From: an uncultured Fibrobacterota bacterium | Lineage (GTDB): Bacteria; Fibrobacterota; Chitinivibrionia; Chitinivibrionales; FEN-1185 | Direction of reading: 5' to 3' | NCBI GenBank assembly: GCA_963753345.1 | Contig: CAVWBU010000027.1 | Span: 256,001-320,000 of the forward strand | Length of the DNA: 64,000 bases | Shown here: positions 1-64,000 of the stretch, one piece after another | Layout of the letters: every line of letters begins with the position of its first letter | Position numbering within the stretch: position 1 is the stretch's first letter | The notes under the pieces: model-generated | Seen by the model: only the letters and a program-made list of their open reading frames with translations | Told to the model about the DNA's origin: nothing | Databases searched by the model: none | Translations under genes and position numbers: made by a program

Positions 1-1001
1 TCTCCCACATATACATAGGTGCCGTCAAATGCCATGTGCCCGCTGCATGGCGCGTCGATGCCGGCGATTTTAGCGCCCACTGTTTTTGCCTGGGGATTAA
101 AGGAGTACAATGATGGTGCGAAGGTGGTCAGGTCCGAAATGACCGCGTATCCCTTTGTGTCGCTCACCACGATAATTGATGCTATGTCGCCTGAAAATGC
201 CGATTCGGCAACCACCGACCCGGCATTCACCTCTGTCGCCAGATCGATTTGCTCGATACCTGCATCGCTCATGCCCCATATTCCCACGCTGGCGACATAG
301 AGCTTTCCATTGAAAATGGACAACTCCTGCGGATTTTTGTATAGCAGATTGATGGCCTTTTCCACGCTGTCGTTTGTCGCATTGATCACGACGATTTTGC
401 TCGTATCGGCCGCCTGAATATATCCACCGGCTGGCGCCTTGAGCCGCTGACAGGCAATATAAACCTTGCCGTTGTAATACAACTCTTTTCCCATGTACGG
501 AAGAACGTCGGCACTGTCGGTTCCGGCATAGGTGTCAAAAGCGGACAGATCAATTGTTCTGCTTAGTCGTAACCCTGTTCGCGGATCAACAATGGCCACG
601 TTGGAACTGGCGTACTGGGTGACATAGGCTTTTGTCGGGCTGACAAGAGCTATGTCCTGTATGTTGACGGCTGCGCCGATATTCTTTTCGTAGGCCACGG
701 TTGATTCCGTAATAATTGATCCGTTGATTTTGAGCAGATTGTCTTTTCCGGAACGTTCAAGGACATAGATGGCCCCGTCATTCGTCCGTATATCATTGTC
801 GGTCCAGATCGAAAGCAGGTTCTTGTAGGCAACGGTGTCCGAAATACTGTAGAGGCCCATGTTGCCCGCATCGTAGGCATACGACAAACTCACCGCTACA
901 ATTGACTTGGCCGACGTGGTTTGCAATACCGGATTGCTCTTTGGAGAACAGCCGGCCAGGCAGATGAAGAGGACGCTTGATACTGCAAGAACCTTTTCCA
1001 T
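1..1001 (-). CDS. Surface lipoprotein, YncE/BtuG-like beta-propeller (3' end runs off the window)
   Basis: Hand translation from ATG at 1001 with an AAGGAG RBS: MEKVLAVSSVLFICLAGC (lipobox LAGC), then propeller-like strands (KAYVTQY, NGKVYIAC, NGKLYVAS). It follows the TonB receptor and is absent from the ORF track because it is open to the edge. Confidence 0.75.
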   Translation of the reverse strand, partial: MEKVLAVSSVLFICLAGCSPKSNPVLQTTSAKSIVAVSLSYAYDAGNMGLYSISDTVAYKNLLSIWTDNDIRTNDGAIYVLERSGKDNLLKINGSIITESTVAYEKNIGAAVNIQDIALVSPTKAYVTQYASSNVAIVDPRTGLRLSRTIDLSAFDTYAGTDSADVLPYMGKELYYNGKVYIACQRLKAPAGGYIQAADTSKIVVINATNDSVEKAINLLYKNPQELSIFNGKLYVASVGIWGMSDAGIEQIDLATEVNAGSVVAESAFSGDIASIIVVSDTKGYAVISDLTTFAPSLYSFNPQAKTVGAKIAGIDAPCSGHMAFDGTYVYVG

Positions 1002-1133
1002 TGAATATCTCCTTGCGTGAGGGTTGATTGTTCACGAGCGTCAGTATAAAATCGGTATTCTTGATGGGGCGTTAGCATACGAGTAAACGGGTCATGATAG
1101 ATTCTAAGGCATGACCTTGTGGCGTTACCTCCT

Positions 1134-3249
1134 TCAGAACTTGCATTTCAAGACGACATACTGAGAAAGGCCGGGCAGCGGCCTTTGAAAATCGTAATCC
1201 TTAACGTTAAGGTAATTTTCGATCCTGTAGGAAAGGTCGAAATGCTCCCCTATCGTACAACCGATGCTCGCATTCAATTGAGGCCTGGGTTGCTGTATGG
1301 GCGGCAGGTTGTCAAAGTTGGTAAAATAGCTGGAGACGAGTCGGGCCGAATGACCTGCATACCAATTCCTGTACATGAATTTGATGTTGAGATTATCCGT
1401 GAATCGCGGCTGCAGCGGTTCGTCCTTCCCATTCCATGATGAAAACGTGTCGGAATGCATAATATTTTCCATGTAGGTCATCGAATTGACGACCGACAAC
1501 CATGGAAACGGGCTCAGGGTGGCGTCGTTTTCCAGCCCCCACGCATTGACATCGGACACATTCGTCGGCGTAAACATGGTTGAATGCCCTATGTAAACTA
1601 TTTTGTCTTTTGTTGTGCTCGCGAATACAGCTCCGGATACGGCGATCCATGATTTAACAAAAGAGAACCCCAGGTCGCCTTCCAGCCGGGTCTCGGGACG
1701 GAGGGCCGGATTACTTGTTATATGCGCTCCTTCTGAATACTTTTCGGAAAATCCCGGACTTCGACTACTGTATTGAATACTCGCCAAAATGCCAAGACAA
1801 TCAAACGGCTGGTAACGTAATTCGGAAAAACCACCGGGAAACCCTTTCTTTGTTAACCCGCCCCCCGACACCGGGCCAACCAAAGTCATGCTGTCGTTTG
1901 TTGAATCAATCTCGTATCGGTAAAGACCGCAAAGTCGTGCCGTTACCTCCTTGCAAAAATAGACCTTAGCCTCCATCCCCACCTTCCCGGTAAGGCGGAA
2001 ATAATGCGGTTGTACTTGCCCCGCTGGCGACAGGAGATTGTCGTCGTCAAACCCGTCATAGCTCGCGTCAAGGATTCCCTTAAGGAGCAGATGATTTCCG
2101 ATGCCGTCTTGAAGTATGCCTTCCAATGATCCGTACGGTTGATTGAAATTGTGCAAGTCGGGCGTCGTGAGATAATATTTTTGGAACCTCCGGAATCCCT
2201 CATCCCGGGTTTGCCCTGCTGCCGTTACGGTCATGGAAATGTTTTGAGCAAGCGCCGCAGAATATGATTCCAGCAATGAAACTCTGCTTTCCCTCACCGT
2301 TCCGTCGTTGAGACCCGCCGTTGGGAAGTAATAGATGCCTTCATCCGTAATGAGCATCGAAAATTGCGAAGTAAGTTTGCTGCGGTTGTCAATCTTGAAC
2401 GTGTTTTCGTACATTGAAGACAATGTCGAAAAGAAGTTGTTATCCATGGTTTTCTGAGAATCATCGGTTGCCACGCTCGGCCCAAGCGTCACAACGCGGT
2501 CGGTATACGGATAATTATTGTCCGCCCACCCGTAATTTATGGAAAAGCGATGGGTCATCCGACCCGAAGTTTTGCTGACTATTGCATTGCCTTCGCGATA
2601 CCCGAATGAACCGACTTCCAGGGAGGCGGCCGTTGCATCGCCGGCGCCGTCCGAGGTGAGATTAATGACCCCTGCGGCATTGGCTCCGAAAATCTCAATG
2701 GGTGGGGTGGTTTTGTAAATGGTGATGCTTTGCAAGGCGGAAATCGGAATCTTTGAGATATCAACCGCATTCCCGGTTGAACCATTTAAGGGTATTCCGT
2801 CAAGATAGACCTGCACCTGACTCGGCGAGCTGCCCCGGATCGACACGTCTGAATAATGGCCGAAACCGCCTCTGTCGCAGATGAACACGCCGGAAACGGT
2901 TTCGAGCACCGATTGCAAGTCTACGTATTTGCCCGAAAAGTCCTTTGCATCCACGATCACTGTTGAAGGGGTATACTCCCTGATACTCTTGCCGGTAACA
3001 ACCATTTTGTCAATGACGACGCCGGAATCGGAAGTCCGTGCCGGTCTCGGGATACTGTGGCTTGGAATTGGAGGGCTTAGCATCTTTCGGCGGGGAATTT
3101 ATCGTGTTGGCGTCGGGATTTGAAATCGAACCCGGAGATTGTGCAGGCTGGGCAACACCAGTGCTATCCGTTCCCATGGTCAGCGAATCGGATTTCGCTT
3201 CCGCAAATACACAAGAGCACAAGCAAATCAACACGAATAGGATGCGCAC
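1134..3249 (-). CDS. btuB: TonB-dependent receptor, BtuB-like (frameshift near 3040-3085)
   Basis: Plug motif SIRGSSPSQVQVYLDGIP, NPALRPE motif and a C-terminal Phe in ORF 1134-3083. The signal peptide VRILFVLICLCSCVFA lies in another frame (GTG at 3249). It sits downstream of a cobalamin riboswitch. Confidence 0.8.
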
Positions 3250-3309
3250 AGATCGGAATTCCTTGACCCCATCCCTCGGGGATCGTCGGTACAAACGCGA
3301 AAATGAATG

Positions 3310-3472
3310 TTCAGGTAGGTCTCCTGGCTTCCCCAAAGATCATGCCGGCCTTCCCATTCCGCTTTCGGAACAGTGGCTGAGGCTACATTGCCCTTTGCTT
3401 TTCGCAACGGGCCGGGGTCACAGTGGCGGGTCCGCTCCCGATTTTAACGGGATTCCCTTGGCACCTGGACAT
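3310..3472 (-). promoter_or_regulatory. Cobalamin (B12) riboswitch
   Basis: The minus strand reads AGGTG..AAGGGAATCCCGTTAAAATCGGGAGCGGACCCGCCACTGT...GCCACTG...GGGAAGG...AAGCCAGGAGACCT, the canonical cobalamin riboswitch motifs including the B12 box. Confidence 0.93.
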
Positions 3473-3563
3473 GAGAAAGAACTGCAATAGAATTTAATAA
3501 AGATTCGGTGAAGAGGCAAGGAAAAACAGCTGGAAATACCCGGTCAACGAGTCTTCCCCGTCA

Positions 3564-4427
3564 TCAAAAGCCAATTATCTTGATTTCACCATCCAAATGA
3601 TGTTCAAAATCGGTTTCCCATCGGGTGGGATTGTTGCGGATATACCGCCGAATTTGGAACAACGATTTGTCGTCGCGGATGATGTGATCGTAATAATTGC
3701 GTTGCCATATTTTTTCAACCCCGCGTTGTCGGGCGACGTTGATTTGTTTCGTGGATTGGTATTTGAAATATGCAACGATGTTTCCCAACGTCGTGGTTTT
3801 CGTGGTTGGTTTTCCCGTGGTGGTTGCATTCGTGTCCGTTGCATTCGTATCCCCGATTGTTGCATTTGTAGGGGCGTGGTCATCACGCCCCATTTTATGG
3901 GCGCGGGTGTCGCGCCCCATATTTTGGTCGCCGCGCCCCGGGAATTCCGTCCGGGGAAATTCCATTGGGCGGGATAACCCCGCCGTTTCGGATTCAATCG
4001 CGCCGGATGATGGCATGATGGGGCGGGATAACCCAATGGGGCGCGATGACCGCGCATACGTGGGCCCGTCGGTTTTCAGAATGGGGCGCGATGACCGCGC
4101 CCCTACGAATGTCGAATCCCGGATGACGATAATGCCGTGAATATGATTCGGCATGATGATGAATTCGTCCAACCGGATATGCGGATAATGCGCCGGCAAA
4201 TCGTTCCAACATTGACGAACAATAATCCCATAATCGTTTTCGACCATTGCGCCGCCAACAACGTCCCCGAATAATTTTTGTTTGCGATCCTGAATGCAAA
4301 CCGTGACAAAATACGCGCCGGGAAGGGAATAATCGTAGCCGGGCAGACGGATGGATTTGCGATTGCCTGCCCTGAGCGAGGTCGAAGGGTGATAACCGGT
4401 GTATTTGTTGAAGATGCCAGTGGACAT
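3564..4427 (-). mobile_element. REP-associated tyrosine transposase (RAYT, Y1/HUH family)
   Basis: RKSIRLPGYDYS..YFVTVC N-terminus, HUH motif MPNHIHGII and WQRNYYDHIIR region, with internal GTAG-tagged REPs. Confidence 0.9.
3868..4106. repeat. GTAG-tagged REP inverted pair (REPIN) inside the RAYT coding sequence
   Basis: gtaggggcgtggtcatcacgcccc (3868-3891) and ggggcgcgatgaccgcgcccctac (4083-4106) are near-perfect inverted copies, with degenerate copies between them. Confidence 0.85.
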
Positions 4428-4599
4428 TGTTCCGCCTTAAGCACTAGGATCAGGAAAAAGATAGTACTACGGATTGCCGAGCCCGTGCGGCGTGGGCGTG
4501 CCCGTGCAAGGCCGAACCTTCCGTTGCGCGCACGGTAGAAGCACCCGATTAATAAATTCTTGACGGAACATACCGACGATTGAGCCCACCTGCTGGCAT

Positions 4600-4986
4600 C
4601 CCCCGTTCGTCTCGATACAGCCCGTGCTCCGCCCAGGCCACTCGACGAACGGTGTACCGTCCCGCCGGTCATCGAGTAGACGCTTTAGGGTCGTATCGAG
4701 ATGCCGGCCACCCCCGTTCGTCTCGATACAGCCCGTGCTCCGCCCGGGCCACTCGACGAACGGTGTACCGTCCCGCCGGTCATCGAGTAGACGCTTTAGG
4801 GTCGTATCGAGATGCCGGCCACCCCCGTTCGTCTCGATACAGCCCGTGCTCCGCCCAGGCCACTCGACGAACGGTGCACCGTCCCGCCGGTCATCGAGTA
4901 GACGCTTTAGGGTCGTATCGAGATGCCGGCCACCCCCGTTCGTCTCGATACAGCCCGTGCTCCGCCCGGGCCACTCGACGAACGGT
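4600..4986. repeat. Tandem array of about 3.5 near-identical 111-bp palindromic units
   Basis: Units start at 4600, 4711, 4822 and 4933. Each unit has inverted arms tctcgatac..gtatcgaga and actcga..tcgagt. Confidence 0.95.
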
Positions 4987-5276
4987 TACCGCCCCGAGAA
5001 ATCCTTCTTCGCCAGCGAATGCAGCTCATTGTTCCGTTTTTCGATCAGCGCTTTCTTTTTCGCGTGGCTCCAGCCCTGTACCTGCTTCTCACGATAAAAT
5101 GCTTCATCGATTCTCGAATATTCTTCGTTGTACACCAACTTTACAGGGTGCTTCTTTCTCGTGTAATTGGCGCCAAGAAAATTATTGTGTTCCCAAATTC
5201 GTCTTTCGAGATTCTTCGTGCTGCCGGTGTAAAATGTGCCATCGGCACATTGAAGAATGTACATCCACCCTTTCAT
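4986..5276 (-). CDS. Small GIY-YIG nuclease (UPF0213/YhbQ-like)
   Basis: MKGWMYILQCADGTFYTGSTKNLERRIWEHN...AFYREKQVQGWSHAKKKALI. Confidence 0.92.
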   Translation of the reverse strand: MKGWMYILQCADGTFYTGSTKNLERRIWEHNNFLGANYTRKKHPVKLVYNEEYSRIDEAFYREKQVQGWSHAKKKALIEKRNNELHSLAKKDFSGR

Positions 5277-5337
5277 ACCATTATCCTTCAAGCTGGATTA
5301 TTCAGGAATTACAGTTGCCGCCCGACGAGTGCCGCTC

Positions 5338-5444
5338 GCCTCGATACATTCCTCCGGAACACTCGGCGAGCGGTATTCGACGAACGAGCTACTTCCCCGC
5401 CGGTCATCGAGTAGACGCTTTAGCGTCGTATCGAGATGCCGGCA
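5338..5444. repeat. Diverged copy of the 111-bp repeat family
   Basis: ctcgatac...tcgacgaacg...cgccggtcatcgagtagacgctttagcgtcgtatcgagatgccggc. It overlaps the hsdS stop. Confidence 0.85.
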
Positions 5445-6633
5445 CCCGGCCCAAATCCAATTCGCCTGCAAACGCGCGCTGACTGAGGGAAGAATAGAGG
5501 TTTTCGAGGGAGGTGAGGCTTTGGGTGTAGAGGGATTTGAGGGATTCGAGTTTGAGGACGAGGGAGGAGAAATTTTTCTGGAGCGAGAGAGGGGGAATCG
5601 GAACAAATATTTTTTCCATTGCGTCTGTATCGAATTTCTTTGTTCCATGACCAGCCGTTGTGATTGCCGCAAGAATCTGACGATCCATATTGTCTACACA
5701 GTTCTTTAGATAATGTACTGTGACTTCCTTGACAGGAAGTATGGCCTTCATGTCCTGATTGATGGAAACGTCAACGGTGTTTATTGCAGTTGGAAAGGTA
5801 TGCGCCAAGATCATTCCGCGAACTACAATAAGCAAATGACCTGAACCTATCTTTTTGAGATTTGTTTCGTCAAATACTTTTTCAGAGAGGTAGTCTTGCG
5901 CCTTTGAAATATATGGTACCTTCATATCCTTTGGGCTAATCCAGGGAAACTTTCCAATCCAGAAATCATTTCGTTCTTTACTTGGTGTACCACCGCTGAT
6001 GAATGTGCCAACCTCATGCATTGGAAGTGTCTTCCACCCCTTCTCATTCCTCACCGGGTCCCCAAACATCTCCAGAAACGCGCTCTTCGCCAATTCATCC
6101 AGCGCCTTGATGCTCTCTTTGCGTTTGGCAATCAGCTTTTCCGCGCGGGTGAGAAGGGCGGCGATGCGGATTTGGTCGGCGAGCGATTCAGGAAGGGCAA
6201 TTCTTATTTGGGCCACATCCGAGGGATACAAATGGATGCCTTTTACCTTTGACTTTAGCCATTTCAGGCCTTGCGGTGATTTGATGAACTGGTTAACAAA
6301 ATCCTTATCCGCCTTTATTGGTCTAATTATCAACCATTCTCCTGTGGCAATCACACCGTCTATGGCTTCAGGTACTAGCGCGGTCTTGCTGCCAACGTAA
6401 GCAGAATTATGGGCAGCATTCAATACAATCGTATCACCTGTGCGCAATCTTTTGTTTTCAAATCTCCTATAGAAGTCTGCATCAACGAACGATTCAAACA
6501 AGCCCTTGAAATTACCATTCTCGTCAATGTCACGTATTTTTAAAATTGGAAGCCCCGAAGACCTTTGCTCGTTTTTTGAGGGCGTTTTGCCATTGAAAAC
6601 ATTTGCAACAGTGCTTAGGAGTTCCTTCTTCAT
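5404..6633 (-). CDS. hsdS: Type I restriction-modification specificity subunit
   Basis: Two target-recognition domains (GKTPSK, SGGTPSK), central spacer LFxEMFGDP-like (FLEMFGDP), PIPPLSLQ, C-terminal QRAFAGEL. Confidence 0.93.
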   Translation of the reverse strand: MKKELLSTVANVFNGKTPSKNEQRSSGLPILKIRDIDENGNFKGLFESFVDADFYRRFENKRLRTGDTIVLNAAHNSAYVGSKTALVPEAIDGVIATGEWLIIRPIKADKDFVNQFIKSPQGLKWLKSKVKGIHLYPSDVAQIRIALPESLADQIRIAALLTRAEKLIAKRKESIKALDELAKSAFLEMFGDPVRNEKGWKTLPMHEVGTFISGGTPSKERNDFWIGKFPWISPKDMKVPYISKAQDYLSEKVFDETNLKKIGSGHLLIVVRGMILAHTFPTAINTVDVSINQDMKAILPVKEVTVHYLKNCVDNMDRQILAAITTAGHGTKKFDTDAMEKIFVPIPPLSLQKNFSSLVLKLESLKSLYTQSLTSLENLYSSLSQRAFAGELDLGRVPASRYDAKASTR

Positions 6634-8195
6634 CCCACCATCCCCTCCATCTCCCCCAGCTCCCCCGCAATCTCCTTCTCCATCTTCCTCAATTTTTCCA
6701 GAATCTTCCCCGGCTTCTCATACTCAACCTCTTCAAACACATCCTCTTTATATTTACTCATGCTCAAGTCATAGTTTTCCTTAACGACCTCGGCCTTGGG
6801 CACAAAGAAGAATTTCTCCTTCCTGTCGCTCTTCTTTTTCTGGTCCCGTTTCTTAAATTGCGTCACAATGTCCTGCAAATCTCCGTAGCCTTCCAGCTTT
6901 GTCCGTTTGTCGTCCAGGCTGTACCCGTCGCTTTGCATATCGTAGAACCAGATGTTCTCGGTTTCTCCGCCTTTGGTAAAGACCAGGATTGCGGTGCTTA
7001 CTCCTGCGTAGGGCTTGAACACGCCGCTGGGCATGGTAACGACCGCCTTGAGTTCGCATTTTTCAACGAGGATCTTTCGCGCTTCCACAAAGGCGTTGCC
7101 GCTGCCGAACAACACGCCCTGCGGGACAATAACGCCGGCCGTGCCGCCCATCTTGAGCAGGTTGTAAATGTTCTCCACAAAGAGCAGTTCCGTTTTGGTG
7201 GTCCCCAGCTTGAGCGACTCGTTGATGTCGCCTTTGTCTATGCTGCCCGTAAACGGCGGGTTGGCCATTACAATCTGGTACTTGTTCTGCTCGATAAACG
7301 TTTTGCTCAGGGTGTCTTTGTAGTCCACGTGCGGCGTGTCCACGCCGTGCATCATGAGGTTCATGAGGCCCAGGCGCACCATGGTCACGTCGAAATCGTA
7401 GCCGTTGAGGCCCGCGTTGAGGATGTCGCTCACCTTTTTGTTAAGGCGGCTGCTCACCGAGCTGCGGACAAACCCGTCTTCGTCGGGCCTGGGCTTCTTC
7501 TTGTCTTTGTCGAGCTGCGTCACAATGTACTGGTACGCGCCGAGCAAGAACCCGCCGGTGCCGCACGCCGGGTCGCAAATATGGTTCCCAAGCTGCGGGT
7601 CTACAAGCTCGGTAATAAGCTTGATGATATGACGCGGGGTCCTGAATTGCCCGTTCTTGCCAGCCGTGGCTATTTCGGAGAGCAGCATTTCGTACACGTC
7701 GCCCTGAATGTCCTGGAACGCGTGCCCGCCGGTCTTGGAATCTTTTTCGATCTCCGCGAATATCTCCTCAATGGTGGACATGGCCTCGACAAGCAGACTG
7801 GGCTTGGGAATGATAAAGACCGCGTTCGACATGTGATGGCTGAACGGCGATTCGTTGCCGTTGAGCGTTTTGAGGAACGGGAACACTTTGGTTTGCACAT
7901 GCGAAAGCATTTCTTCCGCCTGCATCCGCTTGAACCGGCTCCATCGAAGCGTCTTCTTGTCCACCTTCTGCTTTGTTCCGGGTATTGTAAACGTGCCGCT
8001 GAACCTGGAGACGTACTTCTCGCCGGTGAATTCGGCGTCCGATGTCCGCTTCAGGTCGAGGTCGTCGAGCCGCTTCATAAAGAGCAGATAGGTTATCTGC
8101 TCGATTGCGGTGAGCGGGTTGGCAATGCCGCCGCTCCAGAACTTGTCCCAGAGCTTGTCGATTTTGCTTTTGAGCGCGGAGTTGTTTTGAAGCAC
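6630..8195 (-). CDS. hsdM: Type I RM N6-adenine methyltransferase
   Basis: GQFRTPRHI, DPACGTGGFL and NPPF motifs. The GTG start at 8195 overlaps the upstream TAG. Confidence 0.95.
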   Translation of the reverse strand: MLQNNSALKSKIDKLWDKFWSGGIANPLTAIEQITYLLFMKRLDDLDLKRTSDAEFTGEKYVSRFSGTFTIPGTKQKVDKKTLRWSRFKRMQAEEMLSHVQTKVFPFLKTLNGNESPFSHHMSNAVFIIPKPSLLVEAMSTIEEIFAEIEKDSKTGGHAFQDIQGDVYEMLLSEIATAGKNGQFRTPRHIIKLITELVDPQLGNHICDPACGTGGFLLGAYQYIVTQLDKDKKKPRPDEDGFVRSSVSSRLNKKVSDILNAGLNGYDFDVTMVRLGLMNLMMHGVDTPHVDYKDTLSKTFIEQNKYQIVMANPPFTGSIDKGDINESLKLGTTKTELLFVENIYNLLKMGGTAGVIVPQGVLFGSGNAFVEARKILVEKCELKAVVTMPSGVFKPYAGVSTAILVFTKGGETENIWFYDMQSDGYSLDDKRTKLEGYGDLQDIVTQFKKRDQKKKSDRKEKFFFVPKAEVVKENYDLSMSKYKEDVFEEVEYEKPGKILEKLRKMEKEIAGELGEMEGMVG

Positions 8196-9532
8196 TATTT
8201 GTCCTTTTCTAATATCTGCCAACGGCCTTTTCTTGTTGCACCAATATGTTTTATTAGGCCTAATTTTGTAAGGTTCCTAAGATGATATTTCACGCCATCC
8301 GGCGTAATAGCCAATTTGTTTGCAAGTTCGTTTCTCGTTATGTGCGGGTCTACACTTATCAGGGAAAGAATTTTTTCTTGGGTAGTTTTCCCCTGTTCTT
8401 GGGTAGTTTCTTGGGTAGTCCGCTTAAACGTAACGGTGAAAAAGGAATCGAATTTAAAAACCGGCTCCGGATCTCCGGCGGCGGCAAGGGCGTTTTTTAT
8501 CCGGTTGATTCCGGTGCCCATTTTCTCGATATAGCCGGTGCGATGTAAAAGCGACGCGATCAACGGGTTTCGCGAAACGCTCAGCGTTCCGAATTTTTCC
8601 GGTGAAAGCCCTTTGGGAAGCCCGCCGGGATTGGAAATGTGTATCCGGTCGTCAAAAATTTCGACCATGATATTGGCGCCTTTTTCAAAATAATCCCGAT
8701 GACAGGCTGCATTAACAATCGCCTCGCGCAAGGCGACTTCGGGTATTTCGAGAATTTCCGCGCGCTGCATTGTCTTGATTTCGTACCGTAGGTTTAAATG
8801 TTTTTTCAAGAAAAGGATGGTATCTTCGATGTTGGAAATTAAATCGGCGGAGAAATCTTTTCTATCAAGAATTGTAATCTTTTCAATGCCTTTGTACAGC
8901 GCGCAGGTTATGGTCGCAAAAAATAGATGGGGCGGCAAGTTCCGGCAGAAAAAAAGGAGTCCTGCATTATTAAGATACAGCTTGTGGCGCCTATGAAGCA
9001 AAACCCCCAAATTTTCAAGGACAGCATGGTCGCCAAGGGTCTTCGTGATTTTTGCGGCGTTTACAAATCGAGTGAGAACCGAGGGATCCAAAACTTTGTT
9101 AAGGTCAACATTCTCGTCGACGATTTCATCAAACCGCACTTTGCCTTCGGATTGGATGAATTCAGTTATTTCCCGAGTGGACATCTTTTGTGAGTTCGCG
9201 CCGCTGCGCAAATAGAACCCTTTTGAACAACGATACGGTTTGTTCAAGCCTTCTTTAACCTGTATAATTAATATGTTTTCGAAATGGGTTATTTCGATTG
9301 GGACCGGAGGATCGCAATGGGTGGCCATGTCTTGTATTTGAGAGAGGATAGTATTGTTCTTTGCAATTCCGGTCTGTACATTGTGGTCATTGATGCCGAT
9401 AAATATTCTTCCGCCAATGGAATTTGCCATGGCGACAAGTTCTTTCGAAAGATCGGAATTCACATTTTCCTTAAATTCAAGGGTGAGGCCTTCGCCTTCC
9501 TCCAAAATGAGAGCCAATTCCTTCTTGTTCAT
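8195..9532 (-). CDS. AlbA_2/Schlafen domain + HATPase_c_4 + wHTH protein
   Basis: GEGLTLEFKE..AMANSIGGRIFIGIND; ALREAIVNAACHRDY; SNPGGLP; RNPLIA; EKMGTGI; C-terminal HTH. It is embedded in the hsd operon. Confidence 0.88.
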   Translation of the reverse strand: MNKKELALILEEGEGLTLEFKENVNSDLSKELVAMANSIGGRIFIGINDHNVQTGIAKNNTILSQIQDMATHCDPPVPIEITHFENILIIQVKEGLNKPYRCSKGFYLRSGANSQKMSTREITEFIQSEGKVRFDEIVDENVDLNKVLDPSVLTRFVNAAKITKTLGDHAVLENLGVLLHRRHKLYLNNAGLLFFCRNLPPHLFFATITCALYKGIEKITILDRKDFSADLISNIEDTILFLKKHLNLRYEIKTMQRAEILEIPEVALREAIVNAACHRDYFEKGANIMVEIFDDRIHISNPGGLPKGLSPEKFGTLSVSRNPLIASLLHRTGYIEKMGTGINRIKNALAAAGDPEPVFKFDSFFTVTFKRTTQETTQEQGKTTQEKILSLISVDPHITRNELANKLAITPDGVKYHLRNLTKLGLIKHIGATRKGRWQILEKDK

Positions 9533-12330
9533 TAAGCCGCCAACTTTCTTGTTAATTCGAGAATTTCGTTGATTTCGCGTGGAGTAAACAGGCCGCGAAT
9601 GCCTTCGGGATGCAACACCGTAAAAGGTGATTCTATCAAATCGCGTTTTTCCACCGTTTCTCTTTGCAGTATGAAATCCTTGAGCAGGTCCAGAAAATCC
9701 AATTGCCGTGAGCTGAGGTTCGTGTGGTCGTGGATGAATTGTTCAAACGCCTTGCTCACCGTGTCCGGAAAGCTTTCCAGTTTTTCGATGCCCAGGATAT
9801 GTTTGATAAATTGGATGAACTTTGCCTTCCGGTTCCTGTAAACAGTCTTGAGCAAGTCTTCGGTGATGTGCGGGTGTTCGTTGTTCAGCAGTTCCGCAAG
9901 CTCATGTATCTCTTTTTCGGACACTTGCCTGCCCTCTCTGATCTTCCGCAGTATCGGATTGCTTTCCGTCAATTCCTTGACAAGCTTCTCCACCATTTCC
10001 CGGTATTTGGAAACGCTCACCGCCGAATGTTCCGGCCCAAACTCCACTGTCTCCTTTGTTTTCACCAAATCGGCAAAATCGAACTTTGCGGGTCCAAGAG
10101 GCACGTCACCGCCATCCCGGTATTTCTGGAGCGGCGAGAGCTTTGCGCTAAGCTCGTCGAATGTCTCATCCGTTGCCGTGGCCCAAAAGTGATTTGTCTG
10201 GGCCGCCCTAATCGTTGTTTCTTCCCTGGCGACAATGTTCACCGACAGCGGCAACCCCCCCGCAATCTCAACGATATTGTCTTTGAGCGTCTCGAATTTG
10301 TTTTCTTCGCCCGCAAGCTTGGCCAGGGATGCTTCGAGCAAATCCTTTTCAAACCGCATGGCCTTGAAATCGGTCTGTGAAACGGTCCTGAAAAGCGGCT
10401 TGATGCTCGTGCGCATGAATTCGATCTTATCGTGGGTAAGCTTTGTCCAGAAGTTGTCGTCCTCAATCTTGCGCAGGTCCGTTGCCGCATCGTGAATGGT
10501 GACGGAGTTTTTCGGGAGTTCCGAAATCTGTTTGCGGAGCCGGGCAATTTCCTTTTTGGCAATGCCGTCGTTGTCCAAGTCAATTGCCTTTTCGATCTTG
10601 TCGAGCCGAATGCCCACAAACCGCACGGGAAGCGGAATTTGCGCGGCTGGCTCCTTGCCTCTGGGATTGAGCTTGAAATATTCGAAGTTGTCCCAGCAAT
10701 CCAGAATAAGGAACTTGTCTTTTGCAGGGCACCAGGGCTTTATCTTGTGCGGTTCCAGAAGGCGCGTGCCCCTGCCGATCATCTGCCAGAACTTCGTGTA
10801 GGAATACACCGGCTTGGCAAAGACCAGGTTGACTATTTCCCTTATATCAATTCCCGTGTCGAGCATGTCCACGCTCAAGGCTATGCGCGGCATGTCGTTC
10901 TTGGAAAACTGGTCCAGCAGCCCGCCTTTGCCGTACACGCGCGGATCGTCGGAAACAAGGACCTTGGCAAGCTCGCCGCGATACTCCGGGTACAGAGTGT
11001 CGAAGATCTGCTCAAGCCGTCGCGCATGCGACATGGAAGAACAGAAGAATATCGTTTTGCCCGGAAGAACCCCGTTTGAATCCTTGATGCACTCTTCCAT
11101 GTACTCTCTCACGATGAGAGCGTTTGTGCCTTTGTTGATGACCGTCTTTTCAATCTCCGTGCCCTCAAAATTGATTTCCTCAACGTCCTTGCCTTCGAGG
11201 ATCAATTTCTTCTGGTCTTCAAGGGAAATGGTCCGCTTGCTGATGCCTTCGGCCTGAAACTTTGTATGGATCTTGGTCACCACAAAGTTGCACAAATACG
11301 GCGGAACGTTGGCCACCGCTTCCTCGTAGGTATACGCAAACGTGGGTACGCCGTCGTCGCAGTTGAAAAGCTTGAACGTGTTATGGTCGATAACATCCGT
11401 TGGCGTGGCGGTAAGCCCGATGCTTATGGCCTTGAAATAATCGAGCACCTCTCCGTATGTATTGTAAATGGACCGGTGACTCTCGTCGATTACAACGAGA
11501 TCAAAGAAGTGGGGCGAAAGGTTGTTGCCTTCATCACGAATGATATTCAGCATCGTGGGATAGGTGGAAACGTAGATGCGCCTGTCCTTGGCGATTTCGA
11601 TGTCTCCCTGCCTGGGCCAACGCGGCTCGTTGGGCAGGTGCTCCTTGAAAGCATCCAATGCCTGTTCGCGCAACGCAATCCTGTCAACCAGGAAAAGCAC
11701 CCGCTCCACGTGGCCTGCGCGCATGAGCGCGTCGACAAGGGCAATGCACGTTCTGGTTTTGCCCGTTCCAGTGGCCATAACAAGCAGAAAATTTCGCTGT
11801 TTCTTTTCGATCCCTTCCATTACCGCGCGGATCGCGCGGATCTGGTAGTCTCTTCCGGCGATCTTCGTATTAATAAGCTCGTCGGCAAGCCGCTTCCTGT
11901 TTTCACGAATGTACTGAAACCGCTCCAGGTCGTCCCGCGTTGGGAACCCCACCACTTTTCGCGGCGGGTAATTGTCCAAATCCCAGAAGTGAATTTCAAG
12001 TCCGTTGGTGTAAAAACAAAACGGCAGGGCGCAGCCGTACTGCTTCTTAATGTTATGGCAATACTGCTTTGCCTGTTCCCTCCCTATCTCCGCGTCCTTT
12101 GAAGTCTTCTTGGCTTCCACAACCGCCAGCGGCTTTGCATCCCTGCCAAACAAAACATAGTCGCTGAACTGATGCCCCTCGTACGGCGTTCGCGGCTCGG
12201 AAACGCCATCGGGCAAAGGAACGGAAATATCGAATTCCTGGGAGACCTGGGTAAGGTTGTTTACGTCCCAGCCCGCGGCGAGGAGCTTTTTGTCGATGAG
12301 GTCTTTACGGGTTTGGGATTCGGATGTCAT
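9532..12330 (-). CDS. hsdR: Type I restriction endonuclease R subunit (EcoAI/EcoEI-like)
   Basis: SDYVL..VVEAKK nuclease motif, MATGTGKT Walker A, DESHRS, TAT, QMIGRGTR. Confidence 0.95.
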   Translation of the reverse strand: MTSESQTRKDLIDKKLLAAGWDVNNLTQVSQEFDISVPLPDGVSEPRTPYEGHQFSDYVLFGRDAKPLAVVEAKKTSKDAEIGREQAKQYCHNIKKQYGCALPFCFYTNGLEIHFWDLDNYPPRKVVGFPTRDDLERFQYIRENRKRLADELINTKIAGRDYQIRAIRAVMEGIEKKQRNFLLVMATGTGKTRTCIALVDALMRAGHVERVLFLVDRIALREQALDAFKEHLPNEPRWPRQGDIEIAKDRRIYVSTYPTMLNIIRDEGNNLSPHFFDLVVIDESHRSIYNTYGEVLDYFKAISIGLTATPTDVIDHNTFKLFNCDDGVPTFAYTYEEAVANVPPYLCNFVVTKIHTKFQAEGISKRTISLEDQKKLILEGKDVEEINFEGTEIEKTVINKGTNALIVREYMEECIKDSNGVLPGKTIFFCSSMSHARRLEQIFDTLYPEYRGELAKVLVSDDPRVYGKGGLLDQFSKNDMPRIALSVDMLDTGIDIREIVNLVFAKPVYSYTKFWQMIGRGTRLLEPHKIKPWCPAKDKFLILDCWDNFEYFKLNPRGKEPAAQIPLPVRFVGIRLDKIEKAIDLDNDGIAKKEIARLRKQISELPKNSVTIHDAATDLRKIEDDNFWTKLTHDKIEFMRTSIKPLFRTVSQTDFKAMRFEKDLLEASLAKLAGEENKFETLKDNIVEIAGGLPLSVNIVAREETTIRAAQTNHFWATATDETFDELSAKLSPLQKYRDGGDVPLGPAKFDFADLVKTKETVEFGPEHSAVSVSKYREMVEKLVKELTESNPILRKIREGRQVSEKEIHELAELLNNEHPHITEDLLKTVYRNRKAKFIQFIKHILGIEKLESFPDTVSKAFEQFIHDHTNLSSRQLDFLDLLKDFILQRETVEKRDLIESPFTVLHPEGIRGLFTPREINEILELTRKLAA

Positions 12331-12377
12331 GGATTGTTAAGTCTCATGCTTGCCGCCAAGCACAAATCTTGCGCGCC

Positions 12378-12533
12378 CTACCGGGCAAATTGCATGTCGT
12401 CGGGTATGCCCATTTTCCTGTTCTCTTCAATTGCCTTTTGAACGGCCCTATTGGCAAGACGCCTGTTTTCGGTGAACTGCCTCAGGGCCCGATCGCTGAT
12501 CTTCTTTTTTTCTGCCGTCTTCTTCTTGTTCAT
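12378..12533 (-). CDS. Small basic protein (51 aa), possible antitoxin-like partner
   Basis: Hand translation MNKKKTAEKKKISDRALRQFTENRRLANRAVQKAIEENRKMGIPDDMQFAR. It has an ATGA overlap with an upstream truncated reading frame. Confidence 0.55.
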   Translation of the reverse strand: MNKKKTAEKKKISDRALRQFTENRRLANRAVQKAIEENRKMGIPDDMQFAR

Positions 12534-12742
12534 GCGGAAATCTCCCTGAATATCCGGTAAAATTCATCGTCCAGCACCACGGTTTGCCCATCTTCGCTAT
12601 ATGCAACTTCCAACGGTCGACCCTCGTAAGCCGTTTCGGTCCTCTGCGGGAAAGCGAAGGAAACGCCGCATCCTTCAGAATCAAAATAGTATTTACCGTG
12701 AGGTCAAGGCGAGGGCGTGAGAGGTGAGGTCAATGGTCAGGA

Positions 12743-12804
12743 GCACTACCGAGGACGGCAGTGGCACACTATTGTGATTATTGATCACACGGGGCACCCG
12801 TGCG
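12743..12804. repeat. Conserved junction motif, copy 1 (hairpin without REP insert)
   Basis: gcactaccgaggacggcagtggcacactattgtgatt...gcacccgtgcg. Homologues lie at 20863-20993 and 23874-23984. Confidence 0.75.
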
Positions 12805-12852
12805 CCAAGATTCTATTAGTTTCCAACTTGGAAATAAATGAAACCGCTCAAA

Positions 12853-14613
12853 TCACTTTTTCAAAACATCCTCAAACGCATTATTGATCGCATCCATCCA
12901 TGTGGTTGGGACCTCACTAAGTGATGCCCACTGTGACACATGGTTGTACGCATGAAAAGGCTTGTCGTTGCCGGGCGGAGAGTATCCAAGAGCTTCTTCG
13001 AGACACTTGTTTAGTACAATCACATTCTTGGGTTCACCAACCGCATCGAAAATAGGTTTGTTAAACTTCTCTGCTCCAGCAACACCATAATCGCCGTCAT
13101 GAACTACAATCGGCTCAATACTCAACGCCCGCAGGTACTTCACAAGCGATATTATTGCTGCCTTCCCCCTTGCTTTTACTAATTGATACCGTGCAGCAAT
13201 CTGCTTTTGTACCGCGTCTGGCAGCAACTTGAGGGTTTGCCTAATTGCCAATACTTCAGAGTCGCCTTCAACTACTATAACCTTCTCCGCAAAGAAGACA
13301 CGCGACAGTTCATCGTCAAATGCCTGTACTATTTTTACCCGCGTCTTGTCCTCCGGAGGCAACTTGGCAAGCGCGGTGGAAACAACGTAATTGCATGCAA
13401 CGACATTATCGGAGTCTTGTATTGCCATCCTGGTAATACTCTGTGGGTTTCGACTCAAATCGATCATCCATGGTGAATGCGTGGTACAAATGATCTGGTC
13501 AGATTCCCCTAAAGCATAGATTGTATCTCTAAGCATATTTGCCGCAGACGGATGGAGAAAAAGTTCAGGTTCCTCGAAGGCAACAAGCACAGGCCGCGTT
13601 TGAAGTTCCTTTTGTATTTTTAACCGTGCGTGGTAGCGAAGCATAGCGAACGCACATGTCCGAATCAGACCAGTCCCCTGCCGAGACACACCGGTTCGAA
13701 TGTTGGAGAAGACTTTGATGTCGTATTTTGGGCGAAGAATCTCAAGCAAATCCTGCAAGGACGGTTCGATAGAAATGCCGCACTTTGGAAATACATCGGC
13801 AATAATAGTATTTATCTCGTTGACCAAACCATGGACAAGTGAGGCCTCATCAGCCGGATCCATTTGTTTTTCGAGTTGTTTAAGTCTACTTGTTATTTCA
13901 CCTGCTATCGGAGTTGTGCCGATTAAGTCCTCAAAAAGCAGTGACAGACACTCACCAAGAGCATATTTTTTCTCGTCTGATTCAATTTCTCGCGCCTCTG
14001 TTAGAGCGGGAATGTGAATTAACCGAGGCAGACGGGACAGAACGTTTTGCGGTATGCCACCTGGGTTCGGCATCCAAGCCGGTTGTGCAGCCGTGTCAAA
14101 GTCAAGTACGTCTGGAATAGACTTCTCCCAGTCCCTTCCCAATTTGGCGTCGACTTCGTTTATGCCCAGCCCGTCTTCTACGATATCCACTGGGATACCC
14201 CCGTCGAGCAAATCCTTCACCTTCTTTGCCTTTTGGAACGCTGGCTTTAAAGTTGAGGGATACTCTTGAGTCTCAATCTTCGGCTTGGTTGTATCAGTTG
14301 TGAGCGTCTTGCGGTAGACGAACCTGTTGTTAACAACCCGTCCTCGAAAGCCGCGACTTGCCGCCACATCAGTCGGAATGTTCCCGAAGTGCGCAGTGAT
14401 GATTGTTTGATCTGCGCGTGAGCCATCCTGCCGCTCTTGTATATCCTGTTGCGACAGTTTCTCTCTCTCAAGAGAAAGAAGGGCTTCTATCGCGGCAACG
14501 ATGGAGCTTTTTGAAGTATTGTTCGGCCCAACAATGAATGTGGAGGGTTCAAAGCAAACGGTTGCTTTCTTAATGCGGCGAAAGTTTTCCAAGTCAAGCT
14601 GCAATAATCTCAT
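12853..14613 (-). CDS. OLD-family ATP-dependent nuclease (ABC ATPase + TOPRIM)
   Basis: LENFRRI, VGPNNTSKSS Walker A-like, FEEPELFLHP, TTHSP, TOPRIM VVEGDSE and DGD. Confidence 0.9.
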   Translation of the reverse strand: MRLLQLDLENFRRIKKATVCFEPSTFIVGPNNTSKSSIVAAIEALLSLEREKLSQQDIQERQDGSRADQTIITAHFGNIPTDVAASRGFRGRVVNNRFVYRKTLTTDTTKPKIETQEYPSTLKPAFQKAKKVKDLLDGGIPVDIVEDGLGINEVDAKLGRDWEKSIPDVLDFDTAAQPAWMPNPGGIPQNVLSRLPRLIHIPALTEAREIESDEKKYALGECLSLLFEDLIGTTPIAGEITSRLKQLEKQMDPADEASLVHGLVNEINTIIADVFPKCGISIEPSLQDLLEILRPKYDIKVFSNIRTGVSRQGTGLIRTCAFAMLRYHARLKIQKELQTRPVLVAFEEPELFLHPSAANMLRDTIYALGESDQIICTTHSPWMIDLSRNPQSITRMAIQDSDNVVACNYVVSTALAKLPPEDKTRVKIVQAFDDELSRVFFAEKVIVVEGDSEVLAIRQTLKLLPDAVQKQIAARYQLVKARGKAAIISLVKYLRALSIEPIVVHDGDYGVAGAEKFNKPIFDAVGEPKNVIVLNKCLEEALGYSPPGNDKPFHAYNHVSQWASLSEVPTTWMDAINNAFEDVLKK

Positions 14614-14718
14614 TCATGTCTCCAGGTTAATAATCATCATTAAAAACGCGCGCTCTCGCTTAACATTCTTCCTAATCGCCAACACATTAATGACATTCCC
14701 GGCGGCAATCTATTCTGG

Positions 14719-15993
14719 TCATACCGTACTATTCTCGTCGTGGTCCAACTCAAGCAAGGTCAGCCCTTCAATTTCCTGCAGTGTCTTCCCAGCTATTCCC
14801 TGCAAATCCCCATACATTCCTACAGTTGCCTGCATGACGTGCTCTATTTGTTGTTGACGTTTTGCCCATTGTTTTGTAATCGCTTTTTTCTCTTTATCAA
14901 GGTCTTCCTGCATTGAGGTAAACGCTTCTATTATAGCCTGCACACGCTGACGAAAACGGGGACCTGTAAGGTACTGGTAAATCATCTCCGTTTTCGTCTG
15001 CTGACCTTCAGACACACGGCGAGCCGACGAGATTTCAAGTAACATATGTCGAAGTGCAAATGCAACGGGTATTGTTGCTGTTGGGTGCGAAACCCACACC
15101 CCTTCGACAAACCCAAAGGTTTCCACACTTTTCGGGAGAACTTGAGTGATAATAACAGCTATCTCGCCCTTTGCATTTCGCAGATCATCCCGCAACTTGG
15201 CAAGCCAGCCGTCGCTCCAATTCTTCGTTCTTTTTGATTCCCACAATATCGTGCCGCAAATTTGCCCGCTAGAATCATTCACTCGTTGCAACACATCTCC
15301 CCCGAATTCGCCCTTGGGTACCGGTTCTATTGTATCGCGTGGAAAGTTCGTTCTCAATAGCGCTTCAAGCTCAATTTCCTGAACTTCCCCTTGAAGTTGC
15401 TCGGAACCTTGTTCTGCCTTACGTTTGAGTTCTTCAATCTGTCTCTGCATTGACGAAATGGTCTGCTCCTTTTCCATCACTTTGAGCTTCATTTGCTCTT
15501 CAGTTTCTTTGCGAGCCTGTTCGCGTATTGCATCCAGTCCCTCCTGGACGCGCTTTTCAATATTCAAATTCATTTCTCTCTTCGCATCGTCAAGCTCGCG
15601 TTGTTTTCGGATTAACTCAGCTTGCGCTTCCTGGGCTTCGGAAAGCTTCTTGTCGCGCTGCAGAAGAACTTCTTGAAGTTCAGCAAGCTGTTTGTCTTTG
15701 CTCTCCAGGTCGTTGGAGAGAATCGTTCTTGCTTTCTTTAGTTCTTCCGCGGCTATTTTTGAGCGCTCTTGTTCTATTTTCTCTGTGACTTGTTGTTGAA
15801 TAGTCTCTTTTTCCCTGCCGATGGCTTCCTCGCGAGCCTTAAGTGCCTTTTCCTGAGCAGCAATATCCACGTCCTTCTTAGCAATCCGATCCTCATAATC
15901 ACGTTTAGTTGCCTCGATAAGTGGCGCAGCAAGAGATTCGGTAAGCCTTATTTCATTCTTGCATTTCGGACAGATTATGGTCGGTTCATTCAT
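14719..15993 (-). CDS. DUF2130 coiled-coil / PD-(D/E)xK-like protein
   Basis: N-terminal ICPKC, long coiled coil, GSEQLQGEVQE, GDVLQ..ILWESKRTKNWS. Confidence 0.88.
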   Translation of the reverse strand: MNEPTIICPKCKNEIRLTESLAAPLIEATKRDYEDRIAKKDVDIAAQEKALKAREEAIGREKETIQQQVTEKIEQERSKIAAEELKKARTILSNDLESKDKQLAELQEVLLQRDKKLSEAQEAQAELIRKQRELDDAKREMNLNIEKRVQEGLDAIREQARKETEEQMKLKVMEKEQTISSMQRQIEELKRKAEQGSEQLQGEVQEIELEALLRTNFPRDTIEPVPKGEFGGDVLQRVNDSSGQICGTILWESKRTKNWSDGWLAKLRDDLRNAKGEIAVIITQVLPKSVETFGFVEGVWVSHPTATIPVAFALRHMLLEISSARRVSEGQQTKTEMIYQYLTGPRFRQRVQAIIEAFTSMQEDLDKEKKAITKQWAKRQQQIEHVMQATVGMYGDLQGIAGKTLQEIEGLTLLELDHDENSTV

Positions 15994-16075
15994 TGCTTAC
16001 TCCCCACCAGGGCCAGATAAGTTGAATAGATTGCAAGTTCGTGAGCAGATGTTTTTTGTTCTTTGTCCCTAGGTT

Positions 16076-16369
16076 TCATACATGGCAATGAATAATCTTC
16101 ATTGCTTTATCATTTGGATTATAGAAAGGTCTGTCCTGAGCGAATATCTTCTCAGTAATCGAAAGCGAAGATATTTTTGATACATCAAAGAGTTTCCATT
16201 CAACAGGCCTGCCAGATTCACTATAACCCCCTGTTTGGTAACCGCGCAGGACTTCATTGCCAGCGGTACTAATCCCGTGGCAATGTGGTTCAACTGTACG
16301 CATTCCGCCGTCGTAATCAAACTGGATTATCGCTCTTTTAGCTATTGCATCGCAAATTAGTGCGTTCAT
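16076..16369 (-). CDS. Stand-alone WYL-domain protein
   Basis: AIAKRAIIQFDYDGGMRTVEPHCHG..LRGYQ..WKLFDVSKI fits the WYL pattern. There is no HTH, and an AGGAGG RBS is present. Confidence 0.75.
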   Translation of the reverse strand: MNALICDAIAKRAIIQFDYDGGMRTVEPHCHGISTAGNEVLRGYQTGGYSESGRPVEWKLFDVSKISSLSITEKIFAQDRPFYNPNDKAMKIIHCHV

Positions 16370-16467
16370 GATCCCTCCTTATGATAATGCCGGTAAGTAG
16401 TGGAGAATTCCTAACAAGACATGTTTCAAACAACTTGCTTGCACCCGGGGCACATTTATCGATAAAA

Positions 16468-16758
16468 TCATTTGCCGCACGTCTCACTGACATTTGCCGA
16501 CGCGAGTTTGGTGGCATCTCTAATTTGCAGGGTTTTGCCTGTTTCTCCATTATGCGCCTTGCACATCGGAACAATGTACCAACCACTGTCCGTGGTGCCT
16601 TCTTTCTGGACATGCGCTCCAACTTCTGGCTTCTCATAGCAGGTAAGTACTGTGCAATAAGGTGGTAATGATTGACCGCTGTAATTCTCCCAATGCTCAA
16701 GCCAGCTGCCGCATTTGCATGTGTTGTCACTGGTACCATTGATGTTCTTTACCTTCAT
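16468..16758 (-). CDS. Small Cys/His-rich protein, possible His-Me (HNH-like) fold
   Basis: CKC, CxxxxC, GAHV and YIVPMCKAHN motifs, with an AAGGAGG RBS. Confidence 0.6.
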   Translation of the reverse strand: MKVKNINGTSDNTCKCGSWLEHWENYSGQSLPPYCTVLTCYEKPEVGAHVQKEGTTDSGWYIVPMCKAHNGETGKTLQIRDATKLASANVSETCGK

Positions 16759-16863
16759 AAAGCCCTCCTTAGGATTGGTTAGACGATTAAATTGTGCCAC
16801 AAATACGATATCAATACAGCCCAGACATAAAAATCCGTGCCCAAGAATACCCAGATAGATAGT

Positions 16864-17235
16864 TCACCCCGCAATCCTCCCCATCTCCTCCTCAATAATC
16901 TTCCCCAGCACTTTCAGCGGCACCGGTTTTCCCAGCACGGTCACGTTGAGCGCCTTCATTTCCTTTTCCGCAATTTCCGGAACAAACCCTGAGAGCAACA
17001 CTTTCCTCACGTGGGCGGGCGCGGCCGCGGCGAGTTGCATGCCGTCAATATATGGCATCCTGTAGTCGGTTACAAGAAGATCGATGGGATTGTTCTGCAC
17101 GAAATCGCGCGCGGTTTGGGCATTGGTGAAGCTATGGACTTGCGCCTGGGGAGCTTCAAGGTTTATGAAGCTTGTCAGGATGTCTGTGATGAACTGTTCG
17201 TCGTCCACGACCACTACTTCGAGTTCGAGTTTCAT
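16864..17235 (-). CDS. Single-domain response regulator (receiver), copy A
   Basis: VVVVDDE, DLLVTDYRMP, LLSG, KP motifs. Confidence 0.9.
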   Translation of the reverse strand: MKLELEVVVVDDEQFITDILTSFINLEAPQAQVHSFTNAQTARDFVQNNPIDLLVTDYRMPYIDGMQLAAAAPAHVRKVLLSGFVPEIAEKEMKALNVTVLGKPVPLKVLGKIIEEEMGRIAG

Positions 17236-17304
17236 AATTCTCCTTGGAGGCGGCTGCCTTTGGCGCCGGAAGCGGACATGTTCATTATACTATAAAGGGG
17301 TTCT

Positions 17305-17333
17305 CAAGAACGGAACCTTATGTTCCGTTCTTG
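17305..17333. promoter_or_regulatory. Perfect 12-bp inverted repeat upstream of the receiver gene (also at 28799-28827 and 30425-30450)
   Basis: caagaacggaac-cttat-gttccgttcttg lies just upstream of a minus-strand TATAAT. Confidence 0.55.
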
Positions 17334-17389
17334 CATGTGCAGATAGCAAGAATCTGGGCGTTCCCCCGCTTCGCATGAAGACACAAGAC

Positions 17390-17561
17390 TTGGGCGCCCC
17401 GCCGAGTACGGCGGCGGCCCTCGCTCCGGTCCACCCCTTCGGGTGCTTCCAAGGGTCGTCGGCCTTCGGCCTCCGGCCGCCACGGCCCAATGCCGCGGCA
17501 GCGGCGGGTCCGGGCGTCACCGCGTTCCAACGCGGCCTCCGTTCCGGCCTGGCGCTGGGCA
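17390..17561. repeat. GC-rich MITE/REP-like dispersed repeat (other copies at 20547-20705, 28884-29055 and inverted 31602-31749)
   Basis: Copies share the ends ttgggcg... and ...gcctggcgctgggca / gcctaacgctgggca, plus internal hairpins. Confidence 0.75.
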
Positions 17562-18221
17562 TAGGACACTACCCAACGTCAATAGTCGCCTGCGCATATT
17601 TGGTTTGTCTTGGCCTTCCTGCCGCCATCAGTGGCGCAGCCGCGCACGGAGTTGTTGAGAACGAGTTGTTTTTGGTTTTTCTTATCGCCATCAGCGCCGC
17701 TCCATGGGACCGGCGGATTGGTCCGCTCGCGTCGTTCAAGGCCGGCATCTTTTGAGGATTGGAAAAATGTCCTGCCGGACGCGTTCGCGAGCGGCCTGCC
17801 GGCCACATGGGTATCGGCGGCGCTGCAGGCGCGGCATGGGGATGCAAGGGGTGCTTGCTGAAGAGCACCCCTTGCTCGGGGTTCGGGGCTGAAGGCCCCG
17901 ACCCGTTTGTACGCGGCCCGCAGGCCGCGGGACCGGGCGGAGCTGCAGGCGCGGCACGGGGGTCCAGGGGGCGCTTGCTGCAGACAAGGCAAACGACACA
18001 ATATCTGGCGCGGAGCGCCAACTACTTCTCCTTGGGGAACGGAAGTGACAACGCCCCTTGGTCGGGGTTCGGGGGCGACCCTCCGACCCCGTTCTACCGC
18101 AGCGCGAGGGTGCCGGGCGCCTCGGATTTATTGAGCCAGTCGAGAAGGGGCATTTGTCCTATTTATTCCTGCTGGTTTGCGAACCTGGATACTTGTTTCC
18201 CTTGCGAGGTCCGCGAAAGAT

Positions 18222-18662
18222 TTACAGATGCTTTACCGTAAGGCCGCTAAATTGCTTTTGCAGGTATTCGGCAGCCAATCGCCTGTGGCATTTGTCGGGC
18301 GTTGACTCGGAGCACAAGAGACATGACATATTAAGTTGTTCAATCGACATCGTTTTGTGTGGAGCCCTCAGGTTAATCAGCGCATTGTACTTCGTTTCGT
18401 ATTCGGCCCAGGAGATCAGCTTCTTATGATAGCCATCCAGCAGTTCTTTTGATGGCGCGAAATCCGGGATATGCCTGTATGAACAATGACAAACGACCTC
18501 AAGGAAAAACTGCAAGTCCTCCCTTTTTGAATATCCTGCAAGTTGAGAGGAGTTGTTAAGCCTTACGTCAATTAATTGAACAACACGATTTTGATTGAGG
18601 ATAGTGAAAAACGTGCGGGCAGGCTTCTTAGTAAACCCTATTGTGTACAGTACTGCTTCCAT
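18222..18662 (-). CDS. DUF488 family protein
   Basis: LYTIGFTKK, LIDVRL, LLCSE..CHRRL. Confidence 0.88.
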   Translation of the reverse strand: MEAVLYTIGFTKKPARTFFTILNQNRVVQLIDVRLNNSSQLAGYSKREDLQFFLEVVCHCSYRHIPDFAPSKELLDGYHKKLISWAEYETKYNALINLRAPHKTMSIEQLNMSCLLCSESTPDKCHRRLAAEYLQKQFSGLTVKHL

Positions 18663-19266
18663 TGCTTGCTTCCTCGGGATTAGAGAATGATTCATCTACA
18701 TAAGCGATGGAATCGCCTTGAATGCGATACGCCTCCTCAACAAGCTGGGCGTGAGTCCTAAGAAGATCTGGTCCGTCAAGGTGAACCATTGAGAGAAGAC
18801 GTTCTTCAATATGGTCTTGAGGTTCGATATCTCCATCGCACAGTATGTGTTCTATTTCCTTAACATCATTCCGCAAGTTCTTGCAAATCAGAATGGTCCT
18901 ATGGCACATTATAGGGTCTTTCTCGGCGCACATCAGAGCGATGTTATGATTTAAAAGGCCATCCACAATGCGCTTGAGACCTTTTCTGAAGAGCGGGTGT
19001 CTGGAAATAAGAGCATAATCGGCCTTACCATCGATGTAGCATTCAGGTGCACTAATCCTCGCTCCACATTCATTACCGAGGAAAACATAGTAGATTCCGT
19101 TATCGCGCAGAAATGCTTTTATGGTTTCACGATTGTAGTCGGGCTTAAATTTGCTGAATGGTTGTGAGCGGACATCCGCAACAGCTGAAATACCGTATTG
19201 TCTAATCGCATGCAAGAAATCTGCATTGGTGAAGCAGGAATAGCCAATTGTGAAGAGCTTGTGCAT
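18628..19266 (-). CDS. DUF488 family protein
   Basis: LFTIGYS, VADVRSQP, ALMCAEKDPIMCHR. Confidence 0.88.
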   Translation of the reverse strand: MHKLFTIGYSCFTNADFLHAIRQYGISAVADVRSQPFSKFKPDYNRETIKAFLRDNGIYYVFLGNECGARISAPECYIDGKADYALISRHPLFRKGLKRIVDGLLNHNIALMCAEKDPIMCHRTILICKNLRNDVKEIEHILCDGDIEPQDHIEERLLSMVHLDGPDLLRTHAQLVEEAYRIQGDSIAYVDESFSNPEEASNGSSTVHNRVY

Positions 19267-19275
19267 GCTTGCGGT

Positions 19276-19977
19276 CTATTTCTCTATGATTGTGGCTGCC
19301 AACTTATAGTGATACCCGTTGAAGGGCTTCGTCAAACTGATGCAGAGCAAACAACCCTTTGACTTTAGAAGTACCTTTCGCGCCGGACTACCCGGTCCTG
19401 GAAACGGCTTGAAGTACTTGATGTCAATATCCGGGTCAGTAATGGCAAGATCAAAATCCGACCCGCCATAGGAAAATAGTGCACGCCGTCGTTTCTGGTC
19501 ATGGCCTTCAAATTCGTTGTAAATTGTTGATATTTGCATGCGAAAATTCGCAGGTTCCACGATGCAAAGAGATGACTTTGATTTTTGTGAAAGGAAGAAG
19601 GTTGATGAAACCCTATCGGACATCCTACGCGGTTCAATCCAAAGATTCTGAGGATGTTCAGTAAGAACAGCTAGTGATTCTTTTCGCAAAGTCCCGATTC
19701 TTTCCCAGCGGCCGGGCGAAATCAGCCAGTTCTCCGGCTGGGTTTCGGACGGGGCAGGTTCAATGCAGGGAAGTTTGACGATGTCCAATATGCCGGGAGT
19801 GTTACCGTTTGAATATGAAATGTCATGAAGTGACAGAGCGCCATCATCATGTTGTGAGACCGGTCTTATCCAGACCCCAGCCACAAGACGGCCCGTTTTC
19901 CGGATAATTTCCTTTCCTGCCACGCAGTATTGTCCGTGCTTGACAGACCTTGCAAGAATCACTATTTCCTTTTGCAT
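19276..19977 (-). CDS. Dual OB-domain-like protein
   Basis: LARSVKHGQYCVAG, WIRPVS, QPENW, RALFSY..LAITDP, ISL..YKLAATII. It lies adjacent to the DUF488 genes. Confidence 0.7.
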   Translation of the reverse strand: MQKEIVILARSVKHGQYCVAGKEIIRKTGRLVAGVWIRPVSQHDDGALSLHDISYSNGNTPGILDIVKLPCIEPAPSETQPENWLISPGRWERIGTLRKESLAVLTEHPQNLWIEPRRMSDRVSSTFFLSQKSKSSLCIVEPANFRMQISTIYNEFEGHDQKRRRALFSYGGSDFDLAITDPDIDIKYFKPFPGPGSPARKVLLKSKGCLLCISLTKPFNGYHYKLAATIIEK

Positions 19978-20097
19978 TTAGCCACCCGCCACGACAGAAG
20001 ATAATGGCGCCTCAGAGAAAAATGCATAATGCAGCTGTCAAAAGCACGATTTTGGTGCAAGGTTTCTACATCCAGTTGCCGCTACAGAACATGTAAT

Positions 20098-20322
20098 GTC
20101 TTTCGCCTCGGTTTTTCCGCGCGGGGCTCGTCCACCTGCTCGATAACCTGGAACGGCAATACAATGTTCGTAACTTCGTTGGTCTTGCCGTTCCACACAA
20201 GCTCGACCTCGCGCTTGTCTTCGAACAACAGGAAACGGTACTTGTCCGGAAGCGGCTTGTCCGCTTCGATGCGGCGGCTTTGAGGGCTTCGGATTTATTG
20301 TGAGCCAGTCGAGAAGGGGCAT
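20098..20322 (-). pseudogene. Fused 5' remnants of type III-like DNA methyltransferase (mod) genes
   Basis: MPLLDWL(frameshift)NKSEALKAA is followed by IEADKPLPDKYRFLLFEDKREVELVWNGKTNEVTNIVLPFQVIEQVDEPRAEKP. Both recall N-termini of site-specific DNA methyltransferases, and no catalytic domain follows. Confidence 0.6.
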
Positions 20323-20862
20323 TTGTGAAGAGGTCTCCTATTGCGGCTTCAGAAAGGTGCGACTTTGAACGATCAATCTTAAAATAGGATTTGAGAAGGG
20401 GGGTGGCGTGGGATTTCGGAGAACCAGAGTCGAATGCCGTGGGAATAATGATGCGATAACTAAATAAATCAAATTCAATTTTGGATTGCTGAGCCGGTGC
20501 GGCGCGGATGTACCCGTGGCAAGACCAGCAACAAGATAAGAAAGAATTGGGCGTTCCCCTCCCCCTCGACTTCGCTCGGGGTCGGGTCGGCCGTCCTTAC
20601 GGTCTCGGCTTCGCCTCGGGCTGCCTGCCACATAGGCCCTGCGGGCCGTGGTCAGGCAGCACCGTGCTCCAGCACGGCCTCCAGTCCTGCCTAACGCTGG
20701 GCAGAGGGACATTACCCATCTGTCAATAACTGCTGCGCAAATACAAATGAGGAAATGTCTTTAGCAATCCACATTCCGCATTCCGCAATCTACAATTCTT
20801 CCCATCTCCCCCGCGATCAGTTCCGCCTGCTTCATCCTTGATTGTGCGCCGACGGTAAAGAA

Positions 20863-20993
20863 TACTGTTGAGGCCTGCACTGAGCCCTTCGACAGCGCTT
20901 CGTCAAGCTCAGCACGAGGCTCAGGACAAGCTTCGTCGAAGTGACGACAGTGGCACACGGTTGGGATTCTCGGTGATGCAACTCACCCGTGCG
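20863..20993. repeat. Junction motif copy with REP insert (20873-20942)
   Basis: actgttgag[gcctgcactgagc...gtcgaagt]gacgacagtggcacac...cacccgtgcg. Confidence 0.7.
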
Positions 20994-20997
20994 GATG

Positions 20998-23730
20998 CTA
21001 GTGTGCATACTGGTTCAGGATGGATTTGAGTCTATGATCCTCACCGGATTCGTTCGTTTTGAATCTATAGAGCGGAATTCCACACAGCGCAAACGCTTTG
21101 TTTTTGATCGTGTCCCGTACCGATTGTTCGATATTTTGCTCGTGATGCCTTATCCCATCCACTTCAAGAGCAAATAATGGTTTCCTGCTTGTGCTGTTAT
21201 AAAACAAAAAGTCCACATGCGTCCACGGATGGGTTATGTACTGCTTTTCCCTCTGATCCAGTCCTGTTAAATCGGTGATGAGTTTCCCCACTCTCGCATG
21301 CATTGTAAATGAAATGTATGGATAGTTCTTAAGCATGGCCGATATGAGTTGGTTCATCAGGAGCTCGGTAAAGTGTTCCCGGCTTTTTTTCCGATATTGC
21401 GCAATCAATTCATCCCTGTGTTCACCATAGAGCTTATCGAATATCGATGTGATTACCGATTCCCTCGTTACCGAATGGCCATACAGATACTCGATGTAAT
21501 CGATAAGGTCTTTTATGGTGTTGTTTGATGAATGATAAACCTTGTCCGATACGACAATGGTGACCTTTTTGATTCCCCTCGATATTGCCACATTCAAAAG
21601 TTCTTTATTGGTTATGAAATCATACAATCGGTTCTCAGTTGCAATATCACTTTTGTCCAATGAGTTAACCACAAACGACAAAACGACTTCTTCCTTCTGC
21701 CGGCCCTGATATTTATGGACGGTGTCGGCTTCGATTCCAGTCTCTTTGAATTTTTTACGAATCATGTCCGCCTGACATCTGAACGGCGTTATCACACCGG
21801 TGTCTTTTAATGGGGCGCCCTGCAACAAAACGCCTATTTCATCAATCTCCCGCTCATTGTATTGACCCCTGCCATTGGGGTTTCTTCTTGCATGATTGCC
21901 TGGAACGGTTTTGATGACGTTTAAATGTATACCATCGTTTTTCGTCATGACAATCAATTCATTATCGTAGAACATTTTATTGCAGAAACCTATGATGTCG
22001 GGAGCACAGCGATAATGTTCTTTGAGCAAAGTCGTCGGTACGTGGGGAATCGCGGTTTTCACGGACCTAAGGATGGAATTGGATTCATACCGGAAGCAGA
22101 AGTCTATACCGAATTTTTTCGACAACTCCCTCGAATGTGGAACCAAACTTTCGTCTTCGATTTCCTGGAGTTGTTTTGAGTCACCGACGACCACAAGGTT
22201 TCTTGCGCAACTGATGGCCAAAATACTGCTCAGCAGGTCACCCTGGGACGCTTCATCGATGATCAGATAGTCGAGCAGAAGTCTTTGCCCGACATTGTTA
22301 AGCAACGAATGCGACGTACTTAAAATGACAGGATAGCGCTTTACAAAGTGAGCGAAATCCGTTTTGTAGTTTTTAGGAGTGAATGATGCCGTATCTTCGT
22401 TCTTATATCGCTGATACAGCAAACCGGAAAAAACCCGGAGGGACAGATTTTGAAGTTCTTCCTTGAGCTCGGCACCTTTGTTCTTGACAATATATTTTTG
22501 ATGTTCTTTAATCAGGTTCCTAATCTCACGCCTTTTCGCAACATAGAACAATCTTTCCGCCGCATCCAGAAGTTTCCCATTGGCTTCCCTCCTGACCCGG
22601 GTTTTGAATTTTCTTTTTATCAGGTAACGTGCAAACACTCCGAGCGGCTTGCCCGATTCGAGTTTGATTTTCAACTTCAGATATTCTTCCGACGCAAGAT
22701 CGGGTTTTATTTGACAACCTTCCGTCATGCCGGCCCTGAGATGTTCCAATTCTTTTTCGAGCTCGGCCAGCTCAACCCTCTTTTTTGCCACCACGTTCTC
22801 GGCTTCATGCACTTGTTTTAAAATGCTTCCGAGTTTGTCGATTCTCGCGCCGATGGTTTCCGGGAGGGGTTTGAAATCGCCGTCAAGGAAGGCGGTCAGT
22901 TCACTCTCGCCCGCCGACGAGAAAAAAGCGTCAACGCGTTCTTTGCTGCCTAACAACGCAACGAAGAACGCGTGCTTTTCCTCGTTGAGTTTGTCATACA
23001 CATTTTGGATCGCAGCGTTATTGTTCGATACAACGGCGCACGTATATCCGTTTGCCACGATATTGGCGATCAGGTTCAATATCGTCTGTGTTTTTCCCGT
23101 TCCGGGTGGGCCTTCGATGACGGATATGTTATTGCCCAATGCATTTTCGATTGCCGCTCTTTGACTTTGATTGAAACTGAACGGGAGTATGATAGAACAC
23201 TGCTTCCCGATGTCCCGGCAACGTCCCTTGAAGTAGTCAAAAAGACACGAATTCTCGCTAAAGGAAATTCTCTTGAAGTTTTTCGAAAGATAATGCAGCG
23301 GAGATTTTTCTTCCGCTATTTCCAATCCCTTTTCCGCGAGCGCGGTATAATATTGCCGGATCTTTCTGTATCTATCGCTTTCGAACCGGACCTGATCGGT
23401 CAGGAAGTCTTTATCTCCGATATATACGCGATAGTATCCTTTTTCAAATTCGTCAACCCGGACCGCATCTACGACTTTATGGTCGACAAGGACCTCAATA
23501 TTTTCAAGCGGGACCGTTCTCAGGCAGTCGAGGACATTAACGCGATCTTGCGTGTAAAAATACTTTTGCTTGCCCCCTCTGAAGTATATGGCATAACCTG
23601 TAAATCTGCCATGCGAAAAGGCCTCATACATTGCCGATATTTGCTTTGTTTTGTCTTCCCATGCACCCGTCTCACATTTACAGAGAAGAATTCTCCTCTT
23701 TTGCGGGTCGATATTGACTCTTTCAGACAA
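20998..23730 (-). CDS. SF1 (Upf1/DNA2-like, AAA_11/AAA_12) helicase with C-terminal DUF2726-like nuclease domain
   Basis: GPPGTGKT, IIDEASQ, VGDSKQL, EHYRC, DTVHKYQGRQ, NVAISRG, C-terminal HVDFL..LEVDG..H..RDTIKN. Confidence 0.88.
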   Translation of the reverse strand: MSERVNIDPQKRRILLCKCETGAWEDKTKQISAMYEAFSHGRFTGYAIYFRGGKQKYFYTQDRVNVLDCLRTVPLENIEVLVDHKVVDAVRVDEFEKGYYRVYIGDKDFLTDQVRFESDRYRKIRQYYTALAEKGLEIAEEKSPLHYLSKNFKRISFSENSCLFDYFKGRCRDIGKQCSIILPFSFNQSQRAAIENALGNNISVIEGPPGTGKTQTILNLIANIVANGYTCAVVSNNNAAIQNVYDKLNEEKHAFFVALLGSKERVDAFFSSAGESELTAFLDGDFKPLPETIGARIDKLGSILKQVHEAENVVAKKRVELAELEKELEHLRAGMTEGCQIKPDLASEEYLKLKIKLESGKPLGVFARYLIKRKFKTRVRREANGKLLDAAERLFYVAKRREIRNLIKEHQKYIVKNKGAELKEELQNLSLRVFSGLLYQRYKNEDTASFTPKNYKTDFAHFVKRYPVILSTSHSLLNNVGQRLLLDYLIIDEASQGDLLSSILAISCARNLVVVGDSKQLQEIEDESLVPHSRELSKKFGIDFCFRYESNSILRSVKTAIPHVPTTLLKEHYRCAPDIIGFCNKMFYDNELIVMTKNDGIHLNVIKTVPGNHARRNPNGRGQYNEREIDEIGVLLQGAPLKDTGVITPFRCQADMIRKKFKETGIEADTVHKYQGRQKEEVVLSFVVNSLDKSDIATENRLYDFITNKELLNVAISRGIKKVTIVVSDKVYHSSNNTIKDLIDYIEYLYGHSVTRESVITSIFDKLYGEHRDELIAQYRKKSREHFTELLMNQLISAMLKNYPYISFTMHARVGKLITDLTGLDQREKQYITHPWTHVDFLFYNSTSRKPLFALEVDGIRHHEQNIEQSVRDTIKNKAFALCGIPLYRFKTNESGEDHRLKSILNQYAH

Positions 23731-23873
23731 AGATGTATCTCCTCAAAGATCAATAGGCCCAATTTTATTCAGTTTCCATGCAACCGCCCTCCGTGTCCGT
23801 CTATAATCTCGCCATCTGACGCAATGCACAACGGAGTCTTGAAGGCTGCCTGGGCGACAACAAACGGGAAGGG

Positions 23874-23984
23874 GCACTGCCGAGGCCTGCACTGAGCAGC
23901 GCGCTGCACTGAGCTTCGCCGAAGGGTCGAAGTGATGGCAGTGGCAATCGATTGTGATTCATTATAACACGAGGCACCCGTGCG
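23874..23984. repeat. Junction motif copy with REP insert (23885-23933)
   Basis: gcactgccgag[gcctgcactgagc...gtcgaagt]gatggcagtggca...gcacccgtgcg. Confidence 0.75.
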
Positions 23985-23998
23985 ACAAAATCTGGTAG

Positions 23999-24856
23999 CT
24001 ACGCTAACCGCACATTGCCGCCGAACAATTTCTTTGGATCAAAGCCCGGACCCGTTAATTTCTGTCTTGTTGCCATCATGTCATATAGGGGAAACAGATA
24101 GACCAAGTTCTGTTTCATTTCTTCAACGATGTTCTCGACACTGATTCTTGGGTCATCCTGCTCATATAATTTTCTAATTCCGGAATACCCTTCGGTGTGA
24201 CTCTTCTTTATGAACTGAAATAGATCCTTCTTGTCAATTCCGGTATCTAACGGAAAATTCTCATCGTTCACCACGTAATTGAATCCTTGACCAAGAAGCG
24301 GCTGGAGCCTCGTCCAATAACTGTCTCCAAAGTTGGGGTTTTTTCTCAAATTCTTTAAAAACTCCGACTTATCATATCTGTTCTTATCGGTAAAAATGAG
24401 GTAAGCCCCAAAGTCGGCGTTGCTTATGTAGAACTGGATCCTGGTATGAACGTAAAAGGCGTTGTAGTAATCTGCGTCATCTCTTTGACTGAATTGGTAT
24501 ACGCCGGGCAAATCTCTGTAGAAGTTGAGTTGCTCTTTGCTCTTTCCATAATGGAGCCACAACCATCCGATTTGCTTGACAATAGGTTGCCAGCGCCCGA
24601 CGGGTCCTTCTTTGTCGTCGGTTTCTCCGGTATCAACTCTTATCCAAATGAAATGGGTTGAGGAGGTGTAATGCTGTTTTTGATGGTGCCGGTGAAGGTC
24701 CCACCCTTGGGATTCAATAAACTTGAACAGCGGAGCATCTAGCCACAGGAATTCATCGCGGACTCTTTCTCTTTCCAAGCGTATTTGAGGAGTGTCATTC
24801 TCGTCCTTAGGCGGAGTAAAAGCATCGTAGTGTTTTTTGGTAAAGAGTTGAGACAT
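23999..24856 (-). CDS. Hypothetical protein (285 aa)
   Basis: Long AT-rich ORF with an AAGGAG RBS and no recognised motif. Confidence 0.75.
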   Translation of the reverse strand: MSQLFTKKHYDAFTPPKDENDTPQIRLERERVRDEFLWLDAPLFKFIESQGWDLHRHHQKQHYTSSTHFIWIRVDTGETDDKEGPVGRWQPIVKQIGWLWLHYGKSKEQLNFYRDLPGVYQFSQRDDADYYNAFYVHTRIQFYISNADFGAYLIFTDKNRYDKSEFLKNLRKNPNFGDSYWTRLQPLLGQGFNYVVNDENFPLDTGIDKKDLFQFIKKSHTEGYSGIRKLYEQDDPRISVENIVEEMKQNLVYLFPLYDMMATRQKLTGPGFDPKKLFGGNVRLA

Positions 24857-25039
24857 ACCCTTGCTCCTTTCGAATGAAATGAACTGAATTACCTTTTACA
24901 AACATTTCCTTTGTCCGCGCGTTTGGGGAACGCAACCACCCCTGCAAATCACCATCGTTTTGTAACAAATTGGCACTGTTATCCGCGTATGCCGCGTTAC
25001 CATGGGCTCATTTCAGATGTGATTGCGACGCCGTGAGCT

Positions 25040-25657
25040 CTACCTCGGTATCCTTGATCGTGTGTGGTCTGTGACAAGCACTGGCTGAACGACAGGCGGC
25101 AGATTGACCGGCTCTTGCAGGCGAAGGTACCATTGAATGCATCTAACCGTCCCCCCGAATTGCAAGCGCGCATATTGAACGACACTGCCTTTTTCCCTGG
25201 CTGAAGCAAGGAGGTCCTTCGCATCGAGTGCATGCGCTTGCCGCGGACCGCCGAAGTGCGGCATGTATCCTTCGTAAAGGATCAAACGGTAATCCGCACC
25301 CGCTTTCAGGAGTTCGTGAAGCAAATTGACCGCAGCGAAAGCCATAGCAATCCCAGCCCCAAGGTACCAATAATGGGTAGGATCCTCAAACGGCAAGCGG
25401 CCAGCCGGGTTGTTCCTTTCATCAAAGACAAAGAACAACGGCGCCTCAACAATCAAATGCAATTCGGGGAGCGACCACTTGGCGAGGAAGGAAACCATGT
25501 CGCCGTAAGTCGAATCCTGGCTCTCGAAAGTATCCCCCTGACGCTTCGAGATACCGCAGGAAGGGTTCTTTCCGGCGGCGAAACCGATGTCAAGAGCGAC
25601 AAGGCTGTCGTCGGGAGCGGAGGTGAGAAGAGGAATGGTGCCGTTAGTGATTTGCAT
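25040..25657 (-). CDS. Putative RNase H-fold nuclease (DUF429-like)
   Basis: VALDIGF, IVEAPL, LYEGY and HALDA acidic motifs are spaced as in DUF429. Confidence 0.55.
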   Translation of the reverse strand: MQITNGTIPLLTSAPDDSLVALDIGFAAGKNPSCGISKRQGDTFESQDSTYGDMVSFLAKWSLPELHLIVEAPLFFVFDERNNPAGRLPFEDPTHYWYLGAGIAMAFAAVNLLHELLKAGADYRLILYEGYMPHFGGPRQAHALDAKDLLASAREKGSVVQYARLQFGGTVRCIQWYLRLQEPVNLPPVVQPVLVTDHTRSRIPR

Positions 25658-25850
25658 GGGATTGAATCTCCGTTACAATGAAAATGGCCCGACCGTAGAA
25701 GGAGCGCTTCGGCTTCCGCGCCTGAGAATTATCCTGAAAAGTAGAATGTCTGGCAACGTTTCGGCCCCGATGCCGATGCTCGTCAAGGGCGCCCCCTGGC
25801 ATGTTGTAGACACTTGGGACCTGCTTCTCGGTCACCTTCTGAACCCCGAG

Positions 25851-26189
25851 CTAACCAGCTGCGTCATGGTCCTCAACTTGAGCGTCTTTTTGCGATGATT
25901 GCTTCCAATATCTTTCGTATTCTGGCAAGTATAGTCGTTCGGATTCGTCTATGAATTCCTTCCTTCTTCCTTTGAGATCTCGTAACTTCTCGTAAATCAT
26001 CTTGTAGACGATTTGATGTGCCTGGTTCTTGATTAAATCATCGGTATACTCGTCGAACTCAACATCCTCGTGCAACGTCAAATCCACAAGCCTAAGCAGA
26101 TCCTCCTTTGAGATCTTGCTGACATCCGCGTATGCACCATGTTCTTTGAGATAGGAACCCAAATTGTTCTCAATCCTTAGTAGCTTCAT
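25851..26189 (-). CDS. Small acidic helical protein coupled to the PHP-ATPase
   Basis: MKLLRIENN... with an AGGAGG RBS, overlapping the end of the upstream gene. Confidence 0.7.
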   Translation of the reverse strand: MKLLRIENNLGSYLKEHGAYADVSKISKEDLLRLVDLTLHEDVEFDEYTDDLIKNQAHQIVYKMIYEKLRDLKGRRKEFIDESERLYLPEYERYWKQSSQKDAQVEDHDAAG

Positions 26190-28212
26190 ATATCCGCCTC
26201 CTGTCATCGTAGGTATCTTGGCCAGCTTCAAGCGAGTTCATCACCACCTCATGATTGCCCTTTGTTTTGCCGTCTGTGGAAAACAGCTTCTTGTCCGTGG
26301 GCCGACCCGAATAGAGCCTGTATACCAAATTGCCACCTTCACGCTCCTTGCTTGCATATAGCAAGTAGTCCGCGCCGATGGAGGCTCCGACCGTGCTGTT
26401 GTGCGTTACAACAACAACTGGCATTGATTTCGAGATGTCTCTAATAAGCTGGTCTACGTCGCTCTTTAGGAACATATTGTCGAATGAGGACTCCGGTTCA
26501 TCAATCAGCAGCATATCGTGGTTCTGCGCGTCCTTTATCTCCTGTAGAAGTCTAAATTCGGACCGCTCGCCGCCGGAGACTTCTGCCCCATCCTTGTTAA
26601 GGATTCTGTAATTGATCTTTGCAAACAGCCTATACAACTCTGATGGAGTCAGACTCTGGTTGGATTTGAGGGCTTGTAAGTATTTGTAAGGATGCTCATA
26701 TTGTTTAAAGGCCTCTTTGAATGTAGTTACAACTCCGCTTGCGTCTTTGATTTCGCCAGCCCCGGCAAAGGATCCTTTTCTCGCCTCTACTCTGAATCCC
26801 TGAACGTTCTCCTCAGAGATTACGGCTTCTTTCCGCAGGAAACGCACTATGTCTGTGAATTTTCTAATCCTTTCCTCGTCCATTCTTGCTCCGTAAAAAT
26901 CCACATCAGCGACCTGAACCGCTGACGTTCGCATTCTAAGGCTTTCCTTGATATCTTTGACCAAAGAGTTCACAAGCCTCTTCCTCTTAATCTCCAGCGC
27001 CTTCCCCCAGAGGAGATCGATCAACTCACATGCTAGGTTTTTCAGGGAAGTAACGTCAAGGTATTTTTCGACTACCGACCTATATTCAACGTTTTCGATC
27101 ACATGACGTACGGATTCAATCAATTCTTGCAACACGCGGCTTTGGCTTATTGGGTATTCCACTTCACTGAAGAGGGCCATCTGTGAATAGGCGTCTCGCC
27201 TTTCTGCATCCTCTGCAGTCTTTAGCAGAGATGTGATATATTGCTCAATAGCCCGATTATTGGAATTCAAGTCAATATCGATGACGTCATCAAGAACTGC
27301 TTTGAACCCGGATAGGTACCCTTTGATAAAGCAACTTCGTTTTCTTTGAACGTCATTTTTGAAATCCCGCTCGCATGCGTCCTCATCTTGCTGAACTAAT
27401 GAGAACTGATGAATGTACTTAACGTTTCTATTTGCTTCATTGATTCGGTTCAGGGTATATGTTTTCCCGGACGACCTGTCGCCAATGAGAACATTAAGGC
27501 CCGTCGACAGCTTCTGGCCATTCTCAAGCACCTGAAACAATCGGTTCCCGTCTGCTTCGGACAGCGCAACCTTTCTCTTGTCTTTAAGGCATATTTTGAA
27601 AGCGTCCAGTGACACCTCCCCGCAATCCATATAGGTTTGCCTTGTTGGGAGCGTAGCCAGATCCTCGCTGATTCTCACGTCACTAAACAGAGCAGGCGTG
27701 AGCTTTGACCCATCCTTCAAGGCACGTATGAATTTCTTAGCGCTATCAACCTCTCCGGCCGATACATAACGCCTAATTCGCTCCAATGTCTCGCCCCTTA
27801 TCGAAGGGTCTTTGTCGTAGTGAGGTATGATTAGGTATTCACCCAAGTTCCCAAATATCTTTTCAAGTTTTTCGACCGCAATGCTACCCCCTACTTGAGG
27901 GATTTCTCGGGATATGGAATCGGTCTTGGCCTCAAAATCTTCTAGATCAGACCCGTCGGCAATCACCAAGATGTGTCCCATTTCTACATGAATCTCTATC
28001 CCCGGGAAGACCGGGGCATTCAGCGATTCCTTAATAGTTCTGAATTGGCTGCCATCAAATAGATTGTGATTGGTTACTGCTATGGCATCCAGTCCAGTAT
28101 TTGAAACGTACCTTCTTAGGTTTTCAAGACTGAAGACGAATGGACTGTCCCAGCACGTTGCCAATGTGTGAACATGGAAATCAATCTTCTTCAAGAGCGC
28201 CTCCGGGAGCAA
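26170..28212 (-). CDS. PHP phosphoesterase + ABC-type ATPase (Ppl/TrlF-like defence protein)
   Basis: KIDFHVHT, IAVTNHN, PGIEI, FSD; GDRSSGKT; VSGGE; LLIDEPE; VTHN. Confidence 0.85.
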   Translation of the reverse strand: MLPEALLKKIDFHVHTLATCWDSPFVFSLENLRRYVSNTGLDAIAVTNHNLFDGSQFRTIKESLNAPVFPGIEIHVEMGHILVIADGSDLEDFEAKTDSISREIPQVGGSIAVEKLEKIFGNLGEYLIIPHYDKDPSIRGETLERIRRYVSAGEVDSAKKFIRALKDGSKLTPALFSDVRISEDLATLPTRQTYMDCGEVSLDAFKICLKDKRKVALSEADGNRLFQVLENGQKLSTGLNVLIGDRSSGKTYTLNRINEANRNVKYIHQFSLVQQDEDACERDFKNDVQRKRSCFIKGYLSGFKAVLDDVIDIDLNSNNRAIEQYITSLLKTAEDAERRDAYSQMALFSEVEYPISQSRVLQELIESVRHVIENVEYRSVVEKYLDVTSLKNLACELIDLLWGKALEIKRKRLVNSLVKDIKESLRMRTSAVQVADVDFYGARMDEERIRKFTDIVRFLRKEAVISEENVQGFRVEARKGSFAGAGEIKDASGVVTTFKEAFKQYEHPYKYLQALKSNQSLTPSELYRLFAKINYRILNKDGAEVSGGERSEFRLLQEIKDAQNHDMLLIDEPESSFDNMFLKSDVDQLIRDISKSMPVVVVTHNSTVGASIGADYLLYASKEREGGNLVYRLYSGRPTDKKLFSTDGKTKGNHEVVMNSLEAGQDTYDDRRRIYEATKD

Positions 28213-28357
28213 AGGACTTCACCATAGACAATGAAAACGGCAGACGTAACTCCGAATCCCAGGCCTTAGTTTCGTGCCACACACTTGCCCTGGGTGCCCA
28301 CCTTCCTCATCCTTGCCAAATCATATCATTGCATGAAGCCCCACGTGAGTAGCTATT

Positions 28358-28729
28358 TCACCCCGCCCCTCTCCCCATCTCCTCCGCAATAATCTTCCCC
28401 AGCACTTTCAGCGGCACCGGCTTTCCCAGCACGGTCACGTTGAGCGCTTTCATTTCCTTTTCCGCGATTTCCGGAATAAACCCTGAGAGCAACACTTTTC
28501 TCACGTGGGCGGGCGCGGCCGCGGCGAGTTGCATGCCGTCAACAACGGGCATCCTGTAATCGGTTACCAGAAGATCGATGGGATTGTTCTGCACGAAATC
28601 GCGCGCGGTTTGGGCATTGGTGAAGCTATGGACTTGCGCCTGGGGAGCTTCAAGGTTTATGAAGCTTGTCAGGATGTCTGTGATGAACTGTTCGTCGTCC
28701 ACGACCACTACTTCGAGCTCGAGTTTCAT
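28358..28729 (-). CDS. Single-domain response regulator (receiver), copy B
   Basis: Near-identical to 16864-17235. Confidence 0.9.
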   Translation of the reverse strand: MKLELEVVVVDDEQFITDILTSFINLEAPQAQVHSFTNAQTARDFVQNNPIDLLVTDYRMPVVDGMQLAAAAPAHVRKVLLSGFIPEIAEKEMKALNVTVLGKPVPLKVLGKIIAEEMGRGAG

Positions 28730-29329
28730 AATTCTCCTTGGAGGCGGCTGCCTTTGGCGCTGGAAGCGGATATATTCATTATACTATAAATTGATTCTCA
28801 AGAACGGAACCTTATGTTCCTTTCTTGAATGTGTAGATAGTAAGAATCTGGGCGTTCCCCCGCTTCGCATGAAGACACAAGACTTGGGCGCCCCGCCGAG
28901 TACGGCGGCGGCCCTCGCTCCGGTCCACCCCTTCGGGTGCTTCCAAGGGTCGTCGGCCTTCGGCCTCCGGCCGCCACGGCCCAATGCCGCGGCAGCGGCG
29001 GGTCCGGGCGTCACCGCGTTCCAACGCGGCCTCCGTTCCGGCCTGGCGCTGGGCATAGGACACTACCCAACGTCAATAGTCGCCTGCGCATATTTGGTTT
29101 GTCTTGGCCTTCCTGCCGCCATCAGTGGCGCAGCCGCGCACGGAGCTGTTGAGAACGAGTTGTTTTTGGTTTTTCTTATCGCCATCAGCGCCGCTCCATG
29201 GGACCGGCGGATTGGTCCGCTCGCGTCGTTCAAGGCCGGCATCTTTTGAGGATTGGAAAAATGTCCTGCCGGACGCGTTCGCGAGCGGCCTGCCGGCCAC
29301 ATGGGTATCGGCGGCGCTGCAGGCGCGGC
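28358..29329. repeat. 972-bp direct duplication, copy B
   Basis: Matches 16864-17835. A further 43-bp match links 29392-29434 and 18083-18125. Confidence 0.95.
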
Positions 29330-29536
29330 GTCTTTTGCCTACTTTTCTTCGCTGCAGAAGAAAAGTAGGTCTGGGTTCGGGAGTGAAGCTCCCGACCCCG
29401 TTCTACCGCAGCGCGAGGGTGCCGGGCGCCTCGGTCATGTTAGAATTTGAAGAGCGACAGTCTCGCGATAATATTCTTGGAGAAAACCCCGTATTACTTG
29501 AGAGGAGGGGATCACTCTGAAAAAGGGAGTTAAACA

Positions 29537-29788
29537 ATGTCGAAAACGCCATGCAATGTTCTCAGACCCGAGGGTAAAGCCGTCAAAAAAACGTCTTCAG
29601 AGACCTCAGCGAGGGTTGCCATGGAGATGAAAGCCGAACTGCTTGGCGCCTTGCTGGATCTCCGGCAGAAGGTCCGCTTACGGGCATATGAAATTTCTCT
29701 TACATGCGACTCTGCTTCCTGTGCGGCCAATGACAACTGGATCAAAGCTGAGCAAGAAGTGAAAAGGACGCCTGCCGCGACAAGATAA
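29537..29788 (+). CDS. DUF2934-like small protein
   Basis: VRLRAYEIS...DNWIKAEQEV pattern with a GGGAG RBS. Confidence 0.65.
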   Translation: MSKTPCNVLRPEGKAVKKTSSETSARVAMEMKAELLGALLDLRQKVRLRAYEISLTCDSASCAANDNWIKAEQEVKRTPAATR

Positions 29789-29913
29789 TCTCGATACAGC
29801 CGTCGCTCCCCTCGATGCATCCCTCCGGGACACTCGGGGAGCGATGTTCGATGAACGGATTACTGTCCTGCCGGTCATTGAGTAGACGCGTAGCGTCGTA
29901 TCGAAATGCCGGC
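29789..29913. repeat. Diverged solo copy of the 111-bp repeat family
   Basis: tctcgatacag...ccggtcattgagtagacgcgtagcgtcgtatcgaaatgccggc. Confidence 0.8.
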
Positions 29914-29918
29914 CCCCG

Positions 29919-30347
29919 TTAGTCATTGCTTCCTTTGTTCTGCATCCCCTCGGAGTGTGCGGCTGCGCCACAGCATAATGCTGCCACATTCTTCTGTTGC
30001 TCCGCAATCACCTTCGCCAATGCCTTGAGCGGCACCGGTTTCTCGAACACGGTAATGTCCAGGTCGTCCGGTTTTTCCCTCACGAATTCCGGAACGTATC
30101 CGGAGACCAGTATTTTCTTTACGCTGCTTGGGACCGAGCTTAAAAGCTCTATCCCGTGGAGGCCAGGCATCTTGTAGTCCGTGATGATGATATCCACGGG
30201 ATTGTTCATTACGAATTCCTAGGCCGCAAGCGGGTCGGTAAAGGTGTGGACATTCACGTCCGGCGACGTTAGAGAGAGAAACATGGCGAGCAGGCCGGTT
30301 ATCTGTTCCTGATCGTCAACCACGACGACTTTGAGGCCGGATTTCAT
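29919..30347 (-). pseudogene. Receiver-domain paralog (copy C) with an in-frame TAG at 30219-30221
   Basis: MKSGLKVVVVDDQEQITG...DPLAA*EFVMNNPVDIIITDYKMP..KPVPLK. Confidence 0.75.
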
Positions 30348-30486
30348 CACTGCTCCGTTCATGCGATAAGGTGAGACAGGAAGTGACGCAAACGTAGCAA
30401 TGAAGATAATAGAATCGGACTTTTAAGAACGGAACCCATGTTCCCTTCTTGAATGTTTTATGCGGGTATTAAACGGTTAATCACAT

Positions 30487-31344
30487 CTAATTCCTTGAAG
30501 CTCGGTTTCCCCTCTCTTTTCCCTCTTCAGGGATGCCCGAAGGGGCATAAGAGAGGGGATTAAGGGGTGAGTTGTGGTAGCTGGAAATAAAGTCATCAAT
30601 CAGCGGCTTGTTCTTTTTGTAATACCTGCAGAACCTTGCCTCGCTTGTGTAAAAGTCTGCGGTCTGCGGTTCCTTGCCTTTTTTTACGGGGCCGCCCGCT
30701 GTTCCGTTCTTGCAGAGCTTTCCCACCATGTCGAATGCCATTGCATAGAGATGGAAGATGCACAGCGAGTATTTCGGGTCTATGCCCAGGTACTTGGTCC
30801 ATCCGTTTCTCAGGGTCTTGTCGGTCATGTTGAGGCTTCGGGCCAGTTCATTGACGTACAGGGGCCTCTTTTCCAGCAGAGCCTCCATGCACCTGCACAA
30901 AAACGGCGACGGCTGTTGATGGGACCCGGGGAACACGATGCTCATGAGCGCGAGATCGTTTGCCGTGCGCAGCATTTTATCGTGAAAGTCGGGCGTTCCC
31001 TTGGAGATCACCCTTTTCGCGCCATGCGTGCCGCACTCGAAGCCCTTTTCGGTGTTCTCCCTTCCGGTGATCACGACAAACGGCATCTTGTTCCTGTACG
31101 TGTCGAGGAGATGGAATTCGTTGCCCTGCACGTCGCACATCCCGCGGTCCATGATGCACACGTGAACTCGCGCCCCGCCCTCTTCGAGAATGCTGAGGGC
31201 CTCGGAAGTGCTGTCCGCGGTGCTCACGCGGTAAATCGGGAAGAAAACAAAGTTGTCGCGCGATGTCCTGAGGACCGCCGGCTCATCGTCCACAATAAGG
31301 ACGCGCACCGTGTTTCTGAGAAGGGAGAAAAGGTCGTTGGTCAT
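30487..31344 (-). CDS. Response regulator (receiver + HTH-like output)
   Basis: VLIVDDE, CIMDRGM, VITG, then an HTH-like VNELARSLNMTDKTLRN. The long N-terminal extension in the ORF track is repeat-derived. Confidence 0.75.
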   Translation of the reverse strand: MTNDLFSLLRNTVRVLIVDDEPAVLRTSRDNFVFFPIYRVSTADSTSEALSILEEGGARVHVCIMDRGMCDVQGNEFHLLDTYRNKMPFVVITGRENTEKGFECGTHGAKRVISKGTPDFHDKMLRTANDLALMSIVFPGSHQQPSPFLCRCMEALLEKRPLYVNELARSLNMTDKTLRNGWTKYLGIDPKYSLCIFHLYAMAFDMVGKLCKNGTAGGPVKKGKEPQTADFYTSEARFCRYYKKNKPLIDDFISSYHNSPLNPLSYAPSGIPEEGKERGNRASRN

Positions 31345-31781
31345 GGGGCGCCATGCCATTTCTGCGGGTTGGAACTTGTGTACGGGAATATAGTAATACT
31401 GGGGAGGATTGGCAAGGAGGTTGTAAGGAGGGAAAGCAAATTGAAGTATGAGCCGTACAGGAAAACCGGGCAGGTGATGGGGAAAGGGCAGCGCCAGGGG
31501 GCAATACTTTAACGCTCTTCCGGCCTCCCCCTCCTGCAACCCGCCTCCGGTGGTGGTACTTGACTTTGTGGAAGCCGTATCAAGGTTTGTGGCAGAAATC
31601 TTCTGCCCAGCGCCAGGCAGGACTGGAGGTCCCGCAATAGCGGGATGCCGCCCGGACCCGCCGCTACCGCGGCACTGGGCCGTGGCGGCCCGAGGCCGGA
31701 GGCCGAGACCGGAAGGACGGCCGCCGCTGCGGAGCAGCGGGGCGCCCAAATCTTTTCTTTCTTTACCTAGTGATATTTTTG

Positions 31782-32153
31782 CTACGCCAGAAACGCATTC
31801 CGTATATGATCGATCTTCCCTTTGTAAATGGTGATCACATCGAACCTGGATCTCCGGTTGCCGCCGTGTTCGGCGAGATACTGGCGCGCGAGCCGCGCGA
31901 TTTTCATCTGTTTTGGCCGCGTCACCCAGAACGCGGGATTCCCCCGCGCGTCGGAGCGCGCGCATTTTACTTCAATGAACACGAGCGTGTTGTTCGGGTC
32001 TGTGGCGATGCAATCGATTTCGCCGCGTTTTGTCCGGTAGTTACGCGAAACAATGGAATACCCGTGGGAAATCAGATAGTCGGCGGCCTCGTCCTCGCCT
32101 TCCCTGCCTTTCCGGCAGGTGTCCATCGAGGACATTCCGTCTCCGCCGTTCAT
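31782..32153 (-). CDS. yraN: YraN (UPF0102) family endonuclease-like protein
   Basis: GREGEDEAADYL..RNYR..GEIDCIA..LVFIEVK..RFDVI. Confidence 0.92.
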   Translation of the reverse strand: MNGGDGMSSMDTCRKGREGEDEAADYLISHGYSIVSRNYRTKRGEIDCIATDPNNTLVFIEVKCARSDARGNPAFWVTRPKQMKIARLARQYLAEHGGNRRSRFDVITIYKGKIDHIRNAFLA

Positions 32154-33256
32154 CAGTGGCCCATCATGTGGTTAAGGAGTATTGCGGCAAGGATGGCAAT
32201 GAGGACCAGGGAAAGCCACTGGGTTTCGACAAGGTCCAGCCAGTAGCCTTTGTCAAAAAGAAAGAAGACACCCGGCTGACGGCGCAGATGCCGCCGGTCT
32301 CCGGAACGCCGGTCGGTGATACGCTTGTCGGATACCCTGTCGCCCGACAGATGTCCGTCGTCATGATTCTTCTGTACCGCGAATGAAACAGTGGTCCGGT
32401 CCACGGTTTCATTGATGTCGACCGAATCCAGGTGTTCGAGCATTTCGTCGATCGATTCGTACCGCTCGTTCTTGTCCTTTTTAAGCGCCCTCAGCACGAT
32501 AAGTTCGAGGCGCTTCGGCGTATCGCGCCGTTTCACGGAGGGCGGAACCGGGATTTCGTGCACGTGCTTGTAAGCGGTCGCCACCGGGTTGTTGGCGAGG
32601 AACGGCGGCCTCTTGGTGAGCATTTCGTAAATGACGACGCCCAGCGAGTAGATGTCGGTTTTGCAGTCCACCTCCACGCCTTCGGCCTGCTCGGGTGACA
32701 TGTACTCGGGCGTGCCCACCGTGACGCCGGTCATGGTGATGCCGCTGGACGAGAACATCTTTGCGATGCCGAAATCCGACAGGCGCGCGATGTTCTCTTT
32801 GTCAACAAGGATGTTCTGCGGCTTGATGTCGCGGTGAATAACATCCTGGGCGTGGGCGTAGCGCAGGCCCCGGCAAATCTGCTTCGCCACGTCGATGATC
32901 TCCGACGCCGGCAGCGGCTTTTTTGACTGGATTCGCGCGGAAAGGTTCTCGCCGTCTATAAACTGCATTGCGAAATAGCGGTAGCCCTTGTCCTCGCCGG
33001 CTTCATACAGGCTCACGATGTTCTGGTGTTGCAGGCGCGAAATTGCTTTCGCCTCGATGTCGAACCGTTTGGCAAGCTCGTCGTTGAGCGATAATTGCGG
33101 GGGCAGAACCTTGAGGGCAACAACGCGGTTGATGGGCTCCTGCATCGCCTTGTAAACGACTCCCATGCCGCCCATTCCCACAATCTGGAGGACCTTGAAA
33201 TTGCCGATACGCTCGGGGAAAAGCGAAGGATCGGTGTTTCTTGCAGCGGTGGACAT
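32153..33256 (-). CDS. Hanks-type Ser/Thr protein kinase with C-terminal TM helix
   Basis: GMGGMGVVY, VALK, HRDIKPQN, DFGIAK, GTPEYMSPEQ. Confidence 0.95.
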   Translation of the reverse strand: MSTAARNTDPSLFPERIGNFKVLQIVGMGGMGVVYKAMQEPINRVVALKVLPPQLSLNDELAKRFDIEAKAISRLQHQNIVSLYEAGEDKGYRYFAMQFIDGENLSARIQSKKPLPASEIIDVAKQICRGLRYAHAQDVIHRDIKPQNILVDKENIARLSDFGIAKMFSSSGITMTGVTVGTPEYMSPEQAEGVEVDCKTDIYSLGVVIYEMLTKRPPFLANNPVATAYKHVHEIPVPPSVKRRDTPKRLELIVLRALKKDKNERYESIDEMLEHLDSVDINETVDRTTVSFAVQKNHDDGHLSGDRVSDKRITDRRSGDRRHLRRQPGVFFLFDKGYWLDLVETQWLSLVLIAILAAILLNHMMGH

Positions 33257-33285
33257 GAATCGAACCTCATTGGTGTACCGGCAGG

Positions 33286-35494
33286 CTACCCTACCCTGTT
33301 TCCCTGCACAAGCTTTCTAAAACGGATGCCTACAAAGAGTAAAATAGTTAATCCGCCGCACAGAAGTAACAGCCCCGGCCAATCGTTCCGGGTCCACAAT
33401 GTCTGGTCGAAGAAACTCATTTTCTTGAACATCGAAAACACGGGACGCGCAACCGTCAGGTGTGAAAGTACCGTGCCGGCCGCGGGCATTTCATCGAAAG
33501 GCATCAGGATGCCGGAAAAGAAAATCTGCGGTATGAATATGATGGGCAGGAAACTTATGGCCATGTTCACGTTGCGGGAAAACGCGCTGATGCACAGGCC
33601 CAGCAGAGAACCTGCGGAGCAGGCGACGCACAGCAGAACGCCGCTGCTTGTCCCGAGGGAAAAATTCGCAAAAATGCCGTGCAGGCACGCTCCGAAAAAC
33701 AGCGCCTGGACCACGCCCAGGAGGCAGAACACCAGTATCTTTGACAGACCGTACGCAATCTTGGAAAGGCCGACGCGGAATTCCCTTTCGACAAGGTCCC
33801 ACTCGCGTGCGATTTCGCGCACCGAATTCATGCCGCCCATCCAGATCACCGATATCGATATGCAGAAGTAAAACGACAGCGGCAGAAAATTGCTGTCCGG
33901 CTTGAACACGATCGCCAGCAGTATGGCGATAAGCGGCGCCTGCAGGAGCACGAGACCGAGCGTCCGCACGTCGCGGACGAGCATGGTGGTGTAGCGGCCC
34001 GTAAGAAGCCGCATCTGCCGGAAAAACGAGACGTTTTTCGGTTTGTACAGCCGAACCGCCTCATCGTAGCCGTTGTTCCCAGATCGTTCTCGCGTTGCGG
34101 AAACGGAACGTCCGATCGCGCCTGCCGCGTTTTCCACCGACAGCGCCCGCGCCTTTTCGTAGACGTCGGCCAGCGCAATGGTGCCGAAGTTCCGGCGCAA
34201 ATCTTCGGGAGAGCCGGCGAACACCAGTTTCCCGCGCGACACAAAAAGGAGCCTGTTGCACAGCTCGATTTGTTCGAGCGTATGCGTGGTGAGGAGAATG
34301 GTGTGGCCCTTGTCGCAGATCGCCCGGAACAGTTCCATAAATTTGTGGGTGAGGCCCGGGTCAAGGCCGGCCAGCGGTTCGTCGAGAAAAATGACCGTCG
34401 GCGAAGAAAGCAGTTCGATGCCGAAATGAACGCGTTTCGCCTCCCCTCCCGACAGATCGGAAATTCTGCGGTTCCCCAGCGCCGAGACATCGAGCAGTTC
34501 CATCACTTCACGGATGCGCTCACGGTGCTCGGCCGGCAGGCTGTCCCGCGGGAGCCTGAGCACGCTCTGCTCCGTGAATGTTTCGAGCACGGTGAGCTCG
34601 TGCCTGAGCAGGTTATGCTGGGACACGAATCCGATCGTCGAATTGAACGCGGAGCAGAATTTACGCATCGGAAGCCCGTTGTAGTAGACAACGCCTCCCG
34701 AAAGGGGGATCTGGCCGGTGAGCGCGTTCGCAAGCGTGGACTTTCCCGCCCCGGACGGCCCCAAAATGGCAACAAACTCGCCGGGTTCTATGGACAGCGA
34801 AACGTTGTCGACAAGCGCGGTCTTTCCCCGCGTGACGCCCACGTTGAACGCCTCAATGCGGATCCGGTTGAAATCCTGGGTCTGCTTGAGCGATCCGTTG
34901 TCAAGGAAGAAACGGTACGGCCCGATCTGGACAACGTCGCCGTCGTCAAGCTTCGCTGGCGCGCACGGCTTTGCCGTTGACAAAGGTTCCATTGGTGCTT
35001 CCGTGATCCTCCACCGAGCACGCCTTCCCCGCACCGGACCTGAATGTCGCGTGGAACCGTGACACCAGAGGATGAGGAAGGCAAATCGTGCTTGACGGAT
35101 CGCGGCCGATGACCACTTCCGAGGATGCCCGGTCGTACAATGTCTTTTCGGGCGCCGATTCCGCTTCGCGGAACGGGGAAAGCGTCACGTTCTGTTTGTC
35201 AATGCGCACCCTGAACTTCGCAACGCCGGCGGTTATCACCGCTCCGTCGCACAGCGCGGCAGTATCGACGGGATTCCCGTCAACACGGGTGCCGAACGTG
35301 CTGCGGCAGTCTTCGATGAGAACCGATTCTTCGCTGATCCGGATGAGCGCGTGGATGCGCGAGACGCCGATGCCCCTCAGGGGTACGTCGCTGGCCGGAT
35401 CGCGACCCATGGTGACCGTTCGGACGGTTCTCGGGAATACGTATTCGGGCGGGGATTGCATCGGGTTACCGGGCGGCGATCTCTTGCCGGACAA
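33286..35494 (-). CDS. 2xFHA + ABC ATPase + ABC2 permease (Rv1747-like), frameshifted near 35000-35050
   Basis: FHA motifs GRDP..VSRIHA..STFGT and GRDP..VSRFHA..STNGT; GPSGAGKST, LSGGE, FLDEP; C-terminal TM region. Confidence 0.85.
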
Positions 35495-36056
35495 TACGTA
35501 TCACATCGGACTTCGCTTTTTCGAGATTGTTGTTGACCACGGTATACTCGTACTTCCCTTCCCTCTTTGCGAAATCCATTTCCTTCACTGCGTTTGCTAT
35601 TCTGAGGTCGATTGCCTCCCTGGAATCGGTGCCGCGCTTTTCAAGCCGCTGCCGCAATATCTCGATGGACGGCGGGAGGATGAGAATGCCGACGGCCTGC
35701 GGATACACAACGTCGAATTTCTTCTTGCCGATCACGTCGATGTCCATGATGATATGCTTTCCCGATGCGATTGTATCGTCGATGAAACAGCGGGGCGTTC
35801 CATAGAAGTGGCCGTGGACCACAGCCCATTCCGCAAATTCGCCGGCCTCCATTCTCTTTTTGAATTCTCTTTCGGAAAGAAAAAAGTAGTGCACGCCGTC
35901 CGTTTCTCCGGTGCGCGGCAACCGGGTGGTTGCCGAAATCGAATAGACGAGGCCGGGCACGGTTTGTCGCAGATGGTCGAGCAGCGTCGTTTTGCCCGCG
36001 CCCGAGGCCGCGGAAAAGACAAAAATCTTTCCGGGTTTGTTTTGCAAGGACGTCAT
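35466..36056 (-). CDS. gmk: Guanylate kinase
   Basis: SAASGAGKTT, SISATTRLPRTGETDGVHYFF, EWAVVHGHFYGT. Confidence 0.96.
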   Translation of the reverse strand: MTSLQNKPGKIFVFSAASGAGKTTLLDHLRQTVPGLVYSISATTRLPRTGETDGVHYFFLSEREFKKRMEAGEFAEWAVVHGHFYGTPRCFIDDTIASGKHIIMDIDVIGKKKFDVVYPQAVGILILPPSIEILRQRLEKRGTDSREAIDLRIANAVKEMDFAKREGKYEYTVVNNNLEKAKSDVIRIVRQEIAAR

Positions 36057-36088
36057 CCTGGTGTGCGGTTCTTGAGCATAAACGGACG

Positions 36089-36601
36089 TCAGGGGTCCTT
36101 GATAAATGCGGCAGTGGGCAGCGGCACACCGCTCAGGTCTACACCAAGGGACAGGTATTTCACAAAATTGCTCAACGGTATCTCCCAGGCGCCGGCGTTA
36201 TCGATGTTGAGCCGAATGCCTGCGATAGGAATGCTGCATTCGATGGAATCAAGCGTGTTGGTTGCAGTGTTTATCTGTCGGCACTTCATTCTTTCCATCC
36301 AGACCGTGTCCTGCTTGGCAACCGTGTCCGAAGCGATTGACCACGTGCCGGATTCCTTTTCCATGGTATCGGCGCCGTTGATATTCACATTGATGGAGTA
36401 GTCGTGAAGGCTGTCGTAAGACATCACGATATGGAAGGTGGAGTCCGGAGTCCAGACAAGCTCGTATCTCCAGGTGCCGATCACCTGTTTCTCCAATTGA
36501 GACAGCGGCGGTGCGCTGCGCGGACCGGATGGTTTGTCGATGTTGCATGAAACCAAAACCATGGATGCGACAAAAAATAAAAATGCGCAAAGTCGTTTCA
36601 T
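36089..36601 (-). CDS. Lipoprotein (lipocalin-like, IGTW motif)
   Basis: MKRLCAFLFFVASMVLVSC lipobox; VIGTWRY and ESGTWSI. Confidence 0.65.
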   Translation of the reverse strand: MKRLCAFLFFVASMVLVSCNIDKPSGPRSAPPLSQLEKQVIGTWRYELVWTPDSTFHIVMSYDSLHDYSINVNINGADTMEKESGTWSIASDTVAKQDTVWMERMKCRQINTATNTLDSIECSIPIAGIRLNIDNAGAWEIPLSNFVKYLSLGVDLSGVPLPTAAFIKDP

Positions 36602-36738
36602 CGTAATAATCCTGGAGATTTTTTGCATAATGCCGTCTCTTAAATAATATAACTCCTGAGTTTGCATTCGGCCATTTTTTCGCGGGGATGTATTTTGAAA
36701 TGACCAGGCAACCAAGCACCTTCCACATCAGACAAATC

Positions 36739-38310
36739 ATGCATGATGAAGCTTCGCACAACAATCGATTGAAAGCCGTTGTCGCAGTACCGCCTGTCAA
36801 GGATTTCTACTTTACCAGGCACCGGTTCTCTTCCCTTGGCGCGAGAACTGTTTTCAAGATCCTCAAGGCCAGCGGCGTTGATGCCGCCTTTCTTGATTTC
36901 CCCTCAATGAAGAAGAATGGCCAACAGATTGATATTCCTGATGAAATTGCGTACCTCAACCGGTGTATCATTCCGGGCGAAACCGGAAAACTGTCGTATT
37001 TTACGAAATATCAGCTATTTGGGCCTTCAGTTGAGGAATGCGCAGAAATAATTTGCAGTCATCACCCGGCGCTTTGTTTTCTGAGCTGCTTCGCCTTTTC
37101 GTACGGCAAGGAACTTATTGATCTTGCCGGAAATATCAAGAAAGTCAATCCTGATATCGTGGTTGTTGCAGGAGGCGCCGGAGTCACGGCCTATCCGCAC
37201 TATTTTCTGAGAGACGCAAACATTGATTTTGTGCTTTGTGGTGAAGCCGAGGTCAACCTGCACATCTTTCTGGAAGCGGCGGTAGCCAAGACAGTGACTT
37301 TCGATCAGGTGCCGAACTTAATGTGGAAAAAGGACGGGATGGTGCGACAATCCCGTGCCAAAAGCTCCTCCAATTCCACGATGATCGAACCGCTGATCGC
37401 CAAAGTGTGGGAAACCAACAAATCAGTTTACTTTTCGACGTGTTTGAGCCGGGGATGTCCAAACGAATGCAAGTTTTGCTCCAATTGGATAGTGCATGGG
37501 AGGAGTTTTCGAACCGTTGCAATCGACAAATTTATCAATGAATTGTGTGGTATTTCAATCGATGAGAACGATGACAGAAGAATTTATGTCAATTTTGAGG
37601 ACGACAACCTGCTTTTAGCGCCGGACTACCTTATCGAAGTGATGGCACAGGTCAAAAAGCGGTTGCCGAAGGCGTCATTCCTTGCCGAAAACGGCCTCGA
37701 CTTCCGGCTGCTCACGCCTGCCTTGGCCGACGAGCTTGTTTTACTGGGAATGACCTCATTTAACTTCACTCTTTGTTCCGTAAACAAAAACCTTCTGGAA
37801 CAACAAGGCCGCAGAACTTCCCTTTCGCATTACGAATCAATCGTCAGGCACGTAGCCGCACAGCATGTTCCAATTCTCTCCTATTTTATTGCAGGACTTG
37901 AAGATGATTCAAAGCTTCATTCGGTGGATACGCTGGCATTCCTTTTTGGCCTGCCGACAACTGTTGGAATTTCAATGTTTTATGCTGTTGCAGGCATATA
38001 TGGGTTCGAAAATCCAGAGCGGTTTGATAAAATTGCCCCCTGTATTTGCAATGGTTCGTCAGCATTTCCATGGAATGGCTCACTGTCGACAGAAGAGCTG
38101 ATAACATCTTTCAGATTAAGCAGATACGTCAACCTGCTGAAGTCGGTCAATAAGTCACCAATAGAAACAAAATTGCTGAAAAAAGTCACGGCTGAGCAGA
38201 AGCTCTTCACACTTGTCAACAATGAGGAAGGTATTTCAATTGTCGAAGTGCCGGAATATCACCGCGGCATGGTGAGAATGTTTTTGCAGAAAGTCAAGCC
38301 GGAGGACTGA
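36739..38310 (+). CDS. B12-binding radical SAM protein
   Basis: VVAGGAGVT..GEAE cobalamin-binding domain; SRGCPNECKFC (CxxxCxxC); FEDDNL. Confidence 0.88.
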   Translation: MHDEASHNNRLKAVVAVPPVKDFYFTRHRFSSLGARTVFKILKASGVDAAFLDFPSMKKNGQQIDIPDEIAYLNRCIIPGETGKLSYFTKYQLFGPSVEECAEIICSHHPALCFLSCFAFSYGKELIDLAGNIKKVNPDIVVVAGGAGVTAYPHYFLRDANIDFVLCGEAEVNLHIFLEAAVAKTVTFDQVPNLMWKKDGMVRQSRAKSSSNSTMIEPLIAKVWETNKSVYFSTCLSRGCPNECKFCSNWIVHGRSFRTVAIDKFINELCGISIDENDDRRIYVNFEDDNLLLAPDYLIEVMAQVKKRLPKASFLAENGLDFRLLTPALADELVLLGMTSFNFTLCSVNKNLLEQQGRRTSLSHYESIVRHVAAQHVPILSYFIAGLEDDSKLHSVDTLAFLFGLPTTVGISMFYAVAGIYGFENPERFDKIAPCICNGSSAFPWNGSLSTEELITSFRLSRYVNLLKSVNKSPIETKLLKKVTAEQKLFTLVNNEEGISIVEVPEYHRGMVRMFLQKVKPED

Positions 38311-38348
38311 CCTAACAAAGCTGTTCAAAAGTATGATCTAGTTCCGAT

Positions 38349-38411
38349 GTCACCCTGAGCTTGTCGAAGGGTCATCGGGTAAGAGACGGTTCGACAGGCT
38401 CACCGTGACAC
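38349..38411. repeat. REP-like inverted pair between convergent genes
   Basis: tgtcaccctgagcttgtcgaa...ttcgacaggctcaccgtgaca. Its ctgagc..gtcgaa core matches the inserts at 20873 and 23885. Confidence 0.8.
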
Positions 38412-38462
38412 ATTCAGTGTGGTATTCCTTATGAACTACTTAGTAACAACACCGGCACAACA

Positions 38463-38804
38463 TCATCCTTTGAAAATGAAATATACGGCCCCCACAAGGC
38501 ACAGGCCTGCCCACAGAAAATTGAGCCTGATCGGCTGACGCATGTACAGAACGGCGAACGGCACAAACACCAGCAGCGTTATAACCTCCTGCAGAATCTT
38601 GAGCTGACCGAGGTTCAGCGCCGAATACCCTATCCTGTTCGCCGGGACCTGGATCATGTACTCGAAGAAAGCAATGGACCAGCTCACAATCGCGGCAATG
38701 TACCACTTTCTGTCAAGAAGGTTTTTCAGGTGAGCATACCATGCAAAGGTCATGAACACGTTGGAAAGAATCAGAAGACCGGCTGTTTTAAGAATTACGG
38801 GCAT
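38463..38804 (-). CDS. DMT superfamily small membrane protein (DUF486-like)
   Basis: LSNVFMTFAWYAHLK..SWSIAFFEY..QVPANRIG..QLKILQEVITL. Confidence 0.88.
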   Translation of the reverse strand: MPVILKTAGLLILSNVFMTFAWYAHLKNLLDRKWYIAAIVSWSIAFFEYMIQVPANRIGYSALNLGQLKILQEVITLLVFVPFAVLYMRQPIRLNFLWAGLCLVGAVYFIFKG

Positions 38805-38902
38805 AGGTGAGGAAGCCTCCTGTTACGAGCTGTTTGCAAATAAGAAATTGTTGCGGATGGAAAGAGAAGCGGGTCCAATGAGAAGCCTGAAATGCCGACA
38901 TG

Positions 38903-41900
38903 TCAAGCAACGGCTTCAATTTTCTCGATGTTTTTCCTCCTGAAAGCAAGCCTGAAGCAGTTTCCCGTCGGATCGGTGTCGAGCCAGATACGGCCGCCGT
39001 GGGCGTTCATCACCATTTTACAGAAAAACAGCCCCAGCCCTTTGGAATACTGCGAGCTTGCGCTGCCCGAGCGGACATACTTGTCAAAGACCGCGGATTT
39101 TTCTTCTTCCGGAATTGGAACACCGGAACTGAAAAAGCTTATGATGCTTTCATCATCGGTGACATCAAGGCTTAACACAACCCGTCCTTCCGCAGGAACG
39201 TATTTGGCAGCGTTGTTGAAGATATTCTGCATCACGCGTTCGACAAGATAGGTGTCCGCTTCAATGGCAAAAAGATCATTTGAGTTATCAACGTGCGAAA
39301 TGGCCACGTTCTTTTCCTCGAACATGATATGCTTGCCCAGAGGCAGCGCCATGGCGAACAGGTTTTTTCCTGTAAGGGTGGCCTTCTTGAGCACAAGTTT
39401 GCCCTCTTCCATCTTCCCGATGTCGAGCAGATTCGACGAAAGGCTTGCTATGCCGGTGCAGCACTCCGAGACAATGCGGCTCGGTCCTGCGGATTTTCGG
39501 ATCGTTCGGGAATTGTTTCGCAAGAAGGGAGGCATTGCCTTCGATACCAGCCGTATAATTTTTGATGTCATGCACAATGGTGCCCGCCAGGAGGCCCTTC
39601 ATCCGCTCCGACTCAACGACTTTGACGTTGTACTCCTGCAATTCCTTGTTCTTTTCCTCAATGTCGCGCGTCTGTTCCTTCACCTTCTTCTCCAGGGTGC
39701 GGTTAAGACGCTTGAACCCGTCCATGAGATAGGCATTCCGCAGGAGCGTATCGGCCTGCGCGGATAGAATCTGCGCCGCCTTCTTGGCGGTTTCGGAGAA
39801 CAGGCCGCTCACCATGTCGTTGCCGAGGTAAACGCATCCGAGATAATATTCGCCATGGTACAACGGCACGCAGAGAACGGAACGGACCCTCTCTGTGTCT
39901 CCACTCAGTGTTTCTTTTGGTGCATTTCTGGTAAGAATGATTGTCTTTTGTTTCTTGGTTTCTTCAATGATCTTTTCCGAATAATGCATGTCCCTGGGGT
40001 TTATCGATGCTCCGTCAAAATTCATTCCCACTGTCTTGCCCGCAATACCGTCATCCTTATTCTCCTCCAGAAAAATATACCCGTATTGAGCGCCGGTCGC
40101 CTTGATCATGGCGGAAAGAATTTGCCCAAGCAAAGCGTCGATGTCGTCTATTTCCCGCATGGACGCGCTCACCTCGTACAGTGTGTCTATGCGAAGCTGG
40201 CTCACTTCCGATAGCGAGCCCTGCTGATCAATTGTTTTCGCCGGAGTATCCTTCTTGTATTCCACGATGACAATATCCGCTTTGTCCTTAAGCCGCTCGG
40301 TCTCAAGCTTGGCTCCGCATTGATGGAAAAGCCTGTATGCGGCGTTAAACGGTCCCTTGCTTCGCCGGGCAGGTTGCAATCCTCAAGGAATAAACCGTAA
40401 TCGCGAAGGGACTTGCCTTCTTCGTAGCGCATGTCGAGAACATGATGCTTCTTGATGGCTTTCTTGAAGAAGTACTTTGCGATGCGCTTTCTTCCCTTGA
40501 ATGCATGAAACCAGGCGAGACAGCGCAACGCAGCACCCATGTGCGCGGGATAGACAATGCCACGGAAAAAGGCTTTTCTGCAATTGATGCCAAGGTCTTT
40601 GAGAAGTTTCTTTTCGGAAAGATCCAGTTGCTTATTGGATTCGTTGGCCAGCCTGTTTCGTTTTTCGGAAATGAGGATTTCGCAATGGGTGGAATAGGCT
40701 GAGGCGATGTATTCCTGGTTGAGGTTTTTTTCTTTGATGGTTCTTAGCGATCGTAATGAAATATCGAAATGATTGCTTGACATTTCATTTAAAAACAAGG
40801 ACATGTTTGCGAAAGAAATATTCGCTATCGTCTTTACCAGCGAATCATTCATTTGCTCGGATTTTTGTTTCAATGTCTACTCAAGTCTTCCTTGCCATTT
40901 TCGTCCTCCAGGAAGCGAATAAAGGACAGCAATCGTTCTTGCGAGAATATACACCTCTGATGATCATTGCATTCAATGCTTTGCGCGTTCCTCTTCATTC
41001 ATGATTTCTTTGCATTTCTGCAAAGTTGCCAGTATAAAAAGCTAGTATAGCCAAGATGTTCTAAAGGCGTCAACTTGTCCCCAAGAGATCACCAACAGAA
41101 CTGTAATTCATCAATGCTGCGTATCAAATATTCTTCGGACTTTTTCCATATTGCCCCAAAGTAACATGTAGACAATGCCACAAAAACATTCCGCAAATAG
41201 CCAGAAGGTCTTTGCGATTAACTATTCGCAATGATTTTATTGATTTCTTAAAATAAGCCAACGATCCGTTTCTTCATTAGCAAAACATAAGCGCCAACAA
41301 TATGGTAAATGTAGGTCTCCGCTTTTTCGTAGCAATCTGGTAACCTGTCTGCAAGGTTCATTGCTTTAAGATGGACATATATTGCTAGAAGCATATCTTG
41401 AAAAAATAACGAATATGACAATTTGTTGAAAATTCTCAATATAAGCCGAATATTCTGATTGCTCATTTTTGGGGAACAAATGTTTCAAGCCAATTGAAAA
41501 GAATAATTGTACTATTGCCTTGTAACACAAGAAGAACACTTGCAACAATCTTGTTTCCAGGTAACCTGACATTCATTTGTCGTAAGGTTTCCGTAAAGAA
41601 TTTTATCGAACTATCAAACTCCCCCATATTATGATAAATCGACCCCACCCTATACTTTATTTCCAATTGTTGATATTTCTCAAGTGCCTCAGGTTTTTCC
41701 AGCAATTTCAGGAACGTATTCAATGCCTGCTGGTTCCTTCCCGTCATCATCAGCACATTCCCGAACTCCATCTGCACCTTGATCATGTCAACGGGAACAG
41801 GCAGACCCAGGCCAGGGCACTGCGAAGCCATGAGGGATGTGTTCATGAAATACCGGGTGGCAATGTCAAACGCGACTTTTTCCGTTGCATAACGCGCGGC

Positions 41901-44059
41901 TTCGTAGCAGATCTCTATGGCCTTAACGAGGTTTTTGCTCTTGAGGTAATATTCCGCAGCGTTGAATATGAATTCCTTGTCCGAGGCCATTTTTTCTTCA
42001 TACACACGCGCTATCTTTTCATTGAGCGCAAATGCATCATCCCGGGACACACGCAGGGCAATGGATTCCTGGACCTTGTCATGTCTGAAGTAAAAGGCAT
42101 TTTCGGATTTTCTGATGATGAATCCGAGGTTTTCGAGCCTGCGCAGTATGCGAGTTACTTCCTCCTTTTCAAAGCCCCCCACTTTCTCCACAATGCCTGA
42201 TTCGACTTTTCCCTGAACAAGCGACGCAAGCATAAGATAACGTTTTTCATTTTCGTTTAATATTTCCAGCCTGGAAAGAACAAGAGAGACAGGGTCGAAT
42301 TTTTCCGGCAATGATTTAATGTCTGACTTATTGTACATCCATCCTGTCGGGGAGGGTTTGAGTATTGAGGTGTTCACCAGGTATTGCACTGCTTCGGAAA
42401 CGGTAAATGGATTGCCGTCTGTCTTGGCTGGACAGCGCATCATCAAGGACTTCAGCGTCCTGAATTTCCCCTATACGGGACGAAACAAGCTCTTTGATTT
42501 CCGCCCTTGAAAACGGCCTGATGTTGAGAAGCTTTCTTATTCCGATTTTCCTGAGGTCAGTGCCGTACGCAAAAATATCAGCATCCGATTTTTCGGTCCG
42601 AAAGGAAATCACGAGCATGCAAACAGGCTGCAAAGCGAGGAATCTCTTGAGCACTTCAAAGGAGATCTGGTCTACCCATTGGAAATCGTCTACGAACACA
42701 ATTGATTGCCGGAAAAGGCTGATTGCGGAGAACAGCATGGACAGTACATGGATGATACGTTCAGCTTCTTTTTCCTTTTCTACTTTGTCTATCTCCCCCA
42801 CTTTTTCAAAATGCCCATGCAAGTTCCGGGATTATCGAGCAAATAACGCCTGAATAATCGCTAAGGTTTTTCTGAAGGATTTCCTTGAACAGGACTTTTC
42901 CCTCTTGATCGACAAAGCGCGATTTTTGACAGAAGTTGAAGCACAATGTTGCGGACAACGGAATATGGCTGGCTCGAGCTGAACCTATTGCATTTCGAAG
43001 AAAGAAACATTGTTCTATCTTCGTTTACCTTGGTCCTGAACCGGTCAACGATTTCGGTTTTGCCCATGCCGGATCTTGCCAAAGATCAGAAACGAGGAAC
43101 CTTTCCCAAACTCCAATTGTTGGAGCCCATGACAAAGAGCTTCAATTTCCGTGTCCCGGCCGACAAATACTTTTGATCGGCCCGCCGCTATTATGGCGTC
43201 CCTTTCGCCTGGAATAAAGGGTTTGCCTTCTTCCCTGATGCAGAGGATCGCCTGTTCTATGTCGTGCTTGAATCCGCTCGCAGTCTGATACCGGTCGTCA
43301 GGGGAAGGTCGCAAGGATTTAAGAAGAATAGTGTTAAGGTACGCAGGAATGTTCTTAACAGGCTTTACCTCAGTCTTAAGCGTAAATTTGAGAAGTTCTT
43401 CAAGGGAATCCTTGTGATCGGGAAACGGCAGGCTGCCGGAGATCATCCTGTACAGAATGAGTCCAACGCAGAAAAGGTCGGACCGTGAATCTATTTTGAA
43501 ATCGGTAAACCCCATCTGCTCGGGCGAAAGATACGGCATGGTTCCCACTATCCTGCCCTCAGGGAGCTTTCGCGCCTCTTCCTCGAGCATGGAAAGACCG
43601 AAATCAAGAAGCTCAAGTCCCCGCTCTTCATTGATGTAAATGTTGTGCGGGTTCAGGTCGCAATGGATTATGCCGCGCGCATGTATATATTCGAGCGCGT
43701 CCAGGACCTGGCTGAACATACAAAAGAGCTTCTTCCGCAGACAGCGCTTTTCTGTTCTCGCAGATTTTTGCAAGGGTCGTTCCGTCACGGTATGGATACA
43801 GAATCGAATAGGTGGTATCGTCGGCAAATGTCTCCGCAGGCCTGGCAATGTTCGGATGGTCGAGCGAAGATACAGTGTCAACTTCTTTCCTGAACCGTAT
43901 TTTCCTTTGTAAAGCCTCACCGGAAGCGACTTTTTGCTCGTTGAGCGATTTGAGAAGAAAATGTTCCCCTGTTTCCTTTTTTCGGGTGAGAAATACATCG
44001 CTGTCCCGGCTGGAGGAAACAAGATTGAGTATGTCGAATTTCTGCTGGAGCGTTTCCAT
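38903..44059 (-). CDS. Large Ser/Thr kinase - AAA ATPase - TPR - GAF - histidine kinase sensor, split by many frameshifts
   Basis: Ordered fragments: kinase (HCDLNPHN, DFGLS, GTMPYLSPEQ), FVGRDTE/GMGKT, VDDFQWVD, GNPF, FRHDKVQE, GAF (SVLCVPL), HDIKN H-box and HATPase (NAAKY, GLGLFFC). Confidence 0.8.
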
Positions 44060-44237
44060 AGTTACTTAACGGAATTGATTGGAGGGAACTTCAGACAAAG
44101 ATTGGCTAACAAGTGTATGATAAATTCTATAATTGAAAAGGCTTTTCGGTCAAGGAGAAAAAGGGGTATCTTGAGCCCGTAGGATCTGGTCCTTTGAAAA
44201 CTCCCCAAGGTATTCGATTATAAATCATCTTGTTCCG

Positions 44238-46013
44238 TTACACCTTCTCTTTAAGAGTTTTTGCAAAGGCCTTCATCAGATATGGGTTGGATTTGATGCC
44301 CTTGGTTTGGCCCATTTCCTTTATTGTTTGCAGCATTCGCGGCTTTGCAGGAAGATGCTGCTCGTAATCATAATAGACCACTATTATTGAAGATTCATTA
44401 TTCTTGTTGTGTGCTGTCGATTCATTTATGCTTTTTTCAAGGTCTGATGTCGAACGTACTTCGTAGAAATTAACACCAAATGCCAGCGCCAGATACCTAT
44501 AATCAGGGTTTTGAATTTTTGTACAAAATTCCAGTTCCCCGCCGTAGGACAAACATTGATTAATCTGGACCATGTTGTAATAATCGTCTTTGAAAATCAT
44601 CCACGTAATACCCAGTTTGTATTGCACTGCTGTCAACACCTCATTACCGTGCATCAAAAAAGAGCCGTCGCCGCAAAGACAAAGAACGAATCTATCTGGA
44701 GAAGCGCATTTGCCACCGATGCATCCGGCAACACTTTGCCCCATTGAGTATCCTGCCGCGGATGTAAAATATCCATTTTGCCGGGCTTTTAGGTGCCGGA
44801 CTGAAGAAAAGGAGGATGCGCCGGTATCTGCAAAAACTATTGAATCATCAGGAAGCAATCTTGAAATTTCAGCGTAAATGTATTCTAATTTTAGTGGTAC
44901 TGTTTTCTCTGCCATCTGGTTATTTTGAGAAATATTGGCTGAAATAACATTATCAGCAATTGCTTTTGCAGATCTTGTTGGCGAATATGCAGTTTGTTTT
45001 AATTGAGCACCTAACGAGTTTAATGTGGCCGGGATGTCTCCTGCAACTGCCAATTCAACAGGAAAGTTCATTGAAAAACGTAAGGTATCTGAATCAATAG
45101 ACAAAATCTTCGTATTCTTGAAAAGATCAGGATCATATGCAAGCGTTTCGGCCTCGGAAAAGTCCATTCCTATCGCTAAAACCATATCGCTCTGTCGAAT
45201 AAGCTTTTCAGCCGACCGGTGACCATAATAGTCAATAACTCCCCCGAACAATTCCTGGAACTCGTTGAGAATTCCTTTTGAACCATGGGTTACAATGAAC
45301 GGAGATTGAATTATATCAACAATGGCTTGAAGTTCACCGCTGCAATTAGGATACACGCACCTATTTCCGATACAAATCAGTGGGTTCTTTGCTTCTCTTA
45401 ACAATGCTATTATGTGCCCTATTTTGCCATTTTCAACCCGGCAGTCATTTGCAATGCGATATTGATCGGGTTTCATATCCTCATATTCGATTTCCACGCT
45501 GAAAAAATCGCTTGGAATCCCTAAATGCACAGGCCCATAAGGAACTGAAAGTGAATTCCGGAACAATTCTCTCAAATAATCTGGTATTCTATCAGGACTG
45601 TACGCTAAAATGGATCTCCTTGTAATGCAATCAAACAGACGGTTTATCGAATATGAAACTCCGTATCCTGAATCTTCCTGATACGCATTTTTTCCAAAAA
45701 GATTTGAAGACACGACTGGAGTTATTGCAATCCCCGGAATCGCAGCCTTGAACATCTCTGCAATTCCACTCGCCAGATTTACAGCTCCGGGACCTGCCGT
45801 TCCTAAGACAAGGGCTGGTTTTTGGGAAACTTTGGTATAATCAAGTGCCATGAATCCGGCAGCGCCTTCGTGCTTTACGGATATGAATTTTATTTTTGAA
45901 TCTTTAAGCGAGCTGAAGAATGAGAGGTAATGGGAGCCTGAGATACCGAAGGCATGTTCTATGCCTTCGAGTTCCAAACATCTTACAATTGCCTGCGCGA
46001 CAGTTATTTTCAT
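44238..46013 (-). CDS. Thiamine-diphosphate-dependent enzyme (acetolactate synthase-like fold)
   Basis: FGISG, KHEGAAGFMA, GPGAVN, GYSMG and GDGSFLM..N ThDP motif. No ilvH/ilvC neighbours. Confidence 0.9.
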   Translation of the reverse strand: MKITVAQAIVRCLELEGIEHAFGISGSHYLSFFSSLKDSKIKFISVKHEGAAGFMALDYTKVSQKPALVLGTAGPGAVNLASGIAEMFKAAIPGIAITPVVSSNLFGKNAYQEDSGYGVSYSINRLFDCITRRSILAYSPDRIPDYLRELFRNSLSVPYGPVHLGIPSDFFSVEIEYEDMKPDQYRIANDCRVENGKIGHIIALLREAKNPLICIGNRCVYPNCSGELQAIVDIIQSPFIVTHGSKGILNEFQELFGGVIDYYGHRSAEKLIRQSDMVLAIGMDFSEAETLAYDPDLFKNTKILSIDSDTLRFSMNFPVELAVAGDIPATLNSLGAQLKQTAYSPTRSAKAIADNVISANISQNNQMAEKTVPLKLEYIYAEISRLLPDDSIVFADTGASSFSSVRHLKARQNGYFTSAAGYSMGQSVAGCIGGKCASPDRFVLCLCGDGSFLMHGNEVLTAVQYKLGITWMIFKDDYYNMVQINQCLSYGGELEFCTKIQNPDYRYLALAFGVNFYEVRSTSDLEKSINESTAHNKNNESSIIVVYYDYEQHLPAKPRMLQTIKEMGQTKGIKSNPYLMKAFAKTLKEKV

Positions 46014-46173
46014 TGTGTGCTTTGCCTTATCAGCGTTGCATTCGATGCTCAAGTTCAGTTCAATCACAAAATCAAAAAATAGTTATTGGTTTTCAACAAA
46101 AGTGAAAAAGAAGGATGCTTCGTTTTTAAAACTGTGTCTATCGTAAGAATGTGCCAAATTCGGAACAAATAAT

Positions 46174-47481
46174 ATGACAAAGGCGCTTGCTCTCATCTCA
46201 CCCAGGGGCAGCTTTAGCAGCAGCAATCCGGAATTTAAGAAATTCTGGAACGGCTCGCCCTATACCTCAACTTACCGTCAGGACTGGTCCGGCCTCGGAA
46301 CCGGTTTGTTAATAGTAGCTGCATTGACTCCATCCGAATATGATGTCAAAATTATCGACGAAAATATTGAATCCGTAGACTTTTCTAAAAAATTTGACCT
46401 TGTCGGCATTACCGCAATGACACAGCAGGCACGTCGGGCATACCAGATTGCAGATGAATTCAGGAAAAGGGGTATGTTGGTAGTTATTGGGGGAATACAT
46501 GCTACGATTTTGCCGGAGGAAGCAAAACTGCATTGTGACAGCGTCGTAATCGGCGAATCTGAAAATACCTGGCCAATGTTGCTAAAAGATCTAAAAGCAA
46601 AGGCTCTGTTACCCTTTTACAAAGCGGACAATATTGTAAGCCTTATAAATTCACCCTTACCAAGATATGACCTGCTAAAGAATAAGAAGTATTCGATTGT
46701 TTGGCTTCAGACCACCCGTGGATGTCCGCACGATTGCGATTTTTGCGCTGCATCAAAGATTTTTGGGGCAAAATACAGGTTCAAAGACATTTATCAGTTA
46801 AGACTGGAAATAGAACTAATCCGAAAAGAACTTGGAAATGTCTTGATCGGTATCGCAGATGACAATATAGCGGTAAATAAGAATCATCTTTCCTTACTAT
46901 TAGATTACCTCAAGACATCTGGCATCAGATGGCTGGGCCAATCAGACATTTCAATTGCCCAGGATAGTGGAATGTTAAACATCGTTCAAAAAAGTAATTG
47001 CAAACTTCTGTTGTTAGGACTCGAAAGTATATCGGCAGAGAACTTAAGGCTTGTCAACAACAACTCCTGGAAGTACAATAAACTTTCAAGTTATTCTTCA
47101 TATATTGGAAAAATTCAGGAAGCGGGCATCGGCGTCCTAGGCTCTTTTATTTTCGGCTTTGATTATGACGATGTTACTGTTTTTAAGCAAACTGCGGATT
47201 TCGTTTTGCAAAACAACCTTTATTATGGTAACTTTAGCATTCTTACCCCATATCCGGGAACAAGATCAAGGGACAGATTAGTAAGAGAAAACAGATTGCT
47301 TCCCACTTCCTGGGAGAATTATACGCTATGGGATTTAAATTTCATTCCAAAAAGAATGAGCACTTCGGAATTACAAGCAGGATTGTTTGATACTTATAAA
47401 ATGATTAACACAAGAGAAGCCTTCGAAAAAAGAGCAATCTTTTTTAAAAATATTTTTAAAAGTCAAATGAGGAAATCTTGA
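46174..47481 (+). CDS. B12-binding radical SAM protein
   Basis: DLVGIT..VIGGIHAT..GESE; TRGCPHDCDFC; GLES; FIFGFDYD; LTPYPGT. Confidence 0.92.
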   Translation: MTKALALISPRGSFSSSNPEFKKFWNGSPYTSTYRQDWSGLGTGLLIVAALTPSEYDVKIIDENIESVDFSKKFDLVGITAMTQQARRAYQIADEFRKRGMLVVIGGIHATILPEEAKLHCDSVVIGESENTWPMLLKDLKAKALLPFYKADNIVSLINSPLPRYDLLKNKKYSIVWLQTTRGCPHDCDFCAASKIFGAKYRFKDIYQLRLEIELIRKELGNVLIGIADDNIAVNKNHLSLLLDYLKTSGIRWLGQSDISIAQDSGMLNIVQKSNCKLLLLGLESISAENLRLVNNNSWKYNKLSSYSSYIGKIQEAGIGVLGSFIFGFDYDDVTVFKQTADFVLQNNLYYGNFSILTPYPGTRSRDRLVRENRLLPTSWENYTLWDLNFIPKRMSTSELQAGLFDTYKMINTREAFEKRAIFFKNIFKSQMRKS

Positions 47482-47505
47482 GAAGAGAATGGTATTTACA
47501 AGTAT

Positions 47506-48870
47506 TCAATTTTCTGCGGCAACTTGTATTTCGAAATATTCTTCGCACACCAGTCTTGATACTCTTTTTTTGTTTTCTCTGTTTTTGTCTATAAGCTCAA
47601 CATGTGCACGGATAACATTGTATAGCAATTCATCTGATTTGCATTCAACGGTTACTTTGAGCACATTCTCATGCATCTTCATCAACCGTTCCACTTCTGC
47701 AGGATAAACTTTATTTCCTCCGACATTGAACATTCGTTTTTTACACTCAATGAAATAGACATATCCTTCATCATCCATTTTGCCAATATCCCCGGAATGC
47801 AACCAACCATTTTTTATTGTCAATTGTGTGGCTTCCGGATTATTATAGTACCCTTTCATCACATTTGCGCCTTTAATGCATATTTCTCCGACTTGCCCTG
47901 CCGGAAGGATTGATCATCCGAATCGAGGATAGCCACTTCGCAACAGGGCAAAGCACGACCTACCGACCCTTGCTTTACTTTATCTCCGGGACAATGCCAC
48001 GTACAAATCGGAGATGCTTCGGTAAGGCCATATCCCTACTTGAATTTCCACATTGAAATCCTTTTTTAAAATAATAGAATACTTTCGGCCAGTCTACTTC
48101 CCCCGCTCGATAGAATTTTTACGCGTGGGAAACTATGGATTTTAAATGTGGCAATTTCTTTAGAAAATAGTATACAAGCGGAATGCTGCATAAATATAGC
48201 GTCACTTTATATCGTTCAAGTTCAGCATTGCTATCTTTCGTATTGTTGAAAAGTTCGCAATATCCTCAATCAAAATATTTCCGCCGACTATAGAAGGAAT
48301 AATAACGCCTGTCTGCAATGCAAACAAATGATGGAATGGGATTATCGAACATGAGAACGGTGTTATCAGATACTTTGGGTTGCATATTATCCCAGCCTCT
48401 GCATTCGCCCTCAAACTCTCATTCGTCAGCATCGCGCCCTTTGCATACCCATCCGCTGCATTGGTGTACAGAATCAGGCACACATCCTCCAGCCCTTCCA
48501 ACTTCCTTTCCTCCAGCCTGCAATCCCTGAATTCAAATTCCTTTTCAAAATCAAACGTGTCCGTGCTTTTATCAATGCGTATGAGTGCGCCCGGCACAGT
48601 GTCGGCCATCATTTCGGCAAGTTCCAGCTTGCCGATGGCCGGATCCACCAGCACGCAGATCTTTCCGGACTTAATAATGCCGAACAGGGCATATACCATC
48701 TTGATGTGGTTGGGAGCAAAAAGATAGACAAACGGCGAGTTGGAAACGGTCCGCTTATTAAGGCATTCCGCCACAGCGTCAATGTTCTGCCGGATTACAT
48801 CGGGCGGGTAGGTCTTGTCCCTGAAGTAGATATTACCAAGATTTAAACTATCGGTGAGAAGCGGCATCAA
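47506..48870 (-). CDS. AMP-dependent acyl-CoA/ACP ligase, frameshifted
   Basis: LYTNAADGYAKGAML (divergent P-loop), PFHHLF, GYGLTEASP, GWLHSGDIG, GGNKVYPAEVE spread over several frames. Confidence 0.75.
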
Positions 48871-48927
48871 TAAATATTCTGTTTTAAGAATGAGTTCGCA
48901 TCAATCGAAGTGCTGCTCAAGCAAAGG

Positions 48928-49197
48928 CTACTTTGAAACAGCCCCTTCTCTTGCCATTTCACCCTCAAGTACGGTCAAGAATTCGTTTAAAGACTCCGCT
49001 TCCATGGCTGAAATCGGAATTTCGATATTCAGTTCGTTCTCAAGTTTTGCCAACACAGCGACAAACTGCATTGAATCAAGGTTCACCTGCTCCCGCAGGT
49101 TCTTTGTCGCGTCAATAGTGGCTGGGTCGATATTGACGACGCTCTGGATAAGGCTGTAAATTTTCTTTCTTGTTGCTTCGTTCAAGTCATCCCCCAC
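48928..49197 (-). CDS. Acyl carrier protein
   Basis: NLDSMQFVAVLAKLENELNIEIP, with the phosphopantetheine Ser in the DS motif. Confidence 0.9.
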   Translation of the reverse strand: MGDDLNEATRKKIYSLIQSVVNIDPATIDATKNLREQVNLDSMQFVAVLAKLENELNIEIPISAMEAESLNEFLTVLEGEMAREGAVSK

Positions 49198-49369
49198 TTC
49201 CGATTAAACCGATCATTTTTGCATTGACAATCAATTTTGATCAAGGCGCTTGTCATTGATCATAGAGCACTCCACGTTCAACATCTTGCCCATATTTACC
49301 GATTTACGATGAGCTGTAACTTCTTTTGATTTATTAAGTTCCAGAAATGACATTTCGTATTGGTTTAAG

Positions 49370-50446
49370 TCAGTCATCTGAATATACATGCCTCCCTGCA
49401 GAAAGCGATATTCCCAGGTTTGGAACGCTGTCCAGCTTCTTAAGGAACAAATCCATTTTTTCTCGTGTGATATTTCCCCTGCCCCACGAACACGGCAGAG
49501 AATCGTCGAGTGCAAGCAATATTCCTTCAACCTGGCAGCCGTAAAAAGTGTCCGGCGAAGCAAGCCCGATGTCGAATCCGGCATCAAGCGCAAACGGCAA
49601 AGACACGATGCCGCCGTGGTAGACAAAGACGTCCTTACGCAGGGGGTCTGTTACCGTCACATTCTGCGGAGCTGAAGCATCGCACACGATGGTGCCGGGC
49701 CTAAAATCATCCTGCGAGTACATGGGAACGTAGGCGCTTGTCACAAAAATAACGATGTCGGATTGCTGGACCGCCATGTTGTTATCGGTGGATATTTCAA
49801 TGTTGCTTGTCAACATATCTTTCCGGCTTTCCTGCAGCGTTTCGAGAGGGCCGATGCTGCGCGCCGTGAGGATCATTCTCTTTACCTTGTTGCCGAAATA
49901 GGAAACGCATCCGCTGCCGATATCTCCGGAGGCGCCAACTATGCCGATGGTCGCCCTGCTCAAATCAACCCCGAGTTCTGCCGTTGTCTTCTCGATAGAA
50001 CGGACGATAACGGCCGCGGTCAACGTGTTGCCTGAGGTAAGCTTCATTTCATGCTTTTGCGCAAAGTCCTGTTCCCTACCCTGCAGAACGATCGAGGTGA
50101 ATGCGCCGAGCGCGGCGACCGTGCATCCGGATTGTGAAGCGATTGAAAGCGCCTGATCGATCTTTTCCACCACCTTTTTAAGCCGTATATCCCTCATGTC
50201 CGGCAAAAACGGGACCATGATCAGGTGCGCATCGAAATAGTTCTTTTTGTCAAAGGTGAGGTTATGCCAATCAATCACTTTATAGGAAGGCGTCCATTCG
50301 AACAGCTTGATAAGGAGCTCATCGCGGTATGTTTTATCCGGACGCAAGTGTTTTATATAGGCCCTGAACAGGGGCATGTCTGCGGGATGCCCGATAAAAG
50401 CGACTTTTGCGGTAGGGCCGTGATGTAGGTGGGTTGCATTCGTCAT
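49370..50446 (-). CDS. Acyl-ACP reductase-like protein (AAR family, fatty-aldehyde forming)
   Basis: AFIGHP, ALGAFTSIV, LTSGNTLTA, IGIVGASGDIGSG, CDASAPQN, GG, YGCQVEGILLAL (catalytic Cys position) and SWGRGNIT match cyanobacterial AAR motifs. Confidence 0.82.
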   Translation of the reverse strand: MTNATHLHHGPTAKVAFIGHPADMPLFRAYIKHLRPDKTYRDELLIKLFEWTPSYKVIDWHNLTFDKKNYFDAHLIMVPFLPDMRDIRLKKVVEKIDQALSIASQSGCTVAALGAFTSIVLQGREQDFAQKHEMKLTSGNTLTAAVIVRSIEKTTAELGVDLSRATIGIVGASGDIGSGCVSYFGNKVKRMILTARSIGPLETLQESRKDMLTSNIEISTDNNMAVQQSDIVIFVTSAYVPMYSQDDFRPGTIVCDASAPQNVTVTDPLRKDVFVYHGGIVSLPFALDAGFDIGLASPDTFYGCQVEGILLALDDSLPCSWGRGNITREKMDLFLKKLDSVPNLGISLSAGRHVYSDD

Positions 50447-50483
50447 GGGCTGGTCGCGTCCGGTGCCTGAAGCGGTCAGACAG

Positions 50484-51497
50484 TCACAGTGTTTCGAGAA
50501 TGGAAGCATAGTCCGCTTCACCGATCGTGCGGTTGAACTGGATCCGGACGGTCCCGGAACCGGTATCGTGATGAATTTCCCGCGCGGAAAGGGAAATGCC
50601 GCCTATTTCAAACGGGTCGTCGTGCCACTCAAAGGTGCCATCGTATTTGAAAAGCATGCCTCGTGGAGAAATATTAATCAGAAAAACCGGAAGAACGCGC
50701 TCGCCGAATATGAGCGACGTATGCTTTTCGACAAGCTGGCGTTCGTGGGCCCTGTCCGAAGTCGCGGTGAGGGTCTGCACCATTTTTCCCATGTTTGGTT
50801 CGCTGAGCGCTTCCTTGAAGATCAGCCTGCAGTTCTTATGCTTGAGGTCGTTGAACAGCGGCTCCGCATCAAAGGCGATCTCTCCTATTTTAACGGCAAC
50901 CTGGGCCGCGTCGAAAAGACCGTCGTAGTAGAACATCATGCCCTTTTGGGAGACATTGACCACATAAGCGCGGATGTCTTTGCCGTTCAGCTTGATGTTG
51001 CTGTATTTGCCGATATTATGGCGGGGGTATTTCCGGTCGTCAACCTGCGACCTGGTCAATTCCTCCTTGATTGCATGGATCATGGAGTCGATGTTGGTCT
51101 TCATTTTCTCCTTGAGAATATGACCGAGCACCTCCTCGATAACCGGAATGCCGAGATTATAATCGATGGTAAAGTAGATCTTGATGCCTTCGTTCTGAAA
51201 GTCCTCAACCTTCCACGTTCCGTTGATGTTCTCAAAATCGCCGTCTATCGATTCAAACCGCAGCTCGTAGTTGGCAACGTCGTAATAGTCGCGTTCCACC
51301 CAGCGCAGCGGCGCCTCTTCAACCGTGACGAACCACTCCGATTTTCCGTCGGTCGGGGTTTTCTCAATGACGTTCACCTTGTCGACGTTCTCCATGATGG
51401 CTTCGTACCGGGAGTAGTCGGAGATGATGGTCCAGGCGAATTCCTTACGCACCTTTCCCTTGAGCACCGCTTCGGTTGAGACTCGTTCGTAGGCCAT
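50484..51497 (-). CDS. SRPBCC/START lipid-binding domain fused to two PilZ domains
   Basis: N-terminal W..ISDYSRY..IM, W.E.D, F..IDGDF..GTW; PilZ motifs RKYPR/NVSQKG and RAHER/NISPRG. Confidence 0.8.
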   Translation of the reverse strand: MAYERVSTEAVLKGKVRKEFAWTIISDYSRYEAIMENVDKVNVIEKTPTDGKSEWFVTVEEAPLRWVERDYYDVANYELRFESIDGDFENINGTWKVEDFQNEGIKIYFTIDYNLGIPVIEEVLGHILKEKMKTNIDSMIHAIKEELTRSQVDDRKYPRHNIGKYSNIKLNGKDIRAYVVNVSQKGMMFYYDGLFDAAQVAVKIGEIAFDAEPLFNDLKHKNCRLIFKEALSEPNMGKMVQTLTATSDRAHERQLVEKHTSLIFGERVLPVFLINISPRGMLFKYDGTFEWHDDPFEIGGISLSAREIHHDTGSGTVRIQFNRTIGEADYASILETL

Positions 51498-51827
51498 GAC
51501 TCAATTGCCCTGCTGGTTATTGTAGCGCATAAACTGAACCCGCGACAGATTTACTGTTCCGTGAAGAATGTGCATCGGCACCTGATATGATGTCTTCTCC
51601 AAGTGATGAAAGTGAGGAGAGATTCTGCACGTCAAAGACGCTCATGACGCCAAACACGTTCTCGCTTTTTTTCTCGTCTGCGGCAGCATCCAGGCACTGG
51701 TGTGACTACGTTCACCTGGATTCGGCGTAACAAAGACATATCAAAGATAGAATTTGTTGCGCTAAAGCGCAAGCGCCGTGTTGAGCGTCCCGAGAATTCC
51801 CATTTTGCAACTTGCCGTGCGACCACC

Positions 51828-52535
51828 CTATGATTCCGCTTTGCAGCCGATGAGCCGCCCTACATCCGGTTCTGCGGGCCCGGCAAAGAACGCGTGCCCG
51901 CCCGGCACCGAAACAAATCTGGAGCCCAAATCATCAGCCAGCGCTTTTCCCGCGGCCACGGGGACAATTGCATCCTCACTGCCGTTAAGAACCATGGAGG
52001 CACACCGCAATTTTGCCAGTACCGGAAGCAGGTTTGCCTGTTCGAGAAACAACAGGCCGGCAGCAAGCGAATTCACGCCGTACCGTGCGGATTGTAAAAC
52101 ATCAGGCGAAAGGCCGGCGGTCAGCAGAAAATCGCGCAGGACCGTATTCCCGGGTGTCGGAAGCCGTTGTCGCATGGCGGCCAGCACACTTGTCTTCCAG
52201 CCGGACCTGAACCCTTCACACCTGCAGAACGACGGCGTGGCGGACAGAAGAACCAGTTTGTGCGGTTCGCATCGTAGCGCAAGCGCGCCGGCGATTATCG
52301 CGCCGGTGGACCATCCGGCAACAGCGTTCGCCGTTGCAAGTTCATTTTCAAATGTTCGTTCGACTTTCGATACCCAATGGGACAGGAGCGTTTCACCGTC
52401 AAAAAGAGACGGCATCAACGGATTCACATCCACGTATATGGCGCTGGCGCCGAACAGGGGCTGCAAAAGTTTTGGGCCAATGCCCCACCCTCCGAAAACA
52501 AGCCACCTGTCAACCATGGAGTTTTTTCCATTCAC
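51828..52535 (-). CDS. bioH: Pimeloyl-ACP methyl ester esterase-like alpha/beta hydrolase
   Basis: GGWG, GWSTG elbow, D..VP and GHA. It is the last gene of the bio operon. Confidence 0.75.
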   Translation of the reverse strand: MNGKNSMVDRWLVFGGWGIGPKLLQPLFGASAIYVDVNPLMPSLFDGETLLSHWVSKVERTFENELATANAVAGWSTGAIIAGALALRCEPHKLVLLSATPSFCRCEGFRSGWKTSVLAAMRQRLPTPGNTVLRDFLLTAGLSPDVLQSARYGVNSLAAGLLFLEQANLLPVLAKLRCASMVLNGSEDAIVPVAAGKALADDLGSRFVSVPGGHAFFAGPAEPDVGRLIGCKAES

Positions 52536-53656
52536 CGAGTGTGTCGATCACAAATGCTATATCTGCGTCCGACAGCCCGGAATGCACCGAGAACCGGACG
52601 CGTGCCTTGCCCTGCGGGACCGTGGGCGGCCGGATGGCCGGCGCCTTAATGCCGCGCGTACGAAGAAAAGCTGAGAGCTCGACGGCTTGTTTATCGCTTC
52701 CCGCAAGGCACGGCACGATCTGCGTCGAGGAATTAAGCGTGTCGAAGCCGCAATCGCGGATTCCCTCTCGCAGAATACGCGCTTTTGTCAATAGTGCCGG
52801 GCCGAGCCCGGGGTGTTTGCGGCAGATGACGCACCGCGGCAAGGTCATGCGCCAGCACCGACTGCGGCAGCCCCGTGGAATAGACAAGGCTGCGCGCCAG
52901 GTTGACAAAACAGTCTCTGAAGAACGAATTGCCCGCAAAGAAACCGCCCAATCCGGCAACGGCCTTGCTGAGCGTTCCCATCACAACGTCGATCCCGCTC
53001 TCCACGCCGCATTCCTCCACCAACCCGGCAAGCGTTTTCCCGAACACGCCCGTTGCGTGAGCCTCGTCGACCATCACCATGCAGCCGAACTGCTTTGCAA
53101 GCCCGCAGATGTCGGCAAGCGGCGCCGTGTCGCCGTCCATGCTGAACACGGAATCGGTGACAATGAGCCGTTCCTTCTTTGTGGAGACCGCAAGTCTGTC
53201 CCTTAGATCCGTCATGTCGCAATGGCAATACCGCACGAGCGCCGCGCCCGACAGGCGCACGCCGTCGAGGATCGAGGCGTGATTGAGCCGGTCGCAGAAG
53301 ACCTCGGTGTCACGCCCGCACAGGGCCTGAATGATGCCCAGGTTCGCGCATACCCGGAATTAAACACCAGCGCCGCCTCGGTTTTTTTCCACTGGGCAAG
53401 CTCCAGTTCGAGTGCGTCGTAAAGCGGCGAACGGGTTTCGATGAGACGCGAGGCGAGATTTCCCGAAAAGCAAGAATCCGCCAGACGTTCTGCCTCCGAC
53501 CTGACCTCGGGATCGGTATGCAGCGAACAATAGCTGTTGGTCGGCGAGATCGAGGCGCGCGCCGCAAGGCGACGGGCCCATTGTCCTGAACAGGTCGAGG
53601 CTTTTTCTGCTGTCAAGTTCCGCGTCCAGGCGGTCGTATATAGGCGAGTCATTCAT
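52510..53656 (-). CDS. bioF: 8-amino-7-oxononanoate synthase, frameshifted
   Basis: ASRLI, FNSGY, DSVFSMDGD, VDEAHATG, GTLSKA, AIRPPTVP across four frames. Confidence 0.85.
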
Positions 53657-54989
53657 GGAGAATGTCTCTAACTGCTTTGGTGGTGACCGCAAACATGGTA
53701 CTGATCTGTTCTTCGGTGATAATATACGGCGGGACAAAATACAGCACGTTTCCCAGGGGACGGATGAGAACGCCGTTTTCCAGCGCTTTTTGCGCGATAC
53801 GGAATGGCACGCGTTTTTCCGGAAGAAAAGGCGATTTGGTTTTCCTGTCCGCCACAAGTTCGATTGCGCCAATCATGCCGATGGACTTCACGTCCCCGAC
53901 CTCATCAATGCCGCGCAAGGCTTCAAGCCCTTTTCTGAAAAACTCCATCTTCGTTTCGAGCGACCCAGGGATATTCTCTTCTCGCATTATGGCAAGTGTT
54001 TCGCAGGCCGCTGCGGCAGCAAGCGGGTTCCCGGTAAAGGAGTGACCGTGAGCCAGTTCCTTTCCCGCAAGGTGATTGCCGCAGAATGCCGCATAGACCT
54101 CCTCGCGCGCAACGGTCGCCGCCATGGGCAAACAGCCGCCCGTGAGCCCTTTTGCAAGGCACATGATGTCGGGCGTTACGCCGGCATGCTCGCACGCGAA
54201 AAGTTTTCCGGTGCGGCCGAAACCGGTCGCCACCTCATCGGCAATGGTGAGCACGCCATGGACTTTACAGGCTGCAAAAAGGCGCTTGAGCACCTTGGCC
54301 GGATACACGCGCATGCCTGCCGCGCCCTGAACCATGGGCTCAAAAATGCACGCAGCAATCGTGTCGCCCTTTTCGTCAAGGATGCGTTCAAGCGATTTCA
54401 TGCATTCGGCGCCGCAGGTCTCTTTTTCCATGCCGCAAGGGCAGCGGTAGCAGTATGGTGCGTCCGCGTACCACTGCGACTTGAACGCTTTGTGAAAGAG
54501 CGAGTGATACGCGGGAATGTTTCCAACCGACATTGCCCCGAGCGTGTCACCATGGTAGCCGCCGGAGAGCGAAACAAAGGCGGTGCGCGGTTCTCCCCTT
54601 GCCGCCCGGTATTGCAGCGCAATTTTGAGCGCCACCTCAACCGCTGTGGAACCGTCGTCGGAATAAAAGATGCGCGCAAGTTCCTTCGGCAGCAGCGCCG
54701 CAAGCCTGTGCGAAAGTTCGAGCGCAGGCTCCGAAATAAACCCTGCCATAAGGACGTGTTCAAGTTTGTCCGCTTGATTCTTGACAGCCCTGATTATCCG
54801 CGGATGGCAATGCCCCAGAACCGACACCCACCATGATCCTATTGCGTCAAGGTAGCGCCTTCCGTTTTTATCGAAAAGGTAAACACCCTCGCCGCGGGTA
54901 ATCACGGCCGGCGGATAGTCGCGGACGTCATCCGAACACGTGAAGGGAAACCAGAGACGGTTGAAGGGGTCAGCGGAGGAGTTCATCAC
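53649..54989 (-). CDS. bioA: Adenosylmethionine-8-amino-7-oxononanoate aminotransferase
   Basis: LWFPFT, SWWV, GSTAVEVALK, YHGDT, DEVATGFGRTG, AKGLTGG. Confidence 0.95.
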   Translation of the reverse strand: MMNSSADPFNRLWFPFTCSDDVRDYPPAVITRGEGVYLFDKNGRRYLDAIGSWWVSVLGHCHPRIIRAVKNQADKLEHVLMAGFISEPALELSHRLAALLPKELARIFYSDDGSTAVEVALKIALQYRAARGEPRTAFVSLSGGYHGDTLGAMSVGNIPAYHSLFHKAFKSQWYADAPYCYRCPCGMEKETCGAECMKSLERILDEKGDTIAACIFEPMVQGAAGMRVYPAKVLKRLFAACKVHGVLTIADEVATGFGRTGKLFACEHAGVTPDIMCLAKGLTGGCLPMAATVAREEVYAAFCGNHLAGKELAHGHSFTGNPLAAAAACETLAIMREENIPGSLETKMEFFRKGLEALRGIDEVGDVKSIGMIGAIELVADRKTKSPFLPEKRVPFRIAQKALENGVLIRPLGNVLYFVPPYIITEEQISTMFAVTTKAVRDILHE

Positions 54990-55671
54990 AAAACTCCTTG
55001 GTCTTCTTCAAACAGCGGCATCCATACGGCACCACGAGAAACGGCACGTTTCGTGCGTAATTGCGAAGCGTTCTGACGTTGTCGCGGTAGATAAAATCAT
55101 CTCGGACATTATTACGGTTATTGATAACCAGGCCCGCCAGCGAAAGGCCGGCGGCCTCAATCGCGCACATGGTGAGAAACGTATGGTTGAGCGTGCCCAG
55201 TTCGGGAGTGGTGACGAGAACGACGGGCAGCTTGAGCAGCTCCATGAGATTGACAGTGAGCACCGATGGACCAAGCGGAACCATCACTCCCCCTGCGCCC
55301 TCAGCGAATACGCATCCGCCGCGCATACCGGGAAGGCTTCGTATCATGTCAAGACTTCGTTTGATTTTCCGGATTGAAACTTGCGCGTGCGCGCGCTGTG
55401 CAGCCAGATGCGGTGAACACGCGGGAACAAACCGGTACGGAACGTGAATGTGATCCGCGCCAAGGACCAGACCGCCCGACTTTCTGACATATTCAAAGTC
55501 CGGAGCGCTAAGCATGCCGTCTTTCAATTGCCTGCATCCGGTTTGCACCGGTTTCATGTACGAAACCGGAACAAATGCGGCCATCGCCTCAACGAGCAGC
55601 CGGCTCACAAATGTTTTTCCGACGTCGGTGCCGGTGCCGGTGACAAAAAATCCGATTGACTTAGCCTTCAT
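54970..55671 (-). CDS. bioD: Dethiobiotin synthase
   Basis: VTGTGTDVGKT, KPVQTG, SPHLAA, EGAGG, LGTLNHT. Confidence 0.95.
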   Translation of the reverse strand: MKAKSIGFFVTGTGTDVGKTFVSRLLVEAMAAFVPVSYMKPVQTGCRQLKDGMLSAPDFEYVRKSGGLVLGADHIHVPYRFVPACSPHLAAQRAHAQVSIRKIKRSLDMIRSLPGMRGGCVFAEGAGGVMVPLGPSVLTVNLMELLKLPVVLVTTPELGTLNHTFLTMCAIEAAGLSLAGLVINNRNNVRDDFIYRDNVRTLRNYARNVPFLVVPYGCRCLKKTKEFCDELLR

Positions 55672-55677
55672 ACGAAA

Positions 55678-56442
55678 TCATTTCTTGATTGCAAGTCCAT
55701 AGGCGACATTGATGGAGAGCGGAACCCCGGAAGGCTCGTTATGCCTTTCTCCATATTCCCTGCACAGTCTTATTATTTCCTGCAGAGAAAGGCGCTTCCC
55801 CTCGACCGCGGTGCTGCCCGTCTCGCTCATGTACTTGAGCGCATCCATGGCAGAGGCAAAGCGGTACTGCTTTGCAAAGGATAAATACGTCCGGCAGTCG
55901 AATCCCGATGCGGCCAACAGCGCCGAAAAATCGTCGCGCGAAGGAAGACGTACCGGAACGGAAAGATTGCGCTCCTGGCGCAGGGAAAATATTTCGGCAA
56001 AAGAACCTTGCAGAAATGCGGCGAATACCAGCGCGCCGCCGGCAGCCAGAATGCGGTGCAATTCCCCCATGCCTTTGGATGGATCCGCCAGCCAGTGTAA
56101 CACCGAGGCGACCACTGCGCCGCCGAACACCCCGCTTTTGAACGGCAACCCCTCAATGTCGGACTGAACCGCGCCGGAGCTTCTGCGGCAACGCAGCATT
56201 CCGTATGCCAGATCGGTGCGCATCAATCTGACAGGAACCTTGTGATCGATAAGCAACCCTGCCATGCCGCCTGCGCCGCAGCCGGCGTCAAGCCAAGGCA
56301 GGCTTAGCCAGCCCGCGGTCTTTACAAGAGGAACAAGCATTGCAAGGATCTGTTTCTGGATATACGCTTCCTCCTGGTATCCGTTTGCTTTTGCGGAAAA
56401 TGTCGCGGCAATGCAGCGTTTGGACGGAATTTGTACAATCAT
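55678..56442 (-). CDS. bioC: Malonyl-ACP O-methyltransferase
   Basis: IAATFSAKANGY..IQ, LDAGCGAG, LHW. It is the first gene of the bio operon. Confidence 0.85.
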   Translation of the reverse strand: MIVQIPSKRCIAATFSAKANGYQEEAYIQKQILAMLVPLVKTAGWLSLPWLDAGCGAGGMAGLLIDHKVPVRLMRTDLAYGMLRCRRSSGAVQSDIEGLPFKSGVFGGAVVASVLHWLADPSKGMGELHRILAAGGALVFAAFLQGSFAEIFSLRQERNLSVPVRLPSRDDFSALLAASGFDCRTYLSFAKQYRFASAMDALKYMSETGSTAVEGKRLSLQEIIRLCREYGERHNEPSGVPLSINVAYGLAIKK

Positions 56443-56864
56443 GGCTTCGGTTCAAAATAACTTACGGACATCGATACCAAGGCGGATGGCCAGCCTCTTC
56501 CCGACCCTTTTGACGACATCCGATATTCCCGGCTTTGCGGGGATTGAGTTTTTTCCCGTAAAGCAGGGCCGAAACATGTGAAAAATTTACCAGTTGCAGG
56601 GCATGTTTTCTATTTGCAAATCAACAGGATAAGCGGCAACCATAAACCGGAATCTTCCTTACCGTCAGGAAGAAAAAATACATGCGGAAATCCCGGGAAA
56701 TATTATAGATTACTCAGGGAAAAAATCCGCGACAGCTTTTCTTTCCTGAAAAAGCGGATTGTCCGGGGTGGCTGCCAACCGTTTCGCTTCCGGAGTGAGG
56801 GGTAATATATTATTTTTAAAGGCTATCCCATTCATAGGTAAGGACACCACCCTTCTATATTATT

Positions 56865-58013
56865 ATGTGCCCATCAAACTTCACTATAAAATTTCCTGTT
56901 GCCATTGTTGTGTCTGCACTTGCATGCCTTGCATTGTTATCGTGCAGCGATTGGATATACAAGCCGAGTCAATTCCTTACCCCGGTACCACCGCCGCCGC
57001 CCAATGCATTTGTTTCCAAAGACAGTCTTTCCGCTTTTGTCGGTACGCAAAATGTCAAATTGGCATATACGAAAGTGATTGTCGGTGGAACTCAACTGCT
57101 GTATTTTGTTGATTTCAATGATAGCTCGGTTACTCCCAAATTGCTCAAGAAGCCGAGCGACAAGCCGGATTGGGCCGCCTGGTGCCCGATAATTTCTCCT
57201 GACGGTAACCTTGTGACATACTATCTTGTTGATCCTTCAAACATCAAGCACGCGGCGGCTTATTGCCAGAAGCTCGATACCAGCGCGGTGCCGAATCTTA
57301 TCGACGATCCGGGCAGCGATCCTCATTTTTTCAATGATATCAACAAAAATTTATACATTACCTATGCCGATACGACGGATGAGGTGGACGCTACTTACAG
57401 CATGTTGACAACCAAGCATACCTATCGAGTGCAAATCAGCGCCAGTACAGGGGCGAAAACAGGAACAAAAGATTCCATTGCGCCGTTCCCTTTTTATGGC
57501 GGCGTGTCGTACGATGGCGCCTACATTTGCACAGGATATATTAACGCTTATATCTTCAATATTTCCACGCAGACCTTTTTCTCTGTCAATACCGGTAAAC
57601 AGACCTGCAATCCTTCGACGACGCCGGACTCGCTGCTCACCGGCCGCATGATGTTCCTGAACATCGGCGGCATCCAAAACCTGAATAACATGGGCGCGCT
57701 GACGGTAACCAACCTTCCGGAACATCAGTATGTTCTGATTGCGGACACCGCCAACAATCTTGTCAACAGTTTCAACGTCGGCCAGATCCTGCCCGACTAT
57801 GCAAGCGGTGAATGGCAATGTCCGAAATGGTCGAACATTTCGAATTTCTTCTGCGCGCTAGCAACAAAATCAACGAGCGGCCAAACCATTGTCTACGACT
57901 GTTTTATCGTCTCGATTGCTCCGACTACAAGAGCCTTGTTGCTGAATGTCAAGCCCGACCTGCTTCAATTCAACAGCACATCAAAACCCTATGTTTATAT
58001 AGGGGGAAAATGA
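56865..58013 (+). CDS. Lipoprotein with TolB/PD40-like beta-propeller
   Basis: LALLSC lipobox; PIISPDG, PKWS. Confidence 0.65.
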   Translation: MCPSNFTIKFPVAIVVSALACLALLSCSDWIYKPSQFLTPVPPPPPNAFVSKDSLSAFVGTQNVKLAYTKVIVGGTQLLYFVDFNDSSVTPKLLKKPSDKPDWAAWCPIISPDGNLVTYYLVDPSNIKHAAAYCQKLDTSAVPNLIDDPGSDPHFFNDINKNLYITYADTTDEVDATYSMLTTKHTYRVQISASTGAKTGTKDSIAPFPFYGGVSYDGAYICTGYINAYIFNISTQTFFSVNTGKQTCNPSTTPDSLLTGRMMFLNIGGIQNLNNMGALTVTNLPEHQYVLIADTANNLVNSFNVGQILPDYASGEWQCPKWSNISNFFCALATKSTSGQTIVYDCFIVSIAPTTRALLLNVKPDLLQFNSTSKPYVYIGGK

Positions 58014-59204
58014 CCTCGAATAGCGCGGGCAAAAACATGCGGATTCCGTTTTTTAACGGGTTTCTATTCCTGGGGATGTTTTTGCCGGCAATCATTTTAC
58101 TCACGATGTTTACCCTCGACCGGAACGGCCGCGCCATTGTCACAACAACGCCGTGGGCCTGTGTCGGGGGCTGCGGCGCGGGAGGATCGGGCGGCGCCGG
58201 GGGTGCCACGGCAAAATGGATAGGAAACGGGGTCAGCGGCGGACTTCTCGACATCCAGGCAATGTATTCTTCGACCGCGACAAAAACATCCGATGCAAAG
58301 GCCCTTGAACTTCGCTTCAGCATCAAGCCGACGTATACCGGCGTTCTGGCGCTCACCGTTCCGTTTTCATCAAAATCAGGTTCCTTGCAAGTGTCGGCCC
58401 TCTACTCCCCTACGACGGGGCTTATCAATAACGGTCTGGGCGATCTCCGCGTGGACTACATAGGCGCCTTCGGTCTGTCGGGCGACTTCAGCTATGATGT
58501 TACGCTCTCGGTTCCGACCGGTTCCTACACCGCAACGACCGGCGAGGAAAAGGCCCTGCAATATCTTCCGACCAGCCTGCAACTCGGCGCCGGCATCTAC
58601 AATCTCAGCCTTGATCTTGGAAAAACAATCGACATGGACAAGAGCCTGGTGCTGATTGATCTCGTCTATTCGTATCCTTTCAACATCAACTTTTACGGAA
58701 AAGACCAATATTACAATTTCACTCCGCAGCAGAAAGACATGATGACCAGTGCGGAAAAGAAACGGTTCTATTATTACTTCAAACCCTATGGAGAAAACGA
58801 TCTTGGCGGGTACACTCCTCCCAGCATCATGGCGTCGGCGATTTTATGGATATAGGGGGATAGAGAATTTTGTCCATTCCTTCGGGCTGATGTTTTCCGT
58901 CCCGCTCGGAGTCGATTGGATTCCTTCCATGGGAAACGGAACTCCGTATGATCCTACCCCGGACCCGGATAATCAAGTCTGGAACGCCACCTTATGCTAC
59001 GGGCTCGAATTCACCCGGTCCAATTTTCCGATATTCATCGCGGCGTATCTTCCAATCCATGCAAAGACCGCTTCTGCGACAAATGCCCAGGCAGGAAATC
59101 CGTACGATCCGACCCCCATGGAAGACTGGTCACGCGGGCCGGACTGGAACGACGTGTTTCATCGCTGGTCGGTGTTTGTCGGCGTAAAAACATCTTTATT
59201 CTAA
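58010..59204 (+). CDS. Putative outer-membrane beta-barrel protein, frameshifted near 58845
   Basis: Signal-like N-terminus, CVGGC motif, GLGDL, PTG..LQLGAG (transporter/MetA-pathway barrel-like) and a terminal Phe. Confidence 0.55.
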
Positions 59205-59224
59205 TGTAAACGGAAGGCTTCACC

Positions 59225-59899
59225 ATGAAAAAATCAATGGCGTTTGCAATCGTATCGGCACTCTGTGCAATGACATTTCTGGGGGTTTCCTGCGGTAACC
59301 CAACGTCGGTAAAGACCCCTATTGCCATTACAAAACCCGGTGCAGGACAAAAAGCCGCGGCAGGAGACACGCTGCTGGTTGCCTGGACCCAACCGGTTGC
59401 CAGTCCGAAGATTTCTTACAATTACAACTTTGGGGCCGGGTGGCAGCAATTCGCGTCCGTTATCCCGGTTGATAATTATTCCGCAAAAGCCGTTCTCCCC
59501 ATAACCTCATTTACCGACAGTTTTCAGATCATGGTCGAAGACAACGGCAATACGTATGCCGCAGGGACCAGCGCTCTCTTTTCCGTCAAGTACATCGTTA
59601 TCACGTCTCCGACGGCCGGACAGACTTTTTCCGTCGGTCAAACCGTCACCATAACATGGAAAGACACTCCGGCCAAGCTGTCCTCTCTTCGAGTCCGACT
59701 GTCGACAGACGGCGGCAGGTCATTCGGCGAGATGTTGACCTCATCGATAAGCGATCTTTCGCAGACATCCTACGCATGGGTCATCGGTTCAGAACCGGGA
59801 GGGTCCTTTTCCTATCCAAGTTCCTCGTGCGTCCTGAGAATCCAAGACTACACCAACGACCAACTGTTTGACGTCACCGGCACTTTTAGCGTGCAGTAA
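59225..59899 (+). CDS. Lipoprotein with tandem Ig-like domains
   Basis: FLGVSC lipobox; repeated ITxP..G..VTITW units; LSTDGG. Confidence 0.7.
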   Translation: MKKSMAFAIVSALCAMTFLGVSCGNPTSVKTPIAITKPGAGQKAAAGDTLLVAWTQPVASPKISYNYNFGAGWQQFASVIPVDNYSAKAVLPITSFTDSFQIMVEDNGNTYAAGTSALFSVKYIVITSPTAGQTFSVGQTVTITWKDTPAKLSSLRVRLSTDGGRSFGEMLTSSISDLSQTSYAWVIGSEPGGSFSYPSSSCVLRIQDYTNDQLFDVTGTFSVQ

Positions 59900-59938
59900 A
59901 GGAAACAGCGGACGCGCCTGCAGGCGCGCTTGTGCATC

Positions 59939-61039
59939 ATGAGAACGGCACCAACAACACTGTGCATCCTCGGCTGCGGCGGTTTTATCGGCTCGCACCT
60001 GTGTGAACGCATCCTCGCGGACACAGACTGGCGCATTAGCGGCGTGGACCGGAATCCGGCGAAAATTTCCTCATTCCTCTCCCATCCAAGATTTACGTAC
60101 GCCAACGTGGACATCGACTCCGCGGATGCCGTCGACGAATACCTGCGCACCAGCGACGTCGTGGTCTCGCTCGTTGCGCTGTGCAACCCGTCGCTGTACA
60201 ATACGGTCCCGCTCCAGGTGATCGACAGCAATTTTTCCAGGCCGCTCAAAATAGTGGAACGCTGCTCAACGCTGCGAAAGCGTCTGGTGCATTTCTCCAC
60301 CTGCGAAGTGTACGGAACAACGGTTTCCTTCCGGGCCGGCATGCCGTTCAATTCGAGCACCGACGTTTTCCGCGAGCAGACCACGCCGCTTGTGCTCGGA
60401 CCCGTGACCGCGCAGCGATGGACCTATGCGTGCGCAAAGCAGCTTCTTGAACGCGCCATTTTCGCGCACGGCGTGCAGAACGGCCTGGACTATACTATTG
60501 TACGGCCCTTCAATTTTATCGGCCCCCGCATGGACTTTCTGCCCGGCGTGGACGGCGAGGGCGTTCCGCGCGTGCTCGCCTGCTTTATGGACGCGCTCTT
60601 GTCGCAGAAGCCGCTCAAGCTGGTTGACGGCGGGAGAAACCGCCGAACGTTCACCGATATCCGCGATGCCGTCGACGCCGTCATGGCGATCCTTGCGCGT
60701 CCCGAAGAATGCCGCCGCCGCATTTTCAACATAGGCAATCCGGCGAACGAGACGACCATTGCAGGTCTGGCGAAAACAATGATCGCCCTGTACCGCGACC
60801 TTCGTCCCGAACTGGCGGATTTTCCCTATTGCACCCAGACCGTCACGTCAATGGAGTTCTACGGCGCGGGCTACGAAGACTCGGACCGCCGCGTGCCCGA
60901 CATTTCCGTGGCACGAGAGGCGCTTGGGTGGAAGCCTTCCGTTTCCCTCAAAGACTCGCTCCGTTCGGCAATGGAGTTTTACATCAAGGAATACAGCCGC
61001 GCGCGGGCGTGCACGCCCGCATGCACGGAGGCAGTCTGA
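59939..61039 (+). CDS. UDP-apiose/UDP-xylose synthase-like SDR
   Basis: GCGGFIGSHL, ALCNP, STCEVYG, QRWTYACAKQL, VRPFNFIGPRMDFLPGVDGEGVPRVLACF, FYGAGYEDSDRRVPD match plant AXS motifs. Confidence 0.85.
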   Translation: MRTAPTTLCILGCGGFIGSHLCERILADTDWRISGVDRNPAKISSFLSHPRFTYANVDIDSADAVDEYLRTSDVVVSLVALCNPSLYNTVPLQVIDSNFSRPLKIVERCSTLRKRLVHFSTCEVYGTTVSFRAGMPFNSSTDVFREQTTPLVLGPVTAQRWTYACAKQLLERAIFAHGVQNGLDYTIVRPFNFIGPRMDFLPGVDGEGVPRVLACFMDALLSQKPLKLVDGGRNRRTFTDIRDAVDAVMAILARPEECRRRIFNIGNPANETTIAGLAKTMIALYRDLRPELADFPYCTQTVTSMEFYGAGYEDSDRRVPDISVAREALGWKPSVSLKDSLRSAMEFYIKEYSRARACTPACTEAV

Positions 61040-61767
61040 TTGACAAGAAGGTATCGGTCGTTGTGCCGGCATACAACGCGGCCCGCACTCTCGAAGAGGT
61101 TATTGCGCGGATTCCGCTCAAATTATGGGAATCCATATCGCGGGTGTGGATCATCAACGACGGCTCCACAGACGGCACGCGAGGGGTTGTCGACGCGCTG
61201 TGCGCCGCGAACGGAAGGATAAGGGCAAGACATTTCGGCATCAACCGCGGCTACGGCAAGGCAGTGCGCGAAGGACTTTTCCAATGCCGGGAAGATGGAT
61301 GCGATTTTGCCGTTTGCCTTCACGCCGACGGCCAGTATCCGCCGGAGGCGATTCCCGGGTTTGTCGAAACAATGGCCGACCGCGGCATCGACCTTCTGCA
61401 GGGCTCGCGCATCGCTTCAGGCACTGCCCTGTCGGGAGGAATGCCGGTTTACAAATATGTTGCCAACAGGATTCTGACGTTCTTTGAAAATATCGTATTC
61501 GGATTGTCGTTAAGCGATTATCACAGCGGCATGCTGCTGTACAGCAGAAAGGCTCTCGATTCGCTGCCGTTTGACCGCTTGAGTGCGAGTTTTGATTTCG
61601 ACCTCGAAGTGATAGCGGTGTGCCGCGCCAGGGGCCTTGCAATTGCCGAACTGCCGATTCCAACGCGGTATGCCGGTGAAGTGTCGCATCTCAACCCTGT
61701 AACCTATGGCCTGCGGGTGCTGCGCGTGATGGCGGAATATCTGGCCGGAAGGTACAACACGCTATGA
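61021..61767 (+). CDS. GT2 glycosyltransferase (DPM1-like)
   Basis: VVPAYN, NDGSTD, NRGYG, HADGQY, GSR, ELPIPTRY. Confidence 0.9.
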   Translation: MHGGSLIDKKVSVVVPAYNAARTLEEVIARIPLKLWESISRVWIINDGSTDGTRGVVDALCAANGRIRARHFGINRGYGKAVREGLFQCREDGCDFAVCLHADGQYPPEAIPGFVETMADRGIDLLQGSRIASGTALSGGMPVYKYVANRILTFFENIVFGLSLSDYHSGMLLYSRKALDSLPFDRLSASFDFDLEVIAVCRARGLAIAELPIPTRYAGEVSHLNPVTYGLRVLRVMAEYLAGRYNTL

Positions 61768-62666
61768 TCCTTGTAACCGGCGGAACCGGCGCCATGGGCA
61801 GCGTGCTTGTGAGGATGCTCGCGGAACAAAAGAAGAAGGTCCGCGTGATCTGCCTGCCCAACGACCCGTTTACGGCCCGGATCAAGAATATCGCCTTTGA
61901 CATCCGATATGCCGACATTGCTAACAAAGTTGACATCCGCAATGCGTGCGAGGGTGTGGAAACCGTGTACCATCTGGCGGCAATCATCATCTCAAAGGAT
62001 GAGAAAGCATTTACGGACATCAATGTTGAGGGAACGAGAAACATCGTTGCCGAAGCGGCACGGTCGGGAGTGAAACATTTCATCTATGTTTCTTCGGCAT
62101 CGGTTACCTATCCCGCCCCTACGCCCTATTCGCTTTCGAAACGCGCGGCAGAGGAAATCGTCAAAACGTCCGGCCTCGTCCACACGATTCTCAGGCCGAC
62201 GCTTGTGTACGGAGAGAAAGGCGGCCAGGAATTCGACATGTATCTTGACTACCTGAGGAAATTTCCGGTCGTCCCCTTCATCGGGAACGGCGCCGCGCTC
62301 AAGCGGCCGGTGTATGTGGAGGATGTCAACGCGGGTATGCTTGCCGCGTGCGGCAACGAAAAATCATTCGGTAAGACCTACAATCTCAGCGGCGGCGAGG
62401 CAATCAGCATGATCGGTTTTACGCGGTTGTGCCTGCGGCTTCTTGGAATGGAACGCAAGCCGGTGCTGTGTCTCCCCGTGTGGCTGTGCAGGGTCATCGC
62501 CTTTCTCATGAGACTTGTCATGCGCGACCCGCCGCTCAAATGGCAGGTGATTGCGGGAATTATTCAGGATGCAAACCTCGATCCGTGGGAGGCTATGGAA
62601 GATCTGGGATATGCGCCGATGAAAGTTTCGGAAGGATTGCCGAAGGTGTTTCCGAGGAAAGCGTAG
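61764..62666 (+). CDS. NAD-dependent epimerase/dehydratase (SDR)
   Basis: VTGGTGAMG, HLAA, YSLSK, LRPTLVYG. Confidence 0.88.
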   Translation: MILVTGGTGAMGSVLVRMLAEQKKKVRVICLPNDPFTARIKNIAFDIRYADIANKVDIRNACEGVETVYHLAAIIISKDEKAFTDINVEGTRNIVAEAARSGVKHFIYVSSASVTYPAPTPYSLSKRAAEEIVKTSGLVHTILRPTLVYGEKGGQEFDMYLDYLRKFPVVPFIGNGAALKRPVYVEDVNAGMLAACGNEKSFGKTYNLSGGEAISMIGFTRLCLRLLGMERKPVLCLPVWLCRVIAFLMRLVMRDPPLKWQVIAGIIQDANLDPWEAMEDLGYAPMKVSEGLPKVFPRKA

Positions 62667-62760
62667 ATGCGTGAAAGCGTCGATGTGTGAATGCGTTGAT
62701 GCGTGTATGCGAAAATTACCGGTATTTTCTTACTTTGTCTCTTTGTCACTTTGTTACTTT
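62666..62760. repeat. Degenerate octamer repeats
   Basis: gatgcgtg-type units followed by xactttgt-type units. Confidence 0.5.
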
Positions 62761-62776
62761 TCTACAGGAGGTCTTT

Positions 62777-63313
62777 ATGAAACGTCTCATGACCGGTGTT
62801 TTCGCCTTTTCATTCGCTCTCATGCTTTCATTTTCAGCTTGTGCGCAATCAGATTCGGCTGCCGCTGCCAAGCCGGCCCCCAAGTCCGCAAAGACTGTTA
62901 AGGCGGAAAAAGCATCTCCGGCCGCTGCCGCAAAAACCACGCCGACAAAAGCCTCCGGCGACACCCTTGTCCTCATCGCGCGCATCACCGAAATCCCGGG
63001 CAAATTCGCGTCCAACGACCTGTACAATTATGTTTACGTCATGAAATACCGGGTCCTGTCGGTGGTGAAAGGCGCGTACAAGCCGCAGGAGATTCTTGTG
63101 GGACACTACAATCCGCTCATTCCCCGTGCCCAGATCAAGGACGCCATGAAGAAGAATGTCGCGGGCACCGTGGAAAAATTCGAAGTGGGCGGCAAGCAGA
63201 AACTGTGGCTTGTCACGCCGATTGAAAAAGTGTGGAAGGACGCGGTGGACGACGAATATTCCGATTCGGACCTTGGTAAATACTACGCCGTGCGGGCCGA
63301 CATCGTACAATAG
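62777..63313 (+). CDS. Secreted protein with Ala/Lys/Pro-rich linker
   Basis: AGGAGG RBS; signal MKRLMTGVFAFSFALMLSFSACA. Confidence 0.7.
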   Translation: MKRLMTGVFAFSFALMLSFSACAQSDSAAAAKPAPKSAKTVKAEKASPAAAAKTTPTKASGDTLVLIARITEIPGKFASNDLYNYVYVMKYRVLSVVKGAYKPQEILVGHYNPLIPRAQIKDAMKKNVAGTVEKFEVGGKQKLWLVTPIEKVWKDAVDDEYSDSDLGKYYAVRADIVQ

Positions 63314-63352
63314 CACGATCCACCACACCGGACATCGCTGGGAGAAACTCGC

Positions 63353-64000
63353 ATGGTTTTTTCATCGCAGATATTCCTCTTCTATTTTCTGCCGTTTTTT
63401 CTGACGGTCTATTTCCTTCTTCCGTTCAAGTGGAAGGGAATGTACATCAAGAACGTCTGGATTACGGTGATGAGCTATGTCTTTTACGGCTGGCTTGTAC
63501 CCTGGTTCACGCTTCTTCTTTTTATCACCTCCTACAAAGACTATTTGTGCGCCCAGATCATTGTGAAGCCGGGCATAAAAAAAGAGCGCCGCAAATTCGC
63601 GCTCGTATTCGCCATCGTCACCGACCTGCTGTTGCTCGGGTTCTTCAAGTACTATATGTTTTTCATGGGCGGCGTTAACGGCCTGCTGCACATTTGCGGC
63701 GGTCCGACCCACACGTTTCATATTCTGCAGGTGCTTCTGCCTTCGGGCATTTCCTTCTATACGTTCGTGGCGCTTTCGTACGTTATTGACGTTTACAGAG
63801 GCGATGCGAAGCAGGCGCCTTCGTTCGGCGCGTTCTCATGCTTTCTCGGCCTGTTTCCCCACCTCATCGCAGGCCCCATCATTCGCTACCAGAGCGTGGC
63901 CGACCAGCTGATGGAGCGCGAGCATTCCATTGACAAGTTCGCAAGCGGCGCCGCCATCTTTGTCCTTGGTTTCGCAAAGAAGATCCTGCTTGCCGACACG
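63353..64000 (+). CDS. MBOAT O-acyltransferase, AlgI/PatA-like (runs off the window)
   Basis: Hand translation MVFSSQIFLFYFLP..SYVFYGW..LGFFKY..LPSGISFYTF..YVIDVYRG..FPHLIAGPIIRY..GFAKK. Confidence 0.92.
   Translation, partial: MVFSSQIFLFYFLPFFLTVYFLLPFKWKGMYIKNVWITVMSYVFYGWLVPWFTLLLFITSYKDYLCAQIIVKPGIKKERRKFALVFAIVTDLLLLGFFKYYMFFMGGVNGLLHICGGPTHTFHILQVLLPSGISFYTFVALSYVIDVYRGDAKQAPSFGAFSCFLGLFPHLIAGPIIRYQSVADQLMEREHSIDKFASGAAIFVLGFAKKILLADT

Follow-up and report, generated by a model that had tools for sequence, protein, structure and literature searches.

The motif found after three genes of a defence island in the window, i.e., the whole stretch of 64,000 nt analysed here, which belongs to contig C27 of an uncultured soil Chitinivibrionales (Fibrobacterota) with a genome 94% complete in 55 contigs, is one arm of a larger element. 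We consider it probable that this element is a lineage-specific, non-coding, palindromic interspersed repeat of uncultured Chitinivibrionales, MITE/REPIN-like in kind, and that it represents a new low-copy family, recognised as DNA, which accumulates in accessory islands. Rather than serving gene capture, it is most likely what remains of a mobile element now worn out. The three copies of the window, all of them in direct orientation, would accordingly be solo arms marking a repeat-rich and fast-rearranging island, and probably not cassettes.

The preliminary description of this DNA had reported the same motif, always in one orientation, 5–50 bp after the stops of three unrelated genes. In fact, the motif is seen at 12743–12804, 20863–20993 and 23874–23984, on the plus strand in all cases, and the distances from the stops of the Old gene, of the SF1 helicase and of the 285-aa gene are 48, 4 and 14 nt, respectively; the wording holds because these neighbouring genes are on the minus strand, with their stops at 12853, 20998 and 23999. 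The copies, named c1 (near Old), c2 (near the helicase) and c3 (near the 285-aa gene), and the genes around them are the following:

9532..12330, minus strand: type I restriction HsdR, on the hairpin side of c1.
12730..12812, plus strand: c1, a solo arm, 74.7 bits in the covariance model, with c1 in the training set.
12853..14613, minus strand: Old-family nuclease (AAA_15 and OLD-like TOPRIM; PADLOC Old, 9.3e-66), whose 3' end adjoins c1.
20790..20862, minus strand: probable decayed inverted partner arm of c2, weak, read by eye and not detected by the model.
20863..20993, plus strand: c2, an arm with a loop insert of ~72 nt (20871–20942), 28.8 bits, E = 8.7e-9, outside the training set.
20998..23730, minus strand: SF1 helicase (AAA_11/AAA_12 and DUF2726), MkoC/MkoA-like, whose end adjoins c2 and whose start is 144 nt from c3.
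23874..23984, plus strand: c3, an arm with a loop insert of ~52 nt, 22.5 bits, E = 2.6e-6, outside the training set.
23999..24856, minus strand: 285-aa gene, with no family in Pfam or PADLOC, whose end adjoins c3.

The covariance model was trained on c1 and on 14 copies from other contigs, leaving out c2 and c3, so that both were found, in a search of 119 kb from which their E-values derive, by a model trained on neither. In all three copies the hairpin is followed by GGCA(C/A), TTG(T/G)GATT and CACCCGTGCG; exact matches to the latter occur in the window three times, solely at c1, c2 and c3, and GGCAGTGGCA, allowing up to one mismatch, is present 9 times against 3.5 expected, a number reached by none of 100 shuffles. 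The stem halves are CACTACCG/CGGCAGTG in c1, TACTGTTG/CGACAGTG in c2 and CACTGCCG/TGGCAGTG in c3. The complete order in c1 is GGTCAGGAG, the hairpin CACTACCG-AGGA-CGGCAGTG, GCACAC, an AT-rich spacer and the terminal GGGCACCCGTGCG (12792–12804). The hairpin described before needs a correction as to the loop, which measures 4 nt in c1 and has the lengths listed above in c2 and c3. The insert of c2 contains GCACTGAGC-type sub-repeats, and 50 nt of this loop are swapped for 11 nt on a metagenome contig of run X5; the copy terminates with CTCACCCGTGCG, and its putative partner arm retains the remnant CTGCTTCATCCTTGATTGTG, of the type GTGTGCCAC-GATCA-TCCT-TGATC-GTG. The terminal sequence of c3 is AGGCACCCGTGCG (23972–23984), and a similar long-loop copy is found in genome G002 (contig C5). 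When the long forms of c2 and c3 were folded as single sequences, they performed no better than shuffles (z −0.45 and −1.0). Each of the three copies has one end only, without a second inverted end. Other intergenic repeats of the window, at ~17354–18093 and ~20527–20740, belong to a different sequence family.

Comparison with copies elsewhere revealed the parts of the element. From the outside in, these are a 13-nt terminal inverted repeat, CGCACGGGTGCCC, corresponding to the 'gcacccgtgcg' end of the preliminary description, an AT-rich spacer of ~25–35 nt, the word GTGTGCCAC and an 8-bp hairpin, whose stem is variable in sequence yet paired and whose loop, mostly RGGR, tolerates inserts of 50–100 nt. 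Complete elements, from 150 to 371 nt long, possess another end in inverted orientation, which may or may not have its own hairpin. Terminal inverted repeats were found on L071 (150 nt) and L038 (371 nt), where they are 13–14 nt long, and at C49:13467–14929, the sole kb-scale pair of ends in this genome, which encloses a PDC-S01-type ATPase and no transposase. The flanks of three complete elements showed no shared direct repeat, i.e., no target-site duplication.

The compensatory change claimed for the copy at 20863 was confirmed: one pair of the c2 stem passes from C-G to T-A and two more are G-T wobbles, and over 15 copies both sides change at 5 of the 8 stem pairs. Pairing was observed in 79% of cells, against 25–53% with the partner slid, and none of 500 shuffles attained the covariation score. 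The wobbles are balanced between G-U and A-C (22 and 19), without strand bias, and therefore neither RNA strand is favoured. RNAalifold, run on both strands, gave no conserved helix beyond the hairpin; at gathering score Rfam had no match to the unit and only a cobalamin riboswitch in the whole window, and a permissive Rfam search around c1 and the C49 copy returned matches at chance level only.

These data bear on the possibility that the unit works as an RNA at gene 3' ends, as a terminator, an insulator or an mRNA stabiliser, read with the terminal repeat first and the hairpin last, which would have spread owing to its usefulness after highly expressed or foreign genes. Several observations point in this direction: the outer end faces a stop rather than a start in 16 of 21 informative cases of this genome, by an ORF heuristic, and in 15 of 25 in the loci of other genomes; doublets lie between convergent genes; CTCTTTAC follows the stem in many copies; and a copy on G005:C60 has a GC-rich stem and then TTTTT. 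On the other hand, at least five T within 8 nt after the stem occur in only 6 of 48 copies, a terminator scan left c1, c2 and c3 unflagged, and the GC-rich stem followed by a T run that defines intrinsic terminators is lacking in these three as in most copies, while the organism does have canonical hairpin-plus-T-run terminators after its 5S genes. Moreover, the orientation within co-directional gene pairs of this genome is not uniform (7 against 3 in our tally), the wobble pairs, as said, do not single out a strand, and neither the terminal repeat nor GTGTGCCAC would have a role in such a model. We regard an RNA function, also envisaged in the preliminary description, as unlikely. The stop-side excess of outer ends, which are often 0–70 nt from the stop codon in this genome, is not predicted for a purely neutral repeat.

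Of other functional assignments, a sigma-54 promoter was discarded: TGGCAC in GTGGCACAC resembles one, but its distance from any TTG(C) differs by as much as 4 nt among copies. A good sigma-70 match is present solely in c3, on the minus strand, and is no feature of the family. A very short ORF, with the loop supplying its ribosome-binding site (AGGA-N5-GTG GCA CAC), was also discarded as coding, its reading frames ending after 5–12 unrelated codons. For GGA loops of the CsrA type, the absent strand bias speaks against an RNA role.

The motif is not a property of three defence-island genes, as the three copies turned out to be a sample of a genome-wide family: scanning the genome and its relatives with the covariance model, as had been proposed, identified a dispersed repeat with 28 copies at E ≤ 0.01 on 11 of the 55 contigs of this genome, the number rising to 34 at E ≤ 0.1, and copies at E ≤ 0.01 in 20 of 41 relatives. 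At E ≤ 1e-6, copies were found in 18 of 151 Fibrobacterota genomes, and 16 of the 17 besides this one are of the same order; a 99%-complete genome of the same genus has zero copies. The 35 matches in G029 were not counted in the family, as they form a tandem repeat of another kind, with a period of 109 or 328 nt, which has in common only the hairpin and GTGCCACAC. A pattern scan of wider genome contigs gave 7 loci, 3 in Chitinivibrionales/Fibrobacterota and 4 in unrelated taxa, and no match in viral contigs; the 4 unrelated loci are consistent with a rough estimate of ~7 chance matches.

All copies of this genome are intergenic, the 24 tabulated ones all lying between long ORFs, and some adjoin housekeeping genes and the rRNA operon. 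They are strongly clustered: of 24 loci, 15 are no more than 12 kb from another one, where 2.6 would be expected, and none of 5000 simulations came to this value. Of the 11 close pairs counted across genomes, about 10 are inverted doublets whose terminal repeats face outward. This genome has three doublets, singlets outnumber doublets, and single arms are commoner than complete elements. As for insertion, the comparison with related genomes gave an element site filled here, at which G002 and G004 have neither the element nor its neighbouring repeats, and two loci at which homology to G002 is limited to element-sized blocks of ~120–150 nt; homology between genomes stops at or within the element. 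None of five attempts yielded a clean empty site, the orthologous comparisons being all confounded by other repeats or rearrangement.

Clustering and direct orientation could also be read in another way, namely that a gene-capture or island-shuffling system uses the units as its recombination sites, attC- or dif-like but with a sequence of their own and served in trans by Xer-like tyrosine recombinases; accessory genes would then enter at the outer end of a resident unit and thereby build direct-oriented arrays. We hold this to be improbable, and about as much so as an RNA function. Arrays of this kind do exist: that of the window encloses Old, PDC-M45, the helicase and the 285-aa gene, that of C34 an HNH protein, a 1058-aa protein and RibD_C, and those of G022 a GIY-YIG and a 338-aa protein (C133) and HicAB with a 102-aa ORF (C77). 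The last array begins 1.1 kb from two tandem Xer-like recombinases, which scored 122.5 and 80.7 bits, below the integron-integrase cut-off of 265, and a recombinase fragment is found 1.7 kb from a doublet on G016:C106. Also the variable loop length, reminiscent of the variable terminal structure of attC, the repeated modules downstream of the rRNA operon described below and the comparison of c1 with G002, well conserved inward of GTGTGCCAC and poorly outward, as expected for a crossover at the hairpin foot, would agree with recombination. By contrast, the stem is just 8 bp long, a second box and RYYYAAC/GTTRRRY cores are missing, housekeeping genes have inverted doublets and singletons as neighbours, the orientation of genes relative to units varies among arrays, and the single recombinase adjacency among many arrays is possibly due to chance. 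A recombination site would explain the clustering and the direct arrays round single accessory genes no less well than a selfish repeat.

The HsdR of the window is 92% identical to a gene of G002:C29, where a unit orthologous to c1 is also present upstream of the HsdR region. The helicase is 92% identical to a gene of G005 that has no adjoining unit, nor was a unit found beside any of the helicase relatives encoded at 67 metagenome loci, one of the three closest being probably the G005 organism again; the helicase thus moves without the unit, and the motif does not travel with its gene as attC does. In the contigs assembled from four DNA runs, which are blind to rare circles, no joint deleting a gene and a unit together was detected. 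An attC-like role, improbable as said above, is not supported. Of the cassette-boundary idea, the intergenic position, the clustering, the direct arrays round single accessory genes and the loss of homology between genomes at the element or inside it stand, together with the recombinase pair of G022; the linked recombinase, the attC cores and the co-transfer with the helicase do not. Copies scattered irrespective of gene boundaries, named beforehand as evidence to the contrary, are largely what we observed, given the spread over 11 contigs and the presence beside housekeeping genes and the rRNA operon, except that the boundaries themselves are respected.

The search for a mobilising enzyme, a recombinase or HUH gene linked to the motif, had no positive outcome in this genome. 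Eight tyrosine recombinases (PF00589) are encoded, none on C27, and none was found near units here or in G002, G004 and G005. Y1_Tnp is absent from this genome; it is present in 30 of 41 genomes, where its presence does not track that of the units, and no Y1 gene flanked by units on both sides was seen in the relatives, two units adjoining broken Y1 genes. The single Y2_Tnp of this genome, an IS91-type transposase on C26, has no unit within 3 kb. As regards the ends of IS200/IS605 and IS91/ISCR elements, which have a subterminal hairpin used by a Y1 or Y2 HUH transposase encoded nearby, the unit has a hairpin, no Y1 gene is present in the genome and the C26 Y2_Tnp is without nearby units; such an enzyme may act in trans or have been lost. 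Scanning kb-scale pairs of ends in this genome, we found no autonomous element, parent insertion sequence or transposase with the same ends. A candidate composite transposon at C52:24617–28742 was rejected, as it encloses housekeeping genes that relatives carry at loci apart from one another.

Both this genome and G005 carry, downstream of the rRNA operon, repeated modules made of a 5S gene, a promoter, an ORF and a unit; in G004 the 5S gene is followed 2.2 kb downstream by a partial second copy, with no unit detected alongside. We considered whether 5S rRNA genes, or an element targeting them, left the units behind as relics, with the terminal repeat and the hairpin derived from 5S positions ~37–95. 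Agreement with 5S is 11 of 13 nt for the terminal 13-mer (positions 82–94), 21 of 26 for the right end at C49:14905–14929 and 14 of 16 for the c1 hairpin (positions 37–53), each score being above all or nearly all of 300 shuffles; by our own count, the span between the two matches is 57 nt in both c1 and the 5S gene. In addition, C41 has three or four places where a truncated 5S copy directly adjoins the terminal repeat, and a comparable arrangement is seen in G005:C60. These pairwise matches were, however, obtained post hoc among 20 comparisons; searching five 5S genes with the 48-copy profile gave nothing up to E ≤ 1000, the units are not recognised by the Rfam 5S model, those adjoining 5S genes run antisense to them and most stems are unlike 5S helix III. 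Such an origin seems to us very unlikely. Only slightly less remote is the idea of a gene-capture platform of Chitinivibrionales, distant from its integrase, using Xer-like recombinases in trans, in which the 5S-like terminus would be the original attachment site in a 5S gene. Single defence genes, toxin-antitoxin pairs, orphan toxin-immunity modules and 5S-linked promoter-ORF cassettes might, with the same low probability, be its cargo, received at the outer ends and building direct-oriented arrays such as that of the window. If the gene-capture reading were true, it would be a new route of capture, with defence genes arrayed without an integron integrase, and the first such route in a phylum without a described one.

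Among known systems, the REP/BIME sequences and REPINs of Enterobacteria and Pseudomonas are short intergenic hairpins with inverted doublets and compensatory stem changes, placed after gene ends and between convergent genes, without target duplication; REPINs are moved by RAYT, a Y1 HUH transposase. The unit shares all these features of sequence and placement, but it occupies ~24 loci per genome instead of hundreds, has a 13-nt terminal repeat ~45 nt from the hairpin and variable, sometimes long, loops, and occurs in a genome without a Y1 gene, with no unit-flanked Y1 in the relatives. Bacterial MITEs (Correia/NEMIS of Neisseria, ERIC, RUP) are non-coding, 150–370 nt long, bounded by terminal inverted repeats, dispersed in intergenic DNA and accompanied by decayed or half copies. 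The unit is similar in its terminal inverted repeats, short non-coding nature, patchy presence among related genomes and decayed and half copies; it differs in showing neither a target-site duplication nor a parent insertion sequence and in the prevalence of single arms over complete elements. Integron attC sites are imperfect palindromes with R''-L'' and L'-R' boxes and the core sites RYYYAAC and GTTRRRY. Like them, the unit is a structured site with a variable loop that follows the 3' ends of unrelated accessory genes, keeps one orientation and forms arrays, toxin-antitoxin modules being among the genes enclosed; unlike them, it lacks R/L boxes, conserved core sites and IntI, does not travel with the gene and is also found singly or as inverted doublets beside core genes.

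Taken as a MITE/REPIN-like repeat, the unit would have its hairpin, flanking conserved word and terminal repeat recognised as DNA by an enzyme acting in trans, apparently not encoded in this genome. Copies would insert into intergenic DNA, mostly just past gene ends, and accumulate behind the rRNA operon and in islands of accessory and defence genes, decaying there to solo arms. What we have shown directly is the family with its anatomy, terminal repeats and stem covariation, its distribution and clustering, and that it is not transferred together with the helicase; the mobility, the recognition at DNA level and the enzyme in trans we infer. The low copy number for a REP or MITE family and the lack of an autonomous element, a target-site duplication and a clean empty site count against it. 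In a full-text search we found no paper on repetitive extragenic elements of Fibrobacterota, and, judging from title and abstract, nothing relevant on bacterial MITEs with 5S rRNA.

If this interpretation is true, the genomes of uncultured Chitinivibrionales, already very rich in repeats, would gain a further family, unsurprising in kind, and the covariance model together with the terminal 13-mer would provide a compact marker of accessory and defence islands, of use for annotation and for tracing island rearrangement.

The preliminary description had claimed one motif at three sites of the window, and it is present there as described, with all copies on the + strand. In each copy, the hairpin is followed by GGCA(C/A), by a T-rich stretch with TTG(T/G)GATT and then by CACCCGTGCG; the adjoining genes are all on the minus strand and, therefore, the CACCCGTGCG end sits just past their stop codons, in agreement with the reported position. 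The copies and their neighbours are as follows:

12745, + strand: hairpin of copy 1, CACTACCG/CGGCAGTG, 8-bp stem
12853-14613, - strand: Old-family nuclease, stop 48 nt from the CACCCGTGCG end of copy 1
20863/20943, + strand: hairpin of copy 2, TACTGTTG/CGACAGTG, 8-bp stem
20998-23730, - strand: SF1 helicase with DUF2726, stop 4 nt from the CACCCGTGCG end of copy 2
23876/23937, + strand: hairpin of copy 3, CACTGCCG/TGGCAGTG, 8-bp stem
23999-24856, - strand: 285-aa protein of no known family, stop 14 nt from the CACCCGTGCG end of copy 3

The surroundings are a defence island (type I HsdR, Old, three PDC-M45 genes, a Mko-like helicase and PDC-M49A). The motif exceeds chance: CACCCGTGCG occurs three times in 64 kb, always at these copies, and a covariance model built without copies 2 and 3 recovered both (E = 8.7e-9 and 2.6e-6). 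The compensatory stem change already pointed out is real, and the shared orientation of the three copies carries little weight by itself. A search of the window revealed no inverted partner end above chance; a decayed partner hairpin may lie to the left of copy 2, which in one metagenome contig has 50 nt of its loop swapped for 11 nt. On the minus strand of copy 3 (23961-23988) there is a strong sigma-70-like site (TTGTCG, 16 nt, TATAAT, with TG before it) aimed at the helicase gene and absent from the other copies. Elsewhere in the window, we observed a cobalamin riboswitch (3297-3483, minus strand, 80.6 bits) and a precise 1.34-kb presence/absence difference (8190-9531) at a Schlafen/AlbA_2-HATPase_c_4-HTH gene (8195-9532): contig C29 of the relative G002 joins 8189 to 9531 without this gene, and the same joint is found on a contig of the metagenome run X6. 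The regions at ~17354-18093 and 20527-20740 belong to other high-copy repeat families, matching dozens of places in four same-genus genomes, which explains the family-less ORFs there.

The covariance-model scan of the genome and its relatives that had been proposed, run together with profile searches, reveals a family: across 11 contigs of the whole assembly (G000; 4.5 Mb, 55 contigs), 28 copies pass E<=0.01 and 34 pass E<=0.1. Among 15 copies the stem is of the types TGTCG/CGACA, GATCA/TGATC, GGTCC/GGACC and others, with both-sided changes in five of eight stem pairs and 79% of paired cells, against 25-53% with slid partners. RNAalifold detected no further conserved helix on either strand; outside the stem, the conserved words are GTGGCACAC, found where the hairpin ends on its 3' side, and (A)CAGG(G/C)CACCCGT(G/C)CG, found at the far end. 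No Rfam family was matched by the unit. The model matched 20 of 41 relatives at E<=0.01 and, at E<=1e-6, 18 of 151 genomes taken from all over the phylum; 16 of the 17 matching genomes besides G000 are of the same order, and the largest other family of the sample had no match in 55 genomes (E<=1e-6). Genomes carry ~5-22 copies each, and one same-genus genome, 99% complete, has none.

The motif first described is half of the element. G002 has a site with 93% identity to a copy of G000 (C49:13459-13620) together with ~75 nt past its hairpin, and both flanks are unrelated; the common block opens with CGCACGGGTGCCC and closes in G002 with an inverted GGGCACCCGTGC. A 371-nt element on contig C5 of G002 is bounded by perfect inverted repeats of 13-14 nt, and its two hairpin arms, one per end, are separated by ~220 nt. 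Over this genome and the matches in relatives, ~10 of 11 close pairs of copies are inverted with ends outward; the element is therefore palindromic, each side of the repeat consisting of a terminal 13-mer, a spacer, GTGTGCCAC and a hairpin. Many copies, including all three of the window, are single arms. No direct repeat flanks three complete elements, and several copies have loop inserts that contain GCACTGAGC-type sub-repeats. The sole pair of inverted ends at kb distance in G000 (C49:13467-14929) encloses one gene, for a PDC-S01-type AAA ATPase. This 1463-bp segment (5468-6930 of the extracted locus L003), the only two-ended gene-carrying one found in G000, lies between perfect inverted 13-mers and contains one unit, a degenerate inner end and the ATPase gene (AAA_14/DUF4143). 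The relative G029 has tandem arrays (L036 2829-3187 and L037 3253-3940) in which the period is 109 or 328 nt, each repeat with a hairpin CACGGTCG-GGGA-CGACCGTG followed by CCACACA.

All 24 copies examined lie between long ORFs, with strong clustering: of 24 loci, 15 have a further one within 12 kb, against 2.6 expected, and 0 of 5000 simulations came to this number. The clusters fall in accessory DNA, in the window and as follows:

contig C34: HNH protein, 1058-aa unknown
arrays of the relative G022: GIY-YIG, HicAB, ParE/RelB, orphan Rhs-CT-like module

The flanks of two further copies had no DNA match in four same-genus genomes. Housekeeping neighbours also occur (aldo-keto reductase, geranylgeranyl-reductase-like, HMGL-like, TPR and SpoIIE proteins), and the DNA downstream of the rRNA operon contains four or five copies. 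In G000, an ORF heuristic gave 21 informative cases, in 16 of which the outer end, where the terminal 13-mer lies, is turned to a stop codon and not to a start; in loci of other genomes this holds for 15 of 25. With 7 to 3 for unit orientation in co-directional gene pairs of G000, this is a preference and no rule. On contig C52 (L001), a different palindromic repeat (GAGTTCAAAGTTGAAAGTTGCAAG ... inverted; 4510-4602), with many matching places in relatives, directly follows the aldo-keto reductase stop, and the convergent gene pair here is only ~25 nt apart in G002. In the same locus (~7339-7363), a DUF4954 gene stands beside the geranylgeranyl-reductase-like gene; the two are on different contigs in G002, G004 and G005, and this boundary, flanked by two units at a distance of 4 kb from each other, is a rearrangement junction.

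It had been suggested that the motif could be a cassette boundary or recombination site analogous to attC. Over 20995-23764, the helicase shares 92% identity with a gene of G005 that has no unit on either side, and none of 67 metagenome loci encoding helicase relatives (at 77%, 79% and 91% identity among them, the last probably the G005 organism again) carries a unit. The unit does not travel with the gene, and the attC-like reading fails the membership comparisons run. At 92% identity, G002:C29 matches the HsdR region and also has a unit upstream of it in the same relative orientation, with Peptidase_M78 and DUF4411 genes intervening and a different gene past the outer end; therefore, the variable part is the DNA beyond the outer end. 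The linked recombinase or HUH gene that was to be looked for did not emerge in G000, which has no Y1 HUH transposase, one Y2 transposase with no unit nearby, and eight tyrosine recombinases, none on the window's contig; likewise, no tyrosine recombinase is near units in G002, G004 and G005. The exception among the genomes checked is on contig C77 of G022: a tandem pair of Xer-like recombinases ends there at 1.1 kb from an array. This locus (L035, C77:38000-50000, 745-8552) encodes a family-less 547-aa protein and the recombinases, then an orphan Rhs-core-like fragment followed by a small ORF, beyond which units are interleaved with HicAB, a 102-aa ORF and ParE/RelB. Y1 genes were found in 30 of 41 genomes, but their distribution does not follow that of the units; in two cases, a unit lies directly beside a broken Y1 gene. 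An att-like role of the units has a low probability.

The other suggestion, a shared RNA element, is not favoured. The stems contain 22 G-T wobbles when read as + and 19 when read in the opposite sense, so that neither strand is preferred as RNA. A T-run follows the stem in the gene's direction in only 6 of 48 copies, and a terminator scan did not include copies 1-3 among its predictions.

There may also be a link to 5S rRNA. The DNA downstream of the rRNA operon runs from 5S through a terminator, a promoter-like TTGACA-17-TATATT, a small ORF and a unit to a further 5S, and onward, and truncated 5S copies abut the outer ends of units. The layout is the same in G005 (L073, C60, 498-1500); in G004 (L075, C8), the 5S gene is followed downstream by a second copy, which is partial, and no unit was detected next to this copy. 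Of the terminal 13-mer (window 12792-12804), 11 of 13 nt agree with 5S positions 82-94, and the right end at L003 6905-6930 matches 5S over 26 nt, 21 identical; the family profile gave no match to 5S genes. In G000 (L002, C41:258000-276000, ~10800-13810), 5S recurs as a full extra copy, a truncated one and diverged fragments; each module between copies consists of a terminator, a strong promoter-like site, a small secreted-looking ORF and a unit.

The original observation was confirmed. The interpretation given with it is supported in part: clusters lie in accessory DNA and the DNA past the outer end varies, but some copies are beside housekeeping genes and the rRNA operon. The best-supported reading is that the units form a new family of palindromic repeats in Chitinivibrionales, MITE/REPIN-like, low in copy number and recognised as DNA, copies of which accumulate in and mark accessory islands.

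Follow-up and report, generated by a model that had tools for sequence, protein, structure and literature searches.

Six clustered genes occupy positions 44,238-51,497 of the window, a stretch of 64,000 nucleotides from an uncultured wetland bacterium of the Fibrobacterota, and all six named in the original prediction were found there. On the minus strand, they encode a SRPBCC/START domain (residues 1-150) joined to two PilZ domains (50,484-51,497), a putative acyl-thioester reductase of the AAR family with 358 residues (49,370-50,446; the open frame reaches 50,521), a dedicated acyl carrier protein (ACP; 48,928-49,197), an ANL-family adenylating ligase (about 47,496-48,867) and a ThDP-dependent enzyme belonging to a cassette-specific clade (44,238-46,067; the likely start at 46,013 gives 591 amino acids). 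The sixth, a class B (B12-binding) radical SAM protein (46,174-47,481), is encoded on the plus strand, opposite to the others. The ThDP and radical SAM genes are inserted between the ligase gene and that of a giant kinase (38,903-44,059, minus strand), for which Pfam matches on its fragments and on an intact orthologue of 1713 amino acids give the architecture Ser/Thr kinase-AAA_16-TPR-GAF-HisKA-HATPase.

The cluster had been described as free of an aldehyde-deformylating oxygenase (ADO), of ilv genes and of a class III aminotransferase. For ADO this extends to the entire genome, which is 94% complete and gave no match to PF11266, and the true IlvB (804 bits against TIGR00118) lies on a different contig. 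There is no aminotransferase within the cluster, but one is encoded 2 kb away (53,649-54,989); it is BioA, in a bioC-D-A-F-H operon that was not matched beside the cassette in the loci of 15 relatives.

Conservation and distribution of the cassette

The genes for START-PilZ, AAR-like reductase, ACP and ligase are kept together across genomes of the Chitinivibrionales (Fibrobacterota), usually flanked by a REC-histidine kinase on one side and a Ser/Thr kinase-GAF-histidine kinase of about 1,700 residues on the other; the REC-HK/STAS pair of the present genome sits on another contig. In the 15 relatives' loci, START adjoins the reductase in 14, an ACP gene is present next to the reductase in 13 and the ligase is found in 11. 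Among 27 named loci centred on the reductase, START occurs in 23, ACP and ligase in 22 each and the ThDP gene in nine; the giant kinase is adjacent to the cassette in 14, two of them with shuffled gene order. The loci L028 and L035 have a shuffled gene order as well as a retained cassette membership. Synteny is thus kept in both sets of loci, and hence the cluster is more than a chance neighbourhood and represents a conserved, uncharacterised gene set. Co-occurrence, which had been proposed as a check for the reductase, ThDP, ACP and START genes, holds across relatives for START, reductase, ACP and ligase, and the grouping of ligase, ACP and reductase into one unit is likewise upheld by their joint conservation; for the ThDP gene it holds in only some of the loci. 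The cassette is restricted to one lineage, formed by the Chitinivibrionales and one other family of the Fibrobacterota, and its distribution is patchy (29 of 296 genomes of the phylum), every carrier being an uncultured MAG or SAG.

The trio of START, reductase and ligase also occurs in two Thermodesulfobacteriota-type loci. In L048, START is a stand-alone protein of 161 amino acids and in L050 it is present only as a fragment at the edge of the locus; both loci encode a small radical SAM protein together with a LolA-like one, and L048 in addition a DUF1302 protein. The pairing of START and reductase with a FAAL-like ligase and these LolA-like and DUF1302 proteins is consistent with a route to envelope lipids, in which the trio would provide the fatty aldehyde, or the alcohol, for a structural lipid of the ether type or with some other alkyl linkage, START would be a mere chaperone and the kinases would regulate envelope remodelling. 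The ElbD CL-ACP-R logic of myxobacteria is a model for such a route, and the START domain comes closest to a helix-grip ligand-binding fold, which would suit a chaperone. This route is nevertheless considered fairly unlikely; the Chitinivibrionales cassette contains neither an acyltransferase or alkyl-DHAP synthase gene nor any glycerol-linked one, the patchy distribution would be odd for a core membrane lipid, and close relatives exchange their tailoring genes.

The reductase and its predicted START-PilZ partner

The reductase matches the AAR model TIGR04058 with an E-value of 4e-34, though its score of 118.4 bits is far below the cut-off of 449.7, and it also matches the AAR of PDB entry 6jzu (E 3.7e-25) and the model of the PigE N-terminal domain (83 bits, E 1.4e-23). 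The motif GASGDIGSG, which aligns with the NADPH loop of AAR (GxxGxxG), and Cys329, which aligns with C294 of AAR, are invariant in all 17 reductase sequences compared. Family membership and catalytic residues are therefore those of AAR, with 30-34% identity to the reductase of the cyanobacterial AAR-ADO alkane pathway (PMC7089970), and the enzyme is putatively aldehyde-forming.

In the START-PilZ protein, the START domain scores 58.7 bits against PF03364 (cut-off 23.4) and PilZ 27.5 bits against PF07238 (cut-off 22.5). RxxxR and (D/N)xSxxG motifs are present in both PilZ domains, as RKYPR and NVSQKG in the first and RAHER and NISPRG in the second, and the motif residues R155, R159, S183 and G186 of the first are nearly invariant; the fused domains are putative c-di-GMP sensors. 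An AF2 model of the protein has a pLDDT of 83, and its START domain superposes on 2d4r with a TM-score of 0.93. The closest structural neighbour is TTHA0849, followed by the polyketide aromatase/cyclases ZhuI and TcmN. As these two act on ACP-bound chains, and as D27 and D87 of the START domain are invariant, START could itself be an enzyme, a cyclase or dehydratase working on the ACP-bound or released chain, rather than a passive acceptor. This is rated as very unlikely, given that identity to the cyclases is just 12-16% and that a ketosynthase to provide a poly-beta-keto chain is absent.

A complex of START and reductase was predicted with a score of 0.72 (0.72, 0.66 and 0.72 in three runs), as compared with 0.00 for the best of three controls; in a benchmark, 58 of 80 solved complexes attained this score, as did 2 of 110 mismatched pairs. 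The contacts agreed by at least 97% between runs and the pLDDT of the partners was at least 89. The predicted interface brings residues 56-80 of the reductase together with residues 60-65, 87 and 115-131 of START, and each partner contributes residues to it that are invariant or almost so. When the reductase was aligned with cyanobacterial AARs by MAFFT, its residues L59, P61 and T64 corresponded to AAR positions 21, 23 and 26, which border the exit of the tunnel where AAR meets ADO (PMC7089970). The main contacts of ADO are on the long AAR helix R73-H91 (PMC7089970); it is equivalent to about residues 113-131 here and lies outside the predicted START site. Direct contact of START and reductase, at the acyl-tunnel opening that faces ADO in cyanobacterial AAR, is therefore likely on the strength of these models. 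Since the model docks START where that tunnel opens towards ADO, START may take the place of ADO as aldehyde acceptor. To our knowledge, no complex of this kind has been described, and the fold of ADO is different from that of START. A fusion of START with the reductase was not found among the longer homologues, ten of ten having a PigE-like or other architecture, which is weak counter-evidence.

Ligase, carrier protein and optional enzymes

The ACP matches PF00550 (PP-binding, 43.2 bits) and carries the serine motif LDSM. PF00501 is matched by the N-terminal part of the ligase, which has about 455 amino acids in relatives; the ligase matched no specific family. Of the sequence motifs named A3 and A10 in ANL ligases, the A3 loop has an unusual form (Y-T-N-A-x-D-G-x-x-K), and the chain stops about six residues past the proline of the A10 region, without the usual Gly-Lys. 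Owing to these two features, even the adenylation activity is an assumption.

In the present assembly, tblastn with the intact orthologue of 455 amino acids (L010:7647-9014) located at least five frame changes in the ligase gene, at homopolymer runs of A6, A7 and G5. Short-read contigs of close relatives, from four public runs of two studies, differ by indels of one or two bases at the break sites. When the 12 listed indels were applied, the gene was resolved into two open pieces corresponding to residues 1-214 and 216-455 of the orthologue. From the homopolymer sites and the indels in the contigs of the relatives, it was concluded that the ligase breaks are probably assembly errors. The giant kinase gene is split into at least seven open frames in this assembly. 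Should the breaks in both genes be genuine, this strain would carry a cassette in decay. The original prediction was silent on the broken ligase frame, as it was on the flanking sensor kinases and the likely contact of START and reductase.

The ThDP protein has the Pfam domains TPP_enzyme_N, M and C. It shares the three-domain ThDP fold and the catalytic Glu with carboligases of the ALS/AHAS type and with the solved BbmA and CsmA (PDB 8x3x, 8x3z); its best solved match is BbmA (E 6e-65) and the next is E. coli ALS I (1.5e-46). Its relatives are named automatically as acetolactate synthase large subunit, and an ordinary acetolactate synthase standing by chance beside unrelated genes would account for this name. 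That explanation is contradicted and almost certainly wrong. The protein scores 262.6 bits against TIGR00118, for which the cut-off is 538.35, and all NCBIfam models of ALS are below their own cut-offs. It belongs to a clade of 49 proteins with at least 35% identity, the next relatives having at most 31%; the clade is monophyletic (SH-like support 98-99), and the IlvB of the genome falls outside it, so that the phylogeny proposed as a check places the enzyme apart from IlvB. The catalytic Glu is retained in all 49 members, whereas both arginines of the ALS motif RFDDR are absent from every one of them, and the QW motif is also lost. In ALS, the two arginines of RFDDR contribute to binding of the acceptor, a 2-oxo acid, through its carboxylate; the absence of the pair is in keeping with an acceptor that is not an acid, for instance an aldehyde.

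Among 41 genomes searched, the ThDP enzyme is encoded in 6 of 19 with the reductase and in none of 22 without it, and all six members of the clade in these genomes sit within the cassette. Since 13 of the 19 genomes with the reductase lack it, it cannot be required for the core function; the ThDP and radical SAM proteins are optional accessories outside the core, and the view that both belong to a single six-gene pathway is not supported in that form. Between the window and the relative G002, the ligase is 44% identical in its C-terminal part and the ThDP enzyme 45%, as against 83% for the reductase, the ligase part and the ThDP enzyme thus varying together. This joint variation, and the fact that the closest named families are ALS-type carboligases with carboxylic acid products, would agree with a ThDP enzyme acting upstream, where it makes or trims an unusual acid (e.g. 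an acetohydroxy acid, or a 2-oxo acid after decarboxylation) for activation by the ligase. Such an order appears highly improbable in view of the loss of the ALS acceptor motif throughout the clade and of the retention of the same ligase family in genomes that have no ThDP enzyme.

The radical SAM protein combines a B12-binding domain (PF02310, 52.8 bits) with a radical SAM domain (PF04055, 36.6 bits) and the motif CPHDCDFC (CxxxCxxC), and is of class B by these features. No NCBIfam model was matched at its cut-off, the best being BchE with 80 bits. Orthologues with at least 47% identity were found in four other genomes of the 41, in three cases within the cassette, and eight further paralogues are present in this genome (E of at most 1e-50).

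A proposed pathway and its known counterparts

In carboxylic acid reductases and in CL-ACP-R modules of the ElbD type, a carboxylic acid is adenylated, passed to a carrier protein and released reductively as an aldehyde. The best explanation of the whole cassette, to which a probability of roughly 0.5 is given, is a split version of this logic that feeds the START-PilZ protein, with optional tailoring by the ThDP and radical SAM enzymes. The stand-alone ligase would adenylate its carboxylic acid substrate (probably a fatty acid) and load it onto the dedicated ACP; the reductase would accept the acyl chain at the conserved cysteine and reduce it with NAD(P)H to the aldehyde. START, docked on the N-terminal domain of the reductase at the opening of the acyl tunnel, is predicted to take up the hydrophobic product, which is the role of ADO in cyanobacteria, and the attached PilZ domains, of which there are one or two, may make the hand-off or the output responsive to c-di-GMP. 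The adenylation-carrier-reduction sequence would be the one known from the reductases and modules above; here, however, it would be divided among three separate proteins, with a ligase atypical in its A3 and A10 regions and an acyl-cysteine reductase of AAR type instead of a terminal reductase of SDR type. The comparison with AAR-ADO is similar in that a partner is predicted at the N-terminal domain of the reductase near the tunnel exit. Unlike in that system, the predicted partner is the START-PilZ protein, the predicted contact avoids the helix used by ADO and a dedicated ligase and ACP, in place of fatty acid synthesis, would supply the acyl group.

Where the ThDP enzyme is present, it would most likely join an acyl anion derived from a 2-oxo acid to the aldehyde, giving an alpha-hydroxyketone, and the radical SAM enzyme would most likely methylate the chain. 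The acyloin step is a plausible hypothesis. The combination of genes had been thought to have no characterised counterpart, yet a ThDP enzyme does stand alongside an AAR-like thioester reductase in the synthesis of MAP for prodigiosin. There PigD, a ThDP enzyme, alters the thioester before it is reduced by the AAR-like N-terminal domain of PigE, which also has a class III aminotransferase domain (PMC8341465). This is the sole characterised pairing of the two enzyme types. By analogy, and in keeping with the match of the reductase to the PigE N-domain model, the ThDP enzyme could modify the ACP-bound thioester (e.g. with acetyl from pyruvate), after which the reductase would free the modified aldehyde. 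This order is judged distinctly unlikely for the cassette. The 1,4-addition of PigD type requires a thioester of the 2-enoyl kind, and neither a dehydrogenase nor a dehydratase gene was observed among those of the cassette; the reductase is stand-alone, fusions with a class III aminotransferase being found only in other lineages; the ThDP protein is ALS-like, with no PigD model among its 25 best NCBIfam matches; pyrrole-forming genes are absent; and the core works without the ThDP enzyme in most genomes.

For the split reductase pathway, the steady linkage to two sensor kinases suggests a lipid product that is regulated or serves as a signal, as opposed to a bulk metabolite. CqsA and LqsA, the alpha-hydroxyketone autoinducer synthases, are PLP enzymes that use acyl-CoA. 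A comparison with them holds only on the acyloin reading, under which a long-chain alpha-hydroxyketone would again be made beside sensor kinases, by enzymes for which homology is not expected.

The cassette reductase and its predicted START partner

The original prediction had placed six clustered genes at 44238-51497, and all six were found there as described. The ThDP enzyme (44238-46067, minus strand) has three TPP domains, and its start likely lies at 46013, since the identical database protein is 591 amino acids long. It is followed by a B12-binding radical SAM enzyme (46174-47481, plus strand), which lies on the strand opposite to the other five cassette genes. The remaining members, all on the minus strand, are an ANL ligase (about 47496-48867), an acyl carrier protein (ACP; 48928-49197), a reductase similar to the cyanobacterial acyl-ACP reductase (AAR; 49370-50446) and a protein with a START domain and two PilZ domains (50484-51497), both of which carry the RxxxR and NxSxxG motifs.

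The reductase is a true AAR relative: it matched the solved AAR of S. elongatus with an E value of 3.7e-25, and its identity to cyanobacterial AARs is 30-34%. In all 17 sequences compared, the NADPH loop was invariant, and so was the cysteine that aligns with C294. Its score of 118 bits is far below the cut-off of the AAR model (450), and it also matches the N-domain of PigE (E 1.4e-23). To our knowledge, AAR-type reductases belong almost only to cyanobacterial alkane synthesis or occur as a fused domain in prodigiosin-type pathways. The AAR homologue in L101, a locus labelled 'Klebsiella', is a stand-alone 353-aa protein and not PigE; no ThDP match was found there or in the second AAR-bearing locus with that label. 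The aldehyde-deformylating oxygenase (ADO), reported as missing from the cluster, was found nowhere else in the source genome either (4.5 Mb in 55 contigs, 94% complete).

As START and the reductase are conserved together in more than one phylum, their binding was modelled; a fusion of the two was absent from 10 longer reductase homologues, a sample that weighs little. With residues 38-383 of the reductase and 1-150 of the START protein, both entered as alignments, the complex prediction gave a score of 0.72 (0.72, 0.66 and 0.72 in the separate runs), and the best of three controls gave 0.00. In the benchmark, 58 out of 80 solved complexes score as high as 0.72, as do 2 out of 110 mismatched pairs, counts that hold only roughly here because our own alignments were used. 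The runs shared at least 97% of contacts, with a partner pLDDT of at least 89, and the predicted interface joins reductase residues 56-80 with START residues 60-65, 87 and 115-131; invariant residues are abundant on both surfaces. When the reductase was aligned with cyanobacterial AARs by MAFFT, its L59, P61 and T64 fell on AAR positions 21, 23 and 26, which line the tunnel exit (PMC7089970). The main salt bridges of ADO involve AAR R73-H91, according to the same source (PMC7089970), and this segment corresponds to about residues 113-131 of the reductase, outside the predicted START interface. Hence, any analogy between START and ADO would concern the place near the tunnel exit and not the contacts themselves. 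In contrast to the AAR-ADO system, no ADO was found here, and the partner predicted near that exit is a START-PilZ protein.

The structure model of the START-PilZ protein had a mean pLDDT of 83, and the START domain was closest to the helix-grip protein TTHA0849 (TM 0.93), its next neighbours being polyketide aromatase/cyclases and the plant ligand-binding PR-10 and PYL proteins. A rival reading is that the START domain is itself an enzyme.

Linkage of the cassette and probable exchange of its tailoring genes

The reductase is present in 19 of 41 related genomes and in 29 of the 296 genomes of a phylum sample, mostly in the order to which the window belongs. One further family has it in 3 of 6 genomes, the largest family in none of 151. 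Gene neighbourhoods were compared in 15 loci of relatives and in 27 named loci around the reductase, two sets which overlap in genomes and in which part of the gene misses are due to contig ends. START was found in 14 of the 15 and 23 of the 27 loci, ACP in 13 and 22, the ligase in 11 and 22, and a gene for a REC-HisKA-HATPase protein (REC-HK) in 9 and 15, respectively. The corresponding numbers for the ThDP enzyme were 5 and 9; a giant kinase was seen in 14 of the 27 named loci, and the cassette-type radical SAM in 4 of the 15. Of the genes whose co-occurrence with AAR the original prediction proposed to check, START and ACP stay with the reductase in most loci, as does the ligase, and the ThDP enzyme is an optional member with its 9 of 27 loci. 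In L028 and L035 the gene order is shuffled, and REC-HK, START, reductase, ACP, ligase and giant kinase are all retained; the survival of the same members argues for selection acting on the linkage.

In two Thermodesulfobacteriota-type loci (L048 and L050), START and the reductase are accompanied by a FAAL-like ligase, a LolA-like protein and a small radical SAM. The START of L048 is a protein on its own, 161 amino acids long, with a DUF1302 protein after it, whereas L050 shows only a START fragment, at the edge of the locus. Hence, the pairing of START with the reductase is the older feature, to which the PilZ domains were added in Chitinivibrionales. All 86 START-PilZ protein clusters with a taxon in the source name are from Chitinivibrionales, and the carriers of the cassette so far are uncultured genomes only. 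As far as the literature search reached, no report on this system was found, and a search on the lipids of cultured Chitinivibrio or Chitinispirillum returned unrelated papers only.

The ThDP enzyme scored below the cut-off of every NCBIfam model. It reached 262.6 bits, against 804 bits for the true IlvB, which is encoded on another contig, in agreement with the lack of ilv genes in the cluster noted in the original prediction. Its database relatives comprise 49 proteins of at least 35% identity, after which identity drops to 31% or less. In a FastTree phylogeny of 122 sequences, the comparison with IlvB proposed in the original prediction, these 49 fell on one branch (SH-like support 98-99) apart from IlvB and named acetolactate synthases (ALS). 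RFDDR and QW are acceptor-site motifs of ALS. All 49 clade members retain the catalytic Glu; the RFDDR site reads DF(S/G)E(F/A/..), both arginines being absent throughout the clade, and QW is lost. The clade has two pocket variants: one with F at the last RFDDR position and W at the Q of QW, the other with A and I, respectively. An ordinary acetolactate synthase was therefore rejected, on the sub-cut-off score, the separate branch, the loss of both motifs and the true IlvB elsewhere.

Among solved structures, BbmA (8x3x, E 6e-65) was the best match of the ThDP enzyme, with E. coli ALS I next; a literature search on the function of BbmA and CsmA gave nothing usable, and matches in the protein atlas were generic 'thiamine pyrophosphate-binding protein' clusters only. 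A member of the clade occurs in only 6 of the 41 related genomes, where 6 of 6 copies lie within the cassette, and in 0 of 22 genomes without the reductase, so that the enzyme is taken, on this distribution, as tied to the cassette yet optional. Two more ThDP-family paralogues are present in the genome, at G000:C47:186525-188286 (L107) and C47:220608-222236 (L105); both are below the ALS cut-off and one has an in-frame TGA.

On comparing the window with two genomes of the same genus (L009 and L010), START and the reductase were found to be 77-85% identical, the ThDP enzyme 43-45%, the radical SAM enzyme 50% and 79%, and the C-terminal part of the ligase 44% and 77%. Over 44238-48200, a stretch that takes in the ThDP gene, the radical SAM gene and part of the ligase gene at its 3' side, identity to one or both relatives is 43-50%, against 77-89% in flanking genes; G+C drops to 39-42% in the 44-48 kb region, compared with 52-58% further on. 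From this fall in identity and G+C, the tailoring block looks as if it was exchanged between lineages, in a manner resembling allelic replacement. The radical SAM enzyme belongs to class B (best model match BchE, 80 bits; best solved match E 1e-6), and a close characterised relative was absent among NCBIfam models and solved structures. The family is strongly expanded, with nine matches at E<=1e-50 in the genome, which has eight further paralogues at this level. Matches on contigs C10, C39 and C43 have near-identical scores. In a relative's genome (G027), the orthologue was found at one end of a contig of only 8.8 kb. The ligase matches are generic (feruloyl- or fatty-acyl-CoA synthetase, MenE and FadD13, at about 1e-31 to 1e-39); the protein has an unusual A3 loop and ends shortly past the A10-region proline.

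Proposed chemistry of the cassette

From homology, motifs, synteny and the modelled contact, we infer that the ligase would put an acid, probably a fatty acid, onto ACP, and that the AAR-type reductase would convert it to an aldehyde. The aldehyde may be received by START docked at the tunnel exit of the reductase, and the PilZ domains would tie this hand-off to c-di-GMP. Where present, the ThDP and radical SAM enzymes would modify the product further, in the simplest case through a carboligation that gives an alpha-hydroxyketone and through a methylation. What is new here is an AAR system with a START partner, its own ligase and carrier feed, and a private ThDP clade; the AAR family would be in a new setting, with a lipid-binding START protein instead of ADO, wired to c-di-GMP and two sensor kinases. 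Should the hand-off take place as modelled, c-di-GMP signalling would be directly linked to the synthesis or capture of lipid aldehydes, and the private clade of ThDP carboligase-like enzymes may produce long-chain acyloins.

A rival role for the cassette is the making of a structural lipid. A further reading takes the cassette as a lipid-signal module complete in itself. In it, the c-di-GMP-gated START would take the fatty aldehyde directly from the reductase, strains with the ThDP enzyme would make a long-chain alpha-hydroxyketone, the linked GAF-histidine kinase/Ser-Thr kinase would sense the product, and swaps of the ThDP, radical SAM and ligase-tail genes among close relatives would yield strain-specific signals. 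We regard this further reading as unlikely, at roughly one chance in eight. The alpha-hydroxyketone synthesis of CqsA and LqsA is PLP chemistry, whereas the hydroxyketone of the cassette would come from thiamine chemistry if the signal-module reading were true.

The interpretation in the original prediction is partly supported; the pairing of a ThDP enzyme with an AAR-like reductase, which it did not recognise as characterised, has a precedent. In prodigiosin synthesis, as described in PMC8341465, the ThDP enzyme PigD acts first, on a thioester, and the AAR-like N-domain of PigE follows. The cassette reductase also matches this domain, and the order of this characterised pair is a live alternative here, with a ThDP step that would precede the reductase and use a thioester. 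A separate rival gives the ThDP enzyme an upstream role, in which it would make or trim the acid that the ligase activates.

Reading frames and neighbouring genes

In this assembly, the ligase shows at least five frame changes, at A6, A7 and G5 runs, relative to the intact 455-aa orthologue of the same genus. Public contigs of close relatives (four runs from two studies), with a similarity of about 92% in the ligase and 99-100% in ACP, differ from the window by indels of 1-2 bases at 47580, 47909, 48038, 48066-48078, 48120-48122 and 48182-48200; the 7 runs listed include no RNA run with this sequence. Applying 12 of the indels by script, with 6 more left out, gave two open stretches of ligase, one corresponding to residues 1-214 of the orthologue and the other to residues 216-455. 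The giant kinase gene upstream (38903-44059, minus strand), which encodes a Ser/Thr kinase-AAA_16-TPR-GAF-HisKA-HATPase protein of 1,713 amino acids in an intact relative, falls into at least seven open frames here and shares a low-G+C, homopolymer-rich stretch with the broken ligase; bioF (52733-53652, minus strand) is in two open frames of 175 and 146 amino acids. These breaks are probably assembly errors, though they may be true decay in the window's strain. The ligase orthologues of L032 and L033 also give two tblastn pieces each, at differing positions, which looks like assembly error and not a programmed shift common to them.

Downstream of the cassette lies a biotin operon of bioC, bioD, bioA, bioF and a bioH-like gene (51828-56442, minus strand). 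The claim that the cluster has no class III aminotransferase holds for the cassette proper, the sole nearby one belonging to this adjoining operon. A functional tie between the two was dropped, as none of the 15 loci of relatives gave a match to the operon beside the cassette. The neighbour of START in 9 of these loci is the REC-HisKA-HATPase protein, and its orthologue here (61% identical) is on another contig with a STAS-like match alongside. A rearrangement cut precisely between REC-HK and START, which is now abutted by the biotin operon. In relatives, START is preceded by STAS and the REC-histidine kinase; in the window's genome these two are found at G000:C15:87443-88528 (L109). On the other side of the cassette, a second B12-binding radical SAM gene (36688-38310, plus strand; 540 amino acids) lies near the giant kinase gene and a DUF486/DMT_6 gene (38463-38804, minus strand) beside it; this trio recurs in the same-genus locus L017, and the DUF486 gene adjoins the giant kinase in L011 too.

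Follow-up and report, generated by a model that had tools for sequence, protein, structure and literature searches.

An apiose-synthase-type gene in an operon with a GT2 glycosyltransferase gene in a wetland Fibrobacterota bacterium

Background

Does a bacterium of the phylum Fibrobacterota make UDP-apiose and, if so, what does the glycosyltransferase encoded next to the candidate synthase do with it? The question is raised by a stretch of 64,000 nucleotides (the window) from a wetland Fibrobacterota bacterium, which holds an apiose-synthase-type gene in an operon with a GT2 gene. According to the available text of two papers (PMC5607165, PMC6193724), apiose was long regarded as a plant sugar, bacteria have so far yielded no more than three characterised synthases and a single characterised apiosyltransferase, a GT90, and neither the structure nor the function of a bacterial apioside is known. 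The three synthases (bUAS: XpUAS, GrUAS and CeUAS) are those of Smith & Bar-Peled 2017; the available text describes XpUAS, from Xanthomonas pisi, as proven to make UDP-apiose (PMC5607165).

Results

Gene layout

The run of ORFs lies on the + strand and comprises an AXS-like gene, a GT2 gene, an SDR gene, a gene for a secreted protein and an ORF still open at position 64000. The AXS-like gene (59939..61039; PF01370, E 1.9e-41) encodes a stand-alone SDR of 366 aa; an alternative TTG start is found at 59930. The GT2 (61021..61767, 248 aa; PF00535, E 2.2e-27) is of the Dpm1/ArnC/GtrB/PpgS class. Its ATG is at 61021 (translation from 61018 begins with R-M), so that the two genes share 19 nt at the AXS stop. 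The extended SDR (61764..62666, 300 aa; PF01073 and PF01370, with GxxGxxG and YxxxK) is 3β-HSD/NDUFA9/HpnA-like, with an overlap of 4 nt between its ATG and the GT2 stop. The overlaps described in the earlier note are real, and the three genes are translationally coupled.

The small secreted protein (62777..63313, + strand, 178 aa; signal peptide, Ala/Lys/Pro-rich linker, no Pfam family) is kept before the MBOAT (cluster 6, 14 loci); it resembles AlgF of alginate operons by position alone. The last ORF (63353..64000) is the 5' part of an AlgI-like MBOAT which, read at full length in the genome (476 aa, L002:8353-9783), matches PF03062 with E 9.1e-26. The earlier note was right to place an MBOAT in the operon. 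The MBOAT belongs to an O-acylation set of the MBOAT/AlgX type, which continues downstream of the window with two AlgX-like SGNH proteins (PF16822 twice) and a PD40 propeller. One AlgX-like protein has an N-terminal domain of about 300 residues without recognisable fold, and this domain, fused to the AlgX-like SGNH domain, tracks the synthase across phyla.

Upstream, on the same strand, a lipoprotein of 382 aa with a lipobox (ORF 56865..58013, no Pfam family) has homologues upstream of AXS (cluster 4, 17 loci); SPDG-type repeats alone make us suspect a TolB-like propeller. It is followed by a split homologue of a putative outer-membrane barrel protein of 397 aa (58019..59204, tblastn), which ends in a C-terminal F and is found in 23 loci (cluster 2), Planctomycetota and Myxococcota included. 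In this assembly, the split is a 1-nt frame change near 58841, and the intact protein P0291 of locus L005 matches the two frames in tblastn. At L002 3841, i.e., window position 58841, which is the edge of a homopolymer, contigs from metagenomes are one base shorter. An Ig-like lipoprotein (59225..59899, 224 aa; Pfam Kre9_KNH and Big_7) is kept upstream of AXS in close relatives.

Identity of the synthase

Among solved structures, the AXS-like protein matches Arabidopsis UAXS1 (6h0n) best, with 352 bits (E-values to solved UAXS reach 1e-104, far past chance), followed by ArnA (249), PbgP3 (215) and UXS (2b69, 74). UXS identity was rejected given this last score, and a match of 440 bits to human UXS1 belongs to a separate gene of the genome. 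The motifs quoted in the earlier note as AXS-specific, with the cysteines of ALCNP and STCEVYG, are found in the protein: ALCNP at residue 80, STCEVYG at 120, QRWTYACAK at 159, RPFNFIGPR at 189 and SDRRVPD at 315. Features of an extended SDR are present as well (GCGGFIGS; T121, Y163 and K167, corresponding to T139, Y185 and K189 of AtUAXS).

The UAXS signature positions given in the residue table of PMC12820599, as far as its available text goes, are all kept (10/10: C82, Y87, T121, C122, E123, R160, Y163, K167, N192 and R318). C82, in ALCNP, is at the position of AtUAXS Cys100, where ArnA and UXS have Ala; C122, E123, Y87, R160, N192 and R318 correspond to AtUAXS Cys140, Glu141, Tyr105, Arg182, Asn214 and Arg341. 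The same text gives Ala and Ser for ArnA at the two UAXS cysteine sites (PMC12820599); UXS, too, has neither cysteine. All 79 scored homologues from the loci have the first cysteine, XpUAS among them; the second site varies (CC in 23/79 rows, CS in 56/79, XpUAS having Ser), and therefore the residues alone cannot set the product ratio. A loop without counterpart in ArnA (11 gap positions in the alignment) is common to the protein and UAXS.

The designation "plant-type" claims too much: the protein is about 47% identical to the plant enzyme (166/352 aligned residues by hand count), on par with the 48% over 363 residues to bacterial XpUAS, and the protein sits among bacterial homologues.

Could the protein instead be a stand-alone decarboxylase of the ArnA/RsU4kpxs type, giving UDP-4-keto-pentose and UDP-xylose for an Arn-like lipid-carrier pathway, with the second SDR reducing the 4-keto sugar? 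The protein does exceed the NF008872 cut-off (310.7 vs 294), NCBI names many homologues accordingly, an ArnC-like GT2 comes next, and the extra SDR could be a ketoreductase. However, the scores of bona fide rows of the NF008872 type lie at 386-535 bits, whereas the proven XpUAS (276) is near the window protein; Ala-type rows span 275-535. The UAXS match is about 100 bits above the ArnA match, and the cassette holds no aminotransferase or formyltransferase gene. The identity of an ArnA C-terminal domain was rejected on the Cys/Cys found at the Ala393/Ser433 sites and on the lack of an N-terminal formyltransferase. As the earlier note had it, that domain is absent: the ArnA model NF005998 matches only over its positions 316-649, and the upstream ORF is the Ig-like lipoprotein.

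A careful maximum-likelihood tree rooted on ArnA, with 45 Cys-type rows and 18 Ala-, Val- or Pro-type rows, points the same way. The Cys-type rows, including the window protein and XpUAS, form one side of a branch (UFBoot 96 / SH-aLRT 92; 97% of 200 bootstrap trees). XpUAS is the only proven enzyme in this tree, which holds no plant UAXS, GrUAS, CeUAS or RsU4kpxs sequence. Clustering with ArnA C-terminal domains, which the earlier note had named as the check on its proposal, was not observed: the protein is apart from all 18 Ala/Val/Pro-type rows. In a quick tree it falls in a 15-row subclade, apart from the 22-row group with XpUAS. Judged by sequence, the enzyme encoded at 59939-61039 is UAXS-like, not ArnA-like, and would likely make UDP-apiose in vitro; we regard the ArnA/RsU4kpxs-type activity as improbable.

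The GT2 and its acceptor

The earlier note called the GT2 DPM1-like, and three kinds of comparison agree. A single-sequence search of the PDB returned only ArnC and DPMS; the family profile scores 79 bits with DPMS, 58 with ArnC and 56 with GtrB; and in Foldseek the best 19 listed matches of the AF2 model (pLDDT 91.7), covering some 240/248 residues, are without exception ArnC, DPMS or GtrB. We believe that the probable role of the GT2 is to attach a sugar to a lipid carrier in the membrane.

Some of its features fit another acceptor, i.e., UDP-apiose would be made and the GT2 would directly glycosylate, at the cytoplasmic face, some other lipid of the membrane, a soluble acceptor or a protein, the periplasmic neighbours being only loosely related. 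The model has no TM helix, just C-terminal helices; the D-x-D site is H101-A-D103, aligned to the D-A-D of DPMS, with the His, which takes the place of the first Asp of DPMS and ArnC, invariant in 34/34 family members; and the next Foldseek matches are soluble glucosyl-3-phosphoglycerate synthases. NCBIfam scores are far under every equivalog cut-off, the best being PpgS (66.5 vs 370), itself a TM-less enzyme. The cassette holds no GT-C transferase or flippase gene; the nine PMT_2 and two GtrA matches of the genome are all on other contigs. Against this, every solved structure matched significantly by sequence is a polyprenyl-phosphate transferase, as are the best matches by fold, with the C-terminal helices covered, and the linkage to secreted and outer-membrane proteins is conserved in three phyla, which argues for an extracytoplasmic destination. 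We consider the alternative acceptor unlikely and retain polyprenyl phosphate as the presumed carrier.

Conservation of the pair

Among 151 sampled Fibrobacterota genomes, comparison of the lists finds 103 with AXS and 100 with GT2. The two occur together in 98 genomes, AXS alone in 5 and GT2 alone in 2, and 46 genomes have neither. This shows that a gene of the bUAS type is common in the phylum and has been kept there by vertical descent (103/151 sampled genomes).

At the level of loci, 42 of the 75 that could be evaluated, which come from six named phyla, have the GT2 directly downstream of AXS, and the GT2 is within the AXS locus in 50/80 (Fibrobacterota 39/52, Planctomycetota 3/3, Myxococcota 3/3, Bacteroidota 1/1, Binatota 1/1). 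At 25/80 AXS loci with room for flanks there is no such GT2, and in several genomes the two genes are far apart. The SDR is alongside AXS in 29/80 loci, and the complete set (AXS, GT2, SDR, MBOAT, AlgX and HYP246) is in one locus in 15/80. AXS and GT2 often share a cassette with the outer-membrane barrel, the MBOAT and the AlgX-like acetylation proteins. The data show that the bUAS-type gene is firmly tied to one particular GT2, which is Dpm1-like, and in many cases also to a cassette for envelope modification.

Discussion

Which sugar does the GT2 take? The SDR right after it could epimerise a lipid-linked pentose, for which DprE1/DprE2 offer an analogy. The cassette might then install xylose, or an SDR epimer such as L-arabinose, through polyprenyl-phosphate-pentose, with apiose as a by-product or used elsewhere. 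The available text of PMC5607165 states that characterised UAS enzymes yield UDP-apiose as well as UDP-xylose, and the GT2 might accordingly be a xylosyltransferase; in X. pisi, according to that of PMC6193724, the apiosyltransferase is a GT90 and the GT2 beside UAS consumes UDP-xylose. However, the window GT2 is unrelated to that GT2, XpXylT (E 0.10). The genome has two Ugd-like genes and, elsewhere, a canonical UXS, the gene noted above, and therefore AXS is not needed for UDP-xylose alone; a leaky second route kept together with this GT2 in 98/151 genomes would be hard to explain. We find the use of xylose unlikely and presume that apiose is the sugar transferred.

What was observed is the family of each protein, the residues that are conserved, the clade of the synthase, the coupling of the genes and their co-occurrence; from this we propose the following. 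The Ugd-like enzymes would supply UDP-glucuronate, which the synthase would oxidise at C4, open, decarboxylate and re-close, yielding UDP-apiose along with UDP-xylose. The coupled TM-less GT2 of 248 aa would catch the labile UDP-pentose at the membrane and most likely transfer apiose to polyprenyl phosphate; the coupled NDUFA9/3β-HSD-like SDR may act on the GT2 product or a related lipid-linked intermediate. The sugar would then be flipped to decorate an envelope polymer, which may also be O-acetylated by the adjoining MBOAT/AlgX-like machinery and tied to the dedicated outer-membrane barrel. Here we infer each chemical step, the choice of donor, which lipid accepts the sugar and where it ends up, and we give the chain as a whole slightly less than an even chance.

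It is tempting to go further: polyprenyl-phosphate-apiose might be present in most Fibrobacterota and in scattered Planctomycetota, Myxococcota and others and be used outside the cytoplasmic membrane on an O-acetylated envelope polymer that has an outer-membrane barrel to itself. The N-terminal domain without recognisable fold, together with the AlgX-like SGNH domain, would then be a new periplasmic glycan-modifying module. This broader picture is doubtful; if true, it would be the first case, for any organism, of an apiose donor linked to a lipid. The AXS-GT2 pair is common in the phylum, which makes bacterial use of apiose testable. The cassette offers a concrete, cultivable way to learn how bacteria use this sugar and would also probe the existence of a lipid-linked donor.

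Comparison with known systems

The bUAS enzymes share with the window enzyme the Cys-type clade and the 48% identity (both for XpUAS), the stand-alone length and, by the available text of PMC5607165, a similar distance to the plant enzyme (43-49%). XpUAS belongs to another subclade and lacks the second Cys, which the window enzyme keeps. The same text reports no conserved operon for bUAS genes (PMC5607165), whereas the window type has a conserved GT2 partner. Plant UAXS/AXS1 (Arabidopsis, 6H0N/6H0P), the top solved match, has the ten signature residues, both cysteines and the long loop in common with the window enzyme; it differs in sequence (about 47% identity) and in its longer N-terminus, and we see no sign of a recent plant origin. 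The ArnA C-terminal decarboxylase and RsU4kpxs (NF008872, NF005998) are alike in SDR subfamily, in expected substrate and in the NF008872 cut-off, which is barely passed, and differ in both cysteine sites, the formyltransferase domain and the clade.

The X. pisi operon (UAS, XpApiT GT90, XpXylT GT2; available text of PMC6193724) likewise couples UAS translationally to a glycosyltransferase, though in the window the partner is the Dpm1-like GT2. The gene order of one locus, L079, is that of the published operon; the neighbours conserved around AXS showed no GT90.

ArnC of the Arn pathway, GtrB, DPMS and PpgS/Rv3632/Rv3779 match the window GT2 in the catalytic domain and interface helices, and in the Arn pathway, too, a decarboxylase is followed by a GT2. 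Unlike these polyprenyl-phosphate pathways, the window has a GT2 without TM helices and with an H-A-D motif, has no adjoining flippase or GT-C, and would use a furanosyl branched pentose as donor. The AlgI/AlgX-type systems differ in that, here, one AlgX-like protein carries the fold-less N-terminal domain and the cassette holds no polymer synthase; in AlgI/AlgJ/AlgF/AlgX and PatA/PatB, as here, an MBOAT is followed by AlgX-type SGNH proteins with the DTHW and GDSF motifs.

Results

The AXS-type gene pointed out in the window is confirmed. The gene (59939-61039, + strand) encodes a 366-aa protein in which all the motifs quoted in the earlier note are found. Searched against all solved structures, this protein is closest to Arabidopsis UAXS1 (352 bits, E 3e-104), with lower scores for ArnA (249 bits), Burkholderia PbgP3 (215 bits) and human UXS (74 bits). 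The UAXS signature residues are tabulated against ArnA and UXS in PMC12820599; the window protein keeps 10/10 of them (C82, Y87, T121, C122, E123, R160, Y163, K167, N192 and R318). According to that paper, the two signature cysteines are Ala/Ser in ArnA and UXS, and Cys100 (AtUAXS numbering) is key for proton transfer and ring opening. A loop without counterpart in ArnA (11 gap positions in the structure-sequence alignment) is common to the window protein and UAXS1.

The label "plant-type" is not supported. The window protein is about 47% identical to the plant enzyme (hand count, 166/352) and 48% identical to the proven X. pisi enzyme (XpUAS), and an excerpt of PMC5607165 gives 43-49% identity to AtAXS1 for the published bacterial synthases (bUAS). 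Since identity to the plant enzyme and to XpUAS is at a similar level, we call the protein "UAXS-like". We also weighed a recent transfer from plant to bacterium and rejected it, since the protein is no closer in identity to the plant enzyme than to XpUAS. Cys-type AXS-like domains also occur inside longer fusion proteins of 625-746 aa (P0122, P0126 and P0131, representatives of 50% clusters).

The sequences for the phylogeny were taken from 80 named genome loci (of 578), representatives of 50% clusters, the E. coli ArnA C-terminal domain and the window protein. From 124 aligned rows, 63 entered the tree: 43 locus homologues spanning phyla, 17 representatives, 2 ArnA-type outgroups and the window. 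The set is without plant, Geminicoccus, Entotheonella and Ralstonia sequences (Geminicoccus and Entotheonella are absent from the 80/578 loci). The careful IQ-TREE analysis separates the 45 rows that carry Cys at the Cys100 site from all other rows by a single branch (UFBoot 96, SH-aLRT 92); the split is present in 97% of 200 bootstrap trees, and a quick tree is concordant (94/90). This group is defined by 1 of the 354 alignment columns used and has one long branch (P0183) at its base. It includes the window, Alloyangia (Yangia) pacifica and XpUAS, the latter from the X. pisi locus (L079), whose gene order matches the published operon, including a 4-nt overlap with the next gene. The phylogeny, proposed earlier as a check for clustering with ArnA and run here with the two ArnA-type outgroups, places the window protein with XpUAS in the Cys-type group. 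In the quick tree the window belongs to a subclade of 15 rows (Fibrobacterota, one Planctomycetia row and one Cyclobacteriaceae row), and XpUAS is in a separate subclade of 22 rows. The first Cys is present in 79/79 locus homologues scored (one partial locus was left out because of its length); at the second site 23 of these have Cys and 56 have Ser, as does XpUAS.

Database names disagree. JGI names these proteins UDP-apiose/xylose synthase; the window protein also passes NCBIfam NF008872 (310.7 bits, cut-off 294). With this model bona fide NF008872-type rows score 386-535 and Ala-type rows at large 275-535, against 276 for XpUAS. The window protein's narrow pass is therefore probably spill-over, and for the window's clade the NCBI name is likely to be wrong. 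Judging from sequence, the window enzyme is best placed in the bacterial UAS clade as a putative new member.

The genome contains two Ugd-like dehydrogenases and a canonical UXS (440 bits to human UXS1; contig C34 of the genome G000, locus L088:1483-2469, - strand). With its own UXS the organism has no need of an additional enzyme just to supply UDP-xylose; this speaks for apiose as the purpose of the AXS gene. The leuS ORF beside UXS has just 307 aa, and its match to the LeuS model extends over positions 1-263 only; it may reflect an assembly frame break.

The window corresponds to G000:C27:256001-320000, and the ORF map gives a tight run of + strand genes from 56.8 kb to the window end. AXS is preceded by a lipoprotein (56865-58013), a putative outer-membrane barrel (about 58019-59204) and an Ig-like lipoprotein (59225-59899); it is followed by the GT2 gene (61021-61767), the SDR gene (61764-62666), a small secreted protein (62777-63313) and a + strand ORF cut at the window end, which reads onward in the genome locus L002 as a 476-aa MBOAT. 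Beyond it, outside the window, there are a 545-aa AlgX-like SGNH protein, a second AlgX-like gene and a PD40 propeller. The GT2 gene shares 19 nt with AXS and 4 nt with the SDR gene. The scan for promoters and terminators is at chance level (7 found where 8.0 are expected, and 19 where 18.3 are expected, respectively); its sole operon-end-like hit is a 12-pair hairpin 3' of the PD40 gene. In the spacer right before the AXS start codon, 12 nt are missing in related strains at window position 59919 (L002 4919) in 3/4 runs. Just upstream, the opposite (-) strand at 53649-56442 carries bioA-like aminotransferase, bioD-like and bioC-like methyltransferase ORFs, named from translations alone.

The barrel gene (58019-59204, site near 58841) and the AlgX fusion gene (L002:11550-13550) are split across frames in the window's assembly. 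These breaks could be real frameshifts in the window's strain; we do not favour this reading. Peat and sediment metagenomes from two studies contain contigs of close relatives (95-99% alike) that have one base fewer at each frame-change site, the single-base differences being at L002 3841, 12200, 12307, 12442/12455, 12673/12679 and 13449, and homopolymers border several of the sites. The breaks are probably assembly indels. In the same contigs, AXS, GT2, SDR, MBOAT and the first AlgX gene are free of internal indels.

Conservation of the cassette was counted by tblastn with the window proteins against the 80 loci (of 578). The GT2 gene is immediately 3' of AXS in 42/75 loci having at least 800 nt downstream, and is found anywhere in the locus in 50/80. 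SDR occurs in 29/80, AlgX-like genes in 24/80, MBOAT in 17/80 and the barrel in 18/80 (23 loci by clustering); the whole set lies within one locus in 15/80. By phylum, GT2 is found in 39/52 loci of Fibrobacterota, 3/3 of Planctomycetota, 3/3 of Myxococcota, 1/1 of Bacteroidota, 1/1 of Binatota and 2/14 of Pseudomonadota; by tblastn none was seen in the 5 loci of Cyanobacteriota, Thermodesulfobacteriota and Actinomycetota. The Myxococcota have the same genes in another order: SDR, PD40, barrel, AXS, GT2, AlgX fusion and a transglutaminase-TPR protein.

Among 151 evenly drawn Fibrobacterota genomes, AXS (E<=1e-60) is present in 103 and GT2 (E<=1e-40) in 100; 98 have both, 5 AXS alone, 2 GT2 alone and 46 neither. 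Tallies of the two genes per family are almost equal (e.g., 0/8 for each in family f2). Relatives are not independent, so this co-occurrence is a description rather than statistics. The distant AXS homologues of family f9 (41-45% identity) keep the Cys and the adjacent GT2 in both genomes read (L091 and L092).

The GT2 (248 aa, Pfam PF00535) was earlier described as DPM1-like, and this class assignment stands. A single-sequence PDB search returns ArnC and P. furiosus DPMS only; the profile of the 34-member family gives DPMS 79, ArnC 58 and GtrB 56 bits, and the remaining GT2s match it over the N-terminal third only. With the AF2 model (pLDDT 91.7), every Foldseek match listed to rank 19 is an ArnC, DPMS or GtrB structure (TMq 0.60-0.76 over about 240 columns), followed by soluble GpgS. 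NCBIfam matches are all far under cut-off, with PpgS, AglJ, dolichyl-phosphate hexose transferase and ArnC at the top.

The 300-aa SDR carries an NAD motif and YxxxK. Its best structure matches are 9g83 chain P, a bacterial "NAD-dependent epimerase/dehydratase", and NDUFA9 subunits of complex I; in NCBIfam, HpnA and 3β-HSD-like models match its N-terminal half only. Our guess is that it could work at the membrane surface, with a lipid-linked sugar as its substrate.

The second AlgX-like gene is in relatives a fusion of 659-696 aa, with a periplasmic domain of about 300 residues before the AlgX-like SGNH domain (L005:14472-15596, i.e., P0290 residues 1-375, in a relative with an intact barrel; L002:11550-12680 in the window's genome). 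The model of this N-terminal domain is confident (pLDDT 84, core >90). Foldseek against PDB gave it no match at E<=0.001, the wide VIA-align search reached a best Z of 4.0, which is no usable match either, and ESM Atlas gave no usable match; in Pfam only the AlgX part of the 669-aa protein is matched, the N-terminal domain being without a family. The domain accompanies the AXS gene in Fibrobacterota, Myxococcota and Planctomycetota alike, and the fusion is directly 3' of AXS in several Fibrobacteria loci without an adjacent GT2.

Discussion

The conserved link between AXS and a Dpm1-like GT2, within an envelope cassette, suggests a lipid-carrier route for apiose, all of whose chemistry we infer. 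The cassette contains no GT-C transferase or flippase, and the nine PMT_2 and two GtrA matches of the genome are all on other contigs.

Separately, a PAP2 phosphatase and an IspH-UbiA fusion are located about 1-4 kb 3' of AXS-GT2 in Chitinispirillaceae-type loci (L030, L034, L038, L039 and L040), and a monofunctional peptidoglycan transglycosylase is divergently upstream in 12 loci. These neighbours hint at a tie of AXS-GT2 to polyprenyl or cell-wall metabolism.

We found no literature on apiose together with Fibrobacter*. Lipid-linked apiose was not the subject of any paper by title among the matches listed in our apiose/undecaprenyl/polyprenyl/bUAS search, and the searchable literature yielded no description of a conserved coupling of bUAS to a Dpm1-like GT2 in an envelope cassette.

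Compared with DPMS, ArnC and GtrB, the window GT2 differs in two respects. It is without TM helices. Its residues 101-103 are H-A-D, invariant in 34/34 family members, whereas DPMS has D-A-D and ArnC has Asp-x-Asp. The window GT2 is also unrelated to XpXylT, the GT2 of the X. pisi operon.
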